Shown here: positions 1 to 64,000 of the stretch, in pieces
Layout of the letters: every line of letters starts with the position of its first letter
Position numbering within the stretch: position 1 is the first letter of the stretch
Origin: Deltaproteobacteria bacterium
Lineage (GTDB): Bacteria > UBA10199 > JACPAL01
Assembly: GCA_016180855.1 (NCBI GenBank)
Contig: JACPAL010000010.1
Span: forward strand, 118,988-182,987
Direction of reading: 5' to 3'
DNA length: 64,000 nucleotides
Position numbers and translations under genes: made by a program
The notes under the pieces: generated by a model
Databases searched by the model: none
Seen by the model: the letters and a program-made list of their open reading frames with translations, nothing else
What the model was told of the DNA's origin: nothing

Positions 1-1555
1 CAAAGCGGCAAATATCAACGGCCGATCGGCAGGCGAGTTCGGGATGCCTCGGTTCCGGCAGCGGCACCCCAAAAACAGCCATCACGGCATCACCGATATA
101 CTTGTCCAGGAGACCTTTCTGATCCAGGATGATATCCGTGACCGGAGTGAGGTAGTTGTTGAGGAATTTTGATAGTACCTCCGGTGGGGTAGCCTCGACA
201 ATGCTGGTGAAGTCACGGATGTCGCTAAAAAAGATAGTTACTTCCTTTTTCTCGCCACCCAGGCGGATCTTGTCGGGATTTTTTGTGAGTTCCTGGATAA
301 CGTCAGGAGAAAGATAGTGCTGGAATGTTTCACTGATAAATTTCTTTTCTTTTTCCTCAGTCAAATAACGATAGAGTGTGGTTCCTCCGTAAACGAGAAA
401 CCCCGTAAAGAAAGGGTAGATATTCTGGAGAACCCACAGCTGTTTTAAGAAAAAGTAATGGAGCAGAATGGCTTGGGCCAGCGTGACGGCGAGGAAGAGG
501 GCAAATCCCGGCATTGCCCTGAGGCGGATACCGCCAAATCCAAGAATAAGACCAACCAGGAGGATTATAAGGCGGGACAAGAGGGTGGTCCACGAGTCTC
601 TTCGCAGGAGATCCCGCATCAGCAGGTTATCAATAATATTAGCCGCTACAACCACCGAGGGCATTGCTTGATCGATCGGTGTTGGTCTGGCATCTTCGAG
701 TCCATCGGCTGTGGCACCGATCAAGACGATTTTTCCTTGAAAATCGGTTGATTCCGTTCCTGCAATAACATCCGAAAAACTCTCCCTTGGGAAAACGGCG
801 AGAGGTCCCCTGAAGTGAGTCAAGAAATCCCCCTGCTCATCCAAGAAAAACTGATCCGAGAGAGGTTCCTGGTTTGATTTGCCTGCAGCGAGTGCCACCT
901 GAAGTGGAAGGGATGGGAAAATACGTTCCCGATAGGAGATGACCATCGGTGTCTTACGCAGCGTTCCGTCAGAGTCACCTACAAGGTTGAAAAAGCCTTG
1001 GCGGTGCCCGCCCGGTAGATTTGAAAACATCGGAAGAGTATCAAGAACACCGCTTGCCAAGCGCAGTTTGGAGGGTCTTTTGAGCAGCGATATGGCAGAA
1101 TTTTCCGTATTCCTGAAGTTTTCCTCCAGCTTCTCTTCGTGAAGCGCACTCTCTTCAAGCTTTTCTTTCTCGAGAAAGAGATAAAAACCCAAGTGGATAT
1201 TCGGATATTGATGGAAGACTCGTGCGAGTGCTTCATCGTTCTCTCTTCCCTGAAGCCCCTGAGAGGGTGAGGCAAAAAAGAGATCGGCCGCAATGACTCT
1301 CGCACCTTTTTGGGCTATTTTTTTGAACGCCTCACCAAAGATCGCCCTTGGCCAGGGCCAGCGTCCAATCTTCTGGATGCTCTTTTCATCGATCGTGACG
1401 AGTACAACTTTTCCCGAACTTTGGATCGCCTTTCGCAGTTCAAAATGGATATCGTACAATTTTCCTTCAAGAACCTCGAAGAAGGTCGGACGGAGGTAGG
1501 AAAGGAGGAGGCTGATCAGGGTCAGTCCAGCGGCGAGAAGCAATCCTTTTTTCAT
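1..1555 (-). CDS. CHASE2 sensor domain-containing class III adenylate/guanylate cyclase; partial, the C-terminus runs off the window start
   Basis: Manual reverse-strand translation from the ATG at 1555..1553 gives MKKGLLLAAGLTLISLL...WPWPR (CHASE2-like). TM segments follow, then FFSDIRDFTS...YIGDAVMAVFG (class III cyclase catalytic core). There is no stop before position 1. The gene is absent from the ORF track only because it is open-ended. Confidence 0.8.
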   Translation of the reverse strand, partial: MKKGLLLAAGLTLISLLLSYLRPTFFEVLEGKLYDIHFELRKAIQSSGKVVLVTIDEKSIQKIGRWPWPRAIFGEAFKKIAQKGARVIAADLFFASPSQGLQGRENDEALARVFHQYPNIHLGFYLFLEKEKLEESALHEEKLEENFRNTENSAISLLKRPSKLRLASGVLDTLPMFSNLPGGHRQGFFNLVGDSDGTLRKTPMVISYRERIFPSLPLQVALAAGKSNQEPLSDQFFLDEQGDFLTHFRGPLAVFPRESFSDVIAGTESTDFQGKIVLIGATADGLEDARPTPIDQAMPSVVVAANIIDNLLMRDLLRRDSWTTLLSRLIILLVGLILGFGGIRLRAMPGFALFLAVTLAQAILLHYFFLKQLWVLQNIYPFFTGFLVYGGTTLYRYLTEEKEKKFISETFQHYLSPDVIQELTKNPDKIRLGGEKKEVTIFFSDIRDFTSIVEATPPEVLSKFLNNYLTPVTDIILDQKGLLDKYIGDAVMAVFGVPLPEPRHPELACRSAVDICRF

Positions 1556-2391
1556 AAGGTTAAGGTGGTACCTTCCGAAGCGGCGAAACAGGTGAGCTTT
1601 TGTTTGGATCTTCGGATCAACTGGATAGCCTCCCTCTCCTTTTTCTTGAGAAGGTGATCTGAATGGAGGGGGTCATGATGATACAGGGCCAGCTGTTTCA
1701 CGTCGGCCTTCAGGGCGGTATGGACGGTATAGGAGGATGGGCTGTGTCCCCAACCTTGCTTTACCCGATATTCCTTTTCGAAGTACTGGGCATCCATGAT
1801 CAGGAGGTCGGCGTTGTGGGCCCAACGTGAAAGCTCTTTGTCGCTGATTCCACAACGATTGTGACAGGAGCGCGAGGGAGATTCATGATCGCTGACATAA
1901 ATGATTATTTTATGATCCGGTGTGACAATGCGGTATCCCAAGGCAAGGCCCGGATGGTTAAGCCAGCGGCTCTCAATCTGGTAGGGGCCAATTCTGAGTT
2001 TTTTCTCCTCAATCTCAATGACCCTCTTTTGGGCGGGCAGGATATGAAAGGGGAAAAGATTCTTGAGGGAGTGTCGCAGTCCGGGTGGTCCATAGATTCG
2101 GATCTTCCGGTTGATCTGGAGGATAGGCCCAAAAAAGGGGAGTCCGATAATATGATCCATGTGATTGTGACTGACAAGAACCGGAATTTCGCTTAAGCGT
2201 CCAAAATGGTTATCAGAATAGGTCAGCCCCAGCAAACGGATGCCCGACCCGCCGTCTAAGATGAGAGAATCTTCCCCATGACGAACCTCAACGCAGGAGG
2301 TATTTCCCCCATAGAGAACGGTGGCGGGTCCTGGTGACGGGATTGATCCGCGCGTTCCCCAAAACGTAACGGACGTGTTTCTCCCCCTCAT
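1552..2391 (-). CDS. MBL-fold metallo-hydrolase
   Basis: 279 aa with the HNHMDH (HxHxDH) metallo-beta-lactamase motif. Its TGA stop overlaps the cyclase ATG (ATGA), so the two are translationally coupled. Confidence 0.8.
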   Translation of the reverse strand: MRGRNTSVTFWGTRGSIPSPGPATVLYGGNTSCVEVRHGEDSLILDGGSGIRLLGLTYSDNHFGRLSEIPVLVSHNHMDHIIGLPFFGPILQINRKIRIYGPPGLRHSLKNLFPFHILPAQKRVIEIEEKKLRIGPYQIESRWLNHPGLALGYRIVTPDHKIIIYVSDHESPSRSCHNRCGISDKELSRWAHNADLLIMDAQYFEKEYRVKQGWGHSPSSYTVHTALKADVKQLALYHHDPLHSDHLLKKKEREAIQLIRRSKQKLTCFAASEGTTLTL

Positions 2392-2470
2392 ACTTGAGGG
2401 GCCATTCTACTAGAATTATGTTTCTTTGACAAAGAATCTTCTTTAAGGCCTCTCCAAAGCAATCTTGGGA

Positions 2471-2506
2471 TTGACAGGCGGCTTCGATAATTAATATAGC
2501 CACTTA
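2471..2506 (+). promoter_or_regulatory. Candidate sigma70-type promoter for the nuo operon
   Basis: TTGACA, a 15-17 nt spacer, then TAATAT/ATATAG, about 20-50 nt upstream of nuoA. The RBS AAGGAGAGG sits 5 nt before the ATG at 2525. The MBL/cyclase operon is divergent from this promoter. Confidence 0.4.
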
Positions 2507-2524
2507 CCCAAGGAGAGGTGCTGT

Positions 2525-2962
2525 ATGCTGTTTAACTTTGCAAATATATTGGCTTTTTTCGCTATTGGCTTGGGATTTGTCTTTGTTTCGTTGCTTCTCA
2601 GTCGTTTTTTAAGCCCCCGTGTTCCTTTCAGGGAGAAGCTTGCGACGTACGAATGTGGAGAGATCCCGACCGAGGGGGGGAGGATCAATTTCAACATCCG
2701 TTTTTATATTATTGCGCTGGTTTTTATTGTCTTTGATGTTGAGATTGCGTTTATGTTTCCGGTCGGAACCATCTTCAGGGAGTGGGTACAGCAGGGACGT
2801 GGGTTGGTTGCCTTTGTTGAGATTGCCCTCTTCATTTTGATCCTCCTTCTCGGGTTGGTGTATGTCTGGCGGAAGGGGGACTTTGAGTGGATGAAACAGG
2901 TTGTCACTGAAGATCGATCGCAAGGGATGGAGATTGTTCCCAAGGCGAGTCGCGTGCCTTAG
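2525..2962 (+). CDS. nuoA: NADH-quinone oxidoreductase subunit A
   Basis: 145 aa with a three-TM NuoA/ND3 pattern (ECG..., FDVEIAFMFP). It carries a C-terminal extension of about 20 aa. Confidence 0.9.
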   Translation: MLFNFANILAFFAIGLGFVFVSLLLSRFLSPRVPFREKLATYECGEIPTEGGRINFNIRFYIIALVFIVFDVEIAFMFPVGTIFREWVQQGRGLVAFVEIALFILILLLGLVYVWRKGDFEWMKQVVTEDRSQGMEIVPKASRVP

Positions 2963-2982
2963 GGTGAGGTGGGTGTAAGGTT

Positions 2983-3486
2983 ATGTTTACTTTAAAAAAC
3001 AAGATTCCGGAGAATGTCGTCACCGCGCAGGTTGATAATCTTCTTAATTGGGGCCGAAAGTCGTCTCTTTGGTACATGCTCTTTGGCCTTGCCTGTTGTG
3101 CGATTGAAATGATGCAGACGGGAGGACCTCGCACGGATCTCGATCGTTTTGGGGCGGTTCCACGCGGATCTCCGCGACAGTCCGACCTCATGATCGTCGC
3201 CGGAACGCTTACCTACAAAATGGCGCTTCGGACCAAGATTCTCTACGACCAGATGCCAGAACCGAAGTATGTAATCTCCATGGGGAGTTGTGCCAACTGT
3301 GGTGGCCTCTTTCAGCCGGCTTATTCTGTGGTCAAAGGGGTCGACAAGATTATTCCGGTTGATGTCTATATTCCCGGTTGTCCTCCACGCCCCGAGGCGC
3401 TGGCAGAGGGACTCTTAAAGATTCAGGAGAAGATGATGCGTGAGAAGTTTCTGTTACGGGACAAAAGGATCTCATCCGCCGCATAG
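2983..3486 (+). CDS. nuoB: NADH-quinone oxidoreductase subunit B
   Basis: [15 protein letters not shown] and GCPPRP, the N2-cluster motifs. Confidence 0.92.
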
Positions 3487-3495
3487 GATTTTATC

Positions 3496-4020
3496 ATGAA
3501 CACCGAAGAGATTTATCAAAGGCTCGCCCCAAAGTACCCCGATGAGAAAATGGAGCTCACGGCTGGTGCGAAACTGCCGGTCACGGGCGTTCAGACAGGA
3601 GACCCTTTCATCGTCATACCGGTTAACAGGCTTCTCGATCTCATGCAGAGTTTGAAAAACGAGAAATTGTTTTCATTTGATTGTCTCTCCAGCTTGACCG
3701 CGGTTGATCGGCTCAAGGAGGGCCGCTTCGAGGTCGTTTATCATCTATTTTCCTATCAGCATCGACATCGGGTTACGCTCAAGGTCTATCTGCCACGTCA
3801 GGAGGATGCCCATCTTCCGACGGTGGAGGGGCTCTGGTCTTGTGCCAACTGGTTGGAAAGGGAGGTCTTTGATCTTTTCGGAATCCGTTTTGACTCTCAC
3901 ACCGACCTTCGAAGAATTATGCTGCCGGACGACTGGGTAGGGCATCCATTAAGAAAAGACTATAAGGAACAGGAAGATTACCATGGGATCAGCACAACGA
4001 GGCCACCCCTTATTTTATGA
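3496..4020 (+). CDS. nuoC: NADH-quinone oxidoreductase subunit C
   Basis: ERExFDLFGIxF and GHP, the 30-kDa subunit signature. Confidence 0.9.
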
Positions 4021-5138
4021 GTGAACTTCATACACAGGAAATGCTGTTAAACATGGGCCCGCAGCACCCCTCCACCCATGGAGTGATTCGATTTGTGGTC
4101 AAGACAGATGGTGAGGTGATGAGCACGGCCATTCCGGATGTTGGTTATTTGCACCGCTCCATTGAAAAGATCGCTGAAAAGGCAACCTATCATGGTTTTA
4201 TGCCCTGGACCGACCGGGTTGATTATCTCGCTGCGATGAACTGCAACTATACCTATGCCCTGGCGGTTGAAAAACTTTCGGGTATCGAGACGAGTCGTCG
4301 GGCAGAATATCTTCGTGTTATCTCGATGGAGTTAAATCGTATCATTTCCCATCTCCTGGCGGTTGGGGCGCTCGGTATGGATGTTGGGGCCTATACGCCG
4401 TTTATCCACGGTCTGCGTGAAAGGGAGAAGGTCAATGATCTTATTGAAGAACTTTGCGGGCAGCGCTTGACCTATAACTATGCACGGGTCGGTGGGGTGA
4501 TCTATGACATGCCGTCCGGATGGGCTGAAAAGGTATTGGCCTTTCTTGACCAGTTTGCACCGATGGTGGACGAGTTCAACCGTCTCCTCACCGATAACAA
4601 AATTCTGAAAAACCGATTGGGTGGGATTGGTGTTATCTCCAAGGAAGATGCGATCGCCTACAACCTGGTCGGCCCCAATTTGAGGGGCTCTGGCCTGAAA
4701 TGGGATCTTCGAAAGGATTTGCCGTATTCTGTTTATCCGGAGTTTGAATTTGATGTCCCGGTTGGTACCGGTGAGGCGGGAACGTTGGGGGATTGTTTTG
4801 ACCGCTACATGGTTCGCATTCGGGAGATGGGTGAATCGGTCAAGATCCTGCGGCAATGTTTTGAAAAGATTCCGTCCGAGGGGGAGCCGCAGGTGAAGGT
4901 GCCCAAAAAGATTCGTCCGCCGGCCGGGGAGATTTACGTCAGGACGGAGAGTACGCGGGGTGATTTGGGTTGTTATCTTGTGAGCGACGGGGGGGACAAG
5001 CCGTATCGCCTCAAATTCAGAGCGGGCTCCTTTAATGCGATGAGCATTGTGGAGAAGGTCAGTCGTGGGATGATGGTGGCTGATTTAATTGCGTTTATTG
5101 CAAGTCTCGATATTGTCGCACCGGAGATTGATAGGTAG
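4017..5138 (+). CDS. nuoD: NADH-quinone oxidoreductase subunit D
   Basis: [13 protein letters not shown], followed by ...YALAVEKL, ending in ...EIDR. This is the 49-kDa subunit and, as expected, lacks the hydrogenase Cys motifs. Confidence 0.92.
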
Positions 5139-5201
5139 TATCCCCTTCCCATCCCTCCCCTTAAGATTAAGGGGAGGGAGAGGGGGTGGGGATATGTTTT
5201 T
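5139..5201 (+). repeat. GC-rich palindromic hairpin between nuoD and nuoH
   Basis: CCCTCCCCTTAAGATTAAGGGGAGGG, with extended imperfect arms. Confidence 0.6.
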
Positions 5202-6410
5202 ATGCAACAACTGGCTGATAAATTGATTCAAATTATCCCCCATCCCGGATTTATTCCGGATGAGTATCTCTATGTCGGGATTCAATTGGCCTTTGCCCTT
5301 CTTGTTCTAATGCTCTTTGTCGCCCCGTTCGCCGGAATTGTCTCCTGGGTGGAGCGCCGCATTGCCGCGCGCATGATGGATCGAGTCGGTCCCAACCGTG
5401 TTGGCCCGCAGGGGTTTCTCCAATGGCTCGCGGATGGGATCAAATCGATCTTGAAAGAGGATATTGTGCCGACCGCCGCCGATCCGATTCTGTTTCGTTT
5501 AGGACCGTATCTGGTCTTTGTCGGGATGTTTATTGCGTTTGTTGTGGTTCCGTTCTCAAGCAAGTTGGTTATTGCTGATCTCAATGTCGGGATTTTTTAC
5601 CTCGTTGCAGTCACCTCGCTTGTGACCGTTGGCATCCTCATGAGCGGTTGGGGTTCCAACAACAAGTATTCATTGCTTGGAGGGATGCGTTCTGCGGCCC
5701 AGATTGTTGCCTATGAGATTCCTGCCGGGTTGGCGATCCTTGTGATTGTCTTTCTCTCAGGCAGTCTTTCCATGCAGGGAATTATTGCGGCCCAAGGGGC
5801 CTATCCATGGCAATGGTTTCTCTTTGACAATCCTTTTACACTCGTAACCTTCTTTCTCCTTTTTATTGCGGCCTTGGCCGAGGGGAACCGGGCCCCGTTT
5901 GACATGCCGGAGGCCGAGAGCGAACTCATCTCCGGTTATTCGACTGAATACAGCGGTATGCGTTTTGTTTTCTTCTATTTTGAAGAGTGGGCCAACATCT
6001 ATCTCATTGCCGCTGTCAGCACGACGCTCTTTCTTGGTGGATGGCAAATTCCACCGGCGGTGAGGGAGTGGGCAACGGCGATTCATGCACTCCTCCCCGA
6101 TCTGTTGGAATTCGTAACCTTCTTCCTCAAGGCGGCGGTCCTGATTTTTGTGGTGATCTGGGTCCGGTGGACGCTGCCCCGTGTTCGCGTAGACCAGCTG
6201 ATGATTCTTTGCTGGAAGTATCTTGTCCCTCTCGGGTTTGCCTGCGTGTTGGGGACGGGCCTCTGGATGTTGTTGTTCCCGACCGGTCTGCCGGTTGTTC
6301 GCTATCTCCTTGTCGGTGGGGCTGCGGTGACATTTGGTTATTTCTTTTATAGGGTTTGGTATCAGTTAAAGGCGGCAAGGGTGGAGATCCACCTTAATCC
6401 GTTTGTATAG
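5202..6410 (+). CDS. nuoH: NADH-quinone oxidoreductase subunit H, with an N-terminal extension of about 60 aa
   Basis: 402 aa polytopic membrane protein. NuoH/ND1 motifs: ...ERRIAARMMDRVGPNRVGPQG..., ...EGNRAPFD..ESEL..G...EY. Confidence 0.9.
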   Translation: MQQLADKLIQIIPHPGFIPDEYLYVGIQLAFALLVLMLFVAPFAGIVSWVERRIAARMMDRVGPNRVGPQGFLQWLADGIKSILKEDIVPTAADPILFRLGPYLVFVGMFIAFVVVPFSSKLVIADLNVGIFYLVAVTSLVTVGILMSGWGSNNKYSLLGGMRSAAQIVAYEIPAGLAILVIVFLSGSLSMQGIIAAQGAYPWQWFLFDNPFTLVTFFLLFIAALAEGNRAPFDMPEAESELISGYSTEYSGMRFVFFYFEEWANIYLIAAVSTTLFLGGWQIPPAVREWATAIHALLPDLLEFVTFFLKAAVLIFVVIWVRWTLPRVRVDQLMILCWKYLVPLGFACVLGTGLWMLLFPTGLPVVRYLLVGGAAVTFGYFFYRVWYQLKAARVEIHLNPFV

Positions 6411-6491
6411 CGCCCCCCCGACCCCCCTCTTAATGTAAGAGGGGGGAGTGGTAACAGTGATGTAAGTTTTGGGGGAGTTATGAGGAAATAG
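6411..6491 (+). repeat. GC-rich palindromic hairpin between nuoH and nuoI
   Basis: CCCCCCTCTTA-atg-TAAGAGGGGGG. 11-bp perfect stem. Confidence 0.6.
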
Positions 6492-6983
6492 ATGGAAGCA
6501 ATGATCGGCTACTTTAAAAATATTACCGATTCCACCTCCACCATCTTTGAGGGGATGGCGATTACCTTCTCGCATCTTTTTCGGAGACCCGTGACGATTC
6601 AATATCCGGACAAAATTCCTCGTCCGCTGGTTGAAACACTGCCGGAGAGGTCGAGGGGCTTCCTCAAGGTCGATATGGAGATCTGTACGGCCTGTCTGGC
6701 CTGCATGACGGATTGTCCGATCGACTGTATCAAGATTGTGACGGAGAAGGAGGCCGGATCAAAAGAGAGATTGCTCACACAGTTTGATATCGATCTGGGC
6801 AAGTGCATGTATTGCGGTCTTTGTACGGAGCCTTGTCCTACAGGGGCGATTCATTTCACGCGTCAGTTTGAAAGAGCAACCGAAAATTTGTCGGATCTTG
6901 TTTTTAAATTTGTGCCTGAGGGGCAGAGGATTGTCCCGTACAAGGCCCCGACGAAGGAGAAGGAAGATGCCACCGCTGCCTGA
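6492..6983 (+). CDS. nuoI: NADH-quinone oxidoreductase subunit I (2x[4Fe-4S])
   Basis: CTACLACMTDCP and CMYCGLCTEPCP. Confidence 0.92.
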   Translation: MEAMIGYFKNITDSTSTIFEGMAITFSHLFRRPVTIQYPDKIPRPLVETLPERSRGFLKVDMEICTACLACMTDCPIDCIKIVTEKEAGSKERLLTQFDIDLGKCMYCGLCTEPCPTGAIHFTRQFERATENLSDLVFKFVPEGQRIVPYKAPTKEKEDATAA

Positions 6984-7476
6984 AATAAAGAGCCTTCTCT
7001 TTCTGGGGCTCGCTTCTTTTACGCTTGTCTCTGCCTGTGTCGTCACTTTTTCACGAAATATCGTTTACTCCGGCTTCTCTTTATTGGGGACCTTTGCAGG
7101 AGCGGCGGGTCTCTTTGTTCTGCTCTCCTCCGATTTTGTGGCGGTAACCCAGGTTCTGATCTACGTCGGCGGTATCCTCGTCCTTGTCCTGTTTGCGATC
7201 ATGCTGACAGAAAAGGTTGGCGTCATCAGGCTCACCAATGTCTCCGCCAATTACAAGGTGGCGGTCCCTCTGGTTGGACTCTTTCTCGTGATGCTGCTTT
7301 CGCTTCTAAAGAAAGGGGAGTGGGTTCTGATGAGTCAGGAAAGTTATCAATCGATGGTCAAGCCGATCGGCGAGGCGTTGCTCACCAAGTATCTATTGCC
7401 GTTTGAGGTCGTTTCGATTGCGTTGTTGGGGGCGTTGGTAGGGGCCGTGGTGATTGTGAAGAGGGCGGTGAAATGA
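6967..7476 (+). CDS. nuoJ: NADH-quinone oxidoreductase subunit J
   Basis: Start at the internal ATG at 6967 (MPPLPEIK...). It overlaps the nuoI end by 17 nt. About five TM helices. The track start at 6784 would lie inside nuoI. Confidence 0.8.
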   Translation: MPPLPEIKSLLFLGLASFTLVSACVVTFSRNIVYSGFSLLGTFAGAAGLFVLLSSDFVAVTQVLIYVGGILVLVLFAIMLTEKVGVIRLTNVSANYKVAVPLVGLFLVMLLSLLKKGEWVLMSQESYQSMVKPIGEALLTKYLLPFEVVSIALLGALVGAVVIVKRAVK

Positions 7477-7561
7477 GTCCCCTCACCCCAATAGCTCTCT
7501 CCCTTCGACGGGAGAGAGGAGTTGGATTCGATAGTGTCGTTACGAGAGAGGGTGGAGAAAA
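7477..7561 (+). repeat. Palindromic hairpin between nuoJ and nuoK
   Basis: CTCTCTCCC-ttcgac-GGGAGAGAG. Confidence 0.55.
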
Positions 7562-7870
7562 TTGATGGTTACATTACAATCTTACCTGATAGTCACATCG
7601 ATTCTCTTCTGCTTAGGTCTCTACAATGTCATCACGCGAAAAAATGCGGTTGGAATCCTCATGGGGGTAGAGCTGATTTTGAACGCCGCCTCCCTCAATA
7701 TGGTTGCCTTCTCCCATTTCAACGGCAACGATGTCGCCGGGAATATCTTTTCGCTCTTTATCATCGTTCTTGCTGCGGCCGAGGCGGCCGTTGCGCTCGC
7801 CATTGTCGTTTCGATCTATCGCCAGTTCCATACGATTGATGCGGAAGAGGCGACAACACTGAAAGGTTAG
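7562..7870 (+). CDS. nuoK: NADH-quinone oxidoreductase subunit K
   Basis: 102 aa, three TM helices, and the GVELILNAASLN motif. Confidence 0.9.
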   Translation: MMVTLQSYLIVTSILFCLGLYNVITRKNAVGILMGVELILNAASLNMVAFSHFNGNDVAGNIFSLFIIVLAAAEAAVALAIVVSIYRQFHTIDAEEATTLKG

Positions 7871-7876
7871 CCTTCA

Positions 7877-8359
7877 ATGAGTGCCATTGATTCTGTCCAA
7901 CTCTATACCTCTACAGGGCTCGGTTTTAGGCGCGATGGGGATGTCGCCCATCGTCCCTCCATGGGGGCGGGGGTTTCGTTTACTTTGCTGGAAGATCGGT
8001 TGGCGATTCCGGTGAATATCCATGCGGATCGTCTCCGACTTGGCACAGGTGGAATCGGGGGTGGTATTTGGGGATTGGGAGGGGACCTCTCCGGAAGGAT
8101 CTATTTGGGCAAGGCAAAATACCTGGGGACGATGAGCCTCGACCTTGGTCTCAAGGTTGATAATCTGATTGGAGAGGGGCAAACTGCCGTTGGTTTGACC
8201 CCTTTTGGCCGCATCGGTTTTCATAGGGACAAGGTGAATCTTGAAGGAGGGGTGTTGGCCTACAGCGGTCGTGAAGATATGAAGGCCGGACGCGGTTTTA
8301 TCATGATCAATGTAAATGCCTTGGCACTGGGTCAGGCGATTCTCAGAGAACCTCGTTAA
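7877..8359 (+). CDS. Hypothetical Gly-rich, beta-strand-rich protein inserted in the nuo operon
   Basis: 160 aa. No TM helix, no signal peptide, no recognisable motif. Same reading frame as nuoK, separated from it by a single TAG plus 6 nt. Confidence 0.5.
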   Translation: MSAIDSVQLYTSTGLGFRRDGDVAHRPSMGAGVSFTLLEDRLAIPVNIHADRLRLGTGGIGGGIWGLGGDLSGRIYLGKAKYLGTMSLDLGLKVDNLIGEGQTAVGLTPFGRIGFHRDKVNLEGGVLAYSGREDMKAGRGFIMINVNALALGQAILREPR

Positions 8360-8430
8360 TTATTGGAAAAAGCAATCTCCTTGACCTGGGGGATCTGTTT
8401 TTGTAGCGTGCCGTTCCTAAAATTCCTTTT

Positions 8431-10470
8431 ATGTTTGCACAAGTTAGTCAATGGGTGGTGTGGGTCCCTTTTCTCCCGCTGATCGGGGCGATGATCAACG
8501 GGGCTTATAGTTTTTCGGGGGCCAAATTGGTTCGTCCGATCGTTCATTGGATCGCCTGTGGATCGATCGGGCTCTCTTTTCTGATTTCGGCCGGAACCTT
8601 TCTTCATTTTAGCACCTTGCCGGTTGAGTCACGCGAGGTGACCGTGACCCTCTTCAACTGGATCCTTTTTGATAATCTGTGGGCCGATGTCGCCCTTCTC
8701 ATTGACCCCCTGACCCTGGTCATGATGCTCGTTGTGTCGGGCGTTGGGACGATTATTCATGTCTATTCGGTTGGCTACATGGCGCATGATCACAGCTATG
8801 CCCGCTACTTCAGCTATCTAAACCTTTTCTGCTTTGCGATGCTGTTGCTTGTGATGGGGGCCAACTTTTTCATGCTCTTTGTCGGTTGGGAAGGGGTTGG
8901 CCTCTGCTCCTACCTCCTGATTGGCTTCTGGTTTACGGACAAGGAGAAGGCGGTCGCTGGCATGAAGGCGTTTATTGTGAACCGCATTGGTGATTTTGGT
9001 TTTCTGATCGGTCTGCTCATTCTCTTTTGGGCCCTGCATGCCGTCGGATATCCGACGGTCTCTTTTTCGGAACTTAAGGAGGCTGCCCCGCTGCTTAAGG
9101 ATCAAACGTTGTGGGGCTTACCGGTGGTGACACTCGTCTGCCTCTTTTTCTTTGTCGGGGCGACGGGCAAATCGGCCCAGATTCCTCTTTATGTCTGGTT
9201 GCCTGACGCGATGGCGGGCCCAACGCCGGTCTCGGCCCTTATTCATGCTGCTACGATGGTGACGGCTGGTGTTTACATGATTGGGCGGCTCAATTTTCTC
9301 TACTCGATGTCACCCGAGGCATTGACTATCGTGGCGGTTATCGGTTTTCTTACGGCTGCGTTTGCTGCTGTGATTGCCTTTGCCCAGAATGATATCAAGA
9401 AGGTCTTGGCCTATTCAACAATCAGCCAGCTCGGTTTCATGTTTGGGGCGATGGGCGTTGGGGCCTATGTTGCAGGCATCTTTCACCTCGTGACCCATGC
9501 CTTCTTCAAGGCCTGTCTCTTCCTGGGGTCAGGGTCAGTCATCCATGCCTGCAGTGGTGAACAGGATATGCGCAAAATGGGGGATCTCAAAAAGTGGATG
9601 CCGATCACCTTTGCTACGTTTTTTACGGCAACGCTTGCGATTGCCGGCATCTTTCCACTCGCCGGATTTTTTTCCAAGGATGAGATCCTCTGGCACACCT
9701 TCAATCAGAAGCCACTTCTCTGGGTGGTCGGGGTCCTGGCCGCGATTGGTACCGCCATTTATATGTTCCGCCTTGTTGCCATGACCTTTTACGGCAAACT
9801 GCGACTCGAGGGGGATGCGCGCCACCACCTTCATGAGTCTCCTTATTCGATGACGGTTCCGTTGATCCTGCTTGCGCTCCTCTCCGTGGTTGGAGGTTTT
9901 TTGGGATTTCCGAATGTCTTGGGGCATCTCTTTGGTTTTCATGAGACCAACCACTTTGGCCGGTGGCTTGCCCCGGTCCTGGCGGTGCATCAGACGGAAG
10001 AATCACTGCTCCCTCACTCGGTGGAGTACGGTTTAATGATCTTCTCATTTCTGATTGCAGCGGTTGGTTGCTATGTCGGGTATACTTTATATACCCGGAG
10101 ACAGGATATCCCGCAAAAAGTGGTCGGCCGATTTCCTGTTCTTTATCGAACGGTTTTGAACAAGTTTTATGTTGACGAGGTTTATGAGGTTGTTTTTGTG
10201 AAGGGGTTGCTCAGGCTTAACAGCGCCTTGGCAAGCTTTGATCTCAAGGTGATCGACGGCCTCGTAAATCTCTCGGCCCTGTTGACCCGGATCACCTCGC
10301 GCATTTCCGGATTCTTCGACAAGATTTTTGTCGACGGCCTCGTGAATCTCGTGGCGAATAGCACACTCTGGAGCTCCGCCATCCATCGGATCCAGACAGG
10401 GAGGATTCAAAGTTATTTATACTATGCGTTGGGTGGCGTTGTCGTGATGCTGTTGTACCGAATTTTGTAA
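8431..10470 (+). CDS. nuoL: NADH-quinone oxidoreductase subunit L
   Basis: 679 aa. Antiporter-like TM core with a long C-terminal amphipathic extension. Confidence 0.9.
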   Translation: MFAQVSQWVVWVPFLPLIGAMINGAYSFSGAKLVRPIVHWIACGSIGLSFLISAGTFLHFSTLPVESREVTVTLFNWILFDNLWADVALLIDPLTLVMMLVVSGVGTIIHVYSVGYMAHDHSYARYFSYLNLFCFAMLLLVMGANFFMLFVGWEGVGLCSYLLIGFWFTDKEKAVAGMKAFIVNRIGDFGFLIGLLILFWALHAVGYPTVSFSELKEAAPLLKDQTLWGLPVVTLVCLFFFVGATGKSAQIPLYVWLPDAMAGPTPVSALIHAATMVTAGVYMIGRLNFLYSMSPEALTIVAVIGFLTAAFAAVIAFAQNDIKKVLAYSTISQLGFMFGAMGVGAYVAGIFHLVTHAFFKACLFLGSGSVIHACSGEQDMRKMGDLKKWMPITFATFFTATLAIAGIFPLAGFFSKDEILWHTFNQKPLLWVVGVLAAIGTAIYMFRLVAMTFYGKLRLEGDARHHLHESPYSMTVPLILLALLSVVGGFLGFPNVLGHLFGFHETNHFGRWLAPVLAVHQTEESLLPHSVEYGLMIFSFLIAAVGCYVGYTLYTRRQDIPQKVVGRFPVLYRTVLNKFYVDEVYEVVFVKGLLRLNSALASFDLKVIDGLVNLSALLTRITSRISGFFDKIFVDGLVNLVANSTLWSSAIHRIQTGRIQSYLYYALGGVVVMLLYRIL

Positions 10471-10484
10471 AACAAGGAGAGATT

Positions 10485-11972
10485 ATGTTCCCTTATTTGT
10501 CTTTTATGACCTTCTTCCCCCTTGTCGGGGCGGTTATCATTCCATTCCTTCCCCGAGGTAAAGATTCCTGGATTAAATGGCTTGCCTTGCTCACCACGAT
10601 CCCTCCACTCGTTGCCGCCTTTAAACTCTTTCTGATTTTTGATCGTAGCCAGGCCGGATTTCAGCTCATTGAGGGGCCGTTTGACTGGATACCGGCATTT
10701 CATATCCAGTACTATATGGGGATTGACGGGGTCTCGGTCTCGATGGTCCTCCTCACCGCCCTGATCTCCTTTATCTGTATCCTCGCCTCCTGGGGAATCG
10801 ACAAGCATCTCAAGGGGTATTTCTCTCTCTTCCTGTTGCTTGATGCGGGCATGATGGGGGTCTTTTGTGCACTCGACTTTTTCCTCTTCTACGTCTTCTG
10901 GGAAGTAATGCTGCTCCCGATGTATTTCCTGATCGGGATCTGGGGAGGGCCGCGTCGCGAGTATGCCGCGATCAAGTTCTTCCTCTACACGTTACTCGGT
11001 TCCGTCCTCATGCTTCTTGTGATGCTCGCGTTCTACTTCTTTAGTGATGGAAACACCTTCAATCTCGTGACACTCGCAAACCAGCAGGTCCATCTGGGTC
11101 CGCTGACGTCGATCAACTTCCGGCATCTCTGCTGGATGGCGCTTTTCATCTGTTTTGCGATCAAGGTGCCGATTGTCCCATTCCACACCTGGTTGCCGGA
11201 TGCCCATGTGGAGGCCCCAACGGCGATCTCCGTTATCCTGGCCGGTATCCTCCTCAAAATGGGGACATACGGCATCCTTCGTATTTGCTATCCGATTTTG
11301 CCTGATGCAACCGCCTATTTTGGAGAGATGATGGCGGTGATCGGCATGATCAATATTGTTTATGGGGCGTTGTGTGCGATGGCGCAGACTGACTTCAAGA
11401 AGTTGATTGCCTACTCTTCGGTGAGTCACATGGGTTTCTGTCTGTTGGGGATGGCCTCCTTTACGCCCGAAGGGATCAATGGGGCGGTTCTCCAGATGTT
11501 TAACCATGGGACGATTACGGCGATGCTCTTCTTGATTGTCGGGGTTGTTTATGACCGTGCGCATCATCGTGAGCTGGCCGGCTTCGGTGGACTGGCCAAG
11601 TCGATGCCTCGTTATTCTGTGATGACGGCCCTCGCCTTTTTTGCTGCGTTGGGCCTGCCAGGGCTCTCCGGTTTTGTGAGCGAGATCCTCTGTTTTCTGG
11701 GTGGCTTCAAGACATTCCGTCTCTATACGATTATCTCGGCAACCGGTATCGTGTTGACCGCGGGCTACATGCTCTGGACCTACCAGAGAGTTTTTCTGGG
11801 GAACTTGAATGAAAAATACGCCAAGATGCCGGAGATTAACGGGCGGGAGATGCTTACACTCGTTCCGCTGGCGGTGATCGTTGTCGTTGTGGGGATTTAC
11901 CCCCGCTTCATTCTTGATTTACAAAACATGTCGCTTTCAGCCTTAAGCAGCTTACATGTGGCGGGACTCTAA
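10485..11972 (+). CDS. nuoM: NADH-quinone oxidoreductase subunit M
   Basis: 495 aa antiporter-like subunit (WLPDAHVEAPT motif). Confidence 0.9.
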   Translation: MFPYLSFMTFFPLVGAVIIPFLPRGKDSWIKWLALLTTIPPLVAAFKLFLIFDRSQAGFQLIEGPFDWIPAFHIQYYMGIDGVSVSMVLLTALISFICILASWGIDKHLKGYFSLFLLLDAGMMGVFCALDFFLFYVFWEVMLLPMYFLIGIWGGPRREYAAIKFFLYTLLGSVLMLLVMLAFYFFSDGNTFNLVTLANQQVHLGPLTSINFRHLCWMALFICFAIKVPIVPFHTWLPDAHVEAPTAISVILAGILLKMGTYGILRICYPILPDATAYFGEMMAVIGMINIVYGALCAMAQTDFKKLIAYSSVSHMGFCLLGMASFTPEGINGAVLQMFNHGTITAMLFLIVGVVYDRAHHRELAGFGGLAKSMPRYSVMTALAFFAALGLPGLSGFVSEILCFLGGFKTFRLYTIISATGIVLTAGYMLWTYQRVFLGNLNEKYAKMPEINGREMLTLVPLAVIVVVVGIYPRFILDLQNMSLSALSSLHVAGL

Positions 11973-13449
11973 TCCGATGCGAGCCGATTTGACCTATTTT
12001 TGGCCTGTTTCTATCCTGATCGGGACGATCGTCCTCCTCTTCTTGATTGACTTCTTTTTGGGAGAGAGAAGAAAGTCGCTTTATCCTTTTGTTGCGGCGT
12101 CTGGTGCCGTCGGGATGGCGATGGCCAACGCCCATATGACGAATCTCCCAAGTGTCCGTTTCTTCTCCAATATGATCGTCTTTGATGGCATGGGGCATTT
12201 TTTCAATTACCTGTTCGCCGGTGCCTTGCTACTCGCGATCCTTTTTTCAACGAAATCGGAAGAGGTGGAGTGGACCGATGAGCCGAGCTACTACACGCTG
12301 CTGGTTGCCCTAACACTTGGGATGATGCTTCTTGCCGTTTCCAACCACCTCCTCATGATCTACCTGTCGCTGGAACTCGTGAGTGTCCTCTCGTATGTCC
12401 TGACGGGCTATGTCCGGGGATCGCGTCGCTCCTCGGAGGCCGCCCTTAAGTATGTGATTTATGGTGGGGTGGCGTCTGGGATCATGGCTTATGGGATGTC
12501 GCTTCTTTATGGATTGACCGGTTCCATGGAGTTGCCCGTTATTGCCGATTACCTTCAGACCCATGCGGTGAACCGTTCGGTCCTTTTTTTGTCGGTGTTG
12601 CTCATGATGGCGGGATTTGGATACAAGATTGCCGCCTTTCCGTTCCAGATGTGGTGTCCCGATGTCTATGAAGGGGCACCGACCCCTTTTACGGCCTTCC
12701 TCTCCGTTGGCCCCAAGGCGGCCGGGTTCGCAATTCTTATCCGTTTCTTCTTAACAGCGATGGGGACAAGAGGAGAGGCCGGTTTTATTGACCCCAAATT
12801 TTCAGGATGGCCGGAGTTAATGATCATTCTCTCGGTTGCAACGATGACGCTTGGAAACCTGGCGGCCTTGGTCCAGACGAATATGAAGCGACTTCTTGCC
12901 TACTCGTCCATTGCCCATGCCGGTTATATGCTTATGGGGTTTGCGGCCCTTAATGATGATGCGGTGCGTGCGATACTTTTTTACCTTGTTGTTTATCTTC
13001 TCATGAATTTGGGTGCCTTTTTGGTGGTGATTGTTGTTGCCAACCAGCTCCGGGTGGAGGACTTGCAGGGGTATGCGGGTTTAAGCCGTCGTGGAGGATT
13101 GGGAGCCGCTCTTTCAATCGCCATGGCGATTTTTCTCTTTTCGCTAACCGGCATTCCCCCTTTTGCCGGTTTTATCGGCAAGTTTTATCTCTTTGGTGCC
13201 GTGATTCGTTCCGGACTTTATGGATTGGCGATCATCGGTGTCTTGAATAGTGTTGTCTCACTCTACTATTATGTCAGGGTCGTGAAGCTCATGTTTTTTG
13301 ATGAGGCGTTGGACTCCCGCCCCTTTCCGATGCCTGTTCTTCGCCACGGTGTGGCCCTTGCCGGACTTGCCTTTTTGACACTTTACCTTGGGCTTTTTTG
13401 GAATGGGTTAGCCAACCTCTCGGCCCGATCGGCCACTCTGCTATTTTAA
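11956..13449 (+). CDS. nuoN: NADH-quinone oxidoreductase subunit N
   Basis: 497 aa antiporter-like subunit. An alternative ATG start at 11977 is possible. Confidence 0.85.
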   Translation: MWRDSNPMRADLTYFWPVSILIGTIVLLFLIDFFLGERRKSLYPFVAASGAVGMAMANAHMTNLPSVRFFSNMIVFDGMGHFFNYLFAGALLLAILFSTKSEEVEWTDEPSYYTLLVALTLGMMLLAVSNHLLMIYLSLELVSVLSYVLTGYVRGSRRSSEAALKYVIYGGVASGIMAYGMSLLYGLTGSMELPVIADYLQTHAVNRSVLFLSVLLMMAGFGYKIAAFPFQMWCPDVYEGAPTPFTAFLSVGPKAAGFAILIRFFLTAMGTRGEAGFIDPKFSGWPELMIILSVATMTLGNLAALVQTNMKRLLAYSSIAHAGYMLMGFAALNDDAVRAILFYLVVYLLMNLGAFLVVIVVANQLRVEDLQGYAGLSRRGGLGAALSIAMAIFLFSLTGIPPFAGFIGKFYLFGAVIRSGLYGLAIIGVLNSVVSLYYYVRVVKLMFFDEALDSRPFPMPVLRHGVALAGLAFLTLYLGLFWNGLANLSARSATLLF

Positions 13450-13818
13450 ATGAATCCCTATTTTTCACTCCTCCTCCTCTTTGCCTTTGCGTTACTCATT
13501 GGAGGCGGTTTTATCCTCCTCTCCCAGGCGCTTGGGCCTCGAAAGAGGAAGGCGACCAAGGAACTCCCTTATGAATGCGGTGTTGACCCGATTGATGAGC
13601 CGCGCCGTCGTTTCTCCGTAAAATTTTATCTCGTGGCGATGCTCTTCATCGTTTTTGATGTTGAGGTTGTTTTTCTTTATCCGTGGGCGGTGCTCTACAA
13701 GGAGTTCATCCGCTCCGGTTTGGGGATGTTCGTTTTTGTCGAAATGGCCCTTTTTCTGGGAATCCTCGTCGCTGGCCTCCTCTATATCTATGGCCGCCGG
13801 GCGCTGGAGTGGGAATAG
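13450..13818 (+). CDS. nuoA: Second NuoA/ND3-family paralog at the operon 3' end
   Basis: 122 aa. ECG, FDVEVVFLYPW. The ATG immediately abuts the nuoN stop (TAAATG). Confidence 0.85.
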   Translation: MNPYFSLLLLFAFALLIGGGFILLSQALGPRKRKATKELPYECGVDPIDEPRRRFSVKFYLVAMLFIVFDVEVVFLYPWAVLYKEFIRSGLGMFVFVEMALFLGILVAGLLYIYGRRALEWE

Positions 13819-13851
13819 CAACAATCTGGAATTACAGCCGATAACCATCAC

Positions 13852-14484
13852 ATGAGCATCGGCTCTATTTGTTCCTCCTTTATTGACCGGATCTCCGGGG
13901 CAGGGGAGTTAGGTCCGCTTATTGAGCACCTGGAAGAGACAGAGCTGGAGATTCGTCGACTGGCGGAAAGACTGGAAAATTTTAACGACGCGTTCGGTGA
14001 GGCGGCAGAAACAAGGTCCCGATTCCTTTATGATGGCGGGGAGCTGCTTTCTTCAGCGTTGCCTAAGGCAGAGGGGAGAAGTTGGAGATACGCCTGGTGG
14101 CTTTCCGATGCCTGCAATCGCCTTTCAGGCAGATTTACACGGGCCGAGCAGATGCTATTGGACCTGAGACAATATCAGCATCTCCCTCTCTTTGCGAAGA
14201 TACAGGCGAGGGTCTGTCGACCCGATTTCGACCAATTTTTCTTGAGAGGGTGTGCGAGATTCATCGGCAAGACCCCTGATGCTGACAGCAGGGCCTTTAG
14301 GAGGTTTAGTTCACCGCTATCTCGTCGCGCGTATCGGATTTTTAGCGGAGTTACGATCGACGAGATTGCTTATCGACTTGATGTCCTAAGAGAGGTTCGG
14401 AGAGGGCGTGCCCACTTATCCCTCGCCCTGTTGGGGGGCGCGATCCTGTTTGGCGCTTACCAGTGGCATAAATTTTCCGAGTAG
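13852..14484 (+). CDS. Hypothetical protein with a C-terminal TM helix
   Basis: 210 aa ORF with no recognised motif and no obvious RBS. Confidence 0.4.
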   Translation: MSIGSICSSFIDRISGAGELGPLIEHLEETELEIRRLAERLENFNDAFGEAAETRSRFLYDGGELLSSALPKAEGRSWRYAWWLSDACNRLSGRFTRAEQMLLDLRQYQHLPLFAKIQARVCRPDFDQFFLRGCARFIGKTPDADSRAFRRFSSPLSRRAYRIFSGVTIDEIAYRLDVLREVRRGRAHLSLALLGGAILFGAYQWHKFSE

Positions 14485-14562
14485 ATCTTAAAAATCTTTT
14501 TTGACAAATCAGCCCCAACCGCTAAAAGCTCCTCTGTCGATCTGACAAAGGGGGAAAATTCT

Positions 14563-16422
14563 ATGACCAATTCTTCACCGCGCGAGTTTACCTTCCGTGC
14601 TGTTCTCCTGGGGGCCGTTCTCGGAGTGATTCTGGCGGCGGCCAACGCTTACCTGGGGTTGTATGCCGGTCTGACAGTCTCGGCATCGATTCCCGCCGCA
14701 GTCATCTCGATGGCGATCCTGCGAGGGCTCTTCAAGACGGGGACGGCCCTTGAAAATAATCTTGTTCAGACGATTGCAGCAAGCGGCGAGACAATAGCGG
14801 GCGGTGTGATCTTCACCGTTCCGGCACTCGTCTTGACCCAGTCGTGGCACGAGTTTCATTTTTGGCCGACGACATTGATTGCGATGACCGGCGGACTTCT
14901 GGGAATCCTTTTTATGATTCCGCTCCGTCGGGCGATTATCGTTGAAGAGCCCGAACTCACCTTTCCGGAAGGAACGGCTTGTGCCGAAATACTAAAAGCT
15001 GGTGAAGGAGGGAAAGGAGGTCGAATTATCACGATTGCGATCCTCGCATCCGCCCTTTACAAATTTTTCTCCTCCGGCGTAGCGCTTCTTCAAGGTGGAT
15101 TTGAAACCGCCTTCAGGATCGGTCGGTCTCTTTTCTATTTTGGAGGAGAGAGTTCTCTGGCGCTCCTTTCGGTTGGATATATCATCGGTCCCAATGTGGC
15201 GACCCTCCAGTTTTTGGGAGGCGTCATCAGTTGGGTTATTGCAATTCCTCTCTATTCAATGATTGTTGGTATCCCCGATGGGGACCTGCTTTCTTCTTCA
15301 TGGAGTCTCTGGAAGAACCAGATTCGGTATATGGGGGTTGGAGCGATGGCCGTTGGCGGCCTCTGGACGATTTGGTCTGTTCGTGGAGGGCTTCGCAAAG
15401 GGATGAAACGGATTTTTGGAAAGAAGATCCTTGGAGAAGTCGTGGCCCGAACGGATCAGGATTTGAGTCGACGCATCATGCTTCCCCTGCTGCTCATCAC
15501 AATCCTGCTGATCTTCGGTCTTTATCACTATCTGACGGGGAGTCTGGGGGTTGGTCTTTTTGCGACGGTCCTGATTGTGATAGTAACCTTCTTCTTTGTG
15601 GCGGTGGCGAGTTATCTGGTCGGTTTGGTCGGTAGCTCCAATCTCCCGATCTCCGGAATGACAATCTGTTCACTGCTCTTTGCCGCCTTTTTTCTCCATC
15701 TGGTTGGGATCAAGGGCTCTCTGGGGGTCCTCGCTGCCTTAGGGATTGCCGGTGTCGCCTGCGGTGCCTGCTCTTCTGCCGGGGACATCAGCCAGGATCT
15801 GAAGACGGGGCAGATCGTTGGTTCAACACCGTGGAAGCTACAGATTGGAGAGGTCGTCGGCGCGATTGTCCCCGCCTTTGTCATTGCACCCGTTCTGACC
15901 GTCTTGCATTCCTCTTATGGGATCGGAGTAGCGGCAAGGGAAGGGATCAAGCCTCTTGTTGCTCCTCAAGCAACCCTTTTTGCGAAACTGTCGGAGGCGC
16001 TTTTTCTGGACGGTGGAAACCTTCCGATGACGTTTGTTTATATCGGGATGGGGCTTGCAGTCTTCTTCATCCTGCTCGACAATAACCTAAAGAAAAGGAA
16101 CTGCTCTTTTAGGACTTATGTGATGGCCGTGGCGATCGGGATTTATCTCCCACTACAGCTTTCGACGACGATCTTTGTAGGAGGGCTTCTTCACGCCTTG
16201 CTCAAAAATAGCTCTTCGAACGAGGGGAGTCGTGGGATCCTCATCGCCTCAGGGCTGATTGCAGGAGAATCGCTCATGGGAATCATTGTGGCGGCCTTGA
16301 TCTTTAGCGGGCTCAATATTCCTGTTTCTGTCTGGGACGAATCCGGTCCTCCCGTATGGGTTGGTGGATTTGCAGTCCTCCTGGCGCTTTCCCTCTTTGC
16401 CTATGCGGTGAGAAAGAAGTAG
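14563..16422 (+). CDS. OPT-family oligopeptide transporter
   Basis: 619 aa polytopic membrane protein with a bacterial OPT-family pattern. Confidence 0.8.
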   Translation: MTNSSPREFTFRAVLLGAVLGVILAAANAYLGLYAGLTVSASIPAAVISMAILRGLFKTGTALENNLVQTIAASGETIAGGVIFTVPALVLTQSWHEFHFWPTTLIAMTGGLLGILFMIPLRRAIIVEEPELTFPEGTACAEILKAGEGGKGGRIITIAILASALYKFFSSGVALLQGGFETAFRIGRSLFYFGGESSLALLSVGYIIGPNVATLQFLGGVISWVIAIPLYSMIVGIPDGDLLSSSWSLWKNQIRYMGVGAMAVGGLWTIWSVRGGLRKGMKRIFGKKILGEVVARTDQDLSRRIMLPLLLITILLIFGLYHYLTGSLGVGLFATVLIVIVTFFFVAVASYLVGLVGSSNLPISGMTICSLLFAAFFLHLVGIKGSLGVLAALGIAGVACGACSSAGDISQDLKTGQIVGSTPWKLQIGEVVGAIVPAFVIAPVLTVLHSSYGIGVAAREGIKPLVAPQATLFAKLSEALFLDGGNLPMTFVYIGMGLAVFFILLDNNLKKRNCSFRTYVMAVAIGIYLPLQLSTTIFVGGLLHALLKNSSSNEGSRGILIASGLIAGESLMGIIVAALIFSGLNIPVSVWDESGPPVWVGGFAVLLALSLFAYAVRKK

Positions 16423-16435
16423 CAGGGAGCTGCCA

Positions 16436-19087
16436 ATGGACCGCCTTTATCTGATTGATGCCTCCGGCTACATCTTTCGTGCCTATTATGCGATTCGGTC
16501 ACTATCGACTTCGAAAGGACTTCCGACTAACGCGCTGTACGGTTTTACATCGATGCTCCTCAAGCTGATTCGAGAGGAGAAGCCGGATCATATCGCCTGC
16601 GTCTTTGATGTCGCCAGAAAGACTTGGCGGAATGAAAAATATGCAGCCTACAAGGCAAACCGCGCGGAACCACCCCCGGACCTGATTCCGCAGTTTCCCT
16701 ATTTTAGAAAAATTGTGAAGGCGTTGAATCTCCCGGCCCTCGAGCTTCCCAATTATGAGGCGGATGATCTGATTGGTACGATCGCCAAAAAGATGGGTCG
16801 CAGGAAATTACAGACGGTCATTGTGACGGGTGACAAGGACATGATGCAACTGGTTGATGAGAAGATCTCCATTTTTGACAGCATGAAAGAGAAGCGGATC
16901 GGTATTCCGGAGGTGAAGGAACGGTTTGGGGTGCAACCGGAAAGGGTGCCCGATGTTTTGGGGCTCGCTGGTGATTCCTCGGACAATATCCCTGGTGTTC
17001 CGGGGGTGGGGGAGAAGACGGCGATCAAGCTCCTTCAAGAATACGGTTCGCTGGAAAATCTCCTTAAAAACAGCTCGAAGATCTCGGGCAAGTTGGGTGA
17101 AAAAATCAGGGAGAATGAGAAAGAGGCGCGACTGTTTAAAGAGCTCGCAACGATCGTGACGGATGCCCCTGTTGAATATGATTTTAAGGATTTTGAACTC
17201 AAGGCGCCGGATTCGGAGGCGTTGAAGGAACTGTTTACGGAGCTCGAATTTCAACGTTTTCTCTCTGAACTGGCGCCGCAGAAGACCCTCTCCCGAGATG
17301 ATTATCATTTGATTATTCGGGAGGAGGACTTAAAGAAAATGGTTTTGGTTCTGGAAAAGAGTGGCGGTTTTGCCCTGGATACGGAGACCTCCGAACTTGA
17401 TCCGATGAAGGCGTTTCTGGTCGGCCTCTCGTTTTCACCACATCAGGGAGAGGCCTACTACCTCCCCGTAGGGCATATTGAGGCAACTCACCAACTCCAT
17501 TGGGAGATTGTAAAACCGTATCTCAAGCCGTTGCTTGAGAACCGATCGATCCCCAAATATGCGCAGAATGCCAAATATGATTACACGATTCTGAAGCGCC
17601 ATGGCGTGGAGATTCAAGGCCTGCAGTTTGATACGATGGTCGCCTCTTATCTCCTTGTGCCGGATGGGAGTCATAATCTCGATGCCCTCTCCCAAGCTTA
17701 TCTTGGGCACAAAACAATCCGTTTTGAAGAGGTCGTGGGGACGGGCAAGAAGCAGAAGAGCTTTTCGGAGGTTTCGCTCGGGGCCGCCTGTGATTACTCC
17801 TGTGAGGATGCCGATCTCTGTTACCGGCTCACTAAACTTTTTCAGCCGAAATTAAAGGAGGAGAAGGTTGAAGAGCTTTTTAGGACTGTTGAGATGCCTC
17901 TGGTTACGGTTCTGACCAAGATGGAGATGAGCGGGGTCAAAATTGATTCGGTCCATTTGAAGAAAATATCTTCGGACTATGAAAAAAAAATGGCCTCTTT
18001 GGAAAAGGAGATTCATCAACAGGCCCAGATGGAGTTTAATCTTAATTCAACCAAGCAACTGCAGGAAGTGCTCTTTCAAAAACTGAAACTGCCTGTCATT
18101 CGAAAGACGAAAACAGGTTACTCGACCGACATTGATGTTCTTACGGAACTTGCACAGCGGCATGAGGTTCCAAGGCTTCTACTGGATTACCGGGCGATGT
18201 CGAAGCTGAAGTCGACCTACCTTGATGCCTTGCCCGAGATGGTCAATCCTGAAACCGGACGGATCCATGCCTCATTTAATCAGACGGTGGCGGCGACGGG
18301 ACGGCTTTCCTCTTCTGAACCGAACCTCCAAAATATCCCGATTCGGACGGAGGAAGGTCGGCGCATTCGGGAGGCGTTTATTGCGGAGGACGGTTACCGG
18401 ATCCTTTCCGCTGATTACTCTCAAATTGAATTAAGGATTTTGGCGCATATCTCTCAAGATCCGATTCTGCTTGAGGCGTTCCGGAAGAATCAGGATATCC
18501 ATCGGGCGACAGCGGCGCAGATTTATGGGGTAAGCGAAAAAGAGGTTTCGGAAGAAATGCGGTCGGTTGGGAAGACAGTCAACTTTGCGGTCCTCTACGG
18601 GCAGTCCGCTTACGGACTCTCCCAACAGCTGGAGATTTCACCGGAGGAGGCGAAGAGATATATCGATAACTACTTCGCCCGTTACGCACGGGTTACCTCC
18701 TATAAGGAAGAGGTCTTGTCGGAGGTAAGAAAGAGCAAAAGGGTCAGGACCCTCTTTGGGCGACTTCGCCCGATCCCGGATATTGACAGCTCTAATCAGA
18801 ATGTTCGCTCATTTGCCGAACGGACCGCCTTTAACACTGTTTTTCAGGGGACGGCGGCTGACATTATCAAAAAGGCGATGATCCTGGTTCAGGAAGAGAT
18901 CGAAATGAATTTTCCCAAGGCAAAGATGTTGATCCAGGTTCATGACGAGCTCGTCTTTGAAGTGCCGGAGAAGGAGATCAACTCTTTTTCAGCGATGGTG
19001 AGAGAGAAGATGGAAGGCGTGGTCTTGCTCCAAGTTCCACTCAAGGTAGATGTGGGGGCCGGAAAGAACTGGGCAGAGGCGCATTAG
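16436..19087 (+). CDS. polA: DNA polymerase I
   Basis: 883 aa. N-terminal 5'-3' exonuclease domain, a 3'-5' exonuclease DTETS motif, and the family A polymerase motif DYSQIELR. Confidence 0.95.
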   Translation: MDRLYLIDASGYIFRAYYAIRSLSTSKGLPTNALYGFTSMLLKLIREEKPDHIACVFDVARKTWRNEKYAAYKANRAEPPPDLIPQFPYFRKIVKALNLPALELPNYEADDLIGTIAKKMGRRKLQTVIVTGDKDMMQLVDEKISIFDSMKEKRIGIPEVKERFGVQPERVPDVLGLAGDSSDNIPGVPGVGEKTAIKLLQEYGSLENLLKNSSKISGKLGEKIRENEKEARLFKELATIVTDAPVEYDFKDFELKAPDSEALKELFTELEFQRFLSELAPQKTLSRDDYHLIIREEDLKKMVLVLEKSGGFALDTETSELDPMKAFLVGLSFSPHQGEAYYLPVGHIEATHQLHWEIVKPYLKPLLENRSIPKYAQNAKYDYTILKRHGVEIQGLQFDTMVASYLLVPDGSHNLDALSQAYLGHKTIRFEEVVGTGKKQKSFSEVSLGAACDYSCEDADLCYRLTKLFQPKLKEEKVEELFRTVEMPLVTVLTKMEMSGVKIDSVHLKKISSDYEKKMASLEKEIHQQAQMEFNLNSTKQLQEVLFQKLKLPVIRKTKTGYSTDIDVLTELAQRHEVPRLLLDYRAMSKLKSTYLDALPEMVNPETGRIHASFNQTVAATGRLSSSEPNLQNIPIRTEEGRRIREAFIAEDGYRILSADYSQIELRILAHISQDPILLEAFRKNQDIHRATAAQIYGVSEKEVSEEMRSVGKTVNFAVLYGQSAYGLSQQLEISPEEAKRYIDNYFARYARVTSYKEEVLSEVRKSKRVRTLFGRLRPIPDIDSSNQNVRSFAERTAFNTVFQGTAADIIKKAMILVQEEIEMNFPKAKMLIQVHDELVFEVPEKEINSFSAMVREKMEGVVLLQVPLKVDVGAGKNWAEAH

Positions 19088-19155
19088 CCCTCAGGCCACT
19101 TGAATATGTGACAGTCATGCTATCGGGGAAATAGTGTCAGTCACATTTATGCGTG

Positions 19156-19797
19156 TCATCTGCTTCCAAGAATCTCCGTCAGAGATTTGCCGAACAACGG
19201 ATTCGGTATCCGGCTCACCAGAAAGTCGTCATAGATTTTTTTTGCCAGTTTGTCATCCGACTTGAATTTTTTTTTGTATTCGGCGGTTGTCATTGTCTTG
19301 ATATCCAGCGGCGTCGAAAACAAGAGGGACCACTCTATGAGATATTTCGGAAGAGTCTTGTCAATCTCTTGAACCTTTTTGGGGTTGGAGCAGAGCAGGA
19401 GAATATCCCAATCGCTTCCTTGCGTCGCCTCTCCCCTGGCGACACTGCCATAGATCAGGGCAGAATCAATGTTCGTCTCCCCAAACGTAGTCCGAAGAAG
19501 CTTCCCCAGTTCCTGAAAGAGATTTCCTTCCAGGTCAAATAACGGAAGAACTCCTTTTTCAACCAGGAGGTTCCTGCGATTTAAGGTGAAGACATGGCTT
19601 CTCCCTCGAACCTTCTTCTCCAGGATACCTTGTTCGACTAGTTCTTGAAGGGGGCGCAGGATGGCAGGCTGGGAAACTTGAGCAACCTTGGCGAGCCTAC
19701 GACCGGTCTCTTCCCGGTAACCGGCGGCCAAGTGCCTCAAAATACGTACCTTGCTTAAGTTTCCCAGAACTTCATCAAAGGGGGTGGTGGGGCTCAT
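19156..19797 (-). CDS. Winged-HTH fused to a minimal nucleotidyltransferase (MNT-like), with no HEPN partner
   Basis: GS...DxD motif (YGSVARGEATQGSDWDILLL) after an N-terminal wHTH. Same architecture as the MNT at 49273..49896. Confidence 0.7.
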   Translation of the reverse strand: MSPTTPFDEVLGNLSKVRILRHLAAGYREETGRRLAKVAQVSQPAILRPLQELVEQGILEKKVRGRSHVFTLNRRNLLVEKGVLPLFDLEGNLFQELGKLLRTTFGETNIDSALIYGSVARGEATQGSDWDILLLCSNPKKVQEIDKTLPKYLIEWSLLFSTPLDIKTMTTAEYKKKFKSDDKLAKKIYDDFLVSRIPNPLFGKSLTEILGSR

Positions 19798-19820
19798 ATG
19801 ATAATAATATTTATCATATG
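19795..19820. promoter_or_regulatory. Perfect 10-bp inverted repeat overlapping the start codon; putative autoregulatory operator
   Basis: CATATGATAA-(6 nt)-TTATCATATG. The ATG of the 19797 gene lies inside the left arm. The flanks are AT-rich. Confidence 0.5.
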
Positions 19821-19904
19821 ATAATATAACTTATCAACATTTTTAAAAATTAACTCGCAACCTACATTAGGGGGGGCGAAGAGCCAAGCAAGGAGAAGCC
19901 ATCC

Positions 19905-20474
19905 ATGTCACAGACAACTTGTTCCCTTAGAGAATCTGCCAACAAGGTACTCGTAGACCCTCAGTTGCCTGATTCCAGGAAGAAAGAACGTTTAGAAAAT
20001 ATGCACGCTGCTTTTCTGGATGAATATAAGAGAGAATTTCCTGACATCAAACTCTCCGTCAGTTCAGAAACTAATTCAAAAAACGGAGAAATCAGGATCC
20101 CTCCTTTTCAAAGAGGATTAATGGACGTTTCTTTTTATGAGCACCATAGAAATATCTGGACCACTTTGAACGAGGTCGGCAGTGCAACCGACCGAATTTT
20201 CACAAACCAGCATTTCCTTGCTTTTGAGATCCCACTAATGGCCTCACTTGTTACGCTACTGCTTGGCAGTTTTCCCAATACCGGCCGATTTCACCAATTA
20301 GTGCGGAGAGTTTTGGGATTGAATGAACGATTTGCGGTCTCCTCCTGGCCTGGTCTCATTAGACCTATCGCTATACTTCTAGGGCCTGCCGCCTTAGCTG
20401 GTGCAATAACATACCTGGCCTACAAAGATCGGGCAACCGTCTTTCCGCCTCTTCCTATGAAGCATTGCTCTTAG
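19905..20474 (+). CDS. Hypothetical protein
   Basis: 189 aa ORF in a lower-GC islet. Hydrophobic C-terminal segment. Confidence 0.45.
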   Translation: MSQTTCSLRESANKVLVDPQLPDSRKKERLENMHAAFLDEYKREFPDIKLSVSSETNSKNGEIRIPPFQRGLMDVSFYEHHRNIWTTLNEVGSATDRIFTNQHFLAFEIPLMASLVTLLLGSFPNTGRFHQLVRRVLGLNERFAVSSWPGLIRPIAILLGPAALAGAITYLAYKDRATVFPPLPMKHCS

Positions 20475-20604
20475 GAACCAAAATTCAGGTGCCTGGCAAC
20501 TAAATTGATTTTCTGAGTCAGAAGTTTCTTTAGGCAAGGCGCCCATGAGCGAGCGACCTTAAGCGTACTGTGGAATGACAGTCATGTTTTCTGGGGGGAT
20601 AGGG

Positions 20605-21078
20605 TTAATGACTGGAAATTGAATAGTGTATCGAGGCAATCAGGCTGTAGGCCATCATCAATCCGCCTCCGATGATAATTCCCCCTTGAATCTTTCCACG
20701 AGGGAAAAAGAGCCCACCAGCGACTGTTGAAATTCCTGAGAGAAACCAGAGGCCACCCTTTAGAAGATTGCCCGCCTTTTCCACTGCCTCCGATCTCTTC
20801 AGTGAGGCCTGTCTTTCAACCTGTTCAGAGGCGACCCTTAACTCCTGCAGCCGTCCTCCCGGTTTGTGGGTCTCTTGCAACAGCGCGTGACAGGAGGCTG
20901 TCATCCCTTGCTCCGGGCAACTGTAATGTTTTAATACCCTATAGATATAGGCCCTATCACCCACACTAAAGGTGTTGCGATCCTGCTGGTATGATCTTGC
21001 GACCTCATCAATCTCCTCAAGCGTGACCCCTTTAGACCTCACCTCGTGGAGTGCCTGAAGCATCGGTTCTGAAATCAT
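20605..21078 (-). CDS. Hypothetical membrane protein
   Basis: 157 aa. C-terminal Gly-rich TM helices. Confidence 0.45.
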   Translation of the reverse strand: MISEPMLQALHEVRSKGVTLEEIDEVARSYQQDRNTFSVGDRAYIYRVLKHYSCPEQGMTASCHALLQETHKPGGRLQELRVASEQVERQASLKRSEAVEKAGNLLKGGLWFLSGISTVAGGLFFPRGKIQGGIIIGGGLMMAYSLIASIHYSISSH

Positions 21079-21158
21079 GGGATGACCTCCTTCTTTTTAC
21101 TTTTTAAGAGCGAGGTTATCTTCGGTTGGTACAAAGGGTGGTTGCGTAGAAAATGCCT

Positions 21159-22130
21159 TCAAACCTTAAACACGAGTGTCGTCTTCCCGATTCGGATCTC
21201 GTCGTTTGGTTGCAAGACATGCTCGGTGATCTTTTTGCCGCCGACGAATGTACCGTTGGAGGACTCGAGGTCGAGCAAGACGTATTTATTCCCCAAAATC
21301 TGAACCTGCGCATGCTGGCGCGAGACCTTCGCTTCCTTCAGGACGATATCATTAGCGGGGGAGCGACCGATCGTAATCTGGTGATCGACATTGATTGCCT
21401 GTCCTGAGTGTCCATTGTCGACAATAACCAGTTTTGGAACGCTAGGTGGGGTGGCGTCGATCGGAATCTTTGAGGTTGTCTCCATCGGTGATTGCTTGAC
21501 GGTCTCGTCATGCGTGGAGCCGGTTACGGCTTCTACGATGGGAACGGGTTGGGGACGGGAGGGAGCGGTTGTGGCCTTGGAGGCTGGAGGAGGTGAGGCA
21601 GCAGGAGGTGGTGGAGGCGGGGGAGCCGGCTTTTGAGCTACGACTGGTCGAGAGGCCTTTTCGGTCCACTCTTCTCCCTTGAGCACGCCTTCAAATCTCG
21701 TCAGGCTCTTATTCAGGAGATCCAAGGCCCCTTCAAGCCGCTTGACCTCCTGACCTCCTTCATTTGCAACCTTTTGGTACTCTTCTTTTGTAAATTCTCC
21801 CAATTCATGACGAAGTTTCGCCTCTTCAATTTTCTCCTTATGAAGGTTCAGGTTTTCGGTAAGTTTGAGTTTCTTCTCCGCCAAAACGATAATTTCAGCA
21901 TCGAGATCTTTTCGGAGCTCTTGAAACTTCTGACTGTACTGGTCGATTTTCTTCAGATAGTCGCTCTGGACGCGCCGGTAGACCGACTCACTCACCCCAC
22001 TTTTTGTCGCCTCGAGCTTTCTAATCCTCTCTTCAAGGAGAGACCTCTCTTGCTTGATTTTTGTTGCCTCCGTGAGGAGGGACTCATTGATTCTATGAGT
22101 AGTTTCCTGGTCCGATAATTTATCCGGCAT
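21159..22130 (-). CDS. FHA-domain protein with an N-terminal coiled coil and a poly-Pro linker
   Basis: C-terminal FHA signature (ITIGRSPANDIVL...VSRQHAQV...SSNGTFV). PPPPPPP linker. Confidence 0.8.
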   Translation of the reverse strand: MPDKLSDQETTHRINESLLTEATKIKQERSLLEERIRKLEATKSGVSESVYRRVQSDYLKKIDQYSQKFQELRKDLDAEIIVLAEKKLKLTENLNLHKEKIEEAKLRHELGEFTKEEYQKVANEGGQEVKRLEGALDLLNKSLTRFEGVLKGEEWTEKASRPVVAQKPAPPPPPPPAASPPPASKATTAPSRPQPVPIVEAVTGSTHDETVKQSPMETTSKIPIDATPPSVPKLVIVDNGHSGQAINVDHQITIGRSPANDIVLKEAKVSRQHAQVQILGNKYVLLDLESSNGTFVGGKKITEHVLQPNDEIRIGKTTLVFKV

Positions 22131-22185
22131 AACTATTATATCCTAACCCACTGATCTTACTATAATTTTAATGGCATTGGAAGAA

Positions 22186-23343
22186 CTAAATAACCCTGAC
22201 AATCCAGCACTGTAGATAGGCCGATTCCGGAAAACTAAAAAGTACGGGGTGGTCTGAGGCAGCCCCCCTTTTCTCCAACAGTTGTATTTCGCGGTAAGTG
22301 TCCTTTGAGGCCGAGAGAAGCATCTCATAAAACATATCTTGAGTGAAATTTTGAGAACAGGAACAGGTGACGAGGATGCCACCCGGTTTAAGAAGCTTCA
22401 TCGCACGGAGATTAATCTCCTTATAGCCCCGAGTGGCACTCTGGATTGCCTTCCTGCTTGAAACGAAGGGGGGAGGGTCGAGGAGAATCATATCGAACGG
22501 CTCACCCTGATTTTGGCAGGAGCGAAGATAGTCGAAGACATTCGCCCCCAATGTGTGAACATTTTGAATCTGATTGAGGGCCAAGTTCTCTCCGAGTATT
22601 TTTAGAGAAGATTCTGAAGAGTCGACAGCAATAATCTCATCAGCTTGAGAGGCAGAGTGGATCGAAAAACCTCCCTGGTAACAAAAGAGATCCAGAACTC
22701 TTCCACGGGCATACCGATTTGCGGCCAGGTGATTTTCTTCTTGATCGAGGTACAATCCCGTTTTCTGACCTTCCAGCGGGTCGACCCTGAAGGAATACCC
22801 GTTTTGGTTAACGACAAGGTTGTCTGGAAGATTTCCCTTCAGGATGCCTTTTTGTAACAACAAGCCCTCTTTTTCGCGCACAGCAACATCGTTTCGCTCA
22901 ATGATCGCTTTCGGGTGGAGCTGTTCCTCGATTAGCTCAATCCAGGTTTCCTTCAAACGATCCATCCCCAGGGTTAATGTTTGAAGGACAATGGCATCCC
23001 CATATCGATCAATAATTAAGCCCGGTAGAAAATCGGCTTCACCAAAAACCAGGCGTGTTGAAGGGGCAGCCGGGTTTCGGCGTGCAATTGCTTTGCAGAG
23101 TCTGGTTCGAAAAAAATCACGGTCAACCTCTTCTTTTCTGCGCGTCAGAAGTCGGACCGTGATTTGCGAGGCGGGGTTGAAGTAGCCTCTTCCCAGGAAA
23201 CGTCCTTTTGGAGTGGTGATGTCAACGATGGCCCCCGTTGAGGTGTTCTGAACATGTGTGATGTCTGACTTGAAGACCCACGGATGGCCTTGCTCGATTC
23301 TATCCTGGCCATGACGGTTGATGGTGATTTGGGGACGCGACAT
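22186..23343 (-). CDS. rlmI: Class I SAM-dependent 23S rRNA (m5C) methyltransferase, RlmI/RlmK-like (PUA + MTase)
   Basis: The ATG at 23343 overlaps the upstream stop (TAATG). GHPWVF PUA-like N-terminus and a C-terminal SAM MTase fold. Confidence 0.7.
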   Translation of the reverse strand: MSRPQITINRHGQDRIEQGHPWVFKSDITHVQNTSTGAIVDITTPKGRFLGRGYFNPASQITVRLLTRRKEEVDRDFFRTRLCKAIARRNPAAPSTRLVFGEADFLPGLIIDRYGDAIVLQTLTLGMDRLKETWIELIEEQLHPKAIIERNDVAVREKEGLLLQKGILKGNLPDNLVVNQNGYSFRVDPLEGQKTGLYLDQEENHLAANRYARGRVLDLFCYQGGFSIHSASQADEIIAVDSSESSLKILGENLALNQIQNVHTLGANVFDYLRSCQNQGEPFDMILLDPPPFVSSRKAIQSATRGYKEINLRAMKLLKPGGILVTCSCSQNFTQDMFYEMLLSASKDTYREIQLLEKRGAASDHPVLFSFPESAYLQCWIVRVI

Positions 23344-25229
23344 TAGTTCATGCAGAGCCAGACACGGCAAGGGGCATTCTTCACAACATGATCAACGGTT
23401 CTTCCCAGAGTGGTTGTTGTCTTTCCCTTTTGAGATCGGATCCCCATGACAATCAGGTCATATTGACCTTCACGGGCGGCCTCTACAATCGCAGCACCAG
23501 CTTCCCGGGACTGAAGGACATGGGTCTCCACGTTGACGAGACCAAATTCGCTGGCGATCGCCTGGGCTCGTTCGAGAGCGTTGTCTGCACTGGCCAGTTT
23601 TTCCGGGAAAAAGGTGTCGAGAGGGAGTGTCGTCGGGATTTCGATGACGTACAAGGCCGTCAAATGGGCATCATGCTGAAGGGCAATTTTTGCTGCATGT
23701 TGCACTGTTTCTGTGGAGATTCCACCCAGGGTTGGAACAATAATCTTTTTAATCGGGACGTGCTGGTATTCCGGCATCACAATTTTTTCAAACTCCAGCC
23801 TCTCACTGGCCGGGAGATGTTTTTTACGGCGGTAAGAAAGGTAGGCGGTAATTCCCAGGGCCATCCAGAGAAAGCCCAAATCTCGGCCGGCTGGTTTTGT
23901 AAAAATCACATCAATCCAGACAGCAAGGGTTCCCAGGAATCCGATGACGGCGGTTACAGGGATCTCATATTTTGAGATCCGGATGTTTCCTCTGACCTTA
24001 TAGGGGCGGTTCATTTCAGGTTCCCGGATTCTTAAGCTCAGCATGGAGAGATGGGCGAGAGAGAAAGCAAGCATGGCACCAAAATTATAAAGTTCTGCAA
24101 TAAAGGTCAGCTTTTGTGCGACAAGAATGATGAGAGAGGAGAGGACAGCAAAAGTGATGAGAGAGACATAAGGGGTTTTGAATCGATGATGAAGCCGGTA
24201 AAAAATACGTGGGAGCTGGAAGGTTTCCCCCATGGCAAATGTGAGTCTTGAGGCACCCACAAGCCCCGCATTGGCTGCAACAAAAAGGATCGTGGCACCC
24301 AGAATCGCCACCCACGGTCCCAGGATCTGTCCTCCAATTGGCAGGGCCGCTGCGATTCCTGCAATAGGGTCCTCAAGATAGGTTGTAGAAAGTGTTTTGG
24401 GATGGATCGCTGAGAGGGCGACTAACGAAACACCAAAATACATCACAAACAACGTTATCATCGTAAGCATCATGGAGCGGGGGACATTTCTCCCAGGATT
24501 TTTTGTCTCCCCTGCCAATTGAGCGATTGATTCAATGCCGATGTAGGCGACCATCGCCATTCCAACACCCTTCATGAACTGGGGCAAGGTCGGAGACCAA
24601 TCGACCTCTGCAACACCAATTCGCATATGCTCCCAGAGATAAGGGAGGTTCAGAATGGTAATAGCCCCAATAAAGATAACCGAAAGCTGGGTTAGAATAT
24701 CAAAGAGACAAAGGCCCAGCGAGATCCTTGCTGATTCACGGATTCCGACAAGATTCAGGGAAAGGAGAATTCCGATCATAATCAAAGCGAACGGGATGTT
24801 GCCAATGGATGACTTTAAGATGGGGAAGAAGTGACTGAGGTAGGGGCCTATACTGTAAGCCGAAATCGCTATTGTGACGATGTAGTCGAGCAGGAGGGCC
24901 CATCCCGCGATAAAAGAGACAAGGTCATTGAAGGCCCTTCGTGCGTAACTGCAGGAGCCACCCGATTCCGGCATGGCGGCTGCCATTTCCGAATAGGTTA
25001 ATACGGTGCAGAAGAAGACAATGCCTGCCAGTGCGAGGGCTAACGGCGCGGCCCCAAGGGCATAGAGGGTCGTGACACCTAAGGCATAGTAGATTGAAGA
25101 GCCGACATCTCCATAACCAATGGCAAAAAGGGATGGGATTCCGAGAAGCCGCTGGAGGGAACCTTTTTCGAGCGTGACAACCTTTTTGCGCTCTTCGCTC
25201 GTTAGATCAATGCCTGTTTCGGGTGACAT
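23343..25229 (-). CDS. APC-family amino-acid permease fused to a C-terminal universal stress protein (UspA) domain
   Basis: 628 aa. Twelve TM helices of APC type, then a Usp domain (...ALYVIEIP...DLIVMG...). Confidence 0.8.
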   Translation of the reverse strand: MSPETGIDLTSEERKKVVTLEKGSLQRLLGIPSLFAIGYGDVGSSIYYALGVTTLYALGAAPLALALAGIVFFCTVLTYSEMAAAMPESGGSCSYARRAFNDLVSFIAGWALLLDYIVTIAISAYSIGPYLSHFFPILKSSIGNIPFALIMIGILLSLNLVGIRESARISLGLCLFDILTQLSVIFIGAITILNLPYLWEHMRIGVAEVDWSPTLPQFMKGVGMAMVAYIGIESIAQLAGETKNPGRNVPRSMMLTMITLFVMYFGVSLVALSAIHPKTLSTTYLEDPIAGIAAALPIGGQILGPWVAILGATILFVAANAGLVGASRLTFAMGETFQLPRIFYRLHHRFKTPYVSLITFAVLSSLIILVAQKLTFIAELYNFGAMLAFSLAHLSMLSLRIREPEMNRPYKVRGNIRISKYEIPVTAVIGFLGTLAVWIDVIFTKPAGRDLGFLWMALGITAYLSYRRKKHLPASERLEFEKIVMPEYQHVPIKKIIVPTLGGISTETVQHAAKIALQHDAHLTALYVIEIPTTLPLDTFFPEKLASADNALERAQAIASEFGLVNVETHVLQSREAGAAIVEAAREGQYDLIVMGIRSQKGKTTTTLGRTVDHVVKNAPCRVWLCMN

Positions 25230-25407
25230 TTTTTGTTTAAGGATTTCTTAGTACTTCGACTCGTAATTACCATGACGTATCTGAAAAGCCAAAAAAATCA
25301 ATCAAATTACTCGCTCAGCACTAGTCCTGAGTGAATAAATTCGTCTTTCAAGTACTTTCCTTGACTTGACTCGTTGATGTGATACCTTCAACAAGGGACC
25401 CAAGTCA

Positions 25408-26349
25408 ATGGCGGCCAAGAAAAATATTGTGATTGGGAGTCGGGGGAGTCAACTAGCGCTTTGGCAGGCAACGCATGTTAAAAACATAATTGAAAAACAT
25501 GATGTTAGCTTAAAAATAACCATAAAAGTTATCAAAACAACCGGTGACAGGATACAAAACAAGCCCCTTTTTGAGTTTGGTGGCAAGTCATTGTTTTTAA
25601 AGGAATTAGAAGAGGCCTTGAGGACTAAAGAGATAGATCTCGCTGTCCACAGTATGAAGGATGTCCCCGCTGACCTCCACTCTGACTTTCAGATTGCCGC
25701 GATTCTGAAACGGGAGGATCCGAGGGATTCCTTTGTATCGAAAAAGTATGATTCGCTGCTCCATCTTCCTAAAAAGGCAAAGGTCGGTACGAGTTCTTTG
25801 CGCAGGCAGGCACAAATCAAGAATTTTCGGCCAGATTTTGAGGTGATTCCTCTTCGGGGGAATCTGGAGACAAGGCTCCGAAAACTCGGAACCCAGAACC
25901 TATCAGCCATCATCCTTGCGGCGGCCGGTCTGACACGTCTCGGAATGACCAAGAGAATAACCGAGTATCTTCCAACAACACTCATGCTCCCCGGAGTGGG
26001 GCAGGGGGCAATCGGGGTGGAGACAAGGGCGGGTGATCCTGAAATTATGAGGTTGGTTGACTTCTTAAATGACCCTGAAACGGTGACCTGTCTTACAGCC
26101 GAGAGGAGCTTTCTCAAGGCCTTGGGGGGAGATTGTCGTGCCCCGATTGCGGGATATGCCGAGATCAACGGGATGACGTTAAAGTTGACCGGAATGGTTG
26201 CCACGCCCGATGGACGCGATCTGATCCGTGATCGGGTCGAGGGGAATTTTCGTGAGGCGGTCTCGCTAGGAGAGGCATTGGCCAAATCCCTCTTTTCACA
26301 AGGCGGCAGGGAAATTCTCCGCTCCTCCGCCAATTATCTAAAAAAATGA
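25408..26349 (+). CDS. hemC: Hydroxymethylbilane synthase (porphobilinogen deaminase)
   Basis: GSRGSQLALWQA N-terminus and the conserved GDC dipyrromethane-cofactor Cys. Confidence 0.92.
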   Translation: MAAKKNIVIGSRGSQLALWQATHVKNIIEKHDVSLKITIKVIKTTGDRIQNKPLFEFGGKSLFLKELEEALRTKEIDLAVHSMKDVPADLHSDFQIAAILKREDPRDSFVSKKYDSLLHLPKKAKVGTSSLRRQAQIKNFRPDFEVIPLRGNLETRLRKLGTQNLSAIILAAAGLTRLGMTKRITEYLPTTLMLPGVGQGAIGVETRAGDPEIMRLVDFLNDPETVTCLTAERSFLKALGGDCRAPIAGYAEINGMTLKLTGMVATPDGRDLIRDRVEGNFREAVSLGEALAKSLFSQGGREILRSSANYLKK

Positions 26350-27908
26350 AGTTTCAGACGGGACTGGTTTACTTGGTGGGGGCGGGACCTGGCGATCCAG
26401 GGCTCATCACCTTGAGAGGAGCCGAGGTGCTCCGCAAGGCGGACGTTGTCCTTTATGATTATCTTGCCAATGAGCGCCTTTTGACCCTCGCTCCGAAAAA
26501 GGCTCGCCTGATCTTCGTCGGCAAGGGAAAAAAGGAGGGGAGACTTAAACAGGAGTCGATCAACCGACTCATGATCCGCAAGGCGCTATCGGGGAAGGTG
26601 GTGGTTCGTCTGAAAGGGGGGGACCCGTTTGTCTTTGGTCGTGGAGGGGAGGAGGCTCTCGCCCTGGCTGACCATCAGATATCGTTTGAAATTGTTCCAG
26701 GAATCACTTCACCGATTGCAGCCCCTGCCTATGCCGGTATTCCGATGACCCATCGTGATTATGCCTCAACGGTTGTGTTTGTTACCGGGCATGAGTCTGA
26801 TGAGAAAGAGATCCTGAATCTGGATTGGGACTCTCTTTGTAAAATAGAAACGATTGTTTTTTTGATGGGTGTCAAGACATTGCCCGTAATAACCCAAAAA
26901 CTGGTGGAGGCCGGCCTCTCCCCCTCAATGCCGGTAGCGGTTGTTCAGTGGGGAACATTGCCCTACCAGAGGGTTGTTGTAGGGATTTTGAAGACGATTG
27001 CCGAAAAGGTCAAAAGGGAGAATATTGATCCTCCGGCGATTATCATTATAGGAAGCATTGTGGCCTTACGAAATAAACTCCGGTGGTTTGACAAGAGACC
27101 CCTTTTGGGGAAACGGATCCTCGTTACACGGGCCCGTGAGCAGGCGAACGAGCTGGCGGTGGGATTGGAGGCGTTAGGGGCGCTCGTTTATGAGATTCCT
27201 ACCATCGAGATCAGACCTCCCTCAAGCTGGAGGGGGATTGATCGGGCGATCTCTCGGCTTTCCGATTACGATTGGCTGATTTTTACGAGTGCCAATGCAG
27301 TTCGATCCTTCTTCCAAAGGCTTAAAGAGAAGGGAAGAGATATTCGTGATCTTGTAGGGATCAAGATAGCGGCGATTGGTCCTGCGACGGCGCGTGAAAT
27401 TGAGGGGAAGGGAGTACTCGTTGATTCGATTGCTGGAGAGTATCAAGCGGAAGGGGTCATCAAAATCTTTGGCAAGAAGAAAATTTGGGGCAAAAGGATC
27501 CTGATCCCGCGTGCCAGGCAGGGGCGTGAGATATTGATCCAAGAGCTCACGCGGTTGGGAGCTAAAGTTGATTGGGTGGAGGCGTATCGTACAGGTGTCC
27601 CTTCTCGAAGAAGCTGGGGCGATATTCCTCTTCATCAATTGATCGAAGAGCGGAAGATCGATCTGATGACGTTCGCGAGTTCATCGACCATTGATAACTT
27701 CATGAAAATGGCTGGAAAGAGGCTTCGCAAGGAAGTCTGCAAGATTCCGGTCGCTGTGATCGGTCCTGTGACGGCGACAACGGCACGGGAACATCAATTA
27801 AATGTGAAGATAGAGCCGAGGCGTTCGCATATACCGGCATTGATGGAGGCGATTGCTCGGCATTTTTCAGCTCGATTGACAATGCCAGGCAAGAATCGCT
27901 ACATTTAG
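26346..27908 (+). CDS. cobA/hemD: Uroporphyrinogen-III C-methyltransferase fused to uroporphyrinogen-III synthase
   Basis: N-terminal LVGAGPGDPGLITLRG (SUMT) and a C-terminal HemD-like half. 4-nt overlap with hemC. Confidence 0.88.
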   Translation: MKFQTGLVYLVGAGPGDPGLITLRGAEVLRKADVVLYDYLANERLLTLAPKKARLIFVGKGKKEGRLKQESINRLMIRKALSGKVVVRLKGGDPFVFGRGGEEALALADHQISFEIVPGITSPIAAPAYAGIPMTHRDYASTVVFVTGHESDEKEILNLDWDSLCKIETIVFLMGVKTLPVITQKLVEAGLSPSMPVAVVQWGTLPYQRVVVGILKTIAEKVKRENIDPPAIIIIGSIVALRNKLRWFDKRPLLGKRILVTRAREQANELAVGLEALGALVYEIPTIEIRPPSSWRGIDRAISRLSDYDWLIFTSANAVRSFFQRLKEKGRDIRDLVGIKIAAIGPATAREIEGKGVLVDSIAGEYQAEGVIKIFGKKKIWGKRILIPRARQGREILIQELTRLGAKVDWVEAYRTGVPSRRSWGDIPLHQLIEERKIDLMTFASSSTIDNFMKMAGKRLRKEVCKIPVAVIGPVTATTAREHQLNVKIEPRRSHIPALMEAIARHFSARLTMPGKNRYI

Positions 27909-27927
27909 GACAAAACAGGAGACACCG

Positions 27928-28515
27928 ATGATTAACATGACCGAAAGGGCCCGCGATAAGATCAAATTCTTCATGAAAGACAAGAGCCTCTATGAATGGG
28001 GAGTTCGGGTTCGGTCACAGGGGGGGCAGTTTGGATTTGCCCTGGAGCCGTTCAACAAATCGTCTCCTGGTGATCAGGTCATCGATACGGATGGGATCAA
28101 GATTATTGCCGATGGTCGGACGGCCATGCTCCTTGAGGGGGCGACGGTTGATTTCCTCGATACTGGTGCGGCCGCCGGTTTTACCGTTGAAATAAAGCAA
28201 GGTCCCTCTTCAATGCCGGGGACAGGTGGCCCTGATCTCTCCAACCCGCAGGCCAAGAAGGTCTACGAGATCCTTAATAACGAGATCAATCCTGCCTTGG
28301 CCTCCCACGGGGGTCGTGCCCAGCTGCTCGATGTGAAAGAGAACGTTGTTTATTTAAAATTCGGTGGCGGTTGTCAGGGGTGCGGGATGGTCGATACGAC
28401 CGTCAAGCAGGGGATTGAGGCCCGCATCAAACAGGTCATGCCGGAGATTATTGCGGTTCGTGACGAGACTGATCATGCAGGTGGAAAGAATCCGTACTAT
28501 CGGGCGACGCACTAA
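27928..28515 (+). CDS. nfuA: NfuA-like Fe-S biogenesis protein (degenerate A-type domain + Nfu domain)
   Basis: C-terminal Nfu CxxC (GGGCQGCG). The N-terminal IscA-like domain lacks Cys. Confidence 0.7.
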   Translation: MINMTERARDKIKFFMKDKSLYEWGVRVRSQGGQFGFALEPFNKSSPGDQVIDTDGIKIIADGRTAMLLEGATVDFLDTGAAAGFTVEIKQGPSSMPGTGGPDLSNPQAKKVYEILNNEINPALASHGGRAQLLDVKENVVYLKFGGGCQGCGMVDTTVKQGIEARIKQVMPEIIAVRDETDHAGGKNPYYRATH

Positions 28516-28637
28516 CCCGTCAGAGTCTGCTATTTGATGGTTTTAATCTGTACTGTATACCCTAGGTACACGAAAACTTAAAAAATACCCTTCGAAACAA
28601 GCAACTTTGGGATCCACCTCCTACGATAATCTAGGCA

Positions 28638-29507
28638 ATGAAAGACACAGGCCAAAATTCTAACGGACGTATTGAAGTTTATTCTTATACTAACTACCGG
28701 AAATTATTAAAGGATTACTACGAGTCAGAAAAGAAGAATAACCCAGGCCGTTTTTCGTATCGGAGTTTTGCCAAAAGGGTTGGCCTGGCTACGTCTAACT
28801 TCTTGTACCAAGTGATTACTAGCAGAAAGAATCTTAGCTATTCCAGTACACAACGCGTCGCGCGGGCATTGGGTCTTAATCGTCGTGAGACACATTTTTT
28901 TGAGGCATTAGTACATTTTGATCAGGTTCGTGACCCCCAAGAGAAAATAGGGGCGTTTGAGAAGATGGTTTCGTTTCGCGAATATCGTTCATCGAAAAAG
29001 CTCGACCCGGACCAGTATGATTATTTCTCTAAATGGTACTATCCGGTCATTCGTGAACTGGTTCTGCTCCCTGACTTTCAGGAAAACCCGATCTGGATTT
29101 CAAAAAAACTTTCCTCACTTTTGACCGTTGATGAGGCTCGGGAGGCGCTCGAAAAACTTCAACGGATGAAGATGCTGGTTCGGGAATCGAATGGGCGGCT
29201 TTGTCAGGCAGATCCCAACTTGAAGACGGATGAGGATGTCACTTCGGCGGCCCTCCTGAAGTTTCACCAGTCGATGATGGAGCATGGAATGAAAAGTCTT
29301 CAGCAACCTGCAGAGAATCGTGAAATTTCCGCGCTGACGATGTCCCTTTCAAAAAAGCAGTTTTTTCAGGTGAAGGAGATGGCGCGCCAGTTTCACCGGG
29401 ATGTTCAAAAGCTGATTGCCGAGAATGGGACAGAAACGGTCGAGGGCATCTATCAGCTTAACTTTCAACTGTTTAATTTTGCCACGAGCAGAAGGAGAGA
29501 GCCATGA
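28638..29507 (+). CDS. TIGR02147-family protein (Fibrobacter/Bdellovibrio-type putative HTH regulator)
   Basis: N-terminal YTNYRKLLKDYY motif followed by an HTH. Lower-GC region. Confidence 0.55.
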   Translation: MKDTGQNSNGRIEVYSYTNYRKLLKDYYESEKKNNPGRFSYRSFAKRVGLATSNFLYQVITSRKNLSYSSTQRVARALGLNRRETHFFEALVHFDQVRDPQEKIGAFEKMVSFREYRSSKKLDPDQYDYFSKWYYPVIRELVLLPDFQENPIWISKKLSSLLTVDEAREALEKLQRMKMLVRESNGRLCQADPNLKTDEDVTSAALLKFHQSMMEHGMKSLQQPAENREISALTMSLSKKQFFQVKEMARQFHRDVQKLIAENGTETVEGIYQLNFQLFNFATSRRREP

Positions 29508-30976
29508 AGAGATTTAGCTTATTGTTGGTCGTATCGGTCCTGTCGATGACACTCATAACAGGCTGTACTGATACTGATTCGAGCGAGTCCTCTGGTAATT
29601 CAGGTGGCTCATCGAGTTCCGGCAGTGGCTCATCAAGTTCCGGTGGTGCCTCCTCTGATGGAGCAGAGGGGGAGAATAGTCCAGGGGGAAGTACCTCGGC
29701 CGGCAATCCTGGAGGTGGTGATGTCGAGGGGAGTACTTCAGCGGGGAATCCTCTCTCTTTTAATTTGGCTGGAGCGATCGGGTTAGTTGTTGTTGATTCG
29801 TCCAATAGCAGTTCCCTGCGACTGACGGATAACCAAGGCACCTCTTCCAATCTGAAACGAGTCAACCAGGATAATTCCTTGAGTGATGCGGTGAGCTCGG
29901 GTTCTGTGAACGTCAAGAACTTCATGGTGGCAGCCAACAATCAAGTTTATCTCCTTCTGTCGACCCCTGTTGATTCCTGTATTCTGATTCGGGTCGATGG
30001 TGAAACCAACGAGGCAACTTGCGTTGATTCTTCTATTTCGAATTTTATTTGGAATACGGGGCTTTTCTACAAACATGACCCGATTCAGTTTGATGGTGAA
30101 GGGGCCGTTTATTACATGTTCGGGTCAGCGGACGGGAGACTTGTTCTCAGGAAAAATCTGGCTGGAACGATTACGGATCTGATCAATGACAATATTTCAG
30201 TCGAAGACTTTCTCGTCTTATCGGATGGAACCGTTTTTATTACCGGCAAAACGACATCGACCGCGGCTCTGTGGATCAGAAAAATTTCTCCAGCCAATTC
30301 CTTGGAAAATATTTTTACCTCGGCAACCGCTAATTTCATGAGTCTCTTCCCTGATGGGAACGTCTATATGGGGATTTGGGCGGCTCCGATTTATGGTGTT
30401 GCCAGGTATCTAACCGCCGATAGCCTCCTGGACAATACGAATTGGATGACGCTCGACATCAATGGATTACAAGAACCGAGATACTACGACTGCAACGAAG
30501 TTTCGTCCCGGTATGGTTTTGGGGGGTGGTGTGGCAGTTATGTGAAGGCGATTCATCGAACGATCAATGATCGTGTTTACGCTATTGCCGGAGGCACAGC
30601 GGCCCAGGGAGTCCTCGTGCAATATTATCCGGAGGTTGTAGAACCGGTCACGTCGGTGACTCAGGTGACGGCTTCCCAGAGTGTCCTGACAAGTCTTCTC
30701 TTGGCAGGGGTGGATAGTGAATCAACCAACCGACTGGTTCTTTTTGAGACGACTACGGAAATGGAGACGGATCTTCTGGGTGATGAGGATATTGAGGTCT
30801 ACAATTTAAACTACCTCAATTCGAATAATCATCAAATCGTCATGTTCGACGGACTCCGCTTTTCGGATAACCGTTACGTGCTCTGTCAGGTCGATCTCAC
30901 AAATAATAATGCACTGACCTGCTCTGTGACAGGTACTAGCCGGTTGACCGGTTTTCAACTTTTTAACGAGGAATAA
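29504..30976 (+). CDS. Lipoprotein with a Ser/Gly-rich linker (GSTSAGNP repeat) and a beta-rich C-terminal domain
   Basis: Signal peptide plus lipobox (LITGC). 4-nt overlap (ATGA) with the upstream gene. Confidence 0.65.
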   Translation: MKRFSLLLVVSVLSMTLITGCTDTDSSESSGNSGGSSSSGSGSSSSGGASSDGAEGENSPGGSTSAGNPGGGDVEGSTSAGNPLSFNLAGAIGLVVVDSSNSSSLRLTDNQGTSSNLKRVNQDNSLSDAVSSGSVNVKNFMVAANNQVYLLLSTPVDSCILIRVDGETNEATCVDSSISNFIWNTGLFYKHDPIQFDGEGAVYYMFGSADGRLVLRKNLAGTITDLINDNISVEDFLVLSDGTVFITGKTTSTAALWIRKISPANSLENIFTSATANFMSLFPDGNVYMGIWAAPIYGVARYLTADSLLDNTNWMTLDINGLQEPRYYDCNEVSSRYGFGGWCGSYVKAIHRTINDRVYAIAGGTAAQGVLVQYYPEVVEPVTSVTQVTASQSVLTSLLLAGVDSESTNRLVLFETTTEMETDLLGDEDIEVYNLNYLNSNNHQIVMFDGLRFSDNRYVLCQVDLTNNNALTCSVTGTSRLTGFQLFNEE

Positions 30977-31087
30977 ACTTAAGAAGCCTTTATGTTCATA
31001 TGAAGGGGATGGAGAGCTTGCCACAAATGCTCAACTATCTGTTCCGTATGACTTGGAACACCCCCGCATTCACTTGACGTTTATGTT

Positions 31088-31115
31088 AAATTTGTTTACT
31101 ATAGTTAACAAATTT
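31088..31115. promoter_or_regulatory. Inverted repeat AAATTTGTT-(10 nt)-AACAAATTT in the AT-rich promoter region
   Basis: 9-bp perfect arms upstream of the HTH gene. A closely similar motif sits upstream of the MNT gene at 49913..49934. Confidence 0.45.
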
Positions 31116-31153
31116 ATATAAATATTATGTATTTACAAGTACTTAATAATATA

Positions 31154-31579
31154 ATGAAGTCAAAAAATCTCTCCAGGGCGGATGTGGCGCGTCTGGCGGG
31201 TCTCTCCCCGGCGGCGGTGACGAAGTGGTTTAGGGAGGTCAATCCAGAGGGGCGGGTCAATGTCGAGAGCCGAACTCTTTTTCGACTTGCCTCCAGTCTG
31301 GGGATTCCTGCTGAAAACCTCTTGAAGCCGACCGCAAATCTCGCTCCTTATCAAACTGAATTTTTATGGGACCGTCTCTATCCCTCTATGGAGGATTTTA
31401 TTTTTGCACTTATCCAGGATCGTCCTTCAGCTATTGCTCGTTTGGTTCAACAAGTTGGATTTTATGAGGCCTCGAAAATTATTGGGAAGAAGGCGATTTC
31501 TCTCTTTGATCGATATAGGCGGTTTATTCATCCTGTTCGTAGAAAACAGTTGGAGGTGTTGTGGCCTCTTTATCTCTAG
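31154..31579 (+). CDS. XRE-like HTH protein (putative antitoxin / AbiEi-like regulator)
   Basis: HTH SRADVARLAGLSPAAVTKWF. An alternative start at 31127 lies inside the AT-rich promoter. Overlaps the downstream gene by 19 nt. Confidence 0.6.
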   Translation: MKSKNLSRADVARLAGLSPAAVTKWFREVNPEGRVNVESRTLFRLASSLGIPAENLLKPTANLAPYQTEFLWDRLYPSMEDFIFALIQDRPSAIARLVQQVGFYEASKIIGKKAISLFDRYRRFIHPVRRKQLEVLWPLYL

Positions 31580-32346
31580 AAGAGATTATTCCTCGTCGAA
31601 CTATTTCTAAGAAGACAACGCCTCAACCACTTCAGATCGCCTTAAAGACGATTTTTTCAGAGTCAGGAGAAGGACTTTGGCTTGTGGGAGGAACCGCCCT
31701 CGCCGGTTATTATGCCGAACATAGAAGATCGGACGATTTGGATTTATTTGCCATGGATACCGATGCACACCGATCGGCTGTCTTGGCCGTGAAAAATTTG
31801 AAAAGGCGAGGGGTTGTTTTCAAAAAGGAGACATCGACCCCCAATTTTTACAAGGCTCATTTGGAATTGGAGGCCTATTTCTTTACGGTGGATATTGTTC
31901 TTGATGAGAATCTTCATCGAGTAGGCAGGGCGATCAGAACGGAGGATGGTGTTTTTGTTGTCGATCTACCGACCCTTTTTTCGATGAAGGTTGCCTGTCT
32001 TTTGACCCGCTGCTCCGAGAAAGATTTATATGATTTGGTCTGGTGCTTTGATCGACAGGGTGAGATTGATGTGGGGGAAATAGTCAAAATGGGTCTTCGT
32101 GTCGATGGAGGGATGAACGTCGAAGGCATGCTAGTCAGTCTGCAGGGAGCGACGCTACGGGAAGAGGCGTGTCATTTCCTTCTGGACAACTCAAAAGCCA
32201 ATGTCCGTACGGCTTATCAGCAGATTGTTGGTCTTCAAAAAAAACTGATTCAATTACTTCTTGATTATGAAAAGCGTAAACCGCTCTCTCCCGAGACAAA
32301 AGCGCTATTGCAGGCAGTTCGTGATCAAAAGAGACTAAAAAAATGA
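31561..32346 (+). CDS. AbiEii/AbiGii-family nucleotidyltransferase toxin-like protein (DUF1814-like)
   Basis: N-terminal LVGGTALAGYY motif, characteristic of AbiEii, followed by ...DLDLF (DxD). Confidence 0.6.
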   Translation: MASLSLEEIIPRRTISKKTTPQPLQIALKTIFSESGEGLWLVGGTALAGYYAEHRRSDDLDLFAMDTDAHRSAVLAVKNLKRRGVVFKKETSTPNFYKAHLELEAYFFTVDIVLDENLHRVGRAIRTEDGVFVVDLPTLFSMKVACLLTRCSEKDLYDLVWCFDRQGEIDVGEIVKMGLRVDGGMNVEGMLVSLQGATLREEACHFLLDNSKANVRTAYQQIVGLQKKLIQLLLDYEKRKPLSPETKALLQAVRDQKRLKK

Positions 32347-32793
32347 AAGATTCCGTTTGTCAACCTCGGCCTGGAGGGCTTGTTCTCCGGTACTCATGAC
32401 CCAGTTATGATTCCAGCGAAAGAGGGATTTTAAAAAAGGGGAAAGCCACCTCACCAACGGTTTTTCAGCCCGAACATTCCAGTGAAATTCAATCTCCGCA
32501 TGCGGACCGTGTTGAGAAAGGGTCCATCGACCTGTGCCGACCAGTTCGCCAGAGGCGTGTATTTCCAACTCCCAAGGGGCATTTTCCCGAACCAGTTCGG
32601 TTATAAACTGCAATGTATAGGGAAGTTTCGCTCGAACTTTTGAGCTCACTTTTTTATCTGAAAGTTGTTTTGACTCCTGATACGCGGGTCGCCACCATCG
32701 GGCGTAATGGGCCCCATCCCTCAGGATGGAAAAAACCTCATGGCAATTACCTCGAATTCGCCAATGGGTCACAAACCGATAGTCGTGATTCAT
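32335..32793 (-). CDS. SRPBCC/polyketide cyclase-like (START/Bet v1 fold) protein
   Basis: 152 aa with a Polyketide_cyc2-like pattern. Low certainty. Confidence 0.5.
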   Translation of the reverse strand: MNHDYRFVTHWRIRGNCHEVFSILRDGAHYARWWRPAYQESKQLSDKKVSSKVRAKLPYTLQFITELVRENAPWELEIHASGELVGTGRWTLSQHGPHAEIEFHWNVRAEKPLVRWLSPFLKSLFRWNHNWVMSTGEQALQAEVDKRNLSFF

Positions 32794-33812
32794 TAAGTTA
32801 ACCCGATTGTCTCCTCAAGCCCGCACATCAAATTCATATTTTGCACCGCCTGACCCGACGCCCCTTTGATAAGGTTATCGATGGCGGTGACCACAATGAT
32901 CTGGCCCGTTGGGGAATGATGAAGGGCGCCGATGTGGCAGGCATTCGTTCCGGTCACCTCTTTGGTTTTTGGAAAATAACCTTCCGGGAGAACCTTCACA
33001 AACGGCTCGTTTTGATAATAGGATTGGAAGGCCTTCAGGATCTTTTGGGTATCCGTTTTGCTCGTTGGTTTGAGATAAATGGTGGAAAGAATTCCCCGAT
33101 GCATCGGGATGAGATGCGGGGTAAAAACAACTGAAACAGGTTTTTTGGCGGCGAGAGAGAGTTCCTGCTCGATTTCTGGTGTGTGGCGATGTTTTCCAAT
33201 GTTATAGGCATGGACCGACTCATTCGCCTCAAATTTTAGTTTTTCCTCAACCGTTTTTCTGCCCGCGCCACTCATCCCCGATTTAGAGTCGATCACAATG
33301 CCATCCGGGCTGACGATCCCTTCCTTCAGGAGGGGAAGAATGCCCAAAAGGGCTCCCGTTGGATAGCAACCGGGATTGCCAACAAGGGAGGCGTTGCGAA
33401 TCTCCTCCCGATGGAACTCCGGGAGTCCGTACACAGATTTCTTAAGCAAGTCGGGAGTGGAATGTTTTTGGTACCATTTTTCATAAATGGAAACATCGTT
33501 AAATCGAAAGTCGGCGGAGAGGTCGACAACCTTGAGACCGTTTTTAATCCAGAGTGGGATGTGGCTCATCGCCTCTTTGTGGGGGAGGCAACTAAAAACG
33601 AAAAGACCATTGCGGCTGATCGGGTCATCCTGAAGCGGTTCGAAGGCAAGGTCGATTTTTAGGTCGGGGAAAATAGCAGAGATCTTTTTCCCCGCAAGAC
33701 TCTGCGAGGTCGCCTTGATAATCTCAACATCCGGATGATGGGAGAGGATCCGCAGGAGCTCCTCCCCGGTATATCCGGTCGCTCCGACGATTCCGACACG
33801 GATTTTTTTCAC
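32793..33812 (-). CDS. argC: N-acetyl-gamma-glutamyl-phosphate reductase
   Basis: VGATGYTG Rossmann N-terminus and the catalytic Cys region (SGMSGAG). Confidence 0.9.
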   Translation of the reverse strand: MKKIRVGIVGATGYTGEELLRILSHHPDVEIIKATSQSLAGKKISAIFPDLKIDLAFEPLQDDPISRNGLFVFSCLPHKEAMSHIPLWIKNGLKVVDLSADFRFNDVSIYEKWYQKHSTPDLLKKSVYGLPEFHREEIRNASLVGNPGCYPTGALLGILPLLKEGIVSPDGIVIDSKSGMSGAGRKTVEEKLKFEANESVHAYNIGKHRHTPEIEQELSLAAKKPVSVVFTPHLIPMHRGILSTIYLKPTSKTDTQKILKAFQSYYQNEPFVKVLPEGYFPKTKEVTGTNACHIGALHHSPTGQIIVVTAIDNLIKGASGQAVQNMNLMCGLEETIGLT

Positions 33813-33814
33813 TT

Positions 33815-34219
33815 TTATCTCTTGGAATACTGTGGTCTGCGACGGGCACCCCGATGGCCATACTTCTTCCGCTCAACCTCACGGGCATCCCGCGTGAGAA
33901 GCCCGGCTCGACGGAGCGGTTTACGATAGTCTGCGTTGACGAACAGCAGGGCGCGAGAGATCGCATGCCGGAGTGCCTCGGCCTGACCGGAGGGTCCGCC
34001 ACCGTTCAGGTTTGCCTGTACGTCGAATTTTCCGGCCGTCCCCGTCACTTCAAAGGGCTGGTTGACAATCATGCGCAGTGTTTCTCGCCCGAAATAGTTC
34101 GGGAGCTCGCGATCATTCACGGCGATCTTCCCCTCACCAGGTTTTAGGAATATTCTTGCAATAGAGGTTTTTCTTTTTCCGACAGCGCTGAAATGTTTCG
34201 GGGCCCTTGCCGTGACCAT
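33815..34219 (-). CDS. rpsI: 30S ribosomal protein S9
   Basis: C-terminal ...[14 protein letters not shown]. Confidence 0.93.
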
Positions 34220-34222
34220 AGC

Positions 34223-34693
34223 TTAAATCTCCAGAGGTTTTGGTTGTTGTGCCAGGTGAGGATGTTCCGAACCGGCGTAGACATGCAATTTTTTAAGTAG
34301 ATGTTTTCTGGTTTTATTATGGGGAAGCATCCCCGAAACGGCTTTCTCAATCATCTTGGCAGGATTCTTTCTGCGAAGCTCCCCTGCCGTGATCCCCTTG
34401 ATACCCCCAATATAGCCCGTATGGTGGTAATAAACCTTGTCCTTTTCCTTGTTCCCGGTCAGTTTGACAGAGGCGGCATTGATCGCGATTACAAAGTCAC
34501 CTGTGTCCTGATGCGGTGTATAGGTCACCTTGTGTTTGCCACGGAGGAGGTTGGCGATCCTCGTTGCGGCACGGCCGAGCTCTTTGTTGGCCAGATCGAT
34601 CAGAACCCAATTTCTTGTAACCTCTTCCTTTTTAGTCAAGGTGGTCTTTTGCATAGGGGGTCGGAACCTAGATAAAATTAATTGATTTTTCAA
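34223..34693 (-). CDS. rplM: 50S ribosomal protein L13
   Basis: The conserved rplM-rpsI pair. L13 motifs. Confidence 0.93.
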
Positions 34694-34718
34694 GGGGTTT
34701 TTTTATATCGCCTTTCTC

Positions 34719-36578
34719 ATGTTTCCTCTGACGACCGGTCTCCTCTTAATCGTTGCGCTGGGCCTTTTCGGCACGACCCTCTATCGGTGGGGTACGATTT
34801 TTCGCAAAGCGAAACCGGATTCTCGATGGAACGATTTCAGGAGACGTTTCTGGAATCTCCTGACGATTGCCTTTGCCCAAACCAAGATGATCCGTGGGGA
34901 TTTCAGGGCAGGGCTCATGCATGCCATTATCTTTTGGGGATTTTTAGTCATAGCGCTTCGGACAATCCTGCTTTTTGGAATCGGGTTTGAGGCCGACTTC
35001 GGGCGATCGTTTCTGGAATCAGTGGCCGGGCGGTTTTATATTCTCTCTCTCCCTGTTGTTGAAGGGCTTGTGTTGCTGGCGGTCGGTTATGCGGCCTATC
35101 GGAGATGGTTTGTTAAACCGGGGCGTCTGACTCTTTCTGCGGAGGGGCTCATTATCCTCGTCGCGATTGCGTTACTCATGGTCAGTGATTTTGCCATTGA
35201 TGGGACAACGGGTGCCCTGCAGACGGCGGCCTATTTTTTTCATATTATCCTGGTCCTCGCCTTCTTGAACTATCTCCCGTATGGCAAGCATTTTCATATC
35301 CTGACCTTCCTCCCGAATGTCTTTTTCATGAGGACAACGCCTCTGGGTCAGCTTAGAAATCTTAATCTCGAGGATCCGAATGCGACCTCTTTTGGGATGG
35401 GCAAGCTTGAGGATCTCACCTGGAAAGATATGTTGGATGTCGCGACCTGTACGGAGTGTGGACGGTGTTCCTCAGTTTGTCCTGCGACCAACACGGGAAA
35501 GATTCTCAGTCCCAAGCAGCTTAATATTGATGAGAGGAGGGAATTAAGGAAGGGACCTGAGGGGCCGGAAGGAGAAAAATTTCTCTCGCCCCATCTTATT
35601 GATCCTGAGGTTTTCTGGTCCTGCACCACCTGCCGGGCCTGTGAAGAGGCCTGTCCGGTCGGGATTGAGTTTGTTGATCGAATTGTTGGGACGCGTCGGC
35701 ACATGGTTCTCACTCAGGGAGTCATGCCGACCGAGGTTCAGAATACGTTCAGAAATATGGAGACTCATTCGAACCCCTGGGGCTTGGCGGCCGATGATCG
35801 TGCGGAATGGTGCAAGGGTCTTGGTGTCAAAATATTTGCCGAGAAGCCGGATGCCGAGTATCTCTATTTTGTCGGCTGTGCCGGCTCTTTTGATGATCGG
35901 AACAAACGGATTGCCACCGCCTTTGTTAAAATTTTGCAGAAGGCACATGTTGACTTCGCAATTTTAGGAAAGGAGGAGTGTTGTACCGGGGATCCGGCCC
36001 GCCGGATCGGCAATGAGTACCTCTTTCAGACGCTGGCCAAACAAAACATTGAGATGATGAACCGATACAAGGTGAAGAAGATCCTGACGGCCTGTCCCCA
36101 CTGTTTCAACACCCTTGGAAATGAATACCCGCAGTTCGGTGGAAATTATGAAGTGATCCATCACACCGATTTTGTCTATCAGTTGATTCGTGAGGGGAGG
36201 GTCCGGCCGGTCTCACCGCTTCCTCAACGAGTCACCTACCACGACTCCTGCTATCTGGGGCGTTACAATGGGGTTTACGACGCCCCTCGTGAGATTTTGA
36301 AATCAATTCCCGGCGCTGAAGTTGTCGAGGCGCCTCTCTCCCGCTCCAATGGCCGATGTTGTGGTGCCGGAGGTGGTCGGATGTGGATGGAAGAGAGGGT
36401 CGGCAAGCGTGTCAATCACCAGCGCTTAGAGGATCTTCAAGAGGCGAGTCCCCATGTTATTGCGAGCGCCTGTCCTTTCTGTATCACGATGCTTCGGGAT
36501 GCGACGAGAGACAAGCATCTTGAAGAGCAGGTTCAGACCAGGGATGTGATTGAATTAGTTGCAGAGGCGATGGGCTAG
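34719..36578 (+). CDS. Fused membrane di-heme-b (HdrE/DsrM/NarI-like) plus HdrD/DsrK-like Fe-S CCG-domain oxidoreductase
   Basis: Five N-terminal TM helices with conserved His residues. 2x[4Fe-4S] motifs (CTECGRCSSVCP, CTTCRACEEACP). Two CCG domains (CCTGDP...CPHCFNTLG, CCGAGGG...CPFCITM). Confidence 0.8.
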   Translation: MFPLTTGLLLIVALGLFGTTLYRWGTIFRKAKPDSRWNDFRRRFWNLLTIAFAQTKMIRGDFRAGLMHAIIFWGFLVIALRTILLFGIGFEADFGRSFLESVAGRFYILSLPVVEGLVLLAVGYAAYRRWFVKPGRLTLSAEGLIILVAIALLMVSDFAIDGTTGALQTAAYFFHIILVLAFLNYLPYGKHFHILTFLPNVFFMRTTPLGQLRNLNLEDPNATSFGMGKLEDLTWKDMLDVATCTECGRCSSVCPATNTGKILSPKQLNIDERRELRKGPEGPEGEKFLSPHLIDPEVFWSCTTCRACEEACPVGIEFVDRIVGTRRHMVLTQGVMPTEVQNTFRNMETHSNPWGLAADDRAEWCKGLGVKIFAEKPDAEYLYFVGCAGSFDDRNKRIATAFVKILQKAHVDFAILGKEECCTGDPARRIGNEYLFQTLAKQNIEMMNRYKVKKILTACPHCFNTLGNEYPQFGGNYEVIHHTDFVYQLIREGRVRPVSPLPQRVTYHDSCYLGRYNGVYDAPREILKSIPGAEVVEAPLSRSNGRCCGAGGGRMWMEERVGKRVNHQRLEDLQEASPHVIASACPFCITMLRDATRDKHLEEQVQTRDVIELVAEAMG

Positions 36579-36595
36579 TGCAGATCTTCTTGCGT

Positions 36596-36937
36596 TTAAG
36601 CGACTCCCTTTTCAATGTTCTTCAGTGTGGTTCTTGCCTGCCTGATTCTTTCGGCAATGCTTCGGCAGACAGTGTCGCAAATGGCGGTAATGTTGAAATC
36701 TGCGATCTTGTAATAGATGGATGTCCCTTCCTTCCTGGAAGCCAAGATGTGCGCGGTGGTCAGGATTCCCAAATGTTTTGAGACATTCGACTGACTCGCC
36801 CCGGTCTCCTGGATGATCTCGGAGACGGTCTTTTCGCCGTCGTGGAGAAACCGCAAGATTTTCAGTCGTGTCGGTTCCCCCAGGCTCCTTAAAAAAGTGG
36901 CGACTTGATCGAGGGTCTCATTCGAAAGCGTTCTCAC
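36596..36937 (-). CDS. ArsR/SmtB-family transcriptional regulator
   Basis: wHTH (SQSNVSKHLGILTTAHIL). Divergent from the HTH-EIIA/Ehr operon. Confidence 0.8.
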   Translation of the reverse strand: MRTLSNETLDQVATFLRSLGEPTRLKILRFLHDGEKTVSEIIQETGASQSNVSKHLGILTTAHILASRKEGTSIYYKIADFNITAICDTVCRSIAERIRQARTTLKNIEKGVA

Positions 36938-37081
36938 GGGCTACCTCCCTTGAACTATCAATAACCCTATAACTATAAGCACAAGAGGATATATTCTCAT
37001 ATGCTCATTATTAGATTGATAAATCAAGCAAGAAATGTATATCCTCCAGGCCCGTTTTCGAAGATTCAAAGGGAACTATTT

Positions 37082-37765
37082 ATGGATCTGAGTGTGCGAG
37101 ATCTGGTGCGACTCTTTCAGGTCTCCGAAAAGACAATTTACCGCTGGATCAAGGAGAAGGAGCTTCCGACCTACAAGGTCCACGATCAGTATCGCTTTAG
37201 TCGTTCCACACTTTTGGAATGGGCGCGAAGCCAACGGATCGCGATTCCACCGGAGGCGTTTCAGGAGGAATTCGAGCGGGGTGAGGTGTCGCTTTCTCAA
37301 GCAATCGTCCAGGGTGGAATCCACTATCAGGTGTCGGGCAAGACCCGGGAAGAGGTGATTTGTTCGATCGCCCGTCTCCCCAAACTCCCCTTGGGATTGA
37401 CCGCGGAGGATTTGGCATCGCTTCTGCTTGCTCGGGAGAGTCTCTCGTCGACCGGGATCGGCCAAGGCATTGCAATCCCTCATGTGAAAGACCCGATTGT
37501 CTTGCCGATCAAAGTGCCGTCGGTCTCCGTCTGTTTTTTGGAGAAACCGATCAATTTTGAGGCGATTGATGGGGCGCCTGTCCATACCTTTTTTCTCCTC
37601 CTCTCCCCAACGATCCGGGATCACCTAAGACTTTTATCCAAGATAGCCTTTATTATCCACGATCCGGTTGTTCTGGGAATGATGATTCAGCGAGAGTCAC
37701 AGGAGAGGCTTCTCACAAAAATCAACGCGGTGGAGGCGAATCTTCCGAAGGAGCCGAAACGATGA
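37082..37765 (+). CDS. HTH (Xis/MerR-type, HTH_17) fused to a PTS EIIA type-2 (PtsN/EIIA-Ntr-like) domain
   Basis: N-terminal LSVRDLVRLFQVSEKTIYRWIKEKELPTY, and GIAIPHVK with the phosphorylatable-His motif. The stop overlaps the downstream ATG. An alternative start lies at 37001. Confidence 0.7.
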   Translation: MDLSVRDLVRLFQVSEKTIYRWIKEKELPTYKVHDQYRFSRSTLLEWARSQRIAIPPEAFQEEFERGEVSLSQAIVQGGIHYQVSGKTREEVICSIARLPKLPLGLTAEDLASLLLARESLSSTGIGQGIAIPHVKDPIVLPIKVPSVSVCFLEKPINFEAIDGAPVHTFFLLLSPTIRDHLRLLSKIAFIIHDPVVLGMMIQRESQERLLTKINAVEANLPKEPKR

Positions 37766-39735
37766 CTTTATTTCTGGTCGCCGTCGGTCTTCTGCTCTGT
37801 GCCTCGGTTTTCTCCTTTGCTGCGGGGGGAAAAACGGTGCGGAAGTTCTTTGGGTGTGCGGGTGTCTTTGCTGGATCGATGATCGGCCTGATCTTCTCCC
37901 TGCGGGCCCTCGTCCGGGGAGAATCGGAAACGATCAGCCTGGGGTCACCTCTTCCGGCGCTGACGCTCGCTTTAGGCATTGATCCCTTAAGCGCCTATTT
38001 TCTCGTTGCTGTTTTTGGGCTTTCGCTTCTCGCTGCACTTTATGCCTGGGGGTATCTCGAGGACCAGGAATCTTTACTGCCGAGTCTCCCGTTTTTTCCG
38101 CTTCTGGTTGCCTCAATGGCAACCGTCGTGGCGGTCCGCGATGGATTTTTTTTCCTCATTGTTTGGGAAGTGATGTCTCTTGCCTCTTTCTTTCTTGTCA
38201 CGGCCGAGCATGGTCTGCGTGGGGCCCGCCATGCGGGATGGATCTATTTGATTGCCACTCACCTGGCGACCGCCTTTCTGATGGCGTTTTTCATCCTTCT
38301 CTGTAAAAAGACGGGATCGTTTGCCTTCGACAGTTTTGTCGATCGTGCTTTTCCTTCCCCCTTCTTCACCAGCCTCCTTTTTTTCTTTGCCTTGATCGGT
38401 TTTGGTACGAAGGCGGGAATTTTTCCCTTTCACGTCTGGCTCCCGCATGCTCATTCGGCGGCACCCAGTTACATCTCCGCTCTGATGTCCGGTGTCATGA
38501 TCAAGACGGGGATCTATGGGCTCTTAAGAGTCTTGACTTTCCTTGGGACTCCGCCGGTCTGGTGGGGAAGTGTCTTGATCCTGCTCGGACTCTTCTCCGC
38601 TTTTCTCGGTATCCTCCATGCCTTGGTGCAAAAGGATCTGAAGCGCTTGCTAGCCTACTCCAGCATTGAGAACATTGGGATCATCATGGTCGGGATGGGA
38701 CTCGGAGTCATCGGTATGGCCGAAAAGAATTCACTGATCATGCTTCTCGGTTTCGGTGGGGCCCTGTTCCACGTCTGGAATCATGCCCTTTTCAAGGGAC
38801 TCCTTTTTTTTGGGGCAGGAAGTGTTATCCACGCTACCCACTCACGAATCCTTGAACGGTTGGGCGGACTCTTGAAAAAAATGCCGGTGACGGGCACCAC
38901 TTTTTTCATGGGGGCTGTGGCTCTCTGCGGTCTTCCACCCCTCAATGGTTTTGTGAGTGAATGGTTGATTTATTGGGGGGGCTTTCATGGGCTTTCAACG
39001 CTCTCTCACCTGCCATTCTTTTTATCGGTTGCCGCCGTTATTGGGATCGCCTTTGCGGGAGGATTGGCCATCGTCTGTTTTTCGAAGGCCTTTGGTGTTG
39101 TTTTTTTGGGGGAACCGAGGGGGACAAAAATTAATGAGGTTCAAGAAGCGACCCTCTCTGAAAGAATCGCCATGGGGATGTTGGCCCTCCTCTGTGGCAT
39201 TTTGGGGCTCTTTTCCAACCTCATCTGGCCGCTTATTGAGCAGACCACGGCAACCCTTGATCCCCTGATTCTCGACCCAGCCCATGAGGTTGTCGTGCCT
39301 CTCCTCTCCCTCAGCAGAATTTTTATCCTCCTTCTTGGTCTTTTCCTGATTCTTTGGGTGATTCGTGCCTTGATTTTCCGGACGAGGGCTGTTCGCAAAT
39401 CGGTCACGTGGGATTGCGGTTTTGCCCTTCCCTCTGCTCGAATGCAGTACACCGGTGCCTCCCTGGTTGAGCCGCTGATGAACTTTTTCAAACCGATTTT
39501 GAGAGTTGAGACACGTTGTGAGAGGCCGAGAGGACTTTTTCCAAAAGAGACCTGTTTTGAACAACAGGTTGAGGACCTTGCGGAGCATGGGATCTTTCGT
39601 CCGTTGTTTCAAAAGATTTCCGATCTCTTTTCGGCCTTGAGGGCACTTCAGGGCAGTCATGTTCAAAATTATCTTGTCCTGATTTTTGGCGCCCTGATTT
39701 TTTTGATCCTGTGGGAGGTCTGGTTTGGAATCTGA
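37762..39735 (+). CDS. HyfB/HycC/NuoL-like antiporter-type membrane subunit of a group-4 hydrogenase-related (Ehr-like) complex
   Basis: 657 aa Mrp/NuoL-type polytopic protein (WLPHAHSAAP). Confidence 0.8.
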   Translation: MTLFLVAVGLLLCASVFSFAAGGKTVRKFFGCAGVFAGSMIGLIFSLRALVRGESETISLGSPLPALTLALGIDPLSAYFLVAVFGLSLLAALYAWGYLEDQESLLPSLPFFPLLVASMATVVAVRDGFFFLIVWEVMSLASFFLVTAEHGLRGARHAGWIYLIATHLATAFLMAFFILLCKKTGSFAFDSFVDRAFPSPFFTSLLFFFALIGFGTKAGIFPFHVWLPHAHSAAPSYISALMSGVMIKTGIYGLLRVLTFLGTPPVWWGSVLILLGLFSAFLGILHALVQKDLKRLLAYSSIENIGIIMVGMGLGVIGMAEKNSLIMLLGFGGALFHVWNHALFKGLLFFGAGSVIHATHSRILERLGGLLKKMPVTGTTFFMGAVALCGLPPLNGFVSEWLIYWGGFHGLSTLSHLPFFLSVAAVIGIAFAGGLAIVCFSKAFGVVFLGEPRGTKINEVQEATLSERIAMGMLALLCGILGLFSNLIWPLIEQTTATLDPLILDPAHEVVVPLLSLSRIFILLLGLFLILWVIRALIFRTRAVRKSVTWDCGFALPSARMQYTGASLVEPLMNFFKPILRVETRCERPRGLFPKETCFEQQVEDLAEHGIFRPLFQKISDLFSALRALQGSHVQNYLVLIFGALIFLILWEVWFGI

Positions 39736-40651
39736 ATTTTTCTCTCTCATCACCCCTCTTCTGATCTTAACGGGGACCCCTCCATTCTTCCTGGGGGTGA
39801 TTGCGAAGACGAAGGCGTTTTTTGCAGGACGGAAAGGACCCCCTCTCTTGCAGGCGTATTATGATCTTGCAAAACTCCTTCGGAAGGGGGCCGTTGTGAG
39901 CCGGAGTGCCTCTTGGCTCCTCCGTATCGCCCCCGTGGCAATCCTTGCCTCCCTTCTGGTTGCGGGACTTCTTCTCCCGATCGTGGGAGAGGCACCTCTT
40001 CACTTCGAAGGAGATCTGATTCTTTTTGCCTATCTGCTTGCGGTTGGTCGTTTCTTTACGATCCTGGCGGCGCAGGATGTTGGTTCAAGCTTTGAAGGGA
40101 TGGGGGCCAGTCGCGAGGCGGCCTTTGGGGCGTTGTCGGAACTCTCCTTCTTTTTGGGACTCCTCGTCTTGTCGATCTTGCACGGGACGGTTTCCTTAAA
40201 TGGCCTCTTTGAGGCAACCTCCTCCCGCCTCCTGGTGGCCCCGGTGATCTTTCTCCTTTTCGGGACTTTTTTTTTCACCCTCTTGACGGAAAATTCCAGG
40301 ATGCCGATCGATGATCCGACGACCCATCTGGAACTCACAATGATTCACGAGGTCATGATTTTGGATTACTCGGGACCAGACCTGGGGCTGATTCTCTACG
40401 GCGCTTCGGTGAAGCTCTTCCTCTTTATGGTTTTTGTATCCCAGATCCTTTGGCCTCCTGTCGGCTATCTTGGCCCTTTAGCGATCGGCGCGCTCCTTCT
40501 TAAGGTGACGGGTGTGGCGATTGGAATCGGTGTTGTCGAGGCAGCGGTTGCGCGTCTTCGATTGATAAAGATTCCACAACTTCTCATCGCCAATTTTGTC
40601 GTTACTGCTCTGGCCCTGCTCGTGATGCTTTTTGGAAAGGGGATCGGATGA
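39725..40651 (+). CDS. HycD/HyfC/NuoH-like membrane subunit
   Basis: 308 aa with about eight TM helices. NuoH/HycD family pattern. Confidence 0.75.
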   Translation: MESEFFSLITPLLILTGTPPFFLGVIAKTKAFFAGRKGPPLLQAYYDLAKLLRKGAVVSRSASWLLRIAPVAILASLLVAGLLLPIVGEAPLHFEGDLILFAYLLAVGRFFTILAAQDVGSSFEGMGASREAAFGALSELSFFLGLLVLSILHGTVSLNGLFEATSSRLLVAPVIFLLFGTFFFTLLTENSRMPIDDPTTHLELTMIHEVMILDYSGPDLGLILYGASVKLFLFMVFVSQILWPPVGYLGPLAIGALLLKVTGVAIGIGVVEAAVARLRLIKIPQLLIANFVVTALALLVMLFGKGIG

Positions 40652-41283
40652 ACTGGATCTTGATTGGGGTTCTCCTCTCCGCCTTTTTTATTCTCGGCAT
40701 CTCCCGACTTTCGGCCTGCATCCGCGCCGTTGCGTTTCAAGGGGCCTTGCTTTCGGTTCTTCCGATCTTTGTGAAGGGGTGGAACGACCCTCATGCCCTT
40801 TTTCTCTTCGGTGGAACCCTCATCATCAAGGCGATGGTGATTCCATCCCTTCTCTTCCGTTCCATCCGCGAGGCGACCATCCGTGAGGAGGCGGAGCCGA
40901 TCGTCAGTCTCCACCTTTCTCTTTTGGGGGGAGGGGGAATCATGGTGGCCGCCTTTTCAAGCCTGAACGCCCTCCCGCATCTTGCCCCCCCTTTTTCGCC
41001 CCTTTTTATTCCTGCAGCGCTCTCGATTGTCCTGATCGGTCTCTTCCTCCTCATCTCGCGAACCAAGGCGATCAGCCAGGTGATCGGGTTCCTCGTGCTG
41101 GACAACGGGATTTTTCTCTTCGGGATGACGCTCGTTGCCGAGTTTCCGATGACCGTCGAGCTGGGGGTTCTCCTGGATCTCCTGGTGGGGGTCTTCGTGA
41201 TGGGGATTATGATTTATCACATCAACCGGACGTTCGACCATATTGATACGGGGGCCTTGGCGACCCTGAGGGATACCGAATGA
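40648..41283 (+). CDS. HyfE-like small membrane subunit
   Basis: 211 aa polytopic protein. Position and size match HyfE. 4-nt overlaps on both sides. Confidence 0.6.
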   Translation: MNWILIGVLLSAFFILGISRLSACIRAVAFQGALLSVLPIFVKGWNDPHALFLFGGTLIIKAMVIPSLLFRSIREATIREEAEPIVSLHLSLLGGGGIMVAAFSSLNALPHLAPPFSPLFIPAALSIVLIGLFLLISRTKAISQVIGFLVLDNGIFLFGMTLVAEFPMTVELGVLLDLLVGVFVMGIMIYHINRTFDHIDTGALATLRDTE

Positions 41284-42716
41284 TTGCCATTTCATTGGTC
41301 AGCATTCCGGTATTTTTGGGGTTTGGGATCCTCTTTTTTAGAAAAGAGGAACAGAGGAGGCTTCGCCGTCGAATACTTCTGGGAGGGGCGGTCTTTCATC
41401 TCGTCGGCACCGCCGCCCTTCATCTTTCAGAACCTCAAGCGTTGGGGGAGCTGTTTATCACCGTCGATTCACTCGGTCTCCTTTTCCTGTCGATCACGAG
41501 TCTTCTTTTTTTTCTCGTTGCCCTTTATGCCCAAGGCTATTTTCATCATGAGCATGAAGTGCCACGAGAGGGTGTAAGTCATCTCTTTGTTCCGTGCATG
41601 TTCTTCTTTCTGGCAGCGATGACGCTTGTGACTGTGACCTCACACATAGGCCTCTTGTGGGTTGCGATCGAGGCGACAACACTCGCCTCGGCACCGCTTA
41701 TCTATTACCATCGTCACCACCAGGCCCTGGAGGCAGCCTGGAAGTATCTCCTCATCTGTTCCGTTGGTATTGCCCTGGCGTTCTTGGGGATCTTCTTTAC
41801 GGCCGTCGCAGCGAAGGGGACGGGGATCCATCTCTTCGTCTCTTCACTCTCTGCCCAGGCAGGATCCATGGACCCTCGTTGGCTCCGGATCGGTTTTCTC
41901 CTGGTTCTCGTCGGATTCGGGACGAAGGTGGGGCTTGCCCCCTTGCACAACTGGCTCCCGGACGCCCATAGTGAGGCGCCGTCACCCGTCTCGGCCCTTC
42001 TCTCGGGGGCCCTCTTGAATTGTGCCTTCCTGGGGATCCTGCGCTTTTATCAAATCTTGATAGCCGCAGGGCTCGCGGAGTTTGCCCAAAAACTCCTTAT
42101 CCTCCTGGGTCTCATTTCACTTTTTGTTGCCGCCCTCTTCATCAGCGGTCAGCGTGATTACAAGCGGATGCTCGCCTACTCCAGCATCGAGCATATGGGG
42201 ATCCTCGCCCTTGCGGTTGGGATCGGGGCCGATTTTGCGGGTCTCCTCCATGCGGTCAATCATTCTCTGACAAAGGCGCTTTTGTTTCTGGTTGCGGGAC
42301 AGATCCTCATTCTCTATCGGACAAAGATTGCCTCCGATGTTCATGGTCTTCTGAAAACAATCCCGCCTACCGGCTTCCTTTGGGTCTTCGGCGGGTTGGC
42401 GATTATCGGAACACCCCCGTTCAGTCTCTTCGTGAGTGAATTCTTGATCCTCAAGGCCGGCCTTGCCCGAGGGCATTTTGTCGCTATGGGCCTCTACCTT
42501 CTCTTTTTGGGAATTATCTTTGTCTCCTTCTCGAGGATTCTCTTCGCCATGGTTCAAGGGGATCGACGGGAACTGCCTGTTAAAACCGTTCCTTGGTCGA
42601 TGCTCTTTTCGCCGGCGTTTCTCGCCGCCTTCGTGCTCCTTTTTGGTCTCTATCTTCCGCAACCGGTCGTCGTGATTCTCAGGGAAGCGGCCCGTCTTAT
42701 TCGGGGTGTCTCATGA
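41280..42716 (+). CDS. HyfF/HyfD/NuoM/N-like antiporter-type membrane subunit
   Basis: 478 aa (WLPDAHSEAPSPVSAL). Confidence 0.8.
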   Translation: MIAISLVSIPVFLGFGILFFRKEEQRRLRRRILLGGAVFHLVGTAALHLSEPQALGELFITVDSLGLLFLSITSLLFFLVALYAQGYFHHEHEVPREGVSHLFVPCMFFFLAAMTLVTVTSHIGLLWVAIEATTLASAPLIYYHRHHQALEAAWKYLLICSVGIALAFLGIFFTAVAAKGTGIHLFVSSLSAQAGSMDPRWLRIGFLLVLVGFGTKVGLAPLHNWLPDAHSEAPSPVSALLSGALLNCAFLGILRFYQILIAAGLAEFAQKLLILLGLISLFVAALFISGQRDYKRMLAYSSIEHMGILALAVGIGADFAGLLHAVNHSLTKALLFLVAGQILILYRTKIASDVHGLLKTIPPTGFLWVFGGLAIIGTPPFSLFVSEFLILKAGLARGHFVAMGLYLLFLGIIFVSFSRILFAMVQGDRRELPVKTVPWSMLFSPAFLAAFVLLFGLYLPQPVVVILREAARLIRGVS

Positions 42717-44191
42717 ACCGGTTTTCAAGCCTTCAGAATGCCCTCCCACTCTCTATTCAAGAGATCCCCGTGATGGACCTTGATTCCTGGCGGAATGAAA
42801 TCCTTAAAATCTGTCGTGAGTCCAAAGGGAGACTCATCGCCCTCTTCTCTGCCCCGGCAGGAAAGGTCTCGCGGCTCTTTGGGGTCGTGGGAATTGATCA
42901 GCATGGAGAGCTCCGAGTCGGTGCGACGGACCTTGGTCCTAACAGGAGTTATGCTTCGCTTACCCCGGAGCTCCCCGAGGCGCATCTCTTTGAAAGGGAG
43001 CTCTTTGAGGAAGAGGGGATCCTGCCAGAGGGTCACCCTTGGCGGAAGCCGGTCCGAAAACATGAAACCGGCCCCGAAGGGGCGTATCCTTTTTACGAAA
43101 TTGCGGGAGAGGAGATCCATGAGGTGGCCGTTGGGCCGGTGCATGCCGGGATCATCGAACCGGGACACTTTCGTTTTCAATGCCACGGGGAAAAGGTCCT
43201 GCACCTTGAAATTCGGCTTGGATACCAGCATCGCGGTGTTGAAAAGCTTCTTCCGAAATCAAAACCGACTCGGCGTGCTGTCCTCGCCGAATCGGTTGCG
43301 GGAGACACGGTAGTTGGTCATGCCTTGACCTACGCCCACGCCATTGAGGCGCTTGCCGGCAGGTCGGTTCCTCAAAGGGCCAAGTGGCTTCGCGTTGTGG
43401 TGCTCGAATTGGAAAGACTCTCTAATCACATTGGCGATCTGGGAGCCTTGGGGGCGGATATCGGTTTTCTCCCTGCCTCGGCCTATTTTGGAAGGCTTCG
43501 CGGAGAATTCTTAAATCTCCTCATGGAACTCACCGGAAACCGATACGGCCGCTCGTTTATTCGACCGGGTGGGGTCCTCACGGATCTTTCTGAAAAAAAA
43601 CGGGTGGATTTTCAACGACGACTCGCCGTGACATCGCGCGAAATTCGCGAGGTGGCCGATCTCTTTTTTTCGACCTCATCGGTCCTCGCGCGTCTCGAGC
43701 ATACCGGCGTGGTGACCCGCGAGATCGCTCAGTCTCTCGGTCTGGTCGGTCCTGCCGCACGGGCAAGCAATCTCATACGTGACATTAGGCACGACTATCC
43801 AACCGGGGCGTATCGTTTCCACTACATCCCTCCCGTCCGGCTTACCTCAGGGGATGTCTATGCACGGGCAAGGATCCGGTCTCTGGAGGGCAAGCGGTCG
43901 TTGGAGTTTCTTGAGGAGGCGCTCAAAGCGCTTCCCCCTGACAAGATTTTTCATCTCTGTGAGGGGTTGCAAGCCTCTTCCCTGGTTGTCAGTTTGATCG
44001 AGGGGTGGCGTGGCGAAATTGCCCATATTGCGATGACCGATGCCCGAGGGGAGATTGATCGTTACAAGATTGTCGATCCATCGTTTCACAACTGGATGGG
44101 GCTCTCTCTTGCAATGCGTGACGGACAGATCTCCGACTTTCCACTTTGTAACAAGAGCTTCAATCTTTCGTACGCCGGGCACGATTTGTAG
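42713..44191 (+). CDS. NuoC-NuoD-like 'large subunit' (HycE-like) lacking all four NiFe-ligand cysteines
   Basis: The ATG at 42713 overlaps the upstream TGA. N-terminal NuoC-like ERELFEEEGI..GHPW. GPVHAGIIEPGHFRF. The L1 position reads ...AESVAGDTVVGHALTY with no CxxC. The C-terminus reads IVDPSFHNW instead of DPCxxCxxR. Confidence 0.8.
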   Translation: MNRFSSLQNALPLSIQEIPVMDLDSWRNEILKICRESKGRLIALFSAPAGKVSRLFGVVGIDQHGELRVGATDLGPNRSYASLTPELPEAHLFERELFEEEGILPEGHPWRKPVRKHETGPEGAYPFYEIAGEEIHEVAVGPVHAGIIEPGHFRFQCHGEKVLHLEIRLGYQHRGVEKLLPKSKPTRRAVLAESVAGDTVVGHALTYAHAIEALAGRSVPQRAKWLRVVVLELERLSNHIGDLGALGADIGFLPASAYFGRLRGEFLNLLMELTGNRYGRSFIRPGGVLTDLSEKKRVDFQRRLAVTSREIREVADLFFSTSSVLARLEHTGVVTREIAQSLGLVGPAARASNLIRDIRHDYPTGAYRFHYIPPVRLTSGDVYARARIRSLEGKRSLEFLEEALKALPPDKIFHLCEGLQASSLVVSLIEGWRGEIAHIAMTDARGEIDRYKIVDPSFHNWMGLSLAMRDGQISDFPLCNKSFNLSYAGHDL

Positions 44192-44205
44192 GAGAGAAGA
44201 AAAAA

Positions 44206-44982
44206 GTGTGGGACCTTCTTAAAAATCGGTGGAAACAAAGGTACAGGACGCAACCCTTTCCTCCAAGAGAGTTGCTGCCGGAGCCGTTTCGCGGGAGACC
44301 GGTTATTGATCCGAAGAGATGTGAGGACGGCTGCCGGCGGTGTGCCGAGGTCTGTCCCACAAGTGCCATTTTGGCCTCTCCGCTCCGGCTCGATCTTGGC
44401 CGATGCCTCTTTTGTCAGGAGTGTGTGTTGGCCTGTCCTGAAGGGGCGATCACTTACTCTCAGGACCATCGGATGGCGATCGGAAACAAAACGGATCTTC
44501 TCTTGACCGGAGAGGAGATAAAGCTTGCCCAGGCCTTGGATCAAAAGATGCGAAAACTCTTTGGGCGATCTCTCAAGCTCCGGGAGGTCTGCGCCGGAAG
44601 CTGCAACGGCTGCGATCTGGAGCTCCAGGCCTTGAATAATGTCGTTTTCGATCTCTCCCGATTCGGGATCCAGTTTGTCGCCTCGCCCCGTCATGCCGAC
44701 GGACTTGTGATTACGGGACCTGTTACGAAAAACATGACGCTTGCCTTGATGAAGAGCTACGAGGCGGTGCCGGATCCGAAGATTGTGATTGCGGTCGGGG
44801 CCTGCGCGATCAGCGGTGGACCGTTTGAGGGGAGTCCTGAGGTCTTAAATGGGGCGGACGGGACAGTGCCGGTTGATCTCTATATCCCAGGTTGTCCGCC
44901 ACATCCCCTTACGATCCTGGATGGACTTCTGAGATTGTTAGGCAGGATCGAGGAGGAGGATCACCCCTTGAAATCCATATAA
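44206..44982 (+). CDS. Fusion of a 2x[4Fe-4S] ferredoxin (HycF/NuoI-like) with a HycG/NuoB-like small subunit
   Basis: CEDGCRRCAEVCP and CLFCQECVLACP, then CAGSCNGCD...GACAISGG...IPGCPP. Confidence 0.8.
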   Translation: MWDLLKNRWKQRYRTQPFPPRELLPEPFRGRPVIDPKRCEDGCRRCAEVCPTSAILASPLRLDLGRCLFCQECVLACPEGAITYSQDHRMAIGNKTDLLLTGEEIKLAQALDQKMRKLFGRSLKLREVCAGSCNGCDLELQALNNVVFDLSRFGIQFVASPRHADGLVITGPVTKNMTLALMKSYEAVPDPKIVIAVGACAISGGPFEGSPEVLNGADGTVPVDLYIPGCPPHPLTILDGLLRLLGRIEEEDHPLKSI

Positions 44983-45006
44983 ATTCCATGTAGACGCCTC
45001 CCGTTC

Positions 45007-46254
45007 ATGTCAGACGATTTTGAATCAGCGGTATCCTCCTGGACCTCCCAGCTTGAAAAGGGGGGACGGGATGTGCTCGAAAAGGCACATTCCTGGGAAC
45101 TGTACGAGCAGACCGTAGCGACCGGTTTCTATCCCTATTTTCAGGCATTGGATGAGAATCAGGGCCCGATTGCGCGCTATGAAGGGCGACAGATCCTCAT
45201 GTTCGGCTCCAATAATTATCTGGGACTCACGACCCATCCCAAGGTGCGTGAGGCGGCGGTCCAGGCGGTTCGACAGTACGGGACGAGCATGACCGGTTCA
45301 CGCTTTTTGAACGGGACCCTTAAACTCCACGAGGAACTCGAGGGACGACTGGCCGAGTTTTTTGGCAAGGAATCGGCGCTTGTCTTTGCCACCGGCTATC
45401 AGGCGAACCTCGGGATGCTGACCGCCTTGATTAACAGGGAGTCGGTCGCCGTTGTCGATAAGTATGCCCACGCCTCGGTTCACGACGGGTGTCGTTTGAT
45501 GCAGGGTGAAAGCATTCTTTTTAAACATAACGATTGTATCGATGCCGAGCGGGTTTTATCCGACATCCCTCCCGATCGTGGTGCCTTGCTCGTCGTCGAT
45601 GGTGTTTACAGTATGGAGGGGGATCTGGCTCCACTGCCGGATCTGGTCCGTTTAGCCAGAAAATACAAGATCAGGATCGCCGTCGATGATGCCCACGGTC
45701 TTGGTGTGATGGGACCGGGGGGAAAAGGGACGACACATTATTATGGTGTTCAGGATGAGGTCGATCTTTTGGTCGGGACCTTCAGTAAATCACTGGCCTC
45801 GATCGGCGGTTTTGTCGCCTCGGACAAAAAGACGATCGACTTCATAAAGCATTTCGGTCGTCCCATGATTTTTTCCGCATCACTCGCCCCTTCTTGCACC
45901 GCTGCGGCGTTGGTGGCGCTTGAGATCTTGGAAAATGAACCGGAGCGGGCCGATCAGGTCCGGAAAAATAGCTCCTTCTTGAAGAGAGGCCTGGATGAGA
46001 TCGGCTACGAAACTGGTCAGGCGGCGTCAGCGGTTGTTCCTGTTATCATAGGAGATAGCATCAAGACGTTCATGATCTGGAAGGAATTGATGGACCTGGG
46101 TGTTTATACCAATCCGGTCCTCTATCCCGCGGTTGCCAAGGGGCGGGAGCTGTTACGGGTCAGCTGTCTTGCCACTCATACACGGGACCATCTCCATCAG
46201 GCGCTCGATATTTTCAGAAAGGTCGCCCAGAATTATGAAATCGGTTCACGTTGA
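45007..46254 (+). CDS. Serine palmitoyltransferase / 8-amino-7-oxononanoate synthase-family PLP enzyme (alpha-oxoamine synthase)
   Basis: 415 aa. PLP-lysine region GTFSKSL, and FGSNNYLGL. Confidence 0.8.
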   Translation: MSDDFESAVSSWTSQLEKGGRDVLEKAHSWELYEQTVATGFYPYFQALDENQGPIARYEGRQILMFGSNNYLGLTTHPKVREAAVQAVRQYGTSMTGSRFLNGTLKLHEELEGRLAEFFGKESALVFATGYQANLGMLTALINRESVAVVDKYAHASVHDGCRLMQGESILFKHNDCIDAERVLSDIPPDRGALLVVDGVYSMEGDLAPLPDLVRLARKYKIRIAVDDAHGLGVMGPGGKGTTHYYGVQDEVDLLVGTFSKSLASIGGFVASDKKTIDFIKHFGRPMIFSASLAPSCTAAALVALEILENEPERADQVRKNSSFLKRGLDEIGYETGQAASAVVPVIIGDSIKTFMIWKELMDLGVYTNPVLYPAVAKGRELLRVSCLATHTRDHLHQALDIFRKVAQNYEIGSR

Positions 46255-47368
46255 GCCTGTCGTCAGCAAGAGACAGCTCAAGGAGTTTATTAAGCTACCG
46301 TGGCGGATTTATGAGTCGGACCCCGCGTGGATTCCTCCTTTGATTCAAGAGAGGCTCGATTTTTTAAATCCAAAAAAGAATCCCTTTTTTGAACATGCGG
46401 ATGTCCAGCTTTTTTTGGCCTACAAAAACGGCGAGCTAGTTGGCAGGACTTCTGTGCAGATTGATCACCTCTTCAACCAGATTCATAAGGAGAAAACCGG
46501 TTTTTTTGGATTCTTTGAGTCCGAAAATGATCCCGAAATTGCGGTCGCCTTGATCAAAAAATGCGAAGGCTGGCTCAAAGAGAAGGGGATGACAAAGGTT
46601 CGTGGCCCTTTTAGTTTTTCCTCAATGGATGAGTGCGGTTTTTTGGTCGACGGTTTTCAATATGCACCTTTTATCCTTACAGCCCACAGTACCCCCTATT
46701 ATCCTGCCCTGGCGGAACAGGCCGGCTTGGGGAAGGTGAAGGATCTCTACTGTTGGAAATACGACGGGAGGAATCCGATTCCCGAAATGCCGCTCGCGAT
46801 TGCCGAAGAGGTACGGAAACATCCGGGGCTTGTCGTGCGAGAGGTCGATCCAGGACACCTCGAACGGGATGTTCGGATTATCATGGATGTTTTTAACTCC
46901 GCCTGGTCTCAAAACTGGGGGTTTGTTCCGATGACCGAGGCGGAGCTCAAAAAGGCGGCGCAGGATTTTAAATTGATTCTTGAGCCGACGATGGCGTTGA
47001 TTGCCGAGGTCGATGGGAAACCGGCCGCAATCTCATTATCTCTTCCTAACATTAATCAAGCGATTCGGGATCTCGATGGGAAGCTCTTCCCGTTGGGTCT
47101 ATTGAAACTCCTCTACCGGGTGAAGCGGAAAAAAATCAGCGGCTATCGGCTCATCGCGCTTGGAGTTAAGAAGGAGTTTCGTGGTTCCGTCCTCGGTGGT
47201 CTTTCTGTCCTCCTCTATGTTGAGATGCACCGGCGTGGCAAAAAACTGGGGCTTAAAGAGTGTGAGCTCTCTTGGACATTGGAAGATAACGAAAAGATCA
47301 ACACGGGTATCGAATTTATGGGAGGAGAACGATATAAAACCTATCGCATCTACGAGAAAACGTTATGA
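46235..47368 (+). CDS. BioF2-like / FemAB-like GNAT acyltransferase (candidate bacterial ceramide synthase-type N-acyltransferase)
   Basis: 377 aa. Start at 46235, a 20-nt overlap with the upstream gene. The PF13480-like family is typically found next to BioF/Spt paralogs. Confidence 0.6.
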   Translation: MKSVHVEPVVSKRQLKEFIKLPWRIYESDPAWIPPLIQERLDFLNPKKNPFFEHADVQLFLAYKNGELVGRTSVQIDHLFNQIHKEKTGFFGFFESENDPEIAVALIKKCEGWLKEKGMTKVRGPFSFSSMDECGFLVDGFQYAPFILTAHSTPYYPALAEQAGLGKVKDLYCWKYDGRNPIPEMPLAIAEEVRKHPGLVVREVDPGHLERDVRIIMDVFNSAWSQNWGFVPMTEAELKKAAQDFKLILEPTMALIAEVDGKPAAISLSLPNINQAIRDLDGKLFPLGLLKLLYRVKRKKISGYRLIALGVKKEFRGSVLGGLSVLLYVEMHRRGKKLGLKECELSWTLEDNEKINTGIEFMGGERYKTYRIYEKTL

Positions 47369-47727
47369 CAACAACCCTTCAACAAGCCCTTATTAAAGCT
47401 GGTTTGGTCAAAAAGGAACAGGCCGACAGGATTCAGAAGGCCAAGGTCCCTGCGAGAGTCCATTCATCGGCCAAGCCCAAGTCCGTCGGATTTATTGAGC
47501 GCAAACATCTCCATCATATCCGGACCGACTGTGAGGCGTGCGGAAAGAACTCGCCCGATGTTGAGTATTACGAACATCAAAACAAAAGCCTCGCCAGGAA
47601 ATGGCTCTGTGTGCAGTGTGCCGATACCCACAACATTCTGGACACCTATCGCCAGACGATGCAGAGCTCCCATGCCCAAAGCAAGCTATTCCGGCGTCAG
47701 TACGGTCCGACCAAGGTCTTTAAATGA
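47365..47727 (+). CDS. Small zinc-ribbon protein (two CxxC pairs)
   Basis: 120 aa. CEACG...CVQC. Overlaps its neighbours by 4 nt on each side. Confidence 0.5.
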   Translation: MTTTLQQALIKAGLVKKEQADRIQKAKVPARVHSSAKPKSVGFIERKHLHHIRTDCEACGKNSPDVEYYEHQNKSLARKWLCVQCADTHNILDTYRQTMQSSHAQSKLFRRQYGPTKVFK

Positions 47728-48719
47728 TACCAAAGAAGGCATTTGTCACCGGCGCGACCGGTTTCTTGGGGAGTCATCTCATTGACCGGCTCCTCGAGAA
47801 GGGATGGGAGGTTCATGCCTTGGTCCGCAAGTCGTCCAATCTCCGCTGGCTTTCGGGGAAAAAGATCAATCTTTATTACGGTGATGTTGTTGGCGATCTT
47901 GCGGCCCTCCGGGAAGGTCTTAAAGAGGTCGATCTCTGCTTTCATTTGGCCGGTGTCATCCGGGCAGCAAGGCCCTCTGACTATGACAAGGTTAATGCCG
48001 AGGGGACCCGGAACGTCCTCGAGTCGTTGCTTCAAGTCAACCCCAAGGTGGGGAAGGTTGTTGTGGTGACGAGTTTGGCCGCCTCCGGTCCCGCACAGAA
48101 TGGGAGGCCACTCAACGAGACAGATGACTGTCGTCCGGTCACCGATTATGGGAAGAGCAAGCTCAAGGCCGAAAAAATAGCGATGAGCTATTGTGACAGG
48201 CTACCGGTCACGATTATCCGCCCTCCTGGCATTTATGGTCCGCGTGACACCCAGATTTACCACTATTTTAAGATGGCAACGCGAGGTTTTATTATTCTCC
48301 CGCGAGGAGGCGAGCGAAGGCTGAACCTTGTGCACTCGGACGATGTCGTTCAAGGGATTCTGTTGGCCGCTGAAAGCCCACAATCAACCGGCGAGACTTT
48401 TTTTATTGGAGACGGTGAGAATTACAGTTGGGAAGAGATTGTGGATCAGGTTTCGGCGGCCGTCCGGCCCCGAGGCGTTTTCAAACTGAGGCTTCCCAAG
48501 TCGATGGGCTATCTTCTGGGGGGGTGTGGTGAAATTTTCATGCGGCTGACCGGTCAGATAATCCCGATCAACCTCACCAACATAAAAAATTTTTTCAAAG
48601 GAAACTGGATTTTGGATATCGGCAAGGCCCGGCGAATTCTTGGTTATAGGCCGACCCATCCACTGGCCGAAGGACTTCAGGAGACCGCGGCGTGGTATCG
48701 CAAGCAGGGCTGGCTTTAG
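47724..48719 (+). CDS. NAD-dependent epimerase/dehydratase-family SDR (candidate ceramide reductase CerR-like)
   Basis: GATGFLGSHL Rossmann motif and a YxxxK context. Confidence 0.75.
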   Translation: MIPKKAFVTGATGFLGSHLIDRLLEKGWEVHALVRKSSNLRWLSGKKINLYYGDVVGDLAALREGLKEVDLCFHLAGVIRAARPSDYDKVNAEGTRNVLESLLQVNPKVGKVVVVTSLAASGPAQNGRPLNETDDCRPVTDYGKSKLKAEKIAMSYCDRLPVTIIRPPGIYGPRDTQIYHYFKMATRGFIILPRGGERRLNLVHSDDVVQGILLAAESPQSTGETFFIGDGENYSWEEIVDQVSAAVRPRGVFKLRLPKSMGYLLGGCGEIFMRLTGQIIPINLTNIKNFFKGNWILDIGKARRILGYRPTHPLAEGLQETAAWYRKQGWL

Positions 48720-48896
48720 CCCATCCTATTCCTGAGATCTTCTACTGCGGCTGGCTACAAGGCCATGGGACTGCGTTCTCGGGTCAAAAAGTCCTCGACA
48801 TAGCGCACGGCTATGCCTCCGGGCTTTTTGACCCTGCGGCCTTGCCCCCTGGCCTTTCGCTCGACCTCGCAACGAACATCCCAGGAATAGGATGGG
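48720..48896. mobile_element. 177-bp MITE-like element with 15-bp perfect terminal inverted repeats
   Basis: CCCATCCTATTCCTG (48720..48734) and CAGGAATAGGATGGG (48882..48896). The extended arms match at about 21 of 23 positions. It lies between two convergent genes. Confidence 0.5.
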
Positions 48897-48905
48897 TTAG
48901 TGGAA

Positions 48906-49289
48906 TTAAGCGGTTTTTGATTCGATCAATCCAACAATCCCTTCCGCCGAGTTCAGTGAACTTTCCGCCAATTTTTTATCAGGAGAGACACCCCGTAAGG
49001 CCCCTGCGGCATCCGGATATTTTAATGGGACATAATATTCCGAAAGTTTTTTTAGAGTACCGATATGCTCATCCAGCCAGTCCACCTGCATGAGTTTCAA
49101 GAGACGGATTAACCCATGATCCTTAGGATAGCTTTTGTCTTGATAGACAAGATATCCTTTCATCGCCTTCTCAACGGCCTGCTGCGATAGAACACAAACA
49201 TGAGAGAAGAAACCATCTCGGAGACCTGCTTTTGCAAACGCCAGATCGTCTCTCGCATAGTCAAACCATTCCTCATGCAGCTTTTTCAT
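48906..49289 (-). CDS. HEPN-domain protein (HepT-like toxin)
   Basis: 127 aa with a HEPN-like pattern. Overlaps the MNT gene by 17 nt. Confidence 0.65.
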   Translation of the reverse strand: MKKLHEEWFDYARDDLAFAKAGLRDGFFSHVCVLSQQAVEKAMKGYLVYQDKSYPKDHGLIRLLKLMQVDWLDEHIGTLKKLSEYYVPLKYPDAAGALRGVSPDKKLAESSLNSAEGIVGLIESKTA

Positions 49290-49896
49290 AGAGTATTTTC
49301 CCTCTCTTTACAATTTCATCACGAAAAAATGGTCTTTCTTTGACTGCCTTGGCAAACTCGTCGGGTGTATAAACAAGGAAATCGATGTCGATATCATAAT
49401 TGAGAAGATCGACCAATTGATCAACTCTCTTAAAGTAGCTAAGAGAGGTCTCCTTGATGACCACCATATCGATATCCGAATTAGGCCCCACATGGTCGGT
49501 TGCTGCAGAACCGAAGAGAATTACCTTTTCCGGATCGTAATATTTCTTCAGATCGTCGAGGACCTGTTTCACATTTCTTTCAATCTCCTCCCGTCTTTTA
49601 AGATCCGATATCATCAGAACTTCGGGATTTTTATCCTCTCGCATCTTTTCGATGATTGATTTTATTTCTACGGTGAAAGGATATTTTTGATTCCAGCGAT
49701 AGAAGGCGGTCCCTGTCCTCTCGACCTTTTCGAGAAGACCACCCTTTGTGAGATATTTCAGCTCAAGCCCGACTGCATACGGGGATTCTTTGATCTCAGT
49801 TGCAACCTGTTGGGGGTAAAATTCATAGGACGAATTTATCGTAAATAAGGCTATTATCTTCCGCCGGACGGCTGATTTAACCAATAAATCAAACAT
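49273..49896 (-). CDS. wHTH fused to a minimal nucleotidyltransferase (MntA-like antitoxin)
   Basis: LFGSAATDHVGPNSDIDMVV (GS...DxD). First ATG at 49896; the track start at 49911 is a TTG. Confidence 0.7.
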   Translation of the reverse strand: MFDLLVKSAVRRKIIALFTINSSYEFYPQQVATEIKESPYAVGLELKYLTKGGLLEKVERTGTAFYRWNQKYPFTVEIKSIIEKMREDKNPEVLMISDLKRREEIERNVKQVLDDLKKYYDPEKVILFGSAATDHVGPNSDIDMVVIKETSLSYFKRVDQLVDLLNYDIDIDFLVYTPDEFAKAVKERPFFRDEIVKRGKILYEKAA

Positions 49897-49912
49897 ATTA
49901 TATATATACAAT

Positions 49913-49934
49913 AAATTTGTATATTTAACAAATT
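49913..49934. promoter_or_regulatory. Inverted repeat AAATTTGT-(7 nt)-ACAAATT upstream of the MNT gene
   Basis: Shares the AAATTTGT...TTAACAAATT core with 31088..31115. Confidence 0.4.
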
Positions 49935-50015
49935 AATTTTTATCCGCCTCCGCCAGAAAACCCCGCCGTCTTGCGGGGAGCTTCATTTCTGACTGGCAGG
50001 CCGAAGTAGTTTAGA

Positions 50016-50453
50016 TCAGGAGCAGCAGGCCTCTTTATCTTTCTTGCGGCAAAAAATCAGTGCATCAATGGAATAGCAACCGGCGCCTGTGAGCAACAGC
50101 GAGAGGGCGGTTCCGCCGTAGAGGAATGCCATCTCTTTGTGGTCCCATGGATCGGTCGCATGAAAGACAAAGAAGGCGGTCCCCATCGTGAAAAGGATCA
50201 GGAAGGAAGCAAGGCGTGTGAAAAGGCCCAAGGCGAGAAGAACACCTCCGACCCCTTCGCTCAACGCGGCGGCCCAGGCGAAAACGAGGGGGAAGGGGAG
50301 CCCCAGCTTTGCCGTCACCACGCCATCGGCAAATCCCTGCATATCCCCGTTGATCTTGCCCCAACCGTGCAGGGCAATACCATAGCCAATGAGAACTCTT
50401 AAGGTGAGCAACCCGAGTGCTTCGAGACGGGCCTTCCAAGGACAGTGTACCAT
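50016..50453 (-). CDS. DoxX-family membrane protein
   Basis: Start at the internal ATG (MVHCPWKA...). Four TM helices. The longer track ORF would overlap ndk. Confidence 0.65.
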   Translation of the reverse strand: MVHCPWKARLEALGLLTLRVLIGYGIALHGWGKINGDMQGFADGVVTAKLGLPFPLVFAWAAALSEGVGGVLLALGLFTRLASFLILFTMGTAFFVFHATDPWDHKEMAFLYGGTALSLLLTGAGCYSIDALIFCRKKDKEACCS

Positions 50454-50475
50454 ATAGTTATTCCCCCTTTGTTGG

Positions 50476-50886
50476 TTAGAGATCTGGAAAGAAAAATCTG
50501 ATTTCAACCTTTGCCGTTTCCGGTCCATCCGACCCGTGAACGACATTTGCGTCGATGCTTGTTGCAAAATCGCGCCGAATCGTCCCCGGGGCCGCCTTCT
50601 GCGGATCGGTTGCCCCCATGACCTCCCGGTTTTTGGTAATGGCGTTGTCCCCCTCAAGGACTGAAACAAAGACAGGTCCTGAGGTCATATATTTTACAAG
50701 AGATTCGTAAAACGGCCTTCCCCGATGAACGGCATAGAACTCCTGGGCCTGATTTTTTGTGAGATGGATCATTCGGGCGGCGACAATCTTTAACTCCACC
50801 TTTTCAAAACGTTTCAAGCATTCCCCGATGAGGTTTTTGCCAACGCCATCCGGCTTGATAATCGACAGCGTTCTTTCTTTAGGCAC
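50476..50886 (-). CDS. ndk: Nucleoside diphosphate kinase
   Basis: IIKPDGV and NVVHGSD motifs. Confidence 0.95.
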
Positions 50887-51751
50887 GATAAATCTCCTTA
50901 AGACAGGGTGCGATCTCTACGAGACTTCTTGCCACACGAACCCCCGCTAACTCAAGTGCTTTTACCTTTTCCTTTGCGGTTCCCTTACCGCCGGCAATGA
51001 TCGCTCCGGCGTGACCCATTCGCTTTCCCGGAGGGGCCGTCATTCCGGCGATAAAAGAGACGACCGGCTTTTTGACAGCTCTTTTGATGTAATCGGCCGC
51101 CTCTTCTTCAGCGTTCCCTCCAATCTCACCGATCATCACGATCGCCTCGGTCATCGGATCTTCATTGAAGAGTTTCAGGCAGTCGACAAAACTGGTCCCG
51201 GGGACAGGATCTCCCCCGATTCCGATACAAGTCGACTGCCCGAGCCCCATTCTCGTAACCTGGTCGACTGCTTCATAGGTGAGGGTTCCTGAACGTGAAA
51301 CAACCCCCACCTTTCCCGGTTTATGAATGTGGCCTGGCATGATCCCGATCTTGCATTCGCCCGGTGTAATGATACCAGGGCAATTGGGGCCAATGAGTCG
51401 AGTTTTTCCCCCCATCATGTTTCTCTTGATCCGCACCATGTCGAGCACCGGGATTCCTTCTGTAATACAGACGACGAGATCGAGTTCGGCCTCCACGGCC
51501 TCCTGAATTGCTGTGGCGGCGAACTTTGGGGGGACATACACAACGGAAGTGGTTGCCCCCGTCTTTTCCTTCGCCTCCCGGACCGAATTGAAGATCGGTA
51601 TCCCCTCAAACTCCTGTCCCCCTTTGCCGGGGACCACGCCGGCAACGACCCTTGTTCCGTAAGCGATACACTGCCGCGTGTGAAACTGTGCCGTAGTACC
51701 CGTGATTCCCTGGGTGAGGGCCTTCGTATTTTTATTAATGAGAATGGACAT
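50879..51751 (-). CDS. sucD: Succinyl-CoA ligase alpha subunit
   Basis: CoA-binding and phospho-His region (GHAGAII). Confidence 0.93.
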
Positions 51752-51756
51752 CGTTT

Positions 51757-52914
51757 TTAATGCACCATCTTGACCACTTTTTCCGCAGCTTTTCCAAGAT
51801 GGTCCTCCGCAATGAGGGCCAGACCGGAATCCGCGAGAATTTTCTTCCCGAGATCGACATTAGTCCCCTGGAGTCTTACAACGACCGGAACCTTCAAGTG
51901 GACCTCTTTGGCGGCCGCTACAATCCCTTGGGCGATCGTATCGCATTTCATAATGCCGCCGAAGATATTGACAAGAATCGCCTTCACCTTTGGGTCGGCC
52001 AAAATAATCTTGAAGGCGTTCGTGACTTGCTCGGCAGTCGCTCCGCCTCCGACATCAAGAAAATTGGCCGGCTCTCCCCCTGCGAGCTTGATGATATCCA
52101 TTGTGGCCATCGCAAGTCCGGCCCCGTTGACCATGCAACCGATCGTACCGTTCAAGCTGATGTAGGAAAGCCCATGCTTTTTGGCCTCGACCTCCTTCGG
52201 ATCCTCTTCCTCCAGATCACGCCACGATTCAAATTCAGGGTGGCGGAAAAGGGCGTTGTCATCAAAATTAATTTTTGCGTCCAGTGCCAGCAGTTCACCC
52301 TCTTCCGTCACAACCAGCGGATTAATTTCCAGGAGAGAACAGTCAGACTGCAAATAGGCCTGATACAATGATTTAACAAATGGGAGAAATTGTCTGGTCA
52401 GTGTCCTATCAAACCCCAGTTTTTGGGCGATCCTTTCCGCCTCTTTTTCGTCGACTCCCGTCAGGGGGTCGACGGCGATCTTGAGGATCTTTTCAGGACT
52501 CTTCTCGGCGACCTCTTCGATTTCAACGCCCCCGTCCGAGCTCGCCATGAGGGTGACCCGCGACGTCACGCGATCCAAGACGGCCCCTAGATACAATTCC
52601 CTTTTGATCTGACAGCCTCTCTCAATGAGGAGGCGTTTGACAATTTTCCCCTCCGGTCCTGTCTGGTGCGTGACGAGCTTCATCCCAAAAATATTTCTTA
52701 TGTGTGATACGGCCTCTTCCTCGGTTTTTGCTACCTTGACTCCACCTCCCTTGCCTCGTCCGCCGGCGTGAATCTGGGCCTTGACGACGAGAGGAAGCGG
52801 GAGACGCTTGGCAATCCGGAGCGCCTCATCGATTGAAAAGGCGGCTTGGCCTTCAGGAACCGGGACGCCGAACTTTTTGAGAAGCTCCTTCCCCTGATAT
52901 TCGTGAATTTTCAT
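51757..52914 (-). CDS. sucC: Succinyl-CoA ligase beta subunit
   Basis: [12 protein letters not shown] and an ATP-grasp N-terminus. Confidence 0.93.
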
Positions 52915-52978
52915 TAAGGCAGGCTTCTAGCAAATAAGGGAGCCGTGGTGCAACCAGAATTAGGTCAGCTACATGTAT

Positions 52979-54655
52979 TTAGTCTCTAATGGCAAAGAAA
53001 AAAGGATAAAGATCGTACCAAGGGGCCGGGCTTGTTCTTTTTTGATAATATTTTGCCCCCGACTCGGATAAGGTCCAAACCCAATCGGAGTTGGCGTCGT
53101 AATCCAGATTTTCAAGTCCAGCAGGGCCTTCATAAATTATTTCGCTTTGTGGAAAACCTCTGTCGTTGGGACCATTATAGGTTAATCGAACGATGTGGCT
53201 CGGATTATCCCCATAACTTGTGGTAACATAAAACTCATATTTATCTCCATCTGCGTTTTTGAGAGCGACCCCCTGAATTTTAAATGTTTGTCGTGGTCCT
53301 TTAAAAATATAAAGGGGGTTTGGATTTAATCCTCCGCCCGATTCAAAACGGTAGCCAAATATTTGCACTGGGTTTTCTTCATCAAACTTCCCTGTCCAGA
53401 GAATCGGTTGATGCAAGTGATCTTCGCTGATCGATAAGAATGAAAAAAAATTGTCTGTGCTGAAGGAATCGGCATCTTTGTAAAGCTCCGTAAATCCCCA
53501 TCCGTTTTTGTTTATTTTGCCCCGGGTTATGGGAAAGCGGTGTATCTCTCCTCTGTCGGGGATGTAAAAGGCCTCCTCATGCCAAGCCACTCCCCCAACA
53601 TGCCCAAAGTAACCGACATCGGGTGTTTCATAGAGGGCATAAACATGATTTAATTTTCCTTCCTGATCCATTTTTGCAATGAGAGAGGGTTGACGCTCTT
53701 CTTCATCGGCGACATTTTTATAATAAAAGGAGAGATAAAAAGAATCCCCCACTTTGTCGATTCCTTGGGGAATATAATGATAATTTAAGAGTGGGAGTGG
53801 TAATCTTTTTCTGACTTTTTCTTCGTTGCCATATTTGCTGATTGTTTTGCTGAGGCGGTGATCGAGGAGTTCCGTGTTTGAAAGATAGTCGTGATAAGAG
53901 GGCATTCCTTGATGGGGGGAATTGTCTTGAGGCATCAGGTTGAGTTTTAAATAGTTGTCGATTCCTGCCGCATAGTTGCGAACGGTGAGGGAATAGAGAT
54001 AACCCTCATAATAGTCTCCCTGCCAATTTTTGCCCACAAGAGGTTTGTTCTTGCTCTGTCGTACTTTCCAAAATCCGCCCTTGTTTTCCTCGGCGACCTG
54101 TTCCCCATTGATAAAAAGCTGGCAAGAAAATTGATCATTTGTTTCTTTACATCGCAAAGCAACCCGCTGCCACTGATCTAACTTGATGAGATCGCCTGTT
54201 ATTGTGAAGAGTTGGCGGCCTCCAAAATAGACTGATCGTAACCACGTTTGTCCAACCAAAGATCCATTTTTAATCATCAATGCAAATCCCGTTTCGCCAG
54301 AAATGTTTGTAAAAATGGGTCGTAGGTTGTCGACGCGTCTGGGAGAAAGGAAGGCTTCAATGGTATAGGAAGAGCGTTCATTCGAATCGTTCGTGTTGAT
54401 TGCTTCCCTTCCCTGGATATAGCCATCGCCATCAAACAAGGTAAAATAATATTTTGGAAGGGAACCGGGGGCATCGAAAGTGATGATTTGTGTTTCATCT
54501 TTTTCGGTGGGCGAAATCCAAACGGGCCTTGGTGAAAAGTGTGGACGATAACGAAAGAGAACGCGGTGGTTATATTGGGTTCTTTCTTGGGCAATCAATG
54601 GTGTAGCAAGAAACAAGTGGAGCGTTACAAAAAACAGAATCGAAAACTTAAACAT
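52979..54655 (-). CDS. Secreted protein with a LamG/concanavalin-like domain
   Basis: Signal peptide MFKFSILFFVTLHLFLATPLIAQE from the internal ATG at 54655. A TATAAT box lies just upstream. The longer track ORF would overlap the response-regulator gene. Confidence 0.55.
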   Translation of the reverse strand: MFKFSILFFVTLHLFLATPLIAQERTQYNHRVLFRYRPHFSPRPVWISPTEKDETQIITFDAPGSLPKYYFTLFDGDGYIQGREAINTNDSNERSSYTIEAFLSPRRVDNLRPIFTNISGETGFALMIKNGSLVGQTWLRSVYFGGRQLFTITGDLIKLDQWQRVALRCKETNDQFSCQLFINGEQVAEENKGGFWKVRQSKNKPLVGKNWQGDYYEGYLYSLTVRNYAAGIDNYLKLNLMPQDNSPHQGMPSYHDYLSNTELLDHRLSKTISKYGNEEKVRKRLPLPLLNYHYIPQGIDKVGDSFYLSFYYKNVADEEERQPSLIAKMDQEGKLNHVYALYETPDVGYFGHVGGVAWHEEAFYIPDRGEIHRFPITRGKINKNGWGFTELYKDADSFSTDNFFSFLSISEDHLHQPILWTGKFDEENPVQIFGYRFESGGGLNPNPLYIFKGPRQTFKIQGVALKNADGDKYEFYVTTSYGDNPSHIVRLTYNGPNDRGFPQSEIIYEGPAGLENLDYDANSDWVWTLSESGAKYYQKRTSPAPWYDLYPFFFAIRD

Positions 54656-54720
54656 TTGAAAATTATACAAAACAACCAGGACTTTAGCAAACATTCCTAG
54701 GTAGGTAGGTGGTGTCCAAG

Positions 54721-55140
54721 TCAAGCCGGGATCATATCTTCTCCGACGAGGGACCTCTTCCTCCACTCGTCAAGGGAGACCTCATCATGAAGCGCCTTGT
54801 CGATCGAGCGATGGAGCTCGTCCAGACCGAACGGCTTGATGAGACAGTCGTAGATGCCGAGCCGCATTGCCTCCTCCAGATCGAGGGAGTCGACAAAACC
54901 GGTAATCAATATCACTTTTGTGTCAGGTGAAAAATCCTTAAGATGTTTGATTGCCTTGAGACCATCGAGACGGGGCATCTTGTAATCAACGATGGCCGCA
55001 TCGAAACTCTTCCCCTTGCACATAAACAGAAATTCCTCTCCGTCAAAGGCGCATTTGACCTCATACCCTATTTTCTCGAGGAAACGCTGGAGCCCGTAGA
55101 CCAGTATCTTGTTGTCATCGGCAATGATAATACTACTCAT
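54721..55140 (-). CDS. Single-domain response regulator (CheY-like receiver)
   Basis: DD...D...T...K receiver pattern (IIADDN, VDYKMPRLDG, ILITG, KP). Confidence 0.85.
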   Translation of the reverse strand: MSSIIIADDNKILVYGLQRFLEKIGYEVKCAFDGEEFLFMCKGKSFDAAIVDYKMPRLDGLKAIKHLKDFSPDTKVILITGFVDSLDLEEAMRLGIYDCLIKPFGLDELHRSIDKALHDEVSLDEWRKRSLVGEDMIPA

Positions 55141-55337
55141 CTTGAAACCCTCCTGCCTGACTCTGTAGCAAACAGGATGCCAGTGGTCTCTTTCCCCACC
55201 AACCTCTTTGAAATAAAGGGCTATCTTTAAAACCCGATGCCCGGTTGTCTCTCTTCCGATCAGAACCTGTTTTCCGGATTCGGAAATGTTTATCCGGTTG
55301 CATCGATTTCCGGAAATGCAGTATGAGGAGCGATTCC

Positions 55338-56165
55338 ATGGGGCTCAAAAACTTTGAGAGACTAAAAAACCTAAGCAGTTGGAGAAAACTCTCGATTGCT
55401 ACTTGGCGTGCCCCCAACGATCCAACCGTCTATGGGCAGCTACCAATCGATTTCACCGCCTGTCGTGCCTATCTGGAGAAGATCAACAAGGACTCCGATA
55501 TCAAGATTACGGTAACACATCTCGTTGCCAAGGCGGTGGCGCTTGCCCTGCGCAGTTTTCCGGATTTAAACGGGATCATCCGATGGAGAAGGATTTATAT
55601 CCGAAAGACCGTCGATATCAGTCTGCAGGTCGCTATTGAACAGAAAGGGAGGGCAGAGAAACCGGATCTTTCAGCCGCCAAGGTGGAGAATTGTGATGAA
55701 AAGAGCCTCCAGCAGATCGCACGGGAGCTTAAGAAGAAGAGTGAGAGCATCCGTACGGGGAACGATCCCCAATTTCGCTCGACCTTGAGGATGCTTGATC
55801 TGCTCCCACCGCTCCTCCTTACCTGGGCCGTCAAGCTCATGGTCTTTTTGACCTTTGATCTGGGGCTCGCCTTTCCGCGTCTTGGACTTCCACGCGATCC
55901 ATTCGGTTCGGCGATGGTGACAAGCGTCGGGATGCTCCGGGTTCCGTCCGGTTTTGCGCCTCTCGTTCCGTTATCTCGTGTTCCGATCATTGTCTGTGCC
56001 GGTGAGGTGAAGGATCAACCGTGGGTTATAGAGGGTCAGCTCGTCGTTCGTCCCGTGCTTGATCTGAGCTTCACCTTCGATCATCGCTTTATTGATGGAC
56101 TGACCGGTTCGCGAATGGCCAATTATCTTCGAGGAATCATCGAGAACCCCGACAAGTTTTTTTAA
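55338..56165 (+). CDS. Stand-alone 2-oxoacid dehydrogenase E2-type acyltransferase catalytic domain protein
   Basis: Catalytic DHRFIDG motif near the C-terminus. No lipoyl or E3-binding domain. GGAG RBS before the ATG at 55338. Confidence 0.65.
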   Translation: MGLKNFERLKNLSSWRKLSIATWRAPNDPTVYGQLPIDFTACRAYLEKINKDSDIKITVTHLVAKAVALALRSFPDLNGIIRWRRIYIRKTVDISLQVAIEQKGRAEKPDLSAAKVENCDEKSLQQIARELKKKSESIRTGNDPQFRSTLRMLDLLPPLLLTWAVKLMVFLTFDLGLAFPRLGLPRDPFGSAMVTSVGMLRVPSGFAPLVPLSRVPIIVCAGEVKDQPWVIEGQLVVRPVLDLSFTFDHRFIDGLTGSRMANYLRGIIENPDKFF

Positions 56166-57916
56166 CGATTTAAGATCGCCGTAGAAATCATGAGAGCAAG
56201 TCCGGCGACCATCCCGATACCACCCGTCCATCGCAGTGCAGAGATCGGAAAGAGGTGTGGCCTTCCGCGGACGAAAAAAATGCGGTAATGGACTCGAATC
56301 GCACAGCCCAGTAGAGTCAGAATTCCTGAGAGGCAGAACAGGGCGATACCGGTTTTCGAAAACGGATAGAACGGATCCCTCTCCATTTTCCAATGAAGCG
56401 TGGGGGGATCTGGATACTGAATTTCTATTTCCTCCAGAAAAGCGGCAGCCCCTCCGTCTGACATCGCGTCGATCGATCGGAGCCATCCGTCATAATAAGG
56501 CGGATCGACGCCCAGGCCATGCCATGGCGTCTGTTTTCCAACGAGCTCGGCAAAAAATTCTATTTCATCCGAGAGGCTGTATTCTGACGGAAAGTAGTCG
56601 GCCAGCCGATAGTGATTCCAGAGCCGGTCAAGCTCCTTTGAGTCGTCCTTGGAGAGCTCGTTCGTCCGGAGATCCGGATTTATGATAATTTTCCTCAAAA
56701 ACGTGAGGTCTTTTTGATTATCTGTGACGCCCGCCTCATCGAGCGCCTTCTCTGCATAGCGAAGAAAAAGGTGTGGCATTGCATCGGGCAGTAGAGGATT
56801 GCTGTAATAAAGGGCATGGGCGAGCTCATGCGAAATCGTTGTACTGTGTGTGCTCTTCGTGCCAGCATCGTACTTTGCCGGATGGCTCAGAAGGAAAATC
56901 GCTCTGTCATCTGTGCAATGCAAGCCATCAGCATTTTCATCTTCGACAAAACGCTCTTCGATGACATCTTTACACAAGTCGCCAATTCCATTGGACTCGG
57001 CGAGCATTTCAAGCTCCTGGGCACTACCAAGGTAGAACCGGATCGATTCATAAGGGGCAAGATGGACGAATGGTGCAATGGAGGCGGCTCCGAGCAGGTT
57101 GTCAAGGACCTCGGCCTCACGGATCGAAACGGTCCCCTGAGCCGTCTGAAGGGTGATCGTTTTTCCATCGATCATGACGAATCTGTTCCCTATGACAATT
57201 TTATGGCGTGCCAGAAACTGATCGATACTCCTGTAAAACGCGTGGCGCTGTTCCGGATGCTGGTACGAAAATGTCTTTTCTGTTGGAGCAGTACGGAGTT
57301 GGTTCGAATCGCTGATTCTGAGACTATGGGATAATGGGTCCTGACCGGGTGGCACGATCCAGCTGTCGATAACACGGAGGTAGGGGGTGTTACCGATCTG
57401 CCATTCTGTCTCCAGTCTTCCCATCGAATGGGATTGATCCGCCGCCGTCAAATAGAAATCTTTCTGGCGGACCGTCTTTCCGTTTGGAGAGGTGACACGC
57501 AAAGTGACAGACCAGTGATACCCCTCATCCTTCGGTCCCCTCACAAGATCAAAAAATTCTACGAGGCCGTCCTCTCTTTCGACTCGATATTGACGGTAAC
57601 CATGGCGGGAGTGGTAAAGACCCTCGGTTGGAAGGATCAATATGGTTCCAGCATCAACGCTTAGCAGGTCCTGGCCGGCAATGGAATCTGTCACGAGCCT
57701 TTCCTTTGAGAGTTCGCCGGTGACCAGGAATGCCTGCAATTGTTGGAGGAGTTCTGGTTTGTCTGCAACCAGGCTGTGCCCAAACTCATCATAAAGGGTG
57801 ATGGAATCCTCTGCGTTGATTGTATTGGGATCGCTCCCACGGGAGAAGAGGGAACCCGAGGAGAGCTCAAGCCCCCGTCTCCGGAGGTAGGTTGGATGAA
57901 TAGAAAAGTCCGCCAT
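56162..57916 (-). CDS. Putative HExxH zinc metallopeptidase with a C-terminal double TM anchor
   Basis: TTISHELAHALYY, with a downstream Glu (EIEFFAE). Two C-terminal TM helices. Confidence 0.5.
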   Translation of the reverse strand: MADFSIHPTYLRRRGLELSSGSLFSRGSDPNTINAEDSITLYDEFGHSLVADKPELLQQLQAFLVTGELSKERLVTDSIAGQDLLSVDAGTILILPTEGLYHSRHGYRQYRVEREDGLVEFFDLVRGPKDEGYHWSVTLRVTSPNGKTVRQKDFYLTAADQSHSMGRLETEWQIGNTPYLRVIDSWIVPPGQDPLSHSLRISDSNQLRTAPTEKTFSYQHPEQRHAFYRSIDQFLARHKIVIGNRFVMIDGKTITLQTAQGTVSIREAEVLDNLLGAASIAPFVHLAPYESIRFYLGSAQELEMLAESNGIGDLCKDVIEERFVEDENADGLHCTDDRAIFLLSHPAKYDAGTKSTHSTTISHELAHALYYSNPLLPDAMPHLFLRYAEKALDEAGVTDNQKDLTFLRKIIINPDLRTNELSKDDSKELDRLWNHYRLADYFPSEYSLSDEIEFFAELVGKQTPWHGLGVDPPYYDGWLRSIDAMSDGGAAAFLEEIEIQYPDPPTLHWKMERDPFYPFSKTGIALFCLSGILTLLGCAIRVHYRIFFVRGRPHLFPISALRWTGGIGMVAGLALMISTAILNR

Positions 57917-57966
57917 GGGTCGTCACTAACCTTTTCGGCTATTTTCGGGATTTGTTTTGGTATTTT

Positions 57967-60900
57967 TTAGGACCGCGAATCAGCAATGCGCCGCAGGGCG
58001 ATTGCAACGCCAGGGTACCGTTCCATTAGTGGTTCAAGTTCAGATGCTGGCAGGCGCAGAACCCTCGCCTCCGTTAGGGCCGTCACGGTGGCGGATCGAG
58101 GGGTGTTGTTGACAAGTGCCATTTCTCCAAACATCCCACCCTGACGATGACGATTGATTGAAAAACCCCAGCCATGGCGAACGTCGAACTCCCCTGAGAG
58201 GACGACATAAACATCCCGATCGACCGCCCCACGGCGGATCAGGTTTTTCCCCTTTGGAACCGTGAGGAGTTCACCGACGGAGAAGAAAAGATCCTGAAGG
58301 GGAGGGGAGAGAGTCCCAAGGGGAGATTTCTGAAGGGCGGTGAATGCCTCCTTCTGGGTCTGCCACTTTTGGAGAAACTTCCTTCGCAAGAAATCCAAGG
58401 TGTAGGGAGTGAGGTCCTGACAATCGACCTCCAGGAAAAGCGACTGCATACTGGGGTAGACGTCGGCATTCCTTCTTTCACCAACAATCGCTCCTTCGCC
58501 GAAGAAGCCGTTTGGCCTCACGGCAATCACCTTGAGACCCTGGCTGACCTCCACTTCACCATCCAGAAGGATATAGAACTTCCTTCCCTCTTCTCCTTCC
58601 CTCATGAGAGGTTCTCCTAGCCCAATCTGACGTAATTTTCCGGCCTGAAGGAGCTCCTCTTTGAGAGAAGGGGGAAGAAAATCAAGGATTGGGAGTCGGT
58701 CGATGGTCTGACGTACCACTCGATTTGGAGACAGAGGTTCAAAGTCCGGCAGATGACCTGAAAGATCAATGAGACCCTTGTGCCCTTCCTGCCATTTGGG
58801 CACTTTGGCATCGTCGGCCGCTTTCTGCCCGATGTGGTAGACAAAGACATTGGAAGTATCTATTCCCTCGCTCCCAAGCTGATCCAGAAGTTTTCGGGTC
58901 CCCTCCGGTGGGGTGTGGATCGGTGCAATTCCTCCTTCCAGAAGAACAACGAGCGGTGGGGAGGTTCTGATACTATCGCGCAATGCCTTTATATGTCGGA
59001 TGATCTGTTCGGCCCTTTCCCGGTTCATGACAGGAGGCTTGTTGTCTTTTGGTTGAGTATGCTGCCAGATCCCTTCTGGATCGGCGTAGGTATCTCCTGA
59101 AAAACAGACGATCGGTCTTCCTGCTTTCAAATCTGGTTTGGTGTAGATGTCAAAACCGATCGTTGGGATGACATGGAAGGCATAATCGGCTCGGAAATGA
59201 AGTCCATTGATCTCCGTAAATCTCTGCGGCAGGAGCGGGACAAAGTTCCATTGAGTAAGTCCCTCCTGACGTCCTCCCAGGGCGAGTTGATATTGTTCCT
59301 GGAGCATCTCAAAGATCGTTGGTGTTGTGTAGACCTTGATTTTGGGAAGGGAACGTAACAACTCCGGGACTGCCGGGCCATAGTGGTCTGTATGTCCATG
59401 GGTCAGGATAACCCCTTCGATTGCCTCCAGGGGCAGGCCGTTCTGTGCGAAGTACTCCATCGTATTTGAGGGGGGATCAACGAGAATGACACGGCCGCGA
59501 TTCCAGATCATAAAACCGCTCGTGTTCTCTCCTAATGCAAAACCATGTCCGGTTCCGAGCGGCCACAGAACTGGTCGTCCCTCCAGAAGAACCTTCTGTC
59601 TTGCCGCTTGCAGCGCTTCGTCGCGCCATCTTGCCTGAGGTGAAGGTTGGGCGGTAGGAGGGAGGAACTTCCGAAGATCAAGTCGTCCGAGAAATTCCCC
59701 CTGATCGGTAATGTCATAAATGAGCGGGGCTACTTTTTTTATGATGACTCCATCTTTTGAGAAGAGACCCTCGGCATTAAAGGATCTAATGCTTCTCCGT
59801 GCCGCGGCGGGAGCGGCCCGAAAACCTTCTTTCATCTCACGGAGGGAATCAGGGATCCCCACGGCATCCGGGGGATACTCATTCCGGATTTTTTGGGTAA
59901 GCGCGGGGTCTGCCGGCCCATCGTGGGCCAGATCAAGAAGGGTTTCGAGACGCTTGGCTGTCCCCGCATCAGGGGCGACAAAGTTGAATGTGGTCCCGTT
60001 CGTCACATAAAAGTTGTATTGGGGAAAATCGGCCGCCAGGAGCCCGACTGTCTTGGGCACAAAATCGAGATCCACGACACAATTCAATGGAACAAGGTGG
60101 GGGATTCTCTCCTTCGGAATATCCCTACCCCCATTCTTAAGATAAAGATCGAGGACGTCTTTGTTGCTCCACATCTGGAGGCCGAACTGCCATAGGCCGC
60201 CACTTGTCTGAACGGTAATACCCCCATGCGGTAGGACTTTAACAAGACCTTCGGGGACTTCTGGCACTGCCTGTTGATTTGTCACGGGAAGGAATCGTTG
60301 TGTCAGCACACCGGTCTGTCGGCCGACCATCATATAGAGGAGTCCCTCCCCCAGCTCCATCTTGAGTCGTTCGAATACGGTCAGGTCGGCTGTTTCTTCC
60401 ATCCCGGTCATTTCGAGGCTGATCCCCGTTCCAATCGACAGGATTGCCTGAAAAGGTTGGAGACAGATGTCCTGCAGAAAAGTGGCGCCGAAACTGTAAC
60501 GGCGCAGAAGCCCCATTCCCAAAATCGTTGAGGGACAGGAGTAAAGAAAGCTTGTTACCCAATCTTTTGCCAGGGGGCGTTCTGATTGATCCTTGATCCT
60601 ACGATAACCAGCCATCGCCATTGACGTGGCTCCTGCAAGAAATAAACTGCCTAAAAACCCACCGGCATTTTTGACAGAACAATTCTTTCCAAAGAGTCTG
60701 GACTGGATCGGTGCAAGAGACCGTGTGAAGAGATTGAGCACGACGGTTGTGGCAAGGAGTTCGCCACCTCCTGAAAAGGTGGTGAACCGTTGGGCGTATT
60801 GATCTTGCCACGCCTCGTATGAACTTAGGTACTGACGTCCTGTTGCGGCGGGATTGGCTAAGAGAAGCCCGTTCGTAATGGCATACTCCCCCGCACCCGG

Positions 60901-60984
60901 TTCATAGTGATAGGATCCGGTTAACGGAAGAGGAAGGTTGGGGCTAGAACTCATGTAGGACGATTGTCGGAGAGGGCGGAGCAA
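57967..60984 (-). CDS. Large multidomain protein: unknown N-terminal region, MBL-fold (class-II phosphodiesterase-like) domain and tandem CAP-type cNMP-binding domains
   Basis: 1005 aa. LTHGHTDHYGP metal motif. Two cNMP-binding signatures (FGEGAIVGERRNA..., FGEMALVNNTPRSATVTA). Confidence 0.75.
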   Translation of the reverse strand: MLRPLRQSSYMSSSPNLPLPLTGSYHYEPGAGEYAITNGLLLANPAATGRQYLSSYEAWQDQYAQRFTTFSGGGELLATTVVLNLFTRSLAPIQSRLFGKNCSVKNAGGFLGSLFLAGATSMAMAGYRRIKDQSERPLAKDWVTSFLYSCPSTILGMGLLRRYSFGATFLQDICLQPFQAILSIGTGISLEMTGMEETADLTVFERLKMELGEGLLYMMVGRQTGVLTQRFLPVTNQQAVPEVPEGLVKVLPHGGITVQTSGGLWQFGLQMWSNKDVLDLYLKNGGRDIPKERIPHLVPLNCVVDLDFVPKTVGLLAADFPQYNFYVTNGTTFNFVAPDAGTAKRLETLLDLAHDGPADPALTQKIRNEYPPDAVGIPDSLREMKEGFRAAPAAARRSIRSFNAEGLFSKDGVIIKKVAPLIYDITDQGEFLGRLDLRKFLPPTAQPSPQARWRDEALQAARQKVLLEGRPVLWPLGTGHGFALGENTSGFMIWNRGRVILVDPPSNTMEYFAQNGLPLEAIEGVILTHGHTDHYGPAVPELLRSLPKIKVYTTPTIFEMLQEQYQLALGGRQEGLTQWNFVPLLPQRFTEINGLHFRADYAFHVIPTIGFDIYTKPDLKAGRPIVCFSGDTYADPEGIWQHTQPKDNKPPVMNRERAEQIIRHIKALRDSIRTSPPLVVLLEGGIAPIHTPPEGTRKLLDQLGSEGIDTSNVFVYHIGQKAADDAKVPKWQEGHKGLIDLSGHLPDFEPLSPNRVVRQTIDRLPILDFLPPSLKEELLQAGKLRQIGLGEPLMREGEEGRKFYILLDGEVEVSQGLKVIAVRPNGFFGEGAIVGERRNADVYPSMQSLFLEVDCQDLTPYTLDFLRRKFLQKWQTQKEAFTALQKSPLGTLSPPLQDLFFSVGELLTVPKGKNLIRRGAVDRDVYVVLSGEFDVRHGWGFSINRHRQGGMFGEMALVNNTPRSATVTALTEARVLRLPASELEPLMERYPGVAIALRRIADSRS

Positions 60985-61095
60985 AGGTTTCTATAAAATT
61001 TCCTTGTGTTGGTTTTTGGTGTTGGTTTTTGTAAAAAATTAGCTAAAATTAATTTTAATATTGAAGTTTTAGCTAAATTGTAGGAGTATCCCTTT

Positions 61096-61392
61096 ATGCA
61101 CTCGCCCAGGAAAACAGTGACAGCGACAGAGATGAAAAACAGATTTGGGGATTATCTGAACCATGTTGTTCGCAAGAGAGAGCCCGTTCTGGTTGAAAAG
61201 CATGGAAAGCCAGTCGCCGTCATTGTCAGGTTTGATGACTGGAAGGGGTTGGAAGCAAAGAGAGTGGAGCGAGAACATCCGTGGATTCGAAAATGTCGGG
61301 AATTGGCCGATCGTATTGATAAAAACCATCCGGATTCCAAACCGTTTTCCGCGGTTGATTTGATGCAATCCATTCGTGAGGAGTATGAATGA
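61096..61392 (+). CDS. Phd/YefM-family antitoxin
   Basis: 98 aa. TATEMKNRFGDYLNHV...PVLVEKHGKPVAVIV. Confidence 0.75.
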   Translation: MHSPRKTVTATEMKNRFGDYLNHVVRKREPVLVEKHGKPVAVIVRFDDWKGLEAKRVEREHPWIRKCRELADRIDKNHPDSKPFSAVDLMQSIREEYE

Positions 61393-61847
61393 ACGCCTCT
61401 CATGAACTTTGTGTCGACGCCAATGTTTTTGTTGCCGCCCTTATCAAAAGGGAAAGGCATCATCAGATTGCTGTGCAATTAATCAATGTTCTTCTTGAAA
61501 ATGAAATTCCGTTGTTTGAACCGGAAGTTGTCCTTTTTGAAGTAGGGACCGCATTTTATCGGAAGAGGGCCGAGGGGGCTGTCAGTGACGAAGAAATGGC
61601 GGATGCCCTTGATCTATTTTTTCAATACCCGATGATTTTTGAATGGCAGTCCGAGATTGTTCGAAACGCCGTCCGCCTATCGCTCCGTTTGTCTTATCGG
61701 GGAATTGCCGATTGCTGCTATCTTGCACTAGCTCAGAAGAGAAATATACCCCTGATCACTTTTGATGAGAAACTCATTGCAAGGGGGCGAATATTTTACA
61801 GGAAGATCAGTACTCCTTCAGAATTCTTGCAGTTAACTCCCCAATAA
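61389..61847 (+). CDS. PIN-domain (VapC-like) toxin
   Basis: Acidic residues VDANVF...E...D...TFDEKL. 4-nt overlap with the antitoxin gene. Confidence 0.75.
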   Translation: MNASHELCVDANVFVAALIKRERHHQIAVQLINVLLENEIPLFEPEVVLFEVGTAFYRKRAEGAVSDEEMADALDLFFQYPMIFEWQSEIVRNAVRLSLRLSYRGIADCCYLALAQKRNIPLITFDEKLIARGRIFYRKISTPSEFLQLTPQ

Positions 61848-62579
61848 TTTCTTAAACATCCTCTTGGTGGCCTCTTTCTCCATCTCACCAATGGAAGTGG
61901 TCAAAGAGATGTTTTTGGGACAGGCCTCCACGCACATCTGGGCGTTGCCGCAGTCCTCCAGGCCTCCCCCTCCCATGATCGCATCGAGTCGTTCATCGGC
62001 GTACATCTTGCCGGTCGGGTGCATATTGAAGAGGCGGACCTGGGAGATCGGGGCGGCACCGATGAAATCCGATTTATCGTTGAATTGGGGGCAGACCTCC
62101 AGACAGCAGCCGCAGGTCATGCAGCGGGAAAGCTCATAGGCGATCTGTTGATCGGCCGGATTCATTCGGGGACCCGGGCCAATGTTGTGGGTCCCGTCGA
62201 TCGGGATCCAGGCCTTTACCCTCTTCAGGTTTTCAAACATCTTTTGACGATCCACACGCAGGTCTCTTATGGAGGGGAATTTGGTCATCGGTTCGATCGT
62301 GATCGGTTGTGAAAGGCGGTCGATCAGTGTGGAGCAGGCCTGACGGGCGCGGCCATTGATCACCATGGTGCAGGAACCGCAGACCTCTTCCAGGCAGGAG
62401 TCATCCCATACGATCGGCGTCGTCTTTTCCCCCTTCGTATTGATTGGCTTTTTTTGGATCTCCATGAGGCAAGAGATGATGTTCATGCCGGCACGGTACG
62501 GGAGCTCAAACTCCTCCCAATAAGGTTCTGAATCTGGCTCGTCACGTCTTTTGATTCTGAGTGAAATAGTTGATGGCAT
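61833..62579 (-). CDS. sdhB: Succinate dehydrogenase / fumarate reductase iron-sulfur subunit
   Basis: 2Fe-2S (CGSCTMVINGRARQAC), 4Fe-4S (CMTCGCCLEVCP) and 3Fe-4S (CVEACP) motifs. Start at the internal ATG at 62579 (MPSTISL...). Confidence 0.85.
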   Translation of the reverse strand: MPSTISLRIKRRDEPDSEPYWEEFELPYRAGMNIISCLMEIQKKPINTKGEKTTPIVWDDSCLEEVCGSCTMVINGRARQACSTLIDRLSQPITIEPMTKFPSIRDLRVDRQKMFENLKRVKAWIPIDGTHNIGPGPRMNPADQQIAYELSRCMTCGCCLEVCPQFNDKSDFIGAAPISQVRLFNMHPTGKMYADERLDAIMGGGGLEDCGNAQMCVEACPKNISLTTSIGEMEKEATKRMFKKLLGS

Positions 62580-62592
62580 CGTCGATTCCTGT

Positions 62593-64000
62593 TTAAGAAG
62601 AGGCGTCGTACCGCCGCGGGCGCGGTTTGATATACTGGGTGTCAACCTCTTCGTACGAAAACTGTGGCTCCTGATTGGCACCGACAAACTTTGCCTTCGT
62701 CGTCTTGAGCCAATTCATATCCTCCCGGTCCGGAAAGTCCGGTTTGTAATGGGATCCACGACTCTCATTCCGTCGCCAGGCCCCCAATGTGACAACCCGG
62801 GCCAGAAGTAGCATATTATAGAGTTGTCTTGCAAAGAGCAGTTCCTTGTTGGCCCAAGAACCCCGGTCTGGCAGGGAGATCTTCTGGTATTTCTCCAGCA
62901 ACTCCTGGATCTTTTCGTCCGTCTTTCTCAGGCGGTCATTGTACCGCACAACCGTGACGTTTTCGGTCATCCAGTTACCCAATTCTTCATGAAGTGCGTG
63001 TGGGTTGATGCCGTTTTCCCTTTTTAAAAGGGACTCATTCATTTCATTTTCTGTTTGCGTGGCTCTCTTGAAAAGGTCTTCATCAAGGATCTCGGAGAAT
63101 TTTGAAAGCCCCTTGATATAGCGGACAACACTTGGACCTGTTATGAGCCCCCCAAAGATGCAGGAGATAAGGGAATTGGCGCCGAGTCGATTGGCGCCAT
63201 GATACTGATATTCAGACTCGCCGGCGGCGAAGAGGCCGGGGATATTCGTCATCTGGTCAAAATCAATCCAGAGTCCTCCCATCGAATAGTGATAGGCCGG
63301 AAAGACCCGCATCGGCACCTTCTTGGGGTTGTCACCAACAAATTTTTCGTAAATTTCAAGAACTCCCTCCAGCTTGCGGCGAAGCATCTCCGGATCGAGA
63401 TGGGAGACATCAAGATAGACCTGGGGTTTGCCATCGACTCCGAGCTTCAGGTCGTAGACGACCTTGAAAATCGCACGTGTGGCGACATCGCGTGGAACCA
63501 GATTGCCGTACTTGGGATACCACTCTTCGAGAAAATACCACGGCTTTCCATCCTTGTAGGTCCAGATTCGGCCTCCCTCGCCCCGAATCGATTCTGACAT
63601 GAGGCGAAGCTTGTCCTCTCCGGGGATCGCCGTAGGATGGACCTGCACAAATTCGCCATTCGCATAGATCGCCCCCTTCTGATAGCAGATGGAGGCGGCA
63701 CTTCCCGTACAGATGGTCGAATTGGTGGAGCGGCCAAAGAGGCTCCCCGGCCCGCCTGTGCAGATCACAACAGCATCGCCCCGAAAGGAACGAACCTCCA
63801 TTGTATTGAGGTTGATTGCAACCATGCCACGACAAACGAGCGAGTCGTCCATAATAGGGGACAGGAATTCCCATCCTTCAAATTTTTCCACCTTCCCTTC
63901 GGCCTCAAAGCGGCGAACCTGTTCATCCAGGGCATAAAGAAGTTGCTGGCCGGTTGTGGCCCCGGCGAAGGCGGTCCGATTGAAAAGCGTCCCGCCAAAA
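62593..64000 (-). CDS. sdhA: Succinate dehydrogenase / fumarate reductase flavoprotein subunit; partial, the N-terminus lies beyond the window
   Basis: The reading frame stays open upstream of the track 'start' (...FAGATTGQQLLYALDEQVRRFEAEGKVEKFEGWEF...). C-terminal SdhA/FrdA motifs. Confidence 0.85.
   Translation of the reverse strand, partial: FGGTLFNRTAFAGATTGQQLLYALDEQVRRFEAEGKVEKFEGWEFLSPIMDDSLVCRGMVAINLNTMEVRSFRGDAVVICTGGPGSLFGRSTNSTICTGSAASICYQKGAIYANGEFVQVHPTAIPGEDKLRLMSESIRGEGGRIWTYKDGKPWYFLEEWYPKYGNLVPRDVATRAIFKVVYDLKLGVDGKPQVYLDVSHLDPEMLRRKLEGVLEIYEKFVGDNPKKVPMRVFPAYHYSMGGLWIDFDQMTNIPGLFAAGESEYQYHGANRLGANSLISCIFGGLITGPSVVRYIKGLSKFSEILDEDLFKRATQTENEMNESLLKRENGINPHALHEELGNWMTENVTVVRYNDRLRKTDEKIQELLEKYQKISLPDRGSWANKELLFARQLYNMLLLARVVTLGAWRRNESRGSHYKPDFPDREDMNWLKTTKAKFVGANQEPQFSYEEVDTQYIKPRPRRYDASS

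Follow-up and report, generated by a model that had tools for sequence, protein, structure and literature searches.

DUF1814 nucleotidyltransferases in described toxin-antitoxin systems

Toxins of the DUF1814 family (AbiEii and MenT) are widespread; they block translation by modifying tRNA ends and are relevant to the physiology of Mycobacterium tuberculosis and to phage defence. Among the described systems, AbiE of L. lactis and S. agalactiae is bicistronic, with the antitoxin gene first, overlapping genes, and an inverted-repeat operator in the promoter. Its antitoxin, AbiEi, is a winged-HTH protein (COG5340) of ~195 aa that joins an N-terminal DNA-binding domain to an alpha/beta C-terminal domain (CTD). 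For the MenAT systems of M. tuberculosis (MenT1, MenT3/TglT, and MenT4), MenA1 is a 7.4-kDa helix protein, and MenA3 and MenA4 belong to COG5340. The former type IV assignment of AbiE and MenAT has been replaced by antitoxin-induced auto-phosphorylation of the toxin, which defines type VII, and the unrelated antitoxins MenA1, MenA3, and AbiEi all act via a Ser/Thr located before the DxD (PMC11375011; bioRxiv 10.64898/2026.01.19.700257). In current work, very different antitoxins are argued to silence DUF1814 toxins by one active-site auto-phosphorylation. Regarding the nucleotide, GTP binding by an AbiEii-type toxin was reported in 2014 (PMC3985639), followed by pyrimidine specificity of AbiEii in a 2026 preprint and the use of CTP by MenT3.

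Antitoxins that combine an XRE-family HTH with a toxin-binding domain, a palindromic operator, and autorepression are known from type II systems, namely, Xre-RES (ParST) and those of the HigBA type. The toxins of these systems differ from DUF1814 proteins, being a RES NAD+ glycohydrolase or a RelE-like RNase. In Pseudomonas aeruginosa genomes, abiEii-HTH_XRE and abiEii-higA modules were counted in silico and left unclassified (PMC9424990); these represent the same pairing as the one described here by their domain labels alone.

Gene organization and base composition

The window analyzed in this study is a 64,000-nt stretch of a Deltaproteobacteria contig (JACPAL010000010.1), to which all coordinates refer. 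In its mechanical ORF list, two plus-strand ORFs share 19 nt (31561-31579), an overlap already reported in a first-pass annotation of this DNA. The upstream ORF is a putative antitoxin and autorepressor gene (31127-31579; ATG start; 150 aa; homologues P0121-P0142) that encodes an XRE-type HTH and a CTD. The downstream ORF is a putative toxin gene (31561-32346; GTG start; 261 aa) that encodes a DUF1814 (AbiEii/MenT-family) nucleotidyltransferase. Judged by homology only, we consider that the locus is probably a chromosomal, autoregulated two-gene toxin-antitoxin (TA) module that varies an established type of system.

The first-pass annotation had described the HTH protein as a short one of 141 aa, which corresponds to an internal ATG at 31154 and to the NCBI call (P0121). 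The start at 31127 is the better call, because the MYLQxLKNLM N-terminus that it adds is kept in homologues down to ~55% identity, and because the ATG TAT codons at 31127 are conserved in the DNA of relatives and preceded by AT-rich non-coding DNA. For the toxin gene, a GGAGG ribosome-binding site read from the sequence lies within the antitoxin coding sequence (31552-31556, plus strand), 4 nt before the GTG at 31561. A terminator-like match at 31552-31569 falls within the gene overlap, and such matches are as numerous as expected from shuffled sequences; it was not regarded as a terminator.

The pair has a GC content of 0.457, compared with a window mean of 0.507 (sd 0.026 in 1220-nt windows; 4.5th percentile), and its GC3 is 0.43-0.45 vs. 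0.53-0.61 in nfuA, argC, rpsI, and rplM. The intergenic region upstream (30977-31126) has a GC content of 0.347, in agreement with the AT-rich flank noted earlier. A NifU/Fe-S_biosyn protein is encoded at 27928-28515 and argC, named via its homologue in a distant relative (L001; Semialdhyde_dh families), at 32793-33812, matching the neighbours previously placed at 28.5 and 32.8 kb. Of the lower-GC islet proposed between these two genes, the lower GC stands, though modest, and a single nfuA-to-argC islet was ruled out by synteny with the distant relative. Since that relative carries the pair at the same argC-rpsI-rplM site, the pair is not a recent islet.

The nucleotidyltransferase

The 261-aa protein matches the Pfam AbiEii profile (PF08843) with 38.9 bits (cut-off 22.5; E = 1.2e-9) over residues 31-171 only, and 16 PADLOC AbiEii models also match it (PDLC02307 at E = 1.5e-12). 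The NCBIfam models gave no match. The AbiEii-like toxin of the first-pass annotation was thus recovered by the HMM search, and the GGTAL motif on which that proposal was built is present at residues 43-47 (31687-31701). Two of the attached labels are out of date: "GTP-specific", given the later pyrimidine/CTP reports, and "type IV", given the present type VII assignment of AbiE and MenAT.

The four motifs of the AbiE toxin, a member of this Pfam family, are all shared by the protein encoded here: I (hG[GS]), II (DhD), III (KxxAxxxR), and IV (+DxxD) in the definition of Dy et al. 2014 (PMC3985639). They correspond to V42-G43-G44 (G43 and G44 at 31687-31692), the region R55-R-S57-D-D59-L-D61 with the metal-binding DxD (31723-31743), K143xxAxxxR150 (31987-32010), and K154-D155-L-Y-D158 (32020-32034), all on the plus strand. 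Among 31 toxin homologues (44-72% identity), the motif residues (G43, G44, D59, D61, K143, R150, K154, D155, and D158) as well as R55 and S57 are invariant, and AbiEii toxicity depends on the equivalents of these residues (PMC3985639). K143 and R150 have the same 7-residue spacing as K173 and R180 of AbiEii. S57 precedes the first Asp of the DxD by two positions, at the site where the phospho-acceptors MenT1 T39 (in T39-R40-D41-x-D43), MenT3 S78, and AbiEii T65 (with D67/D69) are found, and is a candidate acceptor.

The AF2 models of both proteins are confident (pLDDT 92-93). The toxin model adopts a predicted Pol-beta-like NTase fold followed by a helical C-terminal domain, the arrangement known from MenT1/3/4 and from JHP933 of Helicobacter pylori, and is closest to MenT4, JHP933, MenT3, and MenT1. 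Searched as a single sequence, the toxin matched nothing among PDB sequences, and its profile reached only one solved structure, JHP933 (PDB 4ok0/4o8s). This match to 4ok0 is weak (E = 0.01) and runs through motifs I, II, and IV, with RDLFDL of JHP933 aligned to motif IV. JHP933 is also the top Foldseek hit (identity 15-16%, TM-score 0.43-0.51). A designed TIM barrel (7mcd) outscored JHP933 in the profile search; its score came from a single 28-residue stretch matched in four repeats, each below threshold, and it was discarded. Identity to the solved toxins is just 9-19% (the range that also applies to the MenT proteins) with Foldseek TM-scores of 0.43-0.53, so the substrate of this toxin could differ from theirs. 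The protein is an AbiEii/MenT-family nucleotidyltransferase with its active-site residues intact.

These features bear on whether the locus might be a decayed, inactive TA remnant or a pair of chance ORFs. No evidence for decay was found, and the only weak points are that the toxin gene starts with GTG and that no Shine-Dalgarno sequence precedes the antitoxin gene. Neither ORF is truncated in comparison with any homologue, the catalytic residues are all intact, both structures are confidently modelled, and identical proteins are present in independent assemblies, so that this explanation is effectively refuted.

The antitoxin candidate

The 150-aa protein scores above the cut-off for HTH_3 (27.2 bits; cut-off 23) and HTH_26 (24.1 bits), and below it for the Pfam Xre-like-HTH model (15.1 vs. 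25.8 bits). Its model (pLDDT 92) predicts a five-helix XRE/Cro-C1 DNA-binding domain at residues 1-66 (31127-31324, plus strand) and a helical CTD at residues 72-150 (31340-31576, plus strand) that carries FLWDRLYP and PVRRKQLEVLWPLY motifs. The protein is therefore longer than the "short" HTH of the first-pass annotation by a whole second domain. None of the 22 members examined shows a Pfam family in this CTD of ~80 aa, and a DUF2384-type C-terminal domain was not detected in the 150-aa protein. Invariant residues of the CTD are W81, D82, L84, Y85, R105, G111, G120, and F127. With the CTD alone as query, 1.84 billion representatives gave 112 matches, nearly all of them proteins of 140-175 aa with the domain at the C-terminus. 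From gene linkage alone, the CTD is presumed to bind and neutralize the toxin.

The two-domain layout is like that of AbiEi, which likewise has an N-terminal DNA-binding domain and a CTD. However, a five-helix XRE/Cro-type HTH with an all-helical CTD of ~80 aa takes the place of the winged HTH and alpha/beta CTD, and AbiEi was not matched in the 150-aa partner at E <= 1 by Pfam or PADLOC models. For these reasons the locus was not filed as an AbiE system, and the earlier description as a variant pairing, with an XRE-type partner in place of AbiEi, was correct. MenA1 and MenA3/MenA4 are unrelated to this protein as well. Also unlike the M. tuberculosis MenAT systems, the pair resides in uncultured environmental bacteria.

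Operator-like palindrome and predicted promoter

The operator-like palindrome mentioned in the first-pass annotation is present at 31087-31116 (TAAATTTGTTTACTA/TAGTTAACAAATTTA; arms 31087-31101 and 31102-31116). The arms are 15 nt each, 93% complementary, and have no spacer, and the palindrome stands out from shuffles of the 120 nt upstream (z = 9.6). Its core, TGTTTA-N6-TTAACA (31093-31110), covers the predicted -10. Across the family, an operator of the form TGTCAA-N6-TTGACA occurs with <=1 mismatch in 55/78 distinct loci, compared with 3/780 shuffles. The palindrome in the window shares its N6 architecture, and the TTAACA half-site is invariant within the clade of the window. The palindrome is conserved across phyla, and its position is fixed. 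In the window, the promoter element that it overlaps is the -10; elsewhere, it is the -35. These patterns provide strong comparative support for the predicted binding of the XRE-type HTH protein to the palindrome in its own promoter. AbiE and the pair described here share the antitoxin-first order of overlapping genes and an inverted repeat in the promoter. The operator here is a single 6-N6-6 palindrome, whereas that of abiE consists of two 11-23-bp repeats 27 bp apart.

A consensus scan predicted the promoter of the pair as TTGACG-17 nt-TACTAT, with a -35-like hexamer at 31074-31079 (plus strand; consensus match only) and a -10-like hexamer within the operator at 31097-31102 (plus strand). 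A TTGA(C) at equal distance is kept in 5/7 close relatives. Transcription may start near 31109, which would give a leader of ~18 nt without a Shine-Dalgarno sequence. The right half-site TTAACA was considered as the -35 of the window, the role that TTGACA has elsewhere. It was rejected, since no TANNNT lies 16-18 nt downstream, and TTGACG-17-TACTAT is preferred for the same reason.

Proposed mechanism

By analogy with MenT1, MenT3, MenT4, and AbiEii, the free toxin would extend tRNAs by nucleotides at their 3' acceptor ends and thereby halt translation. The XRE-type HTH protein, presumably as a dimer, would bind TGTTTA-N6-TTAACA over the -10 and the predicted start and repress the operon, and its helical CTD would bind and neutralize the toxin. 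Neutralization may be simple sequestration, or induced auto-phosphorylation as in MenAT and AbiE, for which the invariant Ser57 adjoining the D59xD61 metal site would be the acceptor. Through the shared 19 nt and the GGAGG within the antitoxin gene, translation of the toxin would be coupled to that of the antitoxin, and the universal overlap in the family is consistent with such translational coupling. Family membership, motif integrity, universal pairing, gene overlap, and the conserved operator are directly supported by the data presented here. Toxicity, target, DNA binding, and the mode of neutralization are the elements that we infer.

Pairing, distribution, and neighbourhood

A gene for an HTH+CTD protein is located upstream and on the same strand in 88/88 loci that have a relative of the nucleotidyltransferase. 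The overlap between the two genes ranges from 16 to 67 nt, with 34 being the commonest. These loci span Bdellovibrionota, Acidobacteriota, Elusimicrobia, Binatia, Spirochaetia, Planctomycetota, and others. Relatives were found at just 125 sites in 185,579 species genomes, which is a lower bound from a pattern-based scan. With the pair masked, neighbourhoods are unique in 57/84 loci and consist mostly of housekeeping genes. Such scattered sites and sparse occurrence fit the behaviour of a selfish module.

In the distant relative (L001), the pair occupies the same site by argC-rpsI-rplM. The flanking proteins are ~60% identical and gene content on the upstream side differs entirely, yet the pair itself is 71-74% identical, above its neighbours hemD, argC, and rplM. 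The pair is also better conserved than its flanks in Binatia and in one Spirochaetia pair (L064/L077); in a Spirochaetia trio (L080/L081/L085), toxin identity is about that of the flanks (87-92% vs. 82-89%). Judged from these comparisons, the pair resembles a mobile element less than most TA loci do, and its vertical retention, together with conservation above that of housekeeping neighbours, hints at a role beneficial to the host.

Such conservation at one site, repeated in two other lineages, could also be expected of a domesticated, non-toxic enzyme that modifies RNA or a small molecule under its own XRE repressor, with the CTD sensing a ligand or the state of the enzyme. DUF1814 genes without linked antitoxins, which were noted by Dy et al. 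(PMC3985639), point in the same direction. However, linkage and overlap of the two genes hold in all 88 loci, and the CTD is essentially confined to this setting, a pattern characteristic of proteins that form an obligate pair. Furthermore, the distribution across genomes is very patchy, contexts differ in most loci, every residue that AbiEii toxicity needs is invariant, and GC3 is below that of the neighbours. We regard a domesticated enzyme as improbable.

Building on the preferred reading as a TA module, a more specific proposal joins several of these observations. The XRE-HTH+CTD protein would be an undescribed antitoxin family for one DUF1814 clade, with the CTD neutralizing the toxin, possibly via Ser57 auto-phosphorylation. 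One operator would have been kept in at least eight phyla, in most lineages also serving as the -35 of a leaderless antitoxin mRNA, and the pair would be retained vertically. As a whole this proposal is tentative, with a chance that we place somewhat short of even. If it is true, the type VII rule of induced auto-phosphorylation would extend to a fourth unrelated antitoxin fold, and the pair would serve as a simple autoregulated module that has a known operator and is leaderless in design. Apart from these points, the locus is a TA module predictable by homology in an uncultured bacterium, and it leaves the general picture unchanged. A compact and well-conserved subfamily with another antitoxin fold, a fully conserved acceptor Ser, and a sharp operator would offer a clean test of whether auto-phosphorylation generalizes. 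Annotation tools that require AbiEi miss AbiEii-type loci of this kind.

The neighbourhood also bears on the possibility that the pair is primarily an AbiE-like abortive-infection system, in which phage would release or activate the toxin, so that translation is shut off and the infection aborted. This overlaps with the TA module that we prefer and differs from it in biological role only. The matches to PADLOC AbiEii models are in line with such a role, as are the phage protection conferred by L. lactis AbiE and by the DUF1814 systems SanaTA and RlegTA, and the further TA genes that some relatives carry close by (ParE in L005, PemK in L001). However, the definition of an AbiE system includes an AbiEi partner, which is lacking here, and the toxin has no PHROG match. 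The neighbours in the window and in L001, L003, and L005, the three loci of relatives for which gene calls and Pfam matches were inspected, are housekeeping genes (hemD, argC, and rpsI; bamA and skp; folK). The pair is vertically retained and better conserved than its neighbours. Even S. agalactiae AbiE itself protected against 0/32 coliphages. We therefore consider a primary role in abortive infection unlikely, if less so than domestication.

Flanking genes that seemed to be shared by 31 loci of different phyla were found to be shadow ORFs, antisense or out of frame to the genes of the pair. A conserved third gene was likewise rejected once the pair was masked, given the 57/84 unique contexts. 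The sole leftover, an AAA_14/DUF4143-like ATPase gene, is located near the pair in 7 loci.

The putative toxin and its catalytic residues

The pair comprises two overlapping genes on the forward strand, for which a six-frame ORF list gives a putative antitoxin gene encoding an XRE-type HTH protein (31127..31579; ATG start, 150 aa) and a putative toxin gene (31561..32346; GTG start, 261 aa). The overlap of 19 nt in this list agrees with the first-pass annotation. That annotation had read the HTH protein as 141 aa, a length that corresponds to an internal ATG at 31154; NCBI calls this start too for the identical protein P0121. The 150-aa reading is better. We prefer the start at 31127 because the N-terminus MYLQxLKNLM is found in homologues down to ~55% identity, the codons ATG TAT are kept in the DNA of relatives with AT-rich non-coding DNA before them, and, in the predicted model, helix 1 of the HTH is built from the N-terminal residues of this reading. 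A GGAGG motif (31552-31556, forward strand) located 4 nt upstream of the toxin-gene GTG is the predicted internal ribosome-binding site.

The AbiEii-like assignment first made from sequence holds in profile searches: the 261-aa protein matched Pfam PF08843 (38.9 bits; cut-off 22.5) and 16 AbiEii models in PADLOC (best 1.5e-12), and no match was found among NCBIfam or PHROG models. An identical sequence in NCBI is named [quoted passage not shown] The GGTAL motif noticed previously is located at residues 43-47. In an alignment (A1) of 31 homologues with 44-72% identity, the invariant residues include G43 and G44 (motif I), R55, S57, D59, and D61 (motif II region), K143 and R150 (motif III), and K154, D155, and D158 (motif IV). 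The same motifs were defined in AbiEii of S. agalactiae, where they are essential for toxicity (PMC3985639). Every sequence and predicted-fold criterion places the protein in the AbiEii/MenT group, as a predicted DUF1814 nucleotidyltransferase with intact catalytic residues.

An obligate partner with a distinct C-terminal domain

Scanning one genome per species yielded 125 toxin relatives, and 80 loci were kept. According to the labels of the MAG records, from which all taxon names are taken, these loci belong to Deltaproteobacteria, Bdellovibrionota/Oligoflexia, Acidobacteriota, Elusimicrobia, Binatia, Spirochaetia, Planctomycetota, Verrucomicrobia, Gemmatimonadota, Nitrospira, and others. 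The gene for the HTH protein with its C-terminal domain (CTD) is immediately upstream of the toxin gene and on the same strand in 85/85 loci (88/88 with the window and later loci), and the two genes overlap by 16-67 nt, most commonly 34. Because this overlapping partner is present in every locus, the two are an obligate gene pair rather than chance neighbours.

In none of the 22 members checked does the CTD (residues 72-150) match a Pfam family. The domain's invariant residues are W81, D82, L84, and Y85 (in FLWDRLYP), R105, G111, G120, and F127, and its tail is near-invariant (PVRRKQLEVLWPLY). Used by itself as the query against a set of 1.84 billion representative proteins, the CTD had 112 matches. 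Nearly all were proteins of 140-175 aa that end in this domain, so the CTD is essentially confined to the HTH+CTD architecture. A few long repetitive proteins aligned in multiple stretches and were regarded as spurious.

The suggestion that the partner is not AbiEi was borne out. The AbiEi antitoxin was looked for and is absent, and since it defines AbiE systems, the locus is not one of these. Antitoxin diversity is established for MenAT/AbiE, with three families for four MenT toxins. In Pseudomonas aeruginosa genomes, AbiEii genes beside "HTH_XRE" or "higA" were counted and left unclassified (PMC9424990), such that an AbiEii-XRE pairing as such is not unprecedented. We found no paper on this toxin subfamily, CTD, or operator in the literature searched, which omits most subscription journals.

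A conserved operator over the predicted promoter

The operator-like palindrome reported upstream of the pair is real: its arms (31087-31101 and 31102-31116) are 93% complementary (z = 9.6 compared with shuffles). Across the family, TGTCAA-N6-TTGACA is perfect in 36 of the 78 distinct upstream regions, a number that rises to 55/78 when one mismatch is allowed; at that level, shuffled controls give 3/780. In most loci, 28-32 nt separate the end of TTGACA from the start codon. At 16-18 nt beyond TTGACA, 29/48 loci have a TANNNT hexamer (1/48 at control spacing), and 15 of the 29 place this hexamer just 6-7 nt before the antitoxin start codon. Judged by consensus spacing alone, on which all promoter, start-site, and leaderless assignments here are based, the right half-site is predicted to be the -35 element and the antitoxin mRNA to be leaderless in most lineages. 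Examples of this layout among L014-L085 are L022 (about 3937-4000), L060, L078, and L079.

The clade of the window (with L001, L003, L005, L007, L008, and L012) has a related operator, TTGTTTAC-TATA-GTTAACAA. In the window, its core TGTTTA-N6-TTAACA (31093-31110) contains the predicted -10 element TACTAT (31097-31102, forward strand), and the predicted -35 element TTGACG (31074-31079, forward strand) is 17 nt upstream of the -10. In this clade, the operator is thus predicted to have moved onto the -10, with a separate -35. A dimeric XRE protein bound to either layout would block RNA polymerase; in most lineages, the antitoxin itself would occlude the -35 of its leaderless mRNA. This conserved operator over predicted promoter elements provides the strongest comparative evidence for autoregulation by the putative antitoxin.

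Proposed mechanism

Extension of tRNA acceptor ends and a block of translation are reported for MenT1, MenT3, and MenT4 (PMC7450476, PMC10435456, PMC11541572), and AbiEii is reported to inhibit translation and to show pyrimidine-specific transfer (bioRxiv 10.64898/2026.01.19.700257). MenA1, MenA3, and AbiEi are described as mutually unrelated antitoxins that each induce toxin auto-phosphorylation, at a Ser/Thr two residues before DxD (MenT1 T39, MenT3 S78, and AbiEii T65; PMC11375011; bioRxiv 10.64898/2026.01.19.700257). The window toxin has S57-D-D59-L-D61 with S57 invariant, which makes this switch available to it. By analogy with MenAT/AbiE, the CTD would bind the toxin and neutralise it by sequestration or by inducing Ser57 phosphorylation, and the HTH would repress the operon. 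Upon loss of the antitoxin, active toxin would be freed or re-expressed and would nucleotidylate tRNA 3' ends. We consider it fairly probable that the pair works as a TA-type module; to the particular target and neutralisation chemistry proposed we give less than even odds. The pair holds nothing surprising for specialists. It would be useful as a further test of the induced auto-phosphorylation model, and its regulatory design is unusually well conserved.

Genomic setting

The nearest relative is L001 (GCA_016180845.1; toxin 71% and antitoxin 74% identical), with the gene order hemC, cobA-hemD, two unrelated genes, the pair, argC, rpsI, rplM, and a 648-aa Fe-S protein gene. In the window, cobA-hemD, nfuA, a TIGR02147 gene, and a 490-aa lipoprotein-like gene precede the pair, and an SRPBCC gene, argC, rpsI, rplM, and the Fe-S protein gene follow. 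From this shared order, the pair adjoined argC before the two genomes diverged. The first-pass annotation had drawn one islet from nfuA to argC; the region is not one unit, as the upstream slot varies while the pair-argC arrangement is stable. The TIGR02147/DUF4423 gene (215 bits; cut-off 50) and the 490-aa gene (together 28638-30976; 4-nt overlap) and nfuA are all missing from the corresponding L001 slot, which has the two unrelated genes instead. The slot beside this stable TA pair is therefore variable. The N-terminus of the 490-aa product is signal/lipobox-like; the protein also contains a Ser/Gly-rich linker and has no Pfam match. The other variable part is the SRPBCC/Polyketide_cyc2-like insertion (32335-32793, reverse strand; 27.9 bits, cut-off 27.4), which is convergent with the toxin gene, overlaps it by 12 nt, and directly adjoins the start of argC. 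L001 lacks it, and the toxin gene there overlaps argC directly.

The lower GC content described previously stands, but the difference is modest: the mean over the window is 0.507 (sd 0.026 for 1220-nt stretches), and the pair, at 0.457, falls at the 4.5th percentile of such stretches. Its GC3 of 0.43-0.45, compared with 0.53-0.61 in flanking housekeeping genes, fits either foreign origin or weak expression.

Between the window and L001, flanking proteins share 60-76% identity, and the pair exceeds hemD, argC, and rplM (toxin 71% vs. 61% for the average flanking protein). The few groups of loci with shared synteny show two patterns. Toxin identity also exceeds flank identity in three Binatia genomes, L064/L077 (72 vs. 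52%), and L058/L066; the values for L070/L073/L075 are 90-94 vs. 77-80%. In the Spirochaetia loci L080, L081, and L085, the toxin is similar to its flanks (87-92% vs. 82-89%). TA loci do not usually have a toxin better conserved than its flanks, and this may suggest a host-beneficial role. Apparent shared neighbours across loci were shadow ORFs inside the pair; after these were masked, 57/84 loci have unique neighbourhoods. The pair is between bamA and skp in L003 and between folK and an aminotransferase gene in L005. The picture is of a rarely moving module that inserts among housekeeping genes and is then retained.

A ~390-aa P-loop (GGPRQVGKTT) protein, which we take to resemble AAA_14/DUF4143 ATPases, is encoded no more than 4 kb from the pair, in variable orientation, in seven Bdellovibrionota/Elusimicrobia-labelled loci (L026, L034, L056, L058, L060, L074, and L078). 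Its gene may have a linked accessory function or simply be another mobile gene. Other TA genes are found a few kb or less from the pair in relatives, namely a PemK_toxin gene with a small upstream gene in L001 (12131-12723) and a ParE_toxin gene with a 75-aa partner in L005 (3414-3899).

Follow-up and report, generated by a model that had tools for sequence, protein, structure and literature searches.

A seven-gene deltaproteobacterial locus that probably encodes an Ehr complex and its dedicated HTH-EIIA regulator

A further member of the Ehr class

Ehr (Ech/energy-converting-hydrogenase-related) clusters resemble those of group 4 hydrogenases and encode a large subunit without the NiFe cysteines (PMC6349859, PMC10284858, PMC12342949, PMC3569383). 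The class was first described in Geobacter sulfurreducens, where GSU0739-0745 encode subunits running from EhrA-1 to EhrL and EhrS (PMC7894505, PMC3569383). Every Ehr subunit is expressed in Geobacter at levels that vary with the electron donor, and those of G. sulfurreducens are most abundant on formate (PMC7894505). Ehr has also been reported in Riflemargulisbacteria that lack quinone biosynthesis and in CPR bacteria (PMC6349859, PMC7304191), and for Margulisbacteria and Saganbacteria an FDH-Ehr complex has been put forward (PMC6349859). The four cysteines are reported to persist in some family members, among them EhrL of Desulfotomaculum ruminis (PMC3569383). The family is already named and widespread, occurring in aerobes and anaerobes of many phyla, and the locus described here, part of a 64-kb stretch of deltaproteobacterial DNA (the window), adds another member to that class.

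Searches with Pfam and NCBIfam profiles revealed a real and intact six-gene set at 37762-44982. An earlier note on this DNA had read these genes, in order, as HyfB-like, HycD-like, HyfE-like, HyfF-like, NuoC-NuoD/HycE-like and ferredoxin-NuoB/HycG-like, and Pfam, NCBIfam and PDB matches agree with that reading for all six. The subunit genes stood; the size of the unit did not, because a gene for an HTH-EIIA regulator is translationally coupled to ehrA, making the conserved unit one of seven genes. The order EIIA-A-B-C-D-L-S is conserved among related loci, and the Ehr ORFs are themselves intact and translationally coupled. The features are as follows.

36990..37045, + strand: weak candidate promoter/operator; block of ~45 nt conserved with the closest relative, plus a sigma-70-like match
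37082..37765, + strand: HTH_17 + PTS_EIIA_2 protein, 227 aa (PF12728, PF00359)
37762..39735, + strand: EhrA, HyfB/NuoL-type antiporter-like subunit, 657 aa (NF005086, PF00361, PF00662)
39725..40651, + strand: EhrB, HycD/NuoH-like coupling subunit, 308 aa (PF00146)
40648..41283, + strand: EhrC, HyfE-like small membrane subunit, 211 aa (NF008556)
41280..42716, + strand: EhrD, HyfF-type antiporter-like subunit, 478 aa (NF005044, PF00361)
42713..44191, + strand: EhrL, NuoC-NuoD/HycE-like large subunit without NiFe ligands, 492 aa (PDB matches, AlphaFold model)
44206..44982, + strand: EhrS, 2x[4Fe-4S] domain fused to a NuoB/HycG/MbhJ-like domain, 258 aa (PDB matches)

Three relatives, Geomonas limicola (L012), a Geobacter sp. 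MAG (L070) and a Pelobacter sp. MAG (L066), encode EhrL proteins 47-53% identical to that of the window. Gene order matches in L012 and L066, and in L070 the EhrA and EIIA matches lie on the opposite strand. Through these relatives, rather than by way of GSU0744 itself, the window cluster appears indirectly to be orthologous to the Geobacter Ehr cluster. The two share a NuoL-like EhrA, a HyfE-like EhrC, EhrL, EhrS and a large subunit devoid of NiFe cysteines; Geobacter-type loci and several others carry two EhrA genes, in contrast to one in the window. The published definition and the shared gene order of these Geobacter-lineage relatives both uphold the earlier assignment to the Ehr type, a hydrogenase and complex I relative unable to bind NiFe. 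Overall, we put at about 0.6 the probability that the seven genes form one operon encoding an Ehr complex, acting as a ferredoxin-fed, ion-translocating oxidoreductase, and its dedicated regulator.

The EhrL pocket and its electron and membrane partners

The closest PDB sequence matches of EhrL are MbhL (1.1e-44, 31% identity), HycE (2.8e-44) and Nqo4 (9.4e-36). In HMMER alignments, the N-terminal 'CGIC' of MbhL and HycE falls on 'AGDT' of EhrL (C to A196, C to T199), as expected from the motif loss claimed earlier, and at the C-terminus 'sLDPCYS' of HycE falls on 'sFNLSYA' (C to S486, C to G489). The earlier note had placed the C-terminal ligand site at 'VDPSFHNW', which proved wrong: this segment aligns to 'EPTFPNL' of MbhL and 'APSFVNL' of Nqo4, a motif common to hydrogenases and complex I, and is not the L2 ligand motif. 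The true equivalent of DPCxxC is the terminal NLSYAGHDL, whose last residue is L492. EhrL has four cysteines in all (34, 157, 416 and 479) and no CxxC, and with non-cysteine residues at all four ligand positions (A196, T199, S486, G489) the claim that it cannot bind a NiFe centre holds.

This loss is a property of the family. Our set of 201 sequences comprised 81 genome homologues, which span more than 10 phyla, and 120 database homologues, and cysteine occupied the four NiFe-ligand positions in 0/81 and 0/120, respectively. The possibility that shifted gaps would restore the cysteines, raised at the outset, found no realignment in its favour for EhrL or for any of these homologues (81/81 and 120/120 without them). 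Each of the 81 genome homologues has its C-terminus at precisely L492. Across the 201 sequences 51 positions are invariant, and the former ligand sites, with the residues around them, are nearly so in many phyla, which argues that the pocket has been remodelled and is under selection rather than decayed. Its conserved elements are E149-P-G-H-F-R, G197-D198 and N480-K-S-F-N-L-S-Y-A-G-x-D-L. An AlphaFold model of EhrL (pTM 0.83) gave HycE (7z0s_E) as the top Foldseek match over its full length (TM 0.81), followed by NuoCD fusions (TM ~0.79). Confidence in this single-chain model is low in the pocket segments, residues 112-172 and 473-492, and the model therefore does not fix the spatial arrangement of D198, K481 and Y487.

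EhrS begins with GTG behind an AGGAGA ribosome-binding site. PDB searches matched residues 113-253 to MbhJ (8.4e-36) and HycG (5.6e-35) and residues 4-104 to MbhN (2.7e-14) and HycF (1.4e-11), and both features proposed earlier are present: a two-cluster ferredoxin fusion, and four proximal-cluster cysteines (C133, C136, C200, C230) with a 'GSCNGCD' motif identical to that of MbhJ. The N-terminal domain contains 8 cysteines in a NuoI/HycF/MbhN-like 2x[4Fe-4S] arrangement. Each of the 12 cluster cysteines is kept in 42-49 of 52 family members, and a ferredoxin-NuoB-like fusion of ~258 aa is the norm in the family.

In the membrane arm, EhrA scores 603 bits with NF005086 ('hydrogenase 4 subunit B') and also matches PF00361 and PF00662. 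Aligned with the NuoL, NuoM and NuoN of the window, it retains Glu in TM5, Lys in TM7, TM8 and TM11 and Glu in TM12; it bears a C-terminal extension, and its C-terminus aligns with the last NuoL helix. In EhrD (NF005044, 'hydrogenase 4 subunit F', 380 bits; PF00361) the Glu of TM5 and TM12 and the Lys of TM7 and TM11 are retained, but TM8 has Asn where NuoM and NuoN have Lys, which counts against the pumping mechanism proposed below. EhrB matches PF00146 (2.5e-34); in the PDB it found only HycD (9.3e-29) and MbhM (1.3e-15), with no NuoH match at E<1e-5, and its loop 'PIDDPTTHLELTMIHE..DYSG' is strongly conserved within the family. EhrC was identified by NF008556 ('hydrogenase 4 membrane subunit', 2.4e-19), with a weak NuoK-like PF00420 match at residues 124-204.

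Regulation, mechanism and competing readings

The regulator matches PF12728 (5e-13) and PF00359 (4.8e-22). Its ORF opens at 37001, and the likely start is ATG 37082: alignments with homologues start from residue 28 of the ORF, a length of 227 aa is called in the closest relative, and AGGGA lies upstream. Its stop overlaps the ehrA start (ATGA). The candidate promoter contains a consensus-like match, TTGATA-18-TATCCT, at 37016-37045, and alignment with locus L086, a comparison of two sequences, showed near-identity over the block with indels on either side. Among 52 genomes whose upstream sequence was long enough, 38 have the regulator gene at the head of the Ehr operon, as was also seen in 6/6 reverse look-ups; at four loci it sits between an upstream EhrA-like gene and the remaining operon. 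The Ehr literature cited here does not name it as a cluster member. With PtsN/EIIA(Ntr), a stand-alone protein of ~160 aa with a phosphorylatable His, it shares the PTS_EIIA_2 domain, the putative phospho-His motif (GIAIPH, His134) and a second His (His181), both invariant in 30/30 sequences. Unlike PtsN, it has an N-terminal HTH_17 DNA-binding domain and is dedicated to the ehr operon, and it scores 59.6 bits against the PtsN equivalog model, far under the cut-off of 138.7. Most likely the protein ties the complex, in its expression or its activity, to the phosphorylation state of a PTS(Ntr)-type phosphorelay, with the conserved His as the link, although it could be a plain transcription factor independent of any phosphorelay.

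We searched the surroundings for a partner. The neighbourhood survey suggested earlier revealed no conserved dehydrogenase in any lineage examined, and two independent clusterings of flanking ORFs yielded no conserved neighbour besides the regulator. Neither in the window nor in ~85 related loci do formate dehydrogenase, HycB-like or NuoEF-like genes adjoin the operon, and ORFs at ~3-49 kb of the window gave no Pfam match to maturation genes. The window also holds a nuo operon (2983-13449) with nuoB, C, D, H, I, J, L, M and N identified by Pfam, and ORFs at the expected places of nuoA (2525-2962) and nuoK (7522/7562-7870) are candidates by position. As stated in the earlier note, this operon lacks nuoEFG, since nuoD leads straight into nuoH.

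Ehr is most likely a ferredoxin-fed, ion-translocating oxidoreductase. A soluble low-potential carrier, most likely reduced ferredoxin as in Ech and Mbh, would dock on the ferredoxin-like domain of EhrS. Electrons would then run over its three clusters (two NuoI/HycF-like, one NuoB/HycG-like) to a substrate bound in a remodelled, metal-free pocket at the EhrL/EhrS/EhrB interface. The resulting change in charge and protonation may be relayed via the beta1-beta2 loop of EhrL and the loop of EhrB, driving translocation of H+ or Na+ by EhrD and EhrA; in reverse, an ion gradient could drive ferredoxin reduction. A bolder and rather doubtful extension is that the seven genes form a self-contained module, found in at least hundreds of species, in which a PTS(Ntr)-type phospho-signal through HTH-EIIA activates an ion pump that is either driven by ferredoxin or generates it, with a new metal-free catalytic site (the invariant, Ehr-specific D198, T199, N480, K481, S486 and Y487, plus the proton-relay Glu149 kept from hydrogenases).

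A membrane quinone is the leading candidate for the acceptor, with roughly one chance in three. In complex I the ligands of the quinone head group are Tyr87 and His38 (T. thermophilus Nqo4 numbering); they align to EhrL Gly197 and Ile148, so both NuoD ligands are absent, and EhrB is closer to HycD than to NuoH. The reported occurrence of Ehr in CPR bacteria, and in Riflemargulisbacteria that lack quinone biosynthesis, likewise speaks against a quinone (PMC6349859, PMC7304191). The ligand positions also bear on whether the cluster is just another NuoBCDHLMN paralogue, with the ordinary quinone site of complex I, which we regard as very improbable. NuoD and NuoB models do match EhrL and EhrS, and NuoCD fusions rank second structurally. 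However, every NuoD model falls far below its cut-off on EhrL (184.7 versus 360), the window's own NuoD keeps the quinone ligands ('STHG' and 'RVDY' at the His38/Tyr87 positions) where EhrL has Ile and Gly, the membrane subunits fit Hyf/Hyc models best, EhrB finds no NuoH in the PDB, and the cluster has no NuoA or NuoJ genes. A plain Nuo paralogue set lacking the ferredoxin fusion, named in the earlier note as the case against its reading, was rejected: the quinone ligands are missing and the fusion is real.

Other readings part from ours on what happens at the pocket. PtsN regulates K+ transport, and a tightly linked EIIA(Ntr)-like protein, Mrp-type antiporter-like subunits and the lack of a recognisable acceptor site would suit a redox-gated or regulated cation/proton antiporter without EhrL turnover, its Fe-S clusters sensing the ferredoxin pool and EIIA exerting PtsN-like control, as would the occurrence of Ehr in organisms that reportedly have no quinones (PMC6349859, PMC7304191). 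We consider this unlikely, given that the pocket, including the hydrogenase proton-relay Glu149 and the Ehr-specific D198, N480 and K481, is the most conserved part of EhrL, seemingly beyond a sensor's needs, and that a complete, conserved three-cluster wire terminates there. Pyrococcus MBS (formerly Mbx) sets a precedent for losing hydrogenase chemistry while keeping the cluster chain and membrane arm, and it appears among the PDB matches (6u8y_L, 8.5e-25, EhrL; 6u8y_J, 1.8e-23, EhrS). Even so, it is distinctly unlikely that Ehr reduces a non-quinone small molecule, for instance polysulfide or sulfane sulfur, at the proximal cluster or close to it: EhrL matches MbhL and HycE (1e-44) far better than MbsL, the additional Mrp-type subunits of MBS are absent, flanking-ORF clustering found no conserved sulfur-metabolism gene nearby, and the family spans aerobes and anaerobes of many phyla without an obvious link to sulfur. 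It is improbable, too, that Ehr serves as membrane module to a formate dehydrogenase encoded elsewhere in the genome, the two forming a formate-oxidising respiratory complex. The FDH-Ehr proposal (PMC6349859), the high Ehr abundance of G. sulfurreducens on formate (PMC7894505) and an operon order that copies FHL and Hyf favour it, but formate dehydrogenase, HycB-like and NuoEF-like genes are missing beside the operon throughout the window and the ~85 loci, and the EhrS ferredoxin-like domain is the sole input module. Finally, the source record carries the annotation 'hydrogenase' here and the four cysteines are reported for D. ruminis EhrL, among others (PMC3569383), yet a working H2-evolving group 4 hydrogenase, or a decaying pseudo-enzyme, is scarcely credible: the ligand positions are free of cysteine here and in 200 relatives, and H2 does not raise ehr expression in Nitrospira (PMC12342949). 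Decay can be dismissed, since the ORFs are intact and translationally coupled and 51 EhrL positions are invariant across phyla.

Comparison with hydrogenases and complex I

Escherichia coli formate hydrogenlyase and hydrogenase-4 (HycCDEFG, HyfBCEFGHI, group 4a) resemble the Ehr cluster subunit by subunit: EhrL corresponds to HycE, EhrB to HycD and EhrS to HycG/HycF, and EhrA and EhrD are best described by the HyfB and HyfF models. EhrL and HycE are both NuoC-like/NuoD-like fusions with an identical 'EPGHFR' loop. Unlike the E. coli systems, the Ehr cluster has no NiFe ligands, FdhF, HycB, HyfA or maturation genes, EhrL has no cleavable C-terminal extension, and the counterparts of HycF and HycG are one fused protein. 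Group 4 [NiFe] hydrogenases in general carry four cysteines in RxCGxCxxxH and DPCxxCxx(H/R), a feature absent from EhrL; their proximal [4Fe-4S] and 2x[4Fe-4S] NuoI-like parts are present, fused in EhrS. Mbh of Pyrococcus furiosus (6CFW) supplies the top sequence matches for EhrL (MbhL) and EhrS (MbhJ) and, like Ehr, has no dehydrogenase module; it is fed by ferredoxin, as proposed for Ehr, but it retains the NiFe site and has a 14-subunit, Mrp-rich membrane arm. MBS/Mbx is more distant (6u8y_L at 8.5e-25 versus 1e-44 for MbhL/HycE), and its extra Mrp subunit genes have no counterpart in the cluster.

Complex I (Nuo/Nqo, including the 11-subunit form in the window) shares the core fold of the peripheral arm (NuoB, C, D, I) and the Glu/Lys pattern of the antiporter-like subunits. 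Its NuoD has no NiFe ligands either and stops where EhrL does at the C-terminus. Its membrane arm consists of NuoA, H, J, K, L, M and N, in contrast to four Ehr membrane genes that fit Hyf/Hyc models best, include no NuoA or NuoJ and have a HycD-like H subunit. Ehr is further set apart from complex I by its specific pocket residues D198, T199, N480, K481 and S486. If the bolder reading of the module is correct, the chemistry of this pocket would be distinct both from H2 formation and from the Tyr/His quinone reduction of complex I.

Layout and class of the operon

Seven plus-strand ORFs spanning 37001-44982 have ends that overlap or almost touch, with ATGA overlaps at 37762, 40648, 41280 and 42713, an 11-nt overlap at 39725, and a 14-nt gap containing an AGGAGA ribosome-binding site before the GTG start of ehrS (44206). 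The last six encode the membrane subunits EhrA to EhrD, the large subunit EhrL and the small subunit EhrS of a complex related to energy-converting hydrogenases (Ehr), and Pfam and NCBIfam searches bore out the identities proposed for these genes in the earlier note.

Subunit genes of the Ehr operon, with supporting family models
37762-39735, plus strand, EhrA: NCBIfam 'hydrogenase 4 subunit B' model, 603 bits
39725-40651, plus strand, EhrB: PF00146
40648-41283, plus strand, EhrC: 'hydrogenase 4 membrane subunit' HyfE model
41280-42716, plus strand, EhrD: 'hydrogenase 4 subunit F' model, 380 bits
42713-44191, plus strand, EhrL: PF00346; PF00329 weak
44206-44982, plus strand, EhrS: Fer4 families and PF01058

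Every equivalog score fell below its curated cut-off, marking these proteins as relatives of the Hyf/Hyc/Nuo families rather than members. The protein from the window shows 100% identity to a 'hydrogenase' from an uncultured Deltaproteobacteria MAG. The promoter scan returned a single weak match, shuffled sequence contained terminator-like sites at least as often as the real one, and an Rfam search over 34-46 kb gave no match.

The arrangement is that of the Ehr (Ech- or energy-converting-hydrogenase-related) complexes, first sighted in Geobacter as GSU0739-45 (EhrA-1, EhrC, EhrL, EhrS and others), described as 'present in many microorganisms' and lacking the NiFe cysteines 'in most cases' (PMC3569383, PMC7894505, PMC6349859, PMC10284858, PMC7304191). 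Ehr is found in about half of Nitrospirales genomes and is not induced by H2 (PMC12342949), and our literature search found no characterised Ehr complex. The initial Ehr-type interpretation therefore identified a known class correctly. Two peptide patterns from the Ehr alignment matched at least 600 stretches in species-representative genomes, and the cysteine-free pocket was checked in the best 80 of these. Those 80 loci belong to Omnitrophota, Verrucomicrobiota, Planctomycetota, Gemmatimonadota, Desulfobacterota (including Geomonas, Geobacter and Pelobacter), Myxococcota, Spirochaetota, Acidobacteriota, Elusimicrobiota, Chlamydiota and others.

Elsewhere, the window carries an 11-subunit-type nuo operon (2525-13449, plus strand) with Pfam matches for nuoB, C, D, H, I, J, L, M and N; nuoD runs directly into nuoH, so nuoEFG is absent from it. 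ORFs at the expected nuoA (2525-2962) and nuoK (7522/7562-7870) positions are candidates for these two genes, and an extra 160-aa ORF without a Pfam match (7877-8359) separates the presumed nuoK from nuoL. A plus-strand HTH_3 gene followed by an AbiEii-family nucleotidyltransferase toxin gene (31127-32346) is probably a type IV toxin-antitoxin pair unrelated to Ehr.

The large subunit and its partners

Loss of the NiFe ligands from EhrL, as claimed in the earlier note, was confirmed by HMMER alignment to solved structures. The N-terminal motifs of Pyrococcus furiosus MbhL ('ermCGICsfsH') and E. coli HycE ('drvCGICgfaH') align with 'esvAGDTvvgH', placing Ala196 and Thr199 at the first two cysteine positions, and 'sFNLSYA(G)' lies opposite HycE 'sLDPCYS(C)', placing Ser486 and Gly489 at the others. 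The C-terminal ligand position had originally been read as 'VDPSFHNW'; this was misplaced, being a separate element conserved as MbhL 'EPTFPNL' and Nqo4 'APSFVNL' (Nqo4 is Thermus thermophilus NuoD), but the conclusion of ligand loss stands. EhrL ends in ...NLSYAGHDL and contains only four cysteines (34, 157, 416 and 479) and no CxxC. In the HMMER alignment EhrL likewise lacks the complex I quinone ligands, Nqo4 His38 corresponding to Ile148 and Tyr87 to Gly197; the NuoD of the window (4017-5138), which served as internal control, has 'STHG' and 'RVDY' at these positions.

Conservation of the altered site is extensive. Cysteine occurs at the four ligand positions in none of 120 database and none of 81 genome homologues, where the residues are A/S/G196, T/S/A199, S486 and G489. 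Over these 201 sequences 51 positions are invariant, among them E149, H152, F153, R154, G197, D198, N480, K481, S482, F483, S486, Y487, G489 and D491. The E149/H152/F153/R154 loop is also found in HycE; D198, N480 and K481 lack counterparts in HycE or Nqo4, D198 lacking one in MbhL as well. The chain ends exactly at L492 in 81/81 genome sequences, which is the mature C-terminus position of processed hydrogenases and also that of NuoD. The pocket is remodelled rather than decayed, and the strong selection on it implies that something should bind there. Neither a new cysteine-based metal or disulfide site nor an essential ligand at H490 was retained as a candidate: C157 and C479 are conserved but lost independently (70 C/C, 6 A/C, 5 C/N-or-V), leaving no obligatory pair, and residue 490 is Phe in 27/81 genomes.

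The closest full-length superposition of the AlphaFold model of EhrL (pLDDT 79.8, pTM 0.83) is with HycE from E. coli formate hydrogenlyase (TM 0.81, 25% identity); NuoCD fusion proteins come next, confirming a NuoC-NuoD-type fusion. Among the 50 PDB matches listed, sequence identity peaks at 31% with MbhL and no entry is labelled an Ehr complex; apparently, therefore, no Ehr structure has been solved. Residues 112-172 and 473-492 (43046-43228 and 44129-44188) are the most conserved in sequence yet have the lowest confidence in the isolated chain (pLDDT <50), which would be consistent with these segments becoming ordered only when EhrS and EhrB, or a bound ligand, touch them. The single-chain model offers no usable geometry in the pocket, with pLDDT <50 there.

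EhrS is bipartite. Residues 4-104 matched MbhN (2.7e-14) and HycF (1.4e-11) in a PDB search, and residues 113-253 matched MbhJ (8.4e-36, with an identical 'GSCNGCD') and HycG (5.6e-35), identifying a NuoI/HycF-like domain fused to a NuoB/HycG-like domain with twelve cluster cysteines. Each cysteine is kept in 42-49 of 52 family members, for which the fused length of ~258 aa is typical. Because the genuine start is GTG, the fusion is easily overlooked in annotation; a publicly available assembly of this organism has ehrS (L087 2739-3248, the same DNA as window 44473-44982) called automatically from a codon inside the gene, so that the annotated protein is 169 aa long and lacks the ferredoxin domain.

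In the membrane arm, EhrB had only HycD and MbhM as PDB matches. Aligned to the window's NuoL, NuoM and NuoN, EhrA retains the TM5 Glu, TM7 Lys, TM8 Lys, TM11 Lys and TM12 Glu and carries a NuoL-like C-terminal extension; EhrD keeps the same set but with TM8 Lys replaced by Asn. Given this retention, the ion-translocation machinery looks intact.

A regulator-like seventh gene and the flanking DNA

In the product of the ORF preceding ehrA (37001-37765), here HTH-EIIA, Pfam places an HTH_17 domain ahead of a PTS_EIIA_2 domain, and the stop codon of this ORF overlaps the ehrA start. Its true start is probably the ATG at 37082 (227 aa), where homologue alignments begin and in agreement with the 227 aa called in the closest relative. 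Among the 52 loci with at least 7.5 kb of upstream sequence, tblastn located a same-strand homologue upstream of Ehr in 38, directly abutting an antiporter-like gene in 36; in four loci, mostly Verrucomicrobiota, it sits between an upstream EhrA-like gene and the remaining operon. In the reverse direction, 6/6 homologues (46-60% identical; Sumerlaeota, Krumholzibacteriia, Lentisphaeria and other lineages) directly precede EhrA-B-C-D-L-S. All 30 of 30 sequences examined keep both the GIAIPH histidine, the residue phosphorylated in EIIA proteins, and a second histidine. HTH-EIIA belongs to the Ehr unit as its seventh gene, a link not mentioned in the searchable papers, and a dedicated regulator of this kind offers an experimental handle on when Ehr is used.

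An ArsR-family (HTH_5) gene (36596-36937, minus strand) diverges from the operon. The closest relative, L086, has the same layout, its ArsR gene (8508-8852, minus strand) heading a CbiMNQO-type cobalt/nickel transporter operon; the arrangement is missing in more distant Ehr loci. An intergenic block of ~45 nt (36990-37036, TATATTCTCATATGCTCATTATTAGATTGATAAATCAAG...) is near-identical in the closest relative amid indel-rich intergenic DNA. A palindrome and a sigma-70-like -35 element overlap this block, which may serve the ArsR or HTH-EIIA protein as operator.

Two clusterings of flanking ORFs yielded only lineage-restricted neighbours and no dehydrogenase. The first contained antisense ORFs from high-GC loci (clusters 6, 7 and 9-11), and tblastn synteny and the flank-only second clustering were used instead. 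SulP transporters (6-7 loci), a Zn-ribbon protein (7) and a sensor kinase (5) were rejected as conserved partners, being lineage-restricted at 5-7 loci each. SulP-family anion transporters with a STAS domain adjoin the operon in different phyla (L004 2567-4366, L036 2318-4225, L043 2242-3915, L073 12116-14029), in two of these loci directly upstream of HTH-EIIA on the same strand; too rare for a partner, this adjacency is a possible hint of an anion/bicarbonate link. The 619-aa product of 34719-36578 (plus strand), a fusion of a multi-helix membrane domain at the N-terminus with an HdrD/TfrB/DsrK-like 2x[4Fe-4S] and CCG-domain module, looks like a membrane-anchored heterodisulfide-reductase-like enzyme, and was set aside as partner oxidoreductase since only one other locus, L017, has a nearby homologue. 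Downstream, a serine-palmitoyltransferase-like gene of the BioF/Kbl family (480 bits against the SPT model) opens a tightly packed plus-strand stretch (45007-48719) that includes an NAD-dependent epimerase/reductase gene. It begins 25 nt past the ehrS stop, and the interval holds no terminator-like site. The stretch is likely a sphingolipid-synthesis cluster, possibly co-transcribed with ehr in the source genome only; the serine-palmitoyltransferase-like gene has no Ehr-adjacent homologue in any other locus and was rejected as an Ehr component.

Proposed electron route and candidate acceptors

With no partner dehydrogenase travelling with the operon, a soluble donor such as ferredoxin is pointed to. 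Electrons would enter through the surface 2x[4Fe-4S] domain and pass to the proximal cluster beside the pocket at the L/S/B interface, which would be linked through a conserved EhrL loop (EPGHFR) and an EhrB loop (PIDDPTTHLELTMIHE..DYSG) to the two antiporter-like pumps. Such an anatomy matches a ferredoxin-fed Ech/Mbh-type enzyme, from which we infer that Ehr is a reversible, ion-translocating oxidoreductase with a soluble low-potential carrier as donor.

For the acceptor, the most economical candidate would be a quinone: many of the host lineages are apparently respiring bacteria, the pocket holds an invariant Tyr487 with Asp198 and His203 close by in sequence, and the Ehr class has been viewed as intermediate to complex I (PMC4758237). 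Against this, EhrL has lost the canonical quinone ligands, EhrB is HycD-like, and Ehr is reported from lineages without quinone synthesis (PMC6349859, PMC7304191). Rival readings would make Ehr a regulated antiporter without turnover, a reductase resembling the Pyrococcus sulfane reductase MBS, or a complex coupled to formate dehydrogenase.

These very common complexes occupy an evolutionary position between the energy-converting hydrogenases and complex I. The complex itself will not surprise a specialist; useful and testable additions are its conserved regulator, a metal-free pocket that is invariant, and the lack of any partner dehydrogenase. In annotation, Ehr-type clusters should be counted neither as hydrogenases nor as a second complex I.

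Follow-up and report, generated by a model that had tools for sequence, protein, structure and literature searches.

The DNA considered here is a stretch of 64,000 nucleotides (the window) from an uncultivated groundwater-type "Deltaproteobacteria" lineage (GCA_016180855.1, JACPAL010000010.1:118988-182987). Four consecutive genes within it raise the question of whether they make up an operon for bacterial sphingolipid synthesis, and of what place a small zinc-ribbon cistron could have in such an operon. We consider it probable that they constitute an operon whose products build the ceramide backbone of a bacterial sphingolipid, by the Spt, bCerS, CerR route known from Caulobacter and Bacteroides. 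The evidence for this reading, and for its competitors, is presented below.

All four cistrons lie on the + strand and together occupy 3.7 kb, at 45007-48719, where an earlier note made from the sequence had placed four overlapping genes. Gene 1 (45007..46254, 415 aa) encodes a Spt-like PLP-dependent alpha-oxoamine synthase (AOS), gene 2 (46235..47368, 377 aa) a tandem-GNAT N-acyltransferase of the bCerS family, gene 3 (47365..47727, 120 aa) a small Cys4 zinc-ribbon protein of an orphan family, and gene 4 (47724..48719, 331 aa) a CerR-like extended SDR. Genes 1 and 2 overlap by 20 nt if gene 2 begins at ATG 46235, and at the gene 2/3 and gene 3/4 boundaries alike the reading frames share a 4-nt ATGA. 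The ORF delimited mechanically for gene 2 opens upstream, at GTG 46100; ATG 46235 is taken as the real start because homologues of 374-392 aa span 99-100% of the 377-aa product. Each of the four has many conserved homologues, which marks them as real genes rather than chance ORFs. A scan of the larger ORFs of the window found none for head-group synthesis or transport.

The synthase and acyltransferase genes

The product of gene 1 matches the Pfam family Aminotran_1_2 (E 3e-56) and carries the AOS motifs HAS155, DDAHG227, TFSKS258 (with the PLP lysine) and LLRVS382, which align with the corresponding residues of the Sphingobacterium multivorum and S. wittichii SPTs. These catalytic residues are common to all AOS enzymes and are thus necessary, rather than discriminating, for Spt. 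Among NCBIfam models, the highest score was for SerpalmtaseCFB (480 bits), with 400 for SerpalmtaseBetaP and 310 for Spt AlphaP; the other AOS models gave 358 (BioF), 357 (Kbl), 258 (ALAS) and 218 (CqsA). All three Spt scores are under the equivalog cutoffs of their models (640, 500 and 670, respectively). As these models are clade-specific, the missed cutoffs mark a different lineage and not a different family; with a score of 480 against a cutoff of 640, however, alanine, glycine or cysteate may be substrates instead of serine. Against the sequences of solved structures, gene 1 scored 376 bits with S. multivorum SPT, 262 with cysteate acyltransferase, 242 with Kbl and about 200 with BioF, and its identity is 44.6% to S. 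multivorum SPT, 31.5% to E. coli Kbl and 27.8% to E. coli BioF. Profile scores and motifs agree with the earlier description of the gene as an AOS of the serine palmitoyltransferase/BioF family, and the phylogenetic placement among Spt, BioF and Kbl that the same note had proposed sharpens it. In a neighbour-joining tree with 200 bootstraps, in which the outgroups were E. coli BioF and E. coli Kbl only, gene 1 groups with S. multivorum SPT and the bCerS-adjacent synthases (182/200), and BioF plus Kbl fall outside (185/200). Judged by sequence, gene 1 is a member of the Spt group and not of BioF/Kbl, and it is predicted to join an amino acid, most likely L-serine, to a long-chain acyl thioester to form a 3-keto long-chain base.

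For gene 2, neither Pfam nor NCBIfam offers a family (the best match, to Acetyltransf_1, has an E-value of 0.039), and it has no sequence match in the PDB. Its AlphaFold2 model (pLDDT 92.8) displays a tandem GNAT fold, for which Foldseek returned tandem GNATs at probability 1.0 and E-values of about 1e-14 to 1e-11 (lowest 2e-14); among the PDB entries of matching fold are FemX, MshD and a clavulanic acid biosynthesis protein that is itself a tandem GNAT. Of the earlier label "BioF2/FemAB-like GNAT", the GNAT part is thus borne out by fold, and the BioF2/FemAB part is dropped, there being no such Pfam match.

The tie of genes 2 and 4 to the validated Caulobacter enzymes is indirect and runs via a published orthologue table and synteny, using a comparison set of 80 Sphingomonadaceae loci. 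A tblastn search with gene 2 found a match in 29 Sphingomonadaceae loci, the full-length ones with 34-38% identity over residues 1-377 (E 1e-60 to 1e-73); the homologous ORFs share the strand of spt and follow it at a distance of 4.5-10.9 kb. In locus L011 the homologue, ORF 18949-20097, is eighth among the genes that follow spt and has 36.7% identity over residues 1-377 (E 4e-65). This ORF occupies the position of Swit_3908, which the S. wittichii orthologue table of the Geiger laboratory gives as the CC_1154/bCerS orthologue (45% identity, E 5e-109). A profile built from 21 Sphingomonad bCerS-position orthologues matches gene 2 with 339.7 bits (E 4e-105), and 17 residues are invariant across the window, Sphingomonad and metagenome members of the family. 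Gene 2 is therefore clearly a bCerS-family protein by homology, and is predicted to N-acylate a long-chain base. The Sphingomonad bCerS orthologue likewise has no Pfam or NCBIfam match; the family is invisible to both collections, and annotation pipelines will go on naming its members generic N-acetyltransferases.

The putative reductase and the zinc-ribbon cistron

Gene 4 matches the Pfam family Epimerase (E 1e-34), as well as 3Beta_HSD, and its SDR motifs are intact (GATGFLG10, TSLAA116 and YGKSK142, with a basic VRK34 after beta-2), as expected from its earlier assignment to the epimerase/dehydratase family of SDRs. With tblastn it has a match in 47 Sphingomonadaceae loci, at 27-32% identity over residues 8-331. 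In 46 of these 47 the homologue lies 1.3-2.3 kb upstream of spt, and in the remaining one 4.1 kb upstream; its position is that of Swit_3897, the CerR orthologue in the published S. wittichii table. A profile of the Sphingomonad CerR-position orthologues matches gene 4 with 162 bits (E 2.6e-51), compared with 145 bits for HpnA (cutoff 367) and 98 bits for the best PDB match. In a neighbour-joining tree with one outgroup and no bootstrap, the clade of gene 4 is sister to a clade that holds the Sphingomonad CerR and most bCerS-adjacent SDRs. We predict that gene 4 is CerR-like, of a sister subfamily, with a reductase role that draws mainly on operon position; the predicted activity is that of an NAD(P)H-dependent 3-keto reductase of the N-acylated or free base. 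Caulobacter CerR is reported to be periplasmic and associated with the inner membrane. The Rossmann motif of gene 4 begins at residue 10, leaving no room for a classical signal peptide, and the L011 orthologue also aligns from residue 1; the passages of PMC11087976 that were consulted do not address the export route of CerR in Caulobacter.

Gene 3 is the 120-aa protein with two CxxC pairs seen previously, CEAC at residue 56 and CVQC at residue 82. The four cysteines (C56, C59, C82 and C85) are invariant in its family and adjoin a conserved His-rich stretch (H48, H50 and H51 conserved). In the protein, a variable, basic linker connects an N-terminal MTxTLQxALLKAGLV helix to a conserved C-terminal domain of ~75 aa. 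Residues 4-37 match positions 1-34 of the 174 in DUF2058 (YaiL-like) with 17.4 bits, below the cutoff of 25; membership of DUF2058 was rejected, the match being partial and below the gathering threshold and the cysteine-rich C-terminal domain having no counterpart there. Its family has 66 clusters in a collection of 5.8 billion and 70 representatives in one of 1.84 billion. Gene 3 is, by its sequence conservation, a real, conserved gene of a tiny orphan family.

Only the window and loci L007 and L008 have a gene of this family between bCerS and the SDR; the 80 metagenomic and 80 Sphingomonad loci examined have none, and family members outside the window lineage sit in other genomic contexts. 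Gene 3 is therefore not a general component of the pathway. The earlier note had called the cistron extra and uncharacterised, to which its restriction to one lineage can now be added. Most likely gene 3 is a lineage-specific passenger or accessory protein and not a catalytic step. That it is more specifically an accessory or regulatory subunit of sphingolipid synthesis in this lineage we regard as quite doubtful. Such a subunit could, for example, be a partner of the CerR-like reductase, or a membrane tether for the soluble enzymes by way of its N-terminal helix and basic linker, somewhat as eukaryotic SPT has its small subunits and its regulators. The translational coupling of gene 3 to both neighbours would favour this, as would the retention of a gene 3 and SDR pair in locus L093 (GCA_016180845.1), where the pair occupies the same syntenic place after the Fer4/CCG gene and neither Spt nor bCerS is present at that site.

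Gene order in relatives and competing readings

Genes for Spt, bCerS and CerR are found in many phyla, including Desulfobacterota; they are often clustered, and in some producers sphingolipid genes are dispersed (PMC11334938). Gene order was compared in a set of 80 metagenomic bCerS-like loci, with the assessable loci as denominators. A Spt-like gene is directly upstream of the bCerS-like gene in 14/50, and a gene 4-like SDR directly downstream in 15/51; the order Spt, bCerS, SDR is complete in 6/39 (L102, L109, L143, L150, L154 and L168), and in 22/39 neither partner is adjacent. The SDR behind bCerS in L109 shares 47% identity with gene 4. The Spt-like gene is also directly upstream of the bCerS-like gene in L001, L002, L005, L007 and L009. 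L007 and L008 contain the same operon as the window, with all junctions overlapping, and the three overlapping junctions in these loci and the window suggest coupled expression. L005 has Spt and bCerS at the same syntenic place, without gene 3 and the SDR. In L009 the trio of Spt, bCerS and SDR stands beside glycosyltransferases, PAP2_3, PIG-L and MMPL genes, while in L001 the Spt and bCerS pair has PAP2_3, a fatty-acid hydroxylase and a BioB-like radical-SAM gene nearby. Apart from the last, these neighbours are typical head-group and hydroxylation genes.

The identity of gene 1 bears on two competing readings. Were it a BioF or Kbl with a housekeeping role, or a signal synthase of the CqsA type, the cluster would serve biotin or threonine metabolism or produce an acylated amino-ketone signal. 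AOS enzymes do share their fold and catalytic residues, gene 1 still reaches about 357 bits with the models for BioF and Kbl, and the BioB-like gene in L001 is close to the Spt and bCerS pair; but Spt models and structures are ahead by 100-130 bits, the tree leaves out BioF and Kbl at 92% bootstrap, CqsA reaches just 218 bits, the conserved partner is a bCerS-family acyltransferase, and there are no bioA/B/D or tdh neighbours within the window, all of which makes this reading extremely improbable. A less distant possibility, though still an improbable one, is the same chemistry with another amino acid, giving a 1-deoxyceramide (from alanine), a glycine-derived base or a sulfonolipid (from cysteate) in place of serine-derived ceramide. 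This is consistent with the scores below the three equivalog cutoffs, with the 262 bits still reached by the structure of cysteate-C-fatty acyltransferase, and with a Black Sea study that ties Desulfobacterota to 1-deoxy and sulfono-1-deoxy ceramides (PMC11334938). However, characterised SPTs outscore the cysteate enzyme (376 vs 262 bits), gene 1 joins S. multivorum SPT in the tree, and no gene of the cluster encodes a cysteate synthase. Bacterial SPTs can themselves use alanine to form 1-deoxy bases, in which case the product varies and not the system.

Genes 3 and 4 could also be a separate module of other function that happens to lie beside Spt and bCerS, the true reductase (CerR or a KDSR-type SDR) being encoded elsewhere. 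The complementary contents of L093 and L005 at one syntenic place point in this direction, as do the position of the gene 4 clade as sister to CerR and most bCerS-adjacent SDRs and the existence of a 51%-identical gene 4 homologue that is near no Spt or bCerS gene. Such unlinked homologues are uninformative, however, because sphingolipid genes are dispersed in some producers. Moreover, the overlapping junctions suggest joint expression, a gene 4-like SDR recurs directly behind the bCerS-like gene in 15/51 loci, including L109, and gene 4 scores higher on the CerR-orthologue profile than on any curated family. We therefore think a separate module unlikely and prefer the reading of a single ceramide operon.

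Proposed pathway and comparison with known systems

In the ceramide operon as we read it, gene 1 would join L-serine to a long-chain acyl thioester to yield 3-ketodihydrosphingosine; the donor is probably acyl-CoA, since the cluster has no dedicated ACP or acyl-ACP synthetase. Gene 2 would then N-acylate this base to an oxidised ceramide, and gene 4, probably with NADPH, would reduce its 3-keto group to give dihydroceramide. Gene 3 would be co-translated with the enzymes in the window lineage. The sequences show the gene structure, the families to which genes 1 and 2 belong, the homology between gene 4 and CerR orthologues and a gene order that recurs; substrates, the order of acylation and reduction, cofactor and expression are what we infer. 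With gene 1 grouping with Spt, gene 2 with bCerS and gene 4 with a sister subclade of CerR, the three-enzyme logic put forward earlier is supported. The window lineage thereby joins the predicted bacterial sphingolipid producers. The pathway has been known since 2021-2022, and predictions already covered dozens of phyla. The operon is thus a further example of a described pathway and of little biological surprise, with a small orphan zinc-ribbon protein lodged within it. The compact cassette should be convenient for heterologous reconstitution of bacterial ceramide synthesis, as it would dispense with the ACP and the acyl-ACP synthetase on which the alphaproteobacterial system depends.

A close functional reference is Caulobacter crescentus, with Spt CCNA_01220, bCerS CCNA_01212 (CC_1154) and CerR CCNA_01222 (CC_1164) (Stankeviciute et al. 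2022 and Olea-Ozuna et al. 2021, as cited in PMC11087976 and PMC11324152). The same three enzyme families are present, the genes are clustered, the SDR is of the extended epimerase/dehydratase type, and bCerS homology is strong as measured via the Sphingomonad orthologues (340-bit profile). The window operon differs in having no AcpR (dedicated ACP), AasR (acyl-ACP synthetase) or nearby Lpt-like transport or head-group genes, in its contiguous, overlapping genes (those of Caulobacter are spread over about 10 kb), in an SDR of a sister subclade, and in the extra zinc-ribbon cistron. By score, gene 1 also resembles the Bacteroidota-type Spt (480 bits) more closely than the alphaproteobacterial one (310 bits). 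Among the Bacteroidota, S. multivorum SPT (PDB 3A2B/8GUH) is the best solved relative of gene 1 and has the same AOS catalytic residues, and knock-outs of CerS (BF9343_4218) and CerR (BF9343_4240) in B. fragilis support acylation before reduction (bioRxiv 10.1101/2023.05.23.541633); the three genes are dispersed in Bacteroidota, whereas they form one operon in the window.

The Black Sea MAG loci of the Spt-like 'clade B' (PMC11334938) are similar in coming from an uncultivated anaerobe-type lineage, in having homologues of bCerS and CerR within a few genes of a Spt-like gene, and in the gene order, which the six complete metagenomic loci listed above share; they differ from the window in the zinc-ribbon gene, found in 0/80 of the metagenomic loci examined, and in the subclade of the SDR. 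In the capnine/sulfonolipid pathway (cysteate-C-fatty acyltransferase and dehydrocapnine reductase), an AOS is likewise followed by an NAD(P)H reductase and N-acylation to give a sphingolipid-like lipid, but gene 1 favours SPT over the cysteate enzyme by score, its partner acyltransferase is of the bCerS family, and cysteate synthase is missing from the cluster. The eukaryotic enzymes SPT, KDSR and CerS also reach dihydroceramide by condensation, keto reduction and N-acylation, and their first enzyme is homologous to gene 1. Their acyltransferase, however, is a Lag1/TLC membrane protein, while that of the window is predicted to be a soluble tandem GNAT; the window reductase is an extended SDR and not of the KDSR type, and the order of the last two steps is probably reversed.

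Organization of the operon and its surroundings

The four genes occupy 45007-48719 and all lie on the + strand. Gene 1, for an Spt-like alpha-oxoamine synthase (AOS), spans 45007-46254 (415 aa). The start of gene 2, for an acyltransferase of the bCerS family, was placed at ATG 46235 because more than 100 homologues (374-392 aa) cover 99-100% of the resulting 377-aa product; the mechanical ORF runs from GTG 46100. This start gives a 20-nt overlap with gene 1. Gene 3, for a zinc-ribbon protein (47365-47727, 120 aa), and gene 4, for a CerR-like SDR (47724-48719, 331 aa), each share an ATGA with the stop of the gene before. The window has no Rfam or tRNA features. The operon is followed by a convergent pair of overlapping genes at 48906-49911, both on the - strand, which encode a HEPN-domain protein (48906-49289) and a nucleotidyltransferase (Polbeta/NTP_transf_2; 49273-49911). 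They form a typical HEPN/MNT toxin-antitoxin pair pointing at the operon end. A 133-aa ORF with a GTG start (48692-49093, +) overlaps gene 4 at its 3' end and lies antisense to the HEPN gene; it is of low-complexity composition and probably no gene.

Immediately ahead of gene 1, at 37762-44982 (+) with 37001-37765, are six genes that resemble a group-4 membrane-bound hydrogenase complex; a gene with HTH and PTS-EIIA domains precedes them. Their products are NuoL/H/K/N-like subunits, a Fer4 plus NuoB-like subunit and a fused 30-kDa/49-kDa "large subunit". In this last protein the usual nickel-iron ligands, CxxC at the N-terminus and DPCxxC at the C-terminus, are missing: AGDT stands at the N-terminal position, and only one Cys is present close to the C-terminus. 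By its sequence the complex looks like an Ehr-type, hydrogenase-related assembly and no true hydrogenase. Only 24 nt separate its last gene, which ends at 44982, from gene 1, and neither a sigma-70-like promoter nor a terminator-like site was found between them. Given the short gap and the absent terminator, the hydrogenase-like complex and the lipid operon are possibly co-transcribed. A second complex-I-type set, with NuoD, NuoH, NuoJ, NuoL, NuoM and NuoN-like products, is located at 4017-13449 (+), so that the window holds two related membrane complexes.

A gene for a Fer4/CCG (HdrD-like) iron-sulfur protein lies at 34719-36578 (+), about 8 kb upstream of the window Spt gene. Its counterparts are directly upstream of Spt in two related loci, L005 (GCA_035454885.1, 4710-6719) and L007 (2376-4313), and directly upstream of a gene 3 and SDR pair in L093 (3941-5887). 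In the window, the EIIA gene and the hydrogenase-like block separate the Fer4/CCG gene from Spt, apparently as the result of an insertion. The asd-like gene at 32793-33812 agrees with the asd/rpsI/rplM synteny of L007 and L093.

Identity of the four gene products

Gene 1 matches Aminotran_1_2 in Pfam (E = 3e-56). Its top NCBIfam model is the Bacteroidota-type serine palmitoyltransferase (480 bits), followed by the betaproteobacterial type (400), a BioF/Kbl-related subfamily (384), BioF (358), Kbl (357), alphaproteobacterial Spt (310), ALAS (258) and CqsA (218); it falls below every NCBIfam equivalog cutoff. Among solved structures, S. multivorum SPT scored highest (376 bits), ahead of the S. 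wittichii (293) and S. paucimobilis (272) enzymes, cysteate-C-fatty acyltransferase (262), Kbl (242) and BioF (about 200). The AOS catalytic residues are present in the alignment. A neighbour-joining tree was built with E. coli BioF and Kbl, two PDB SPT sequences, Sphingomonad Spt and synthases adjacent to bCerS-like genes. With this small outgroup set, 182 of 200 bootstraps joined gene 1 to S. multivorum SPT and the bCerS-adjacent synthases, and 185 of 200 placed BioF and Kbl together outside every Spt-like sequence. The two sets of scores and the tree rule out gene 1 as BioF or Kbl. The Spt-like first enzyme proposed in the earlier note is thus upheld both by its scores and by its placement among Spt, BioF and Kbl, although its substrate is predicted only.

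Gene 2 belongs to a large and well conserved family (more than 5,500 matches) that is named only "N-acetyltransferase" in the sources, and nothing useful was found for it in Pfam (E up to 10), NCBIfam or a PDB sequence search. An AlphaFold2 model, made with 42 homologues as input, has a pLDDT of 92.8. Foldseek matched this model in the PDB to two-domain GNATs, namely glucosamine N-acetyltransferase, the tandem GNAT protein of the clavulanic acid pathway, MAB_4324 and MshD, with FemX as a more remote match. Literature searches on 3WJ7, and on bCerS with GNAT, found nothing relevant.

The tie to Caulobacter bCerS (CCNA_01212, also CC_1154) was made through the Sphingomonads. The S. wittichii SPT sequence, from a PDB alignment, was used to fetch 80 Sphingomonadaceae spt loci with 10-kb flanks, in which bCerS and CerR were picked by position after a published orthologue table. 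In this table Swit_3897 is CerR, Swit_3899 AcpR, Swit_3900 Spt and Swit_3908 bCerS, the last with 45% identity to CC_1154 (E = 5e-109; PMC11324152, supplementary table). The Sphingomonad locus L011, whose SPT is 93% identical to that of S. wittichii, has an ORF order that matches the Swit numbering, with a 301-aa ORF three genes ahead of spt and a 382-aa ORF (18949-20097) as the eighth gene past it. Residues 1-377 of gene 2 are 36.7% identical to the 382-aa ORF (E = 4e-65), and counterparts of this ORF, located 4.5-10.9 kb past spt, matched gene 2 in 29 of the 80 loci. A profile of 21 Sphingomonad orthologues scored 339.7 bits against gene 2 (E = 4e-105), and 17 residues are invariant in the window, Sphingomonad and metagenomic family members. 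The L011 orthologue had no NCBIfam match either; the missing family label is therefore a database gap. Sequence and model together identify gene 2 as a bCerS-family tandem GNAT, in agreement with the earlier proposal of a GNAT acyltransferase of this kind.

Gene 4 encodes an extended SDR that carries GATGFLG, YGKSK and the serine of TSLAA; its second strand is followed by a basic VRK, which suggests NADPH as cofactor. Its residues 8-331 share 27-32% identity with the ORF 1.3-2.3 kb upstream of spt, the position of the CerR orthologue, in 46 of the 47 Sphingomonad loci with a match. The CerR-orthologue profile scored 162 bits (E = 2.6e-51), more than any curated family (HpnA came closest, with 145 bits) or PDB sequence (98 bits at most). 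HpnA itself was ruled out, its cutoff being 367 bits. A similarly weak HpnA-first pattern, with OleD also matched, is seen in the Sphingomonad CerR orthologue and in two SDRs that follow bCerS-like genes. A neighbour-joining tree unites gene 4 with its counterparts from L007 and L093 and with a group of unlinked homologues; this clade is sister to one with Sphingomonad CerR and most bCerS-adjacent SDRs. One homologue with 51% identity (L177) has no sphingolipid neighbours. Because of this sister position and the unlinked homologue, the earlier designation of a CerR-like SDR stands as to family, but assignment as a ceramide reductase rests on homology and operon position, not on demonstrated orthology.

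Gene 3 comes from a strongly conserved family with few members: 66 clusters among 5.8 billion and 70 representatives among 1.84 billion. An N-terminal helix, MTxTLQxALLKAGLV, weakly like the start of DUF2058, is joined by a variable, basic or proline-rich linker to a C-terminal domain of about 75 aa, in which four cysteines are invariant and a His-rich stretch is conserved (H48, H50, H51). The structure model is moderate (core pLDDT 77-88) and had no structural neighbours in the PDB.

Conservation of the gene arrangement

All four genes, with identical overlaps, are found in L007/L008 (88% identity in gene 2). Gene 3 is absent from L009, where Spt, bCerS and SDR run divergently to a block at 839-6510 (-) that encodes glycosyltransferases, a polysaccharide deacetylase, PAP2_3, PIG-L, an LPG-synthase-type protein and MMPL. 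L001 has PAP2_3, Spt and bCerS, with a fatty-acid hydroxylase and a BioB-like radical-SAM gene close by (neighbours at 4761-5726 (-), 5884-6777 (+) and 10810-11628 (-)). L002 and L005 have only the Spt and bCerS pair, and L003 has bCerS by itself. The PAP2_3 proteins of L001 and L009 are sphingomyelin/IPC-synthase-like. Together with the hydroxylase, glycosyltransferases, PIG-L, LPG-synthase-type protein and MMPL they are candidates for head-group formation, hydroxylation and export. These candidates are missing from the window, and among its larger ORFs that were scanned there was no head-group or transport gene.

In 80 metagenomic loci with bCerS-like genes (45-64% identity to gene 2), an Spt-like gene immediately precedes the bCerS-like gene in 14 of 50 assessable cases and a gene 4-like SDR immediately follows it in 15 of 51; both partners adjoin the bCerS-like gene in 6 of 39 and neither does in 22 of 39. 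These counts fit the published pattern (PMC11334938): clustering of the three ceramide genes is frequent without being universal, and many phyla have Spt-like genes co-localised with bCerS and CerR.

Gene 3 homologues lie between bCerS and SDR in the window and L007/L008. In L093 (GCA_016180845.1, 6001-7340) the homologue is directly ahead of the SDR with a 4-nt overlap; Spt and bCerS are absent there, also from the 113-bp gap between this pair and the preceding Fer4/CCG gene. Two explanations would fit: loss or relocation of Spt and bCerS in this genome, or gene 3 and the SDR as a unit of their own. In L090 (6001-6471, 156 aa; the same MAG as L005) and L091 (6001-6633, 210 aa) the homologue is longer and is the last gene of a membrane-lipid or quinone operon, after genes for a PlsC-like acyltransferase, an amidohydrolase, UbiD, UbiE, UbiX and UbiA. 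This context may be accidental, or it may indicate that the protein accompanies lipid-biosynthetic operons. The contexts in L092 and L094 are unrelated. No homologue was found in the 80 Sphingomonad or the 80 metagenomic bCerS loci. From the varied contexts and these absences, gene 3 is not a general pathway component, consistent with its earlier description as an extra one.

Proposed pathway and comparison with known ceramide clusters

In the proposed route, the Spt-like enzyme would form 3-ketosphinganine, the bCerS-family enzyme would N-acylate it to an oxidised ceramide, and the CerR-like SDR would reduce this product. The order Spt, bCerS, CerR is established in Caulobacter (PMC11087976), and B. 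fragilis knock-outs support it (bioRxiv 10.1101/2023.05.23.541633). By analogy, acylation followed by reduction is the best-supported sequence of steps, and the reverse order is also possible.

The genes proposed earlier as a ceramide operon are real, and their Spt-like, bCerS-family and CerR-like products support that reading. The window cluster differs from the alphaproteobacterial one in being a compact operon of overlapping genes, in its Bacteroidota-like Spt, in an SDR from the sister subclade and in the presence of gene 3. Unlike the alphaproteobacterial cluster, it also lacks a dedicated ACP and acyl-ACP synthetase, which suggests the use of acyl-CoA. On this reading, the window operon is a further example of the already known bacterial ceramide pathway.
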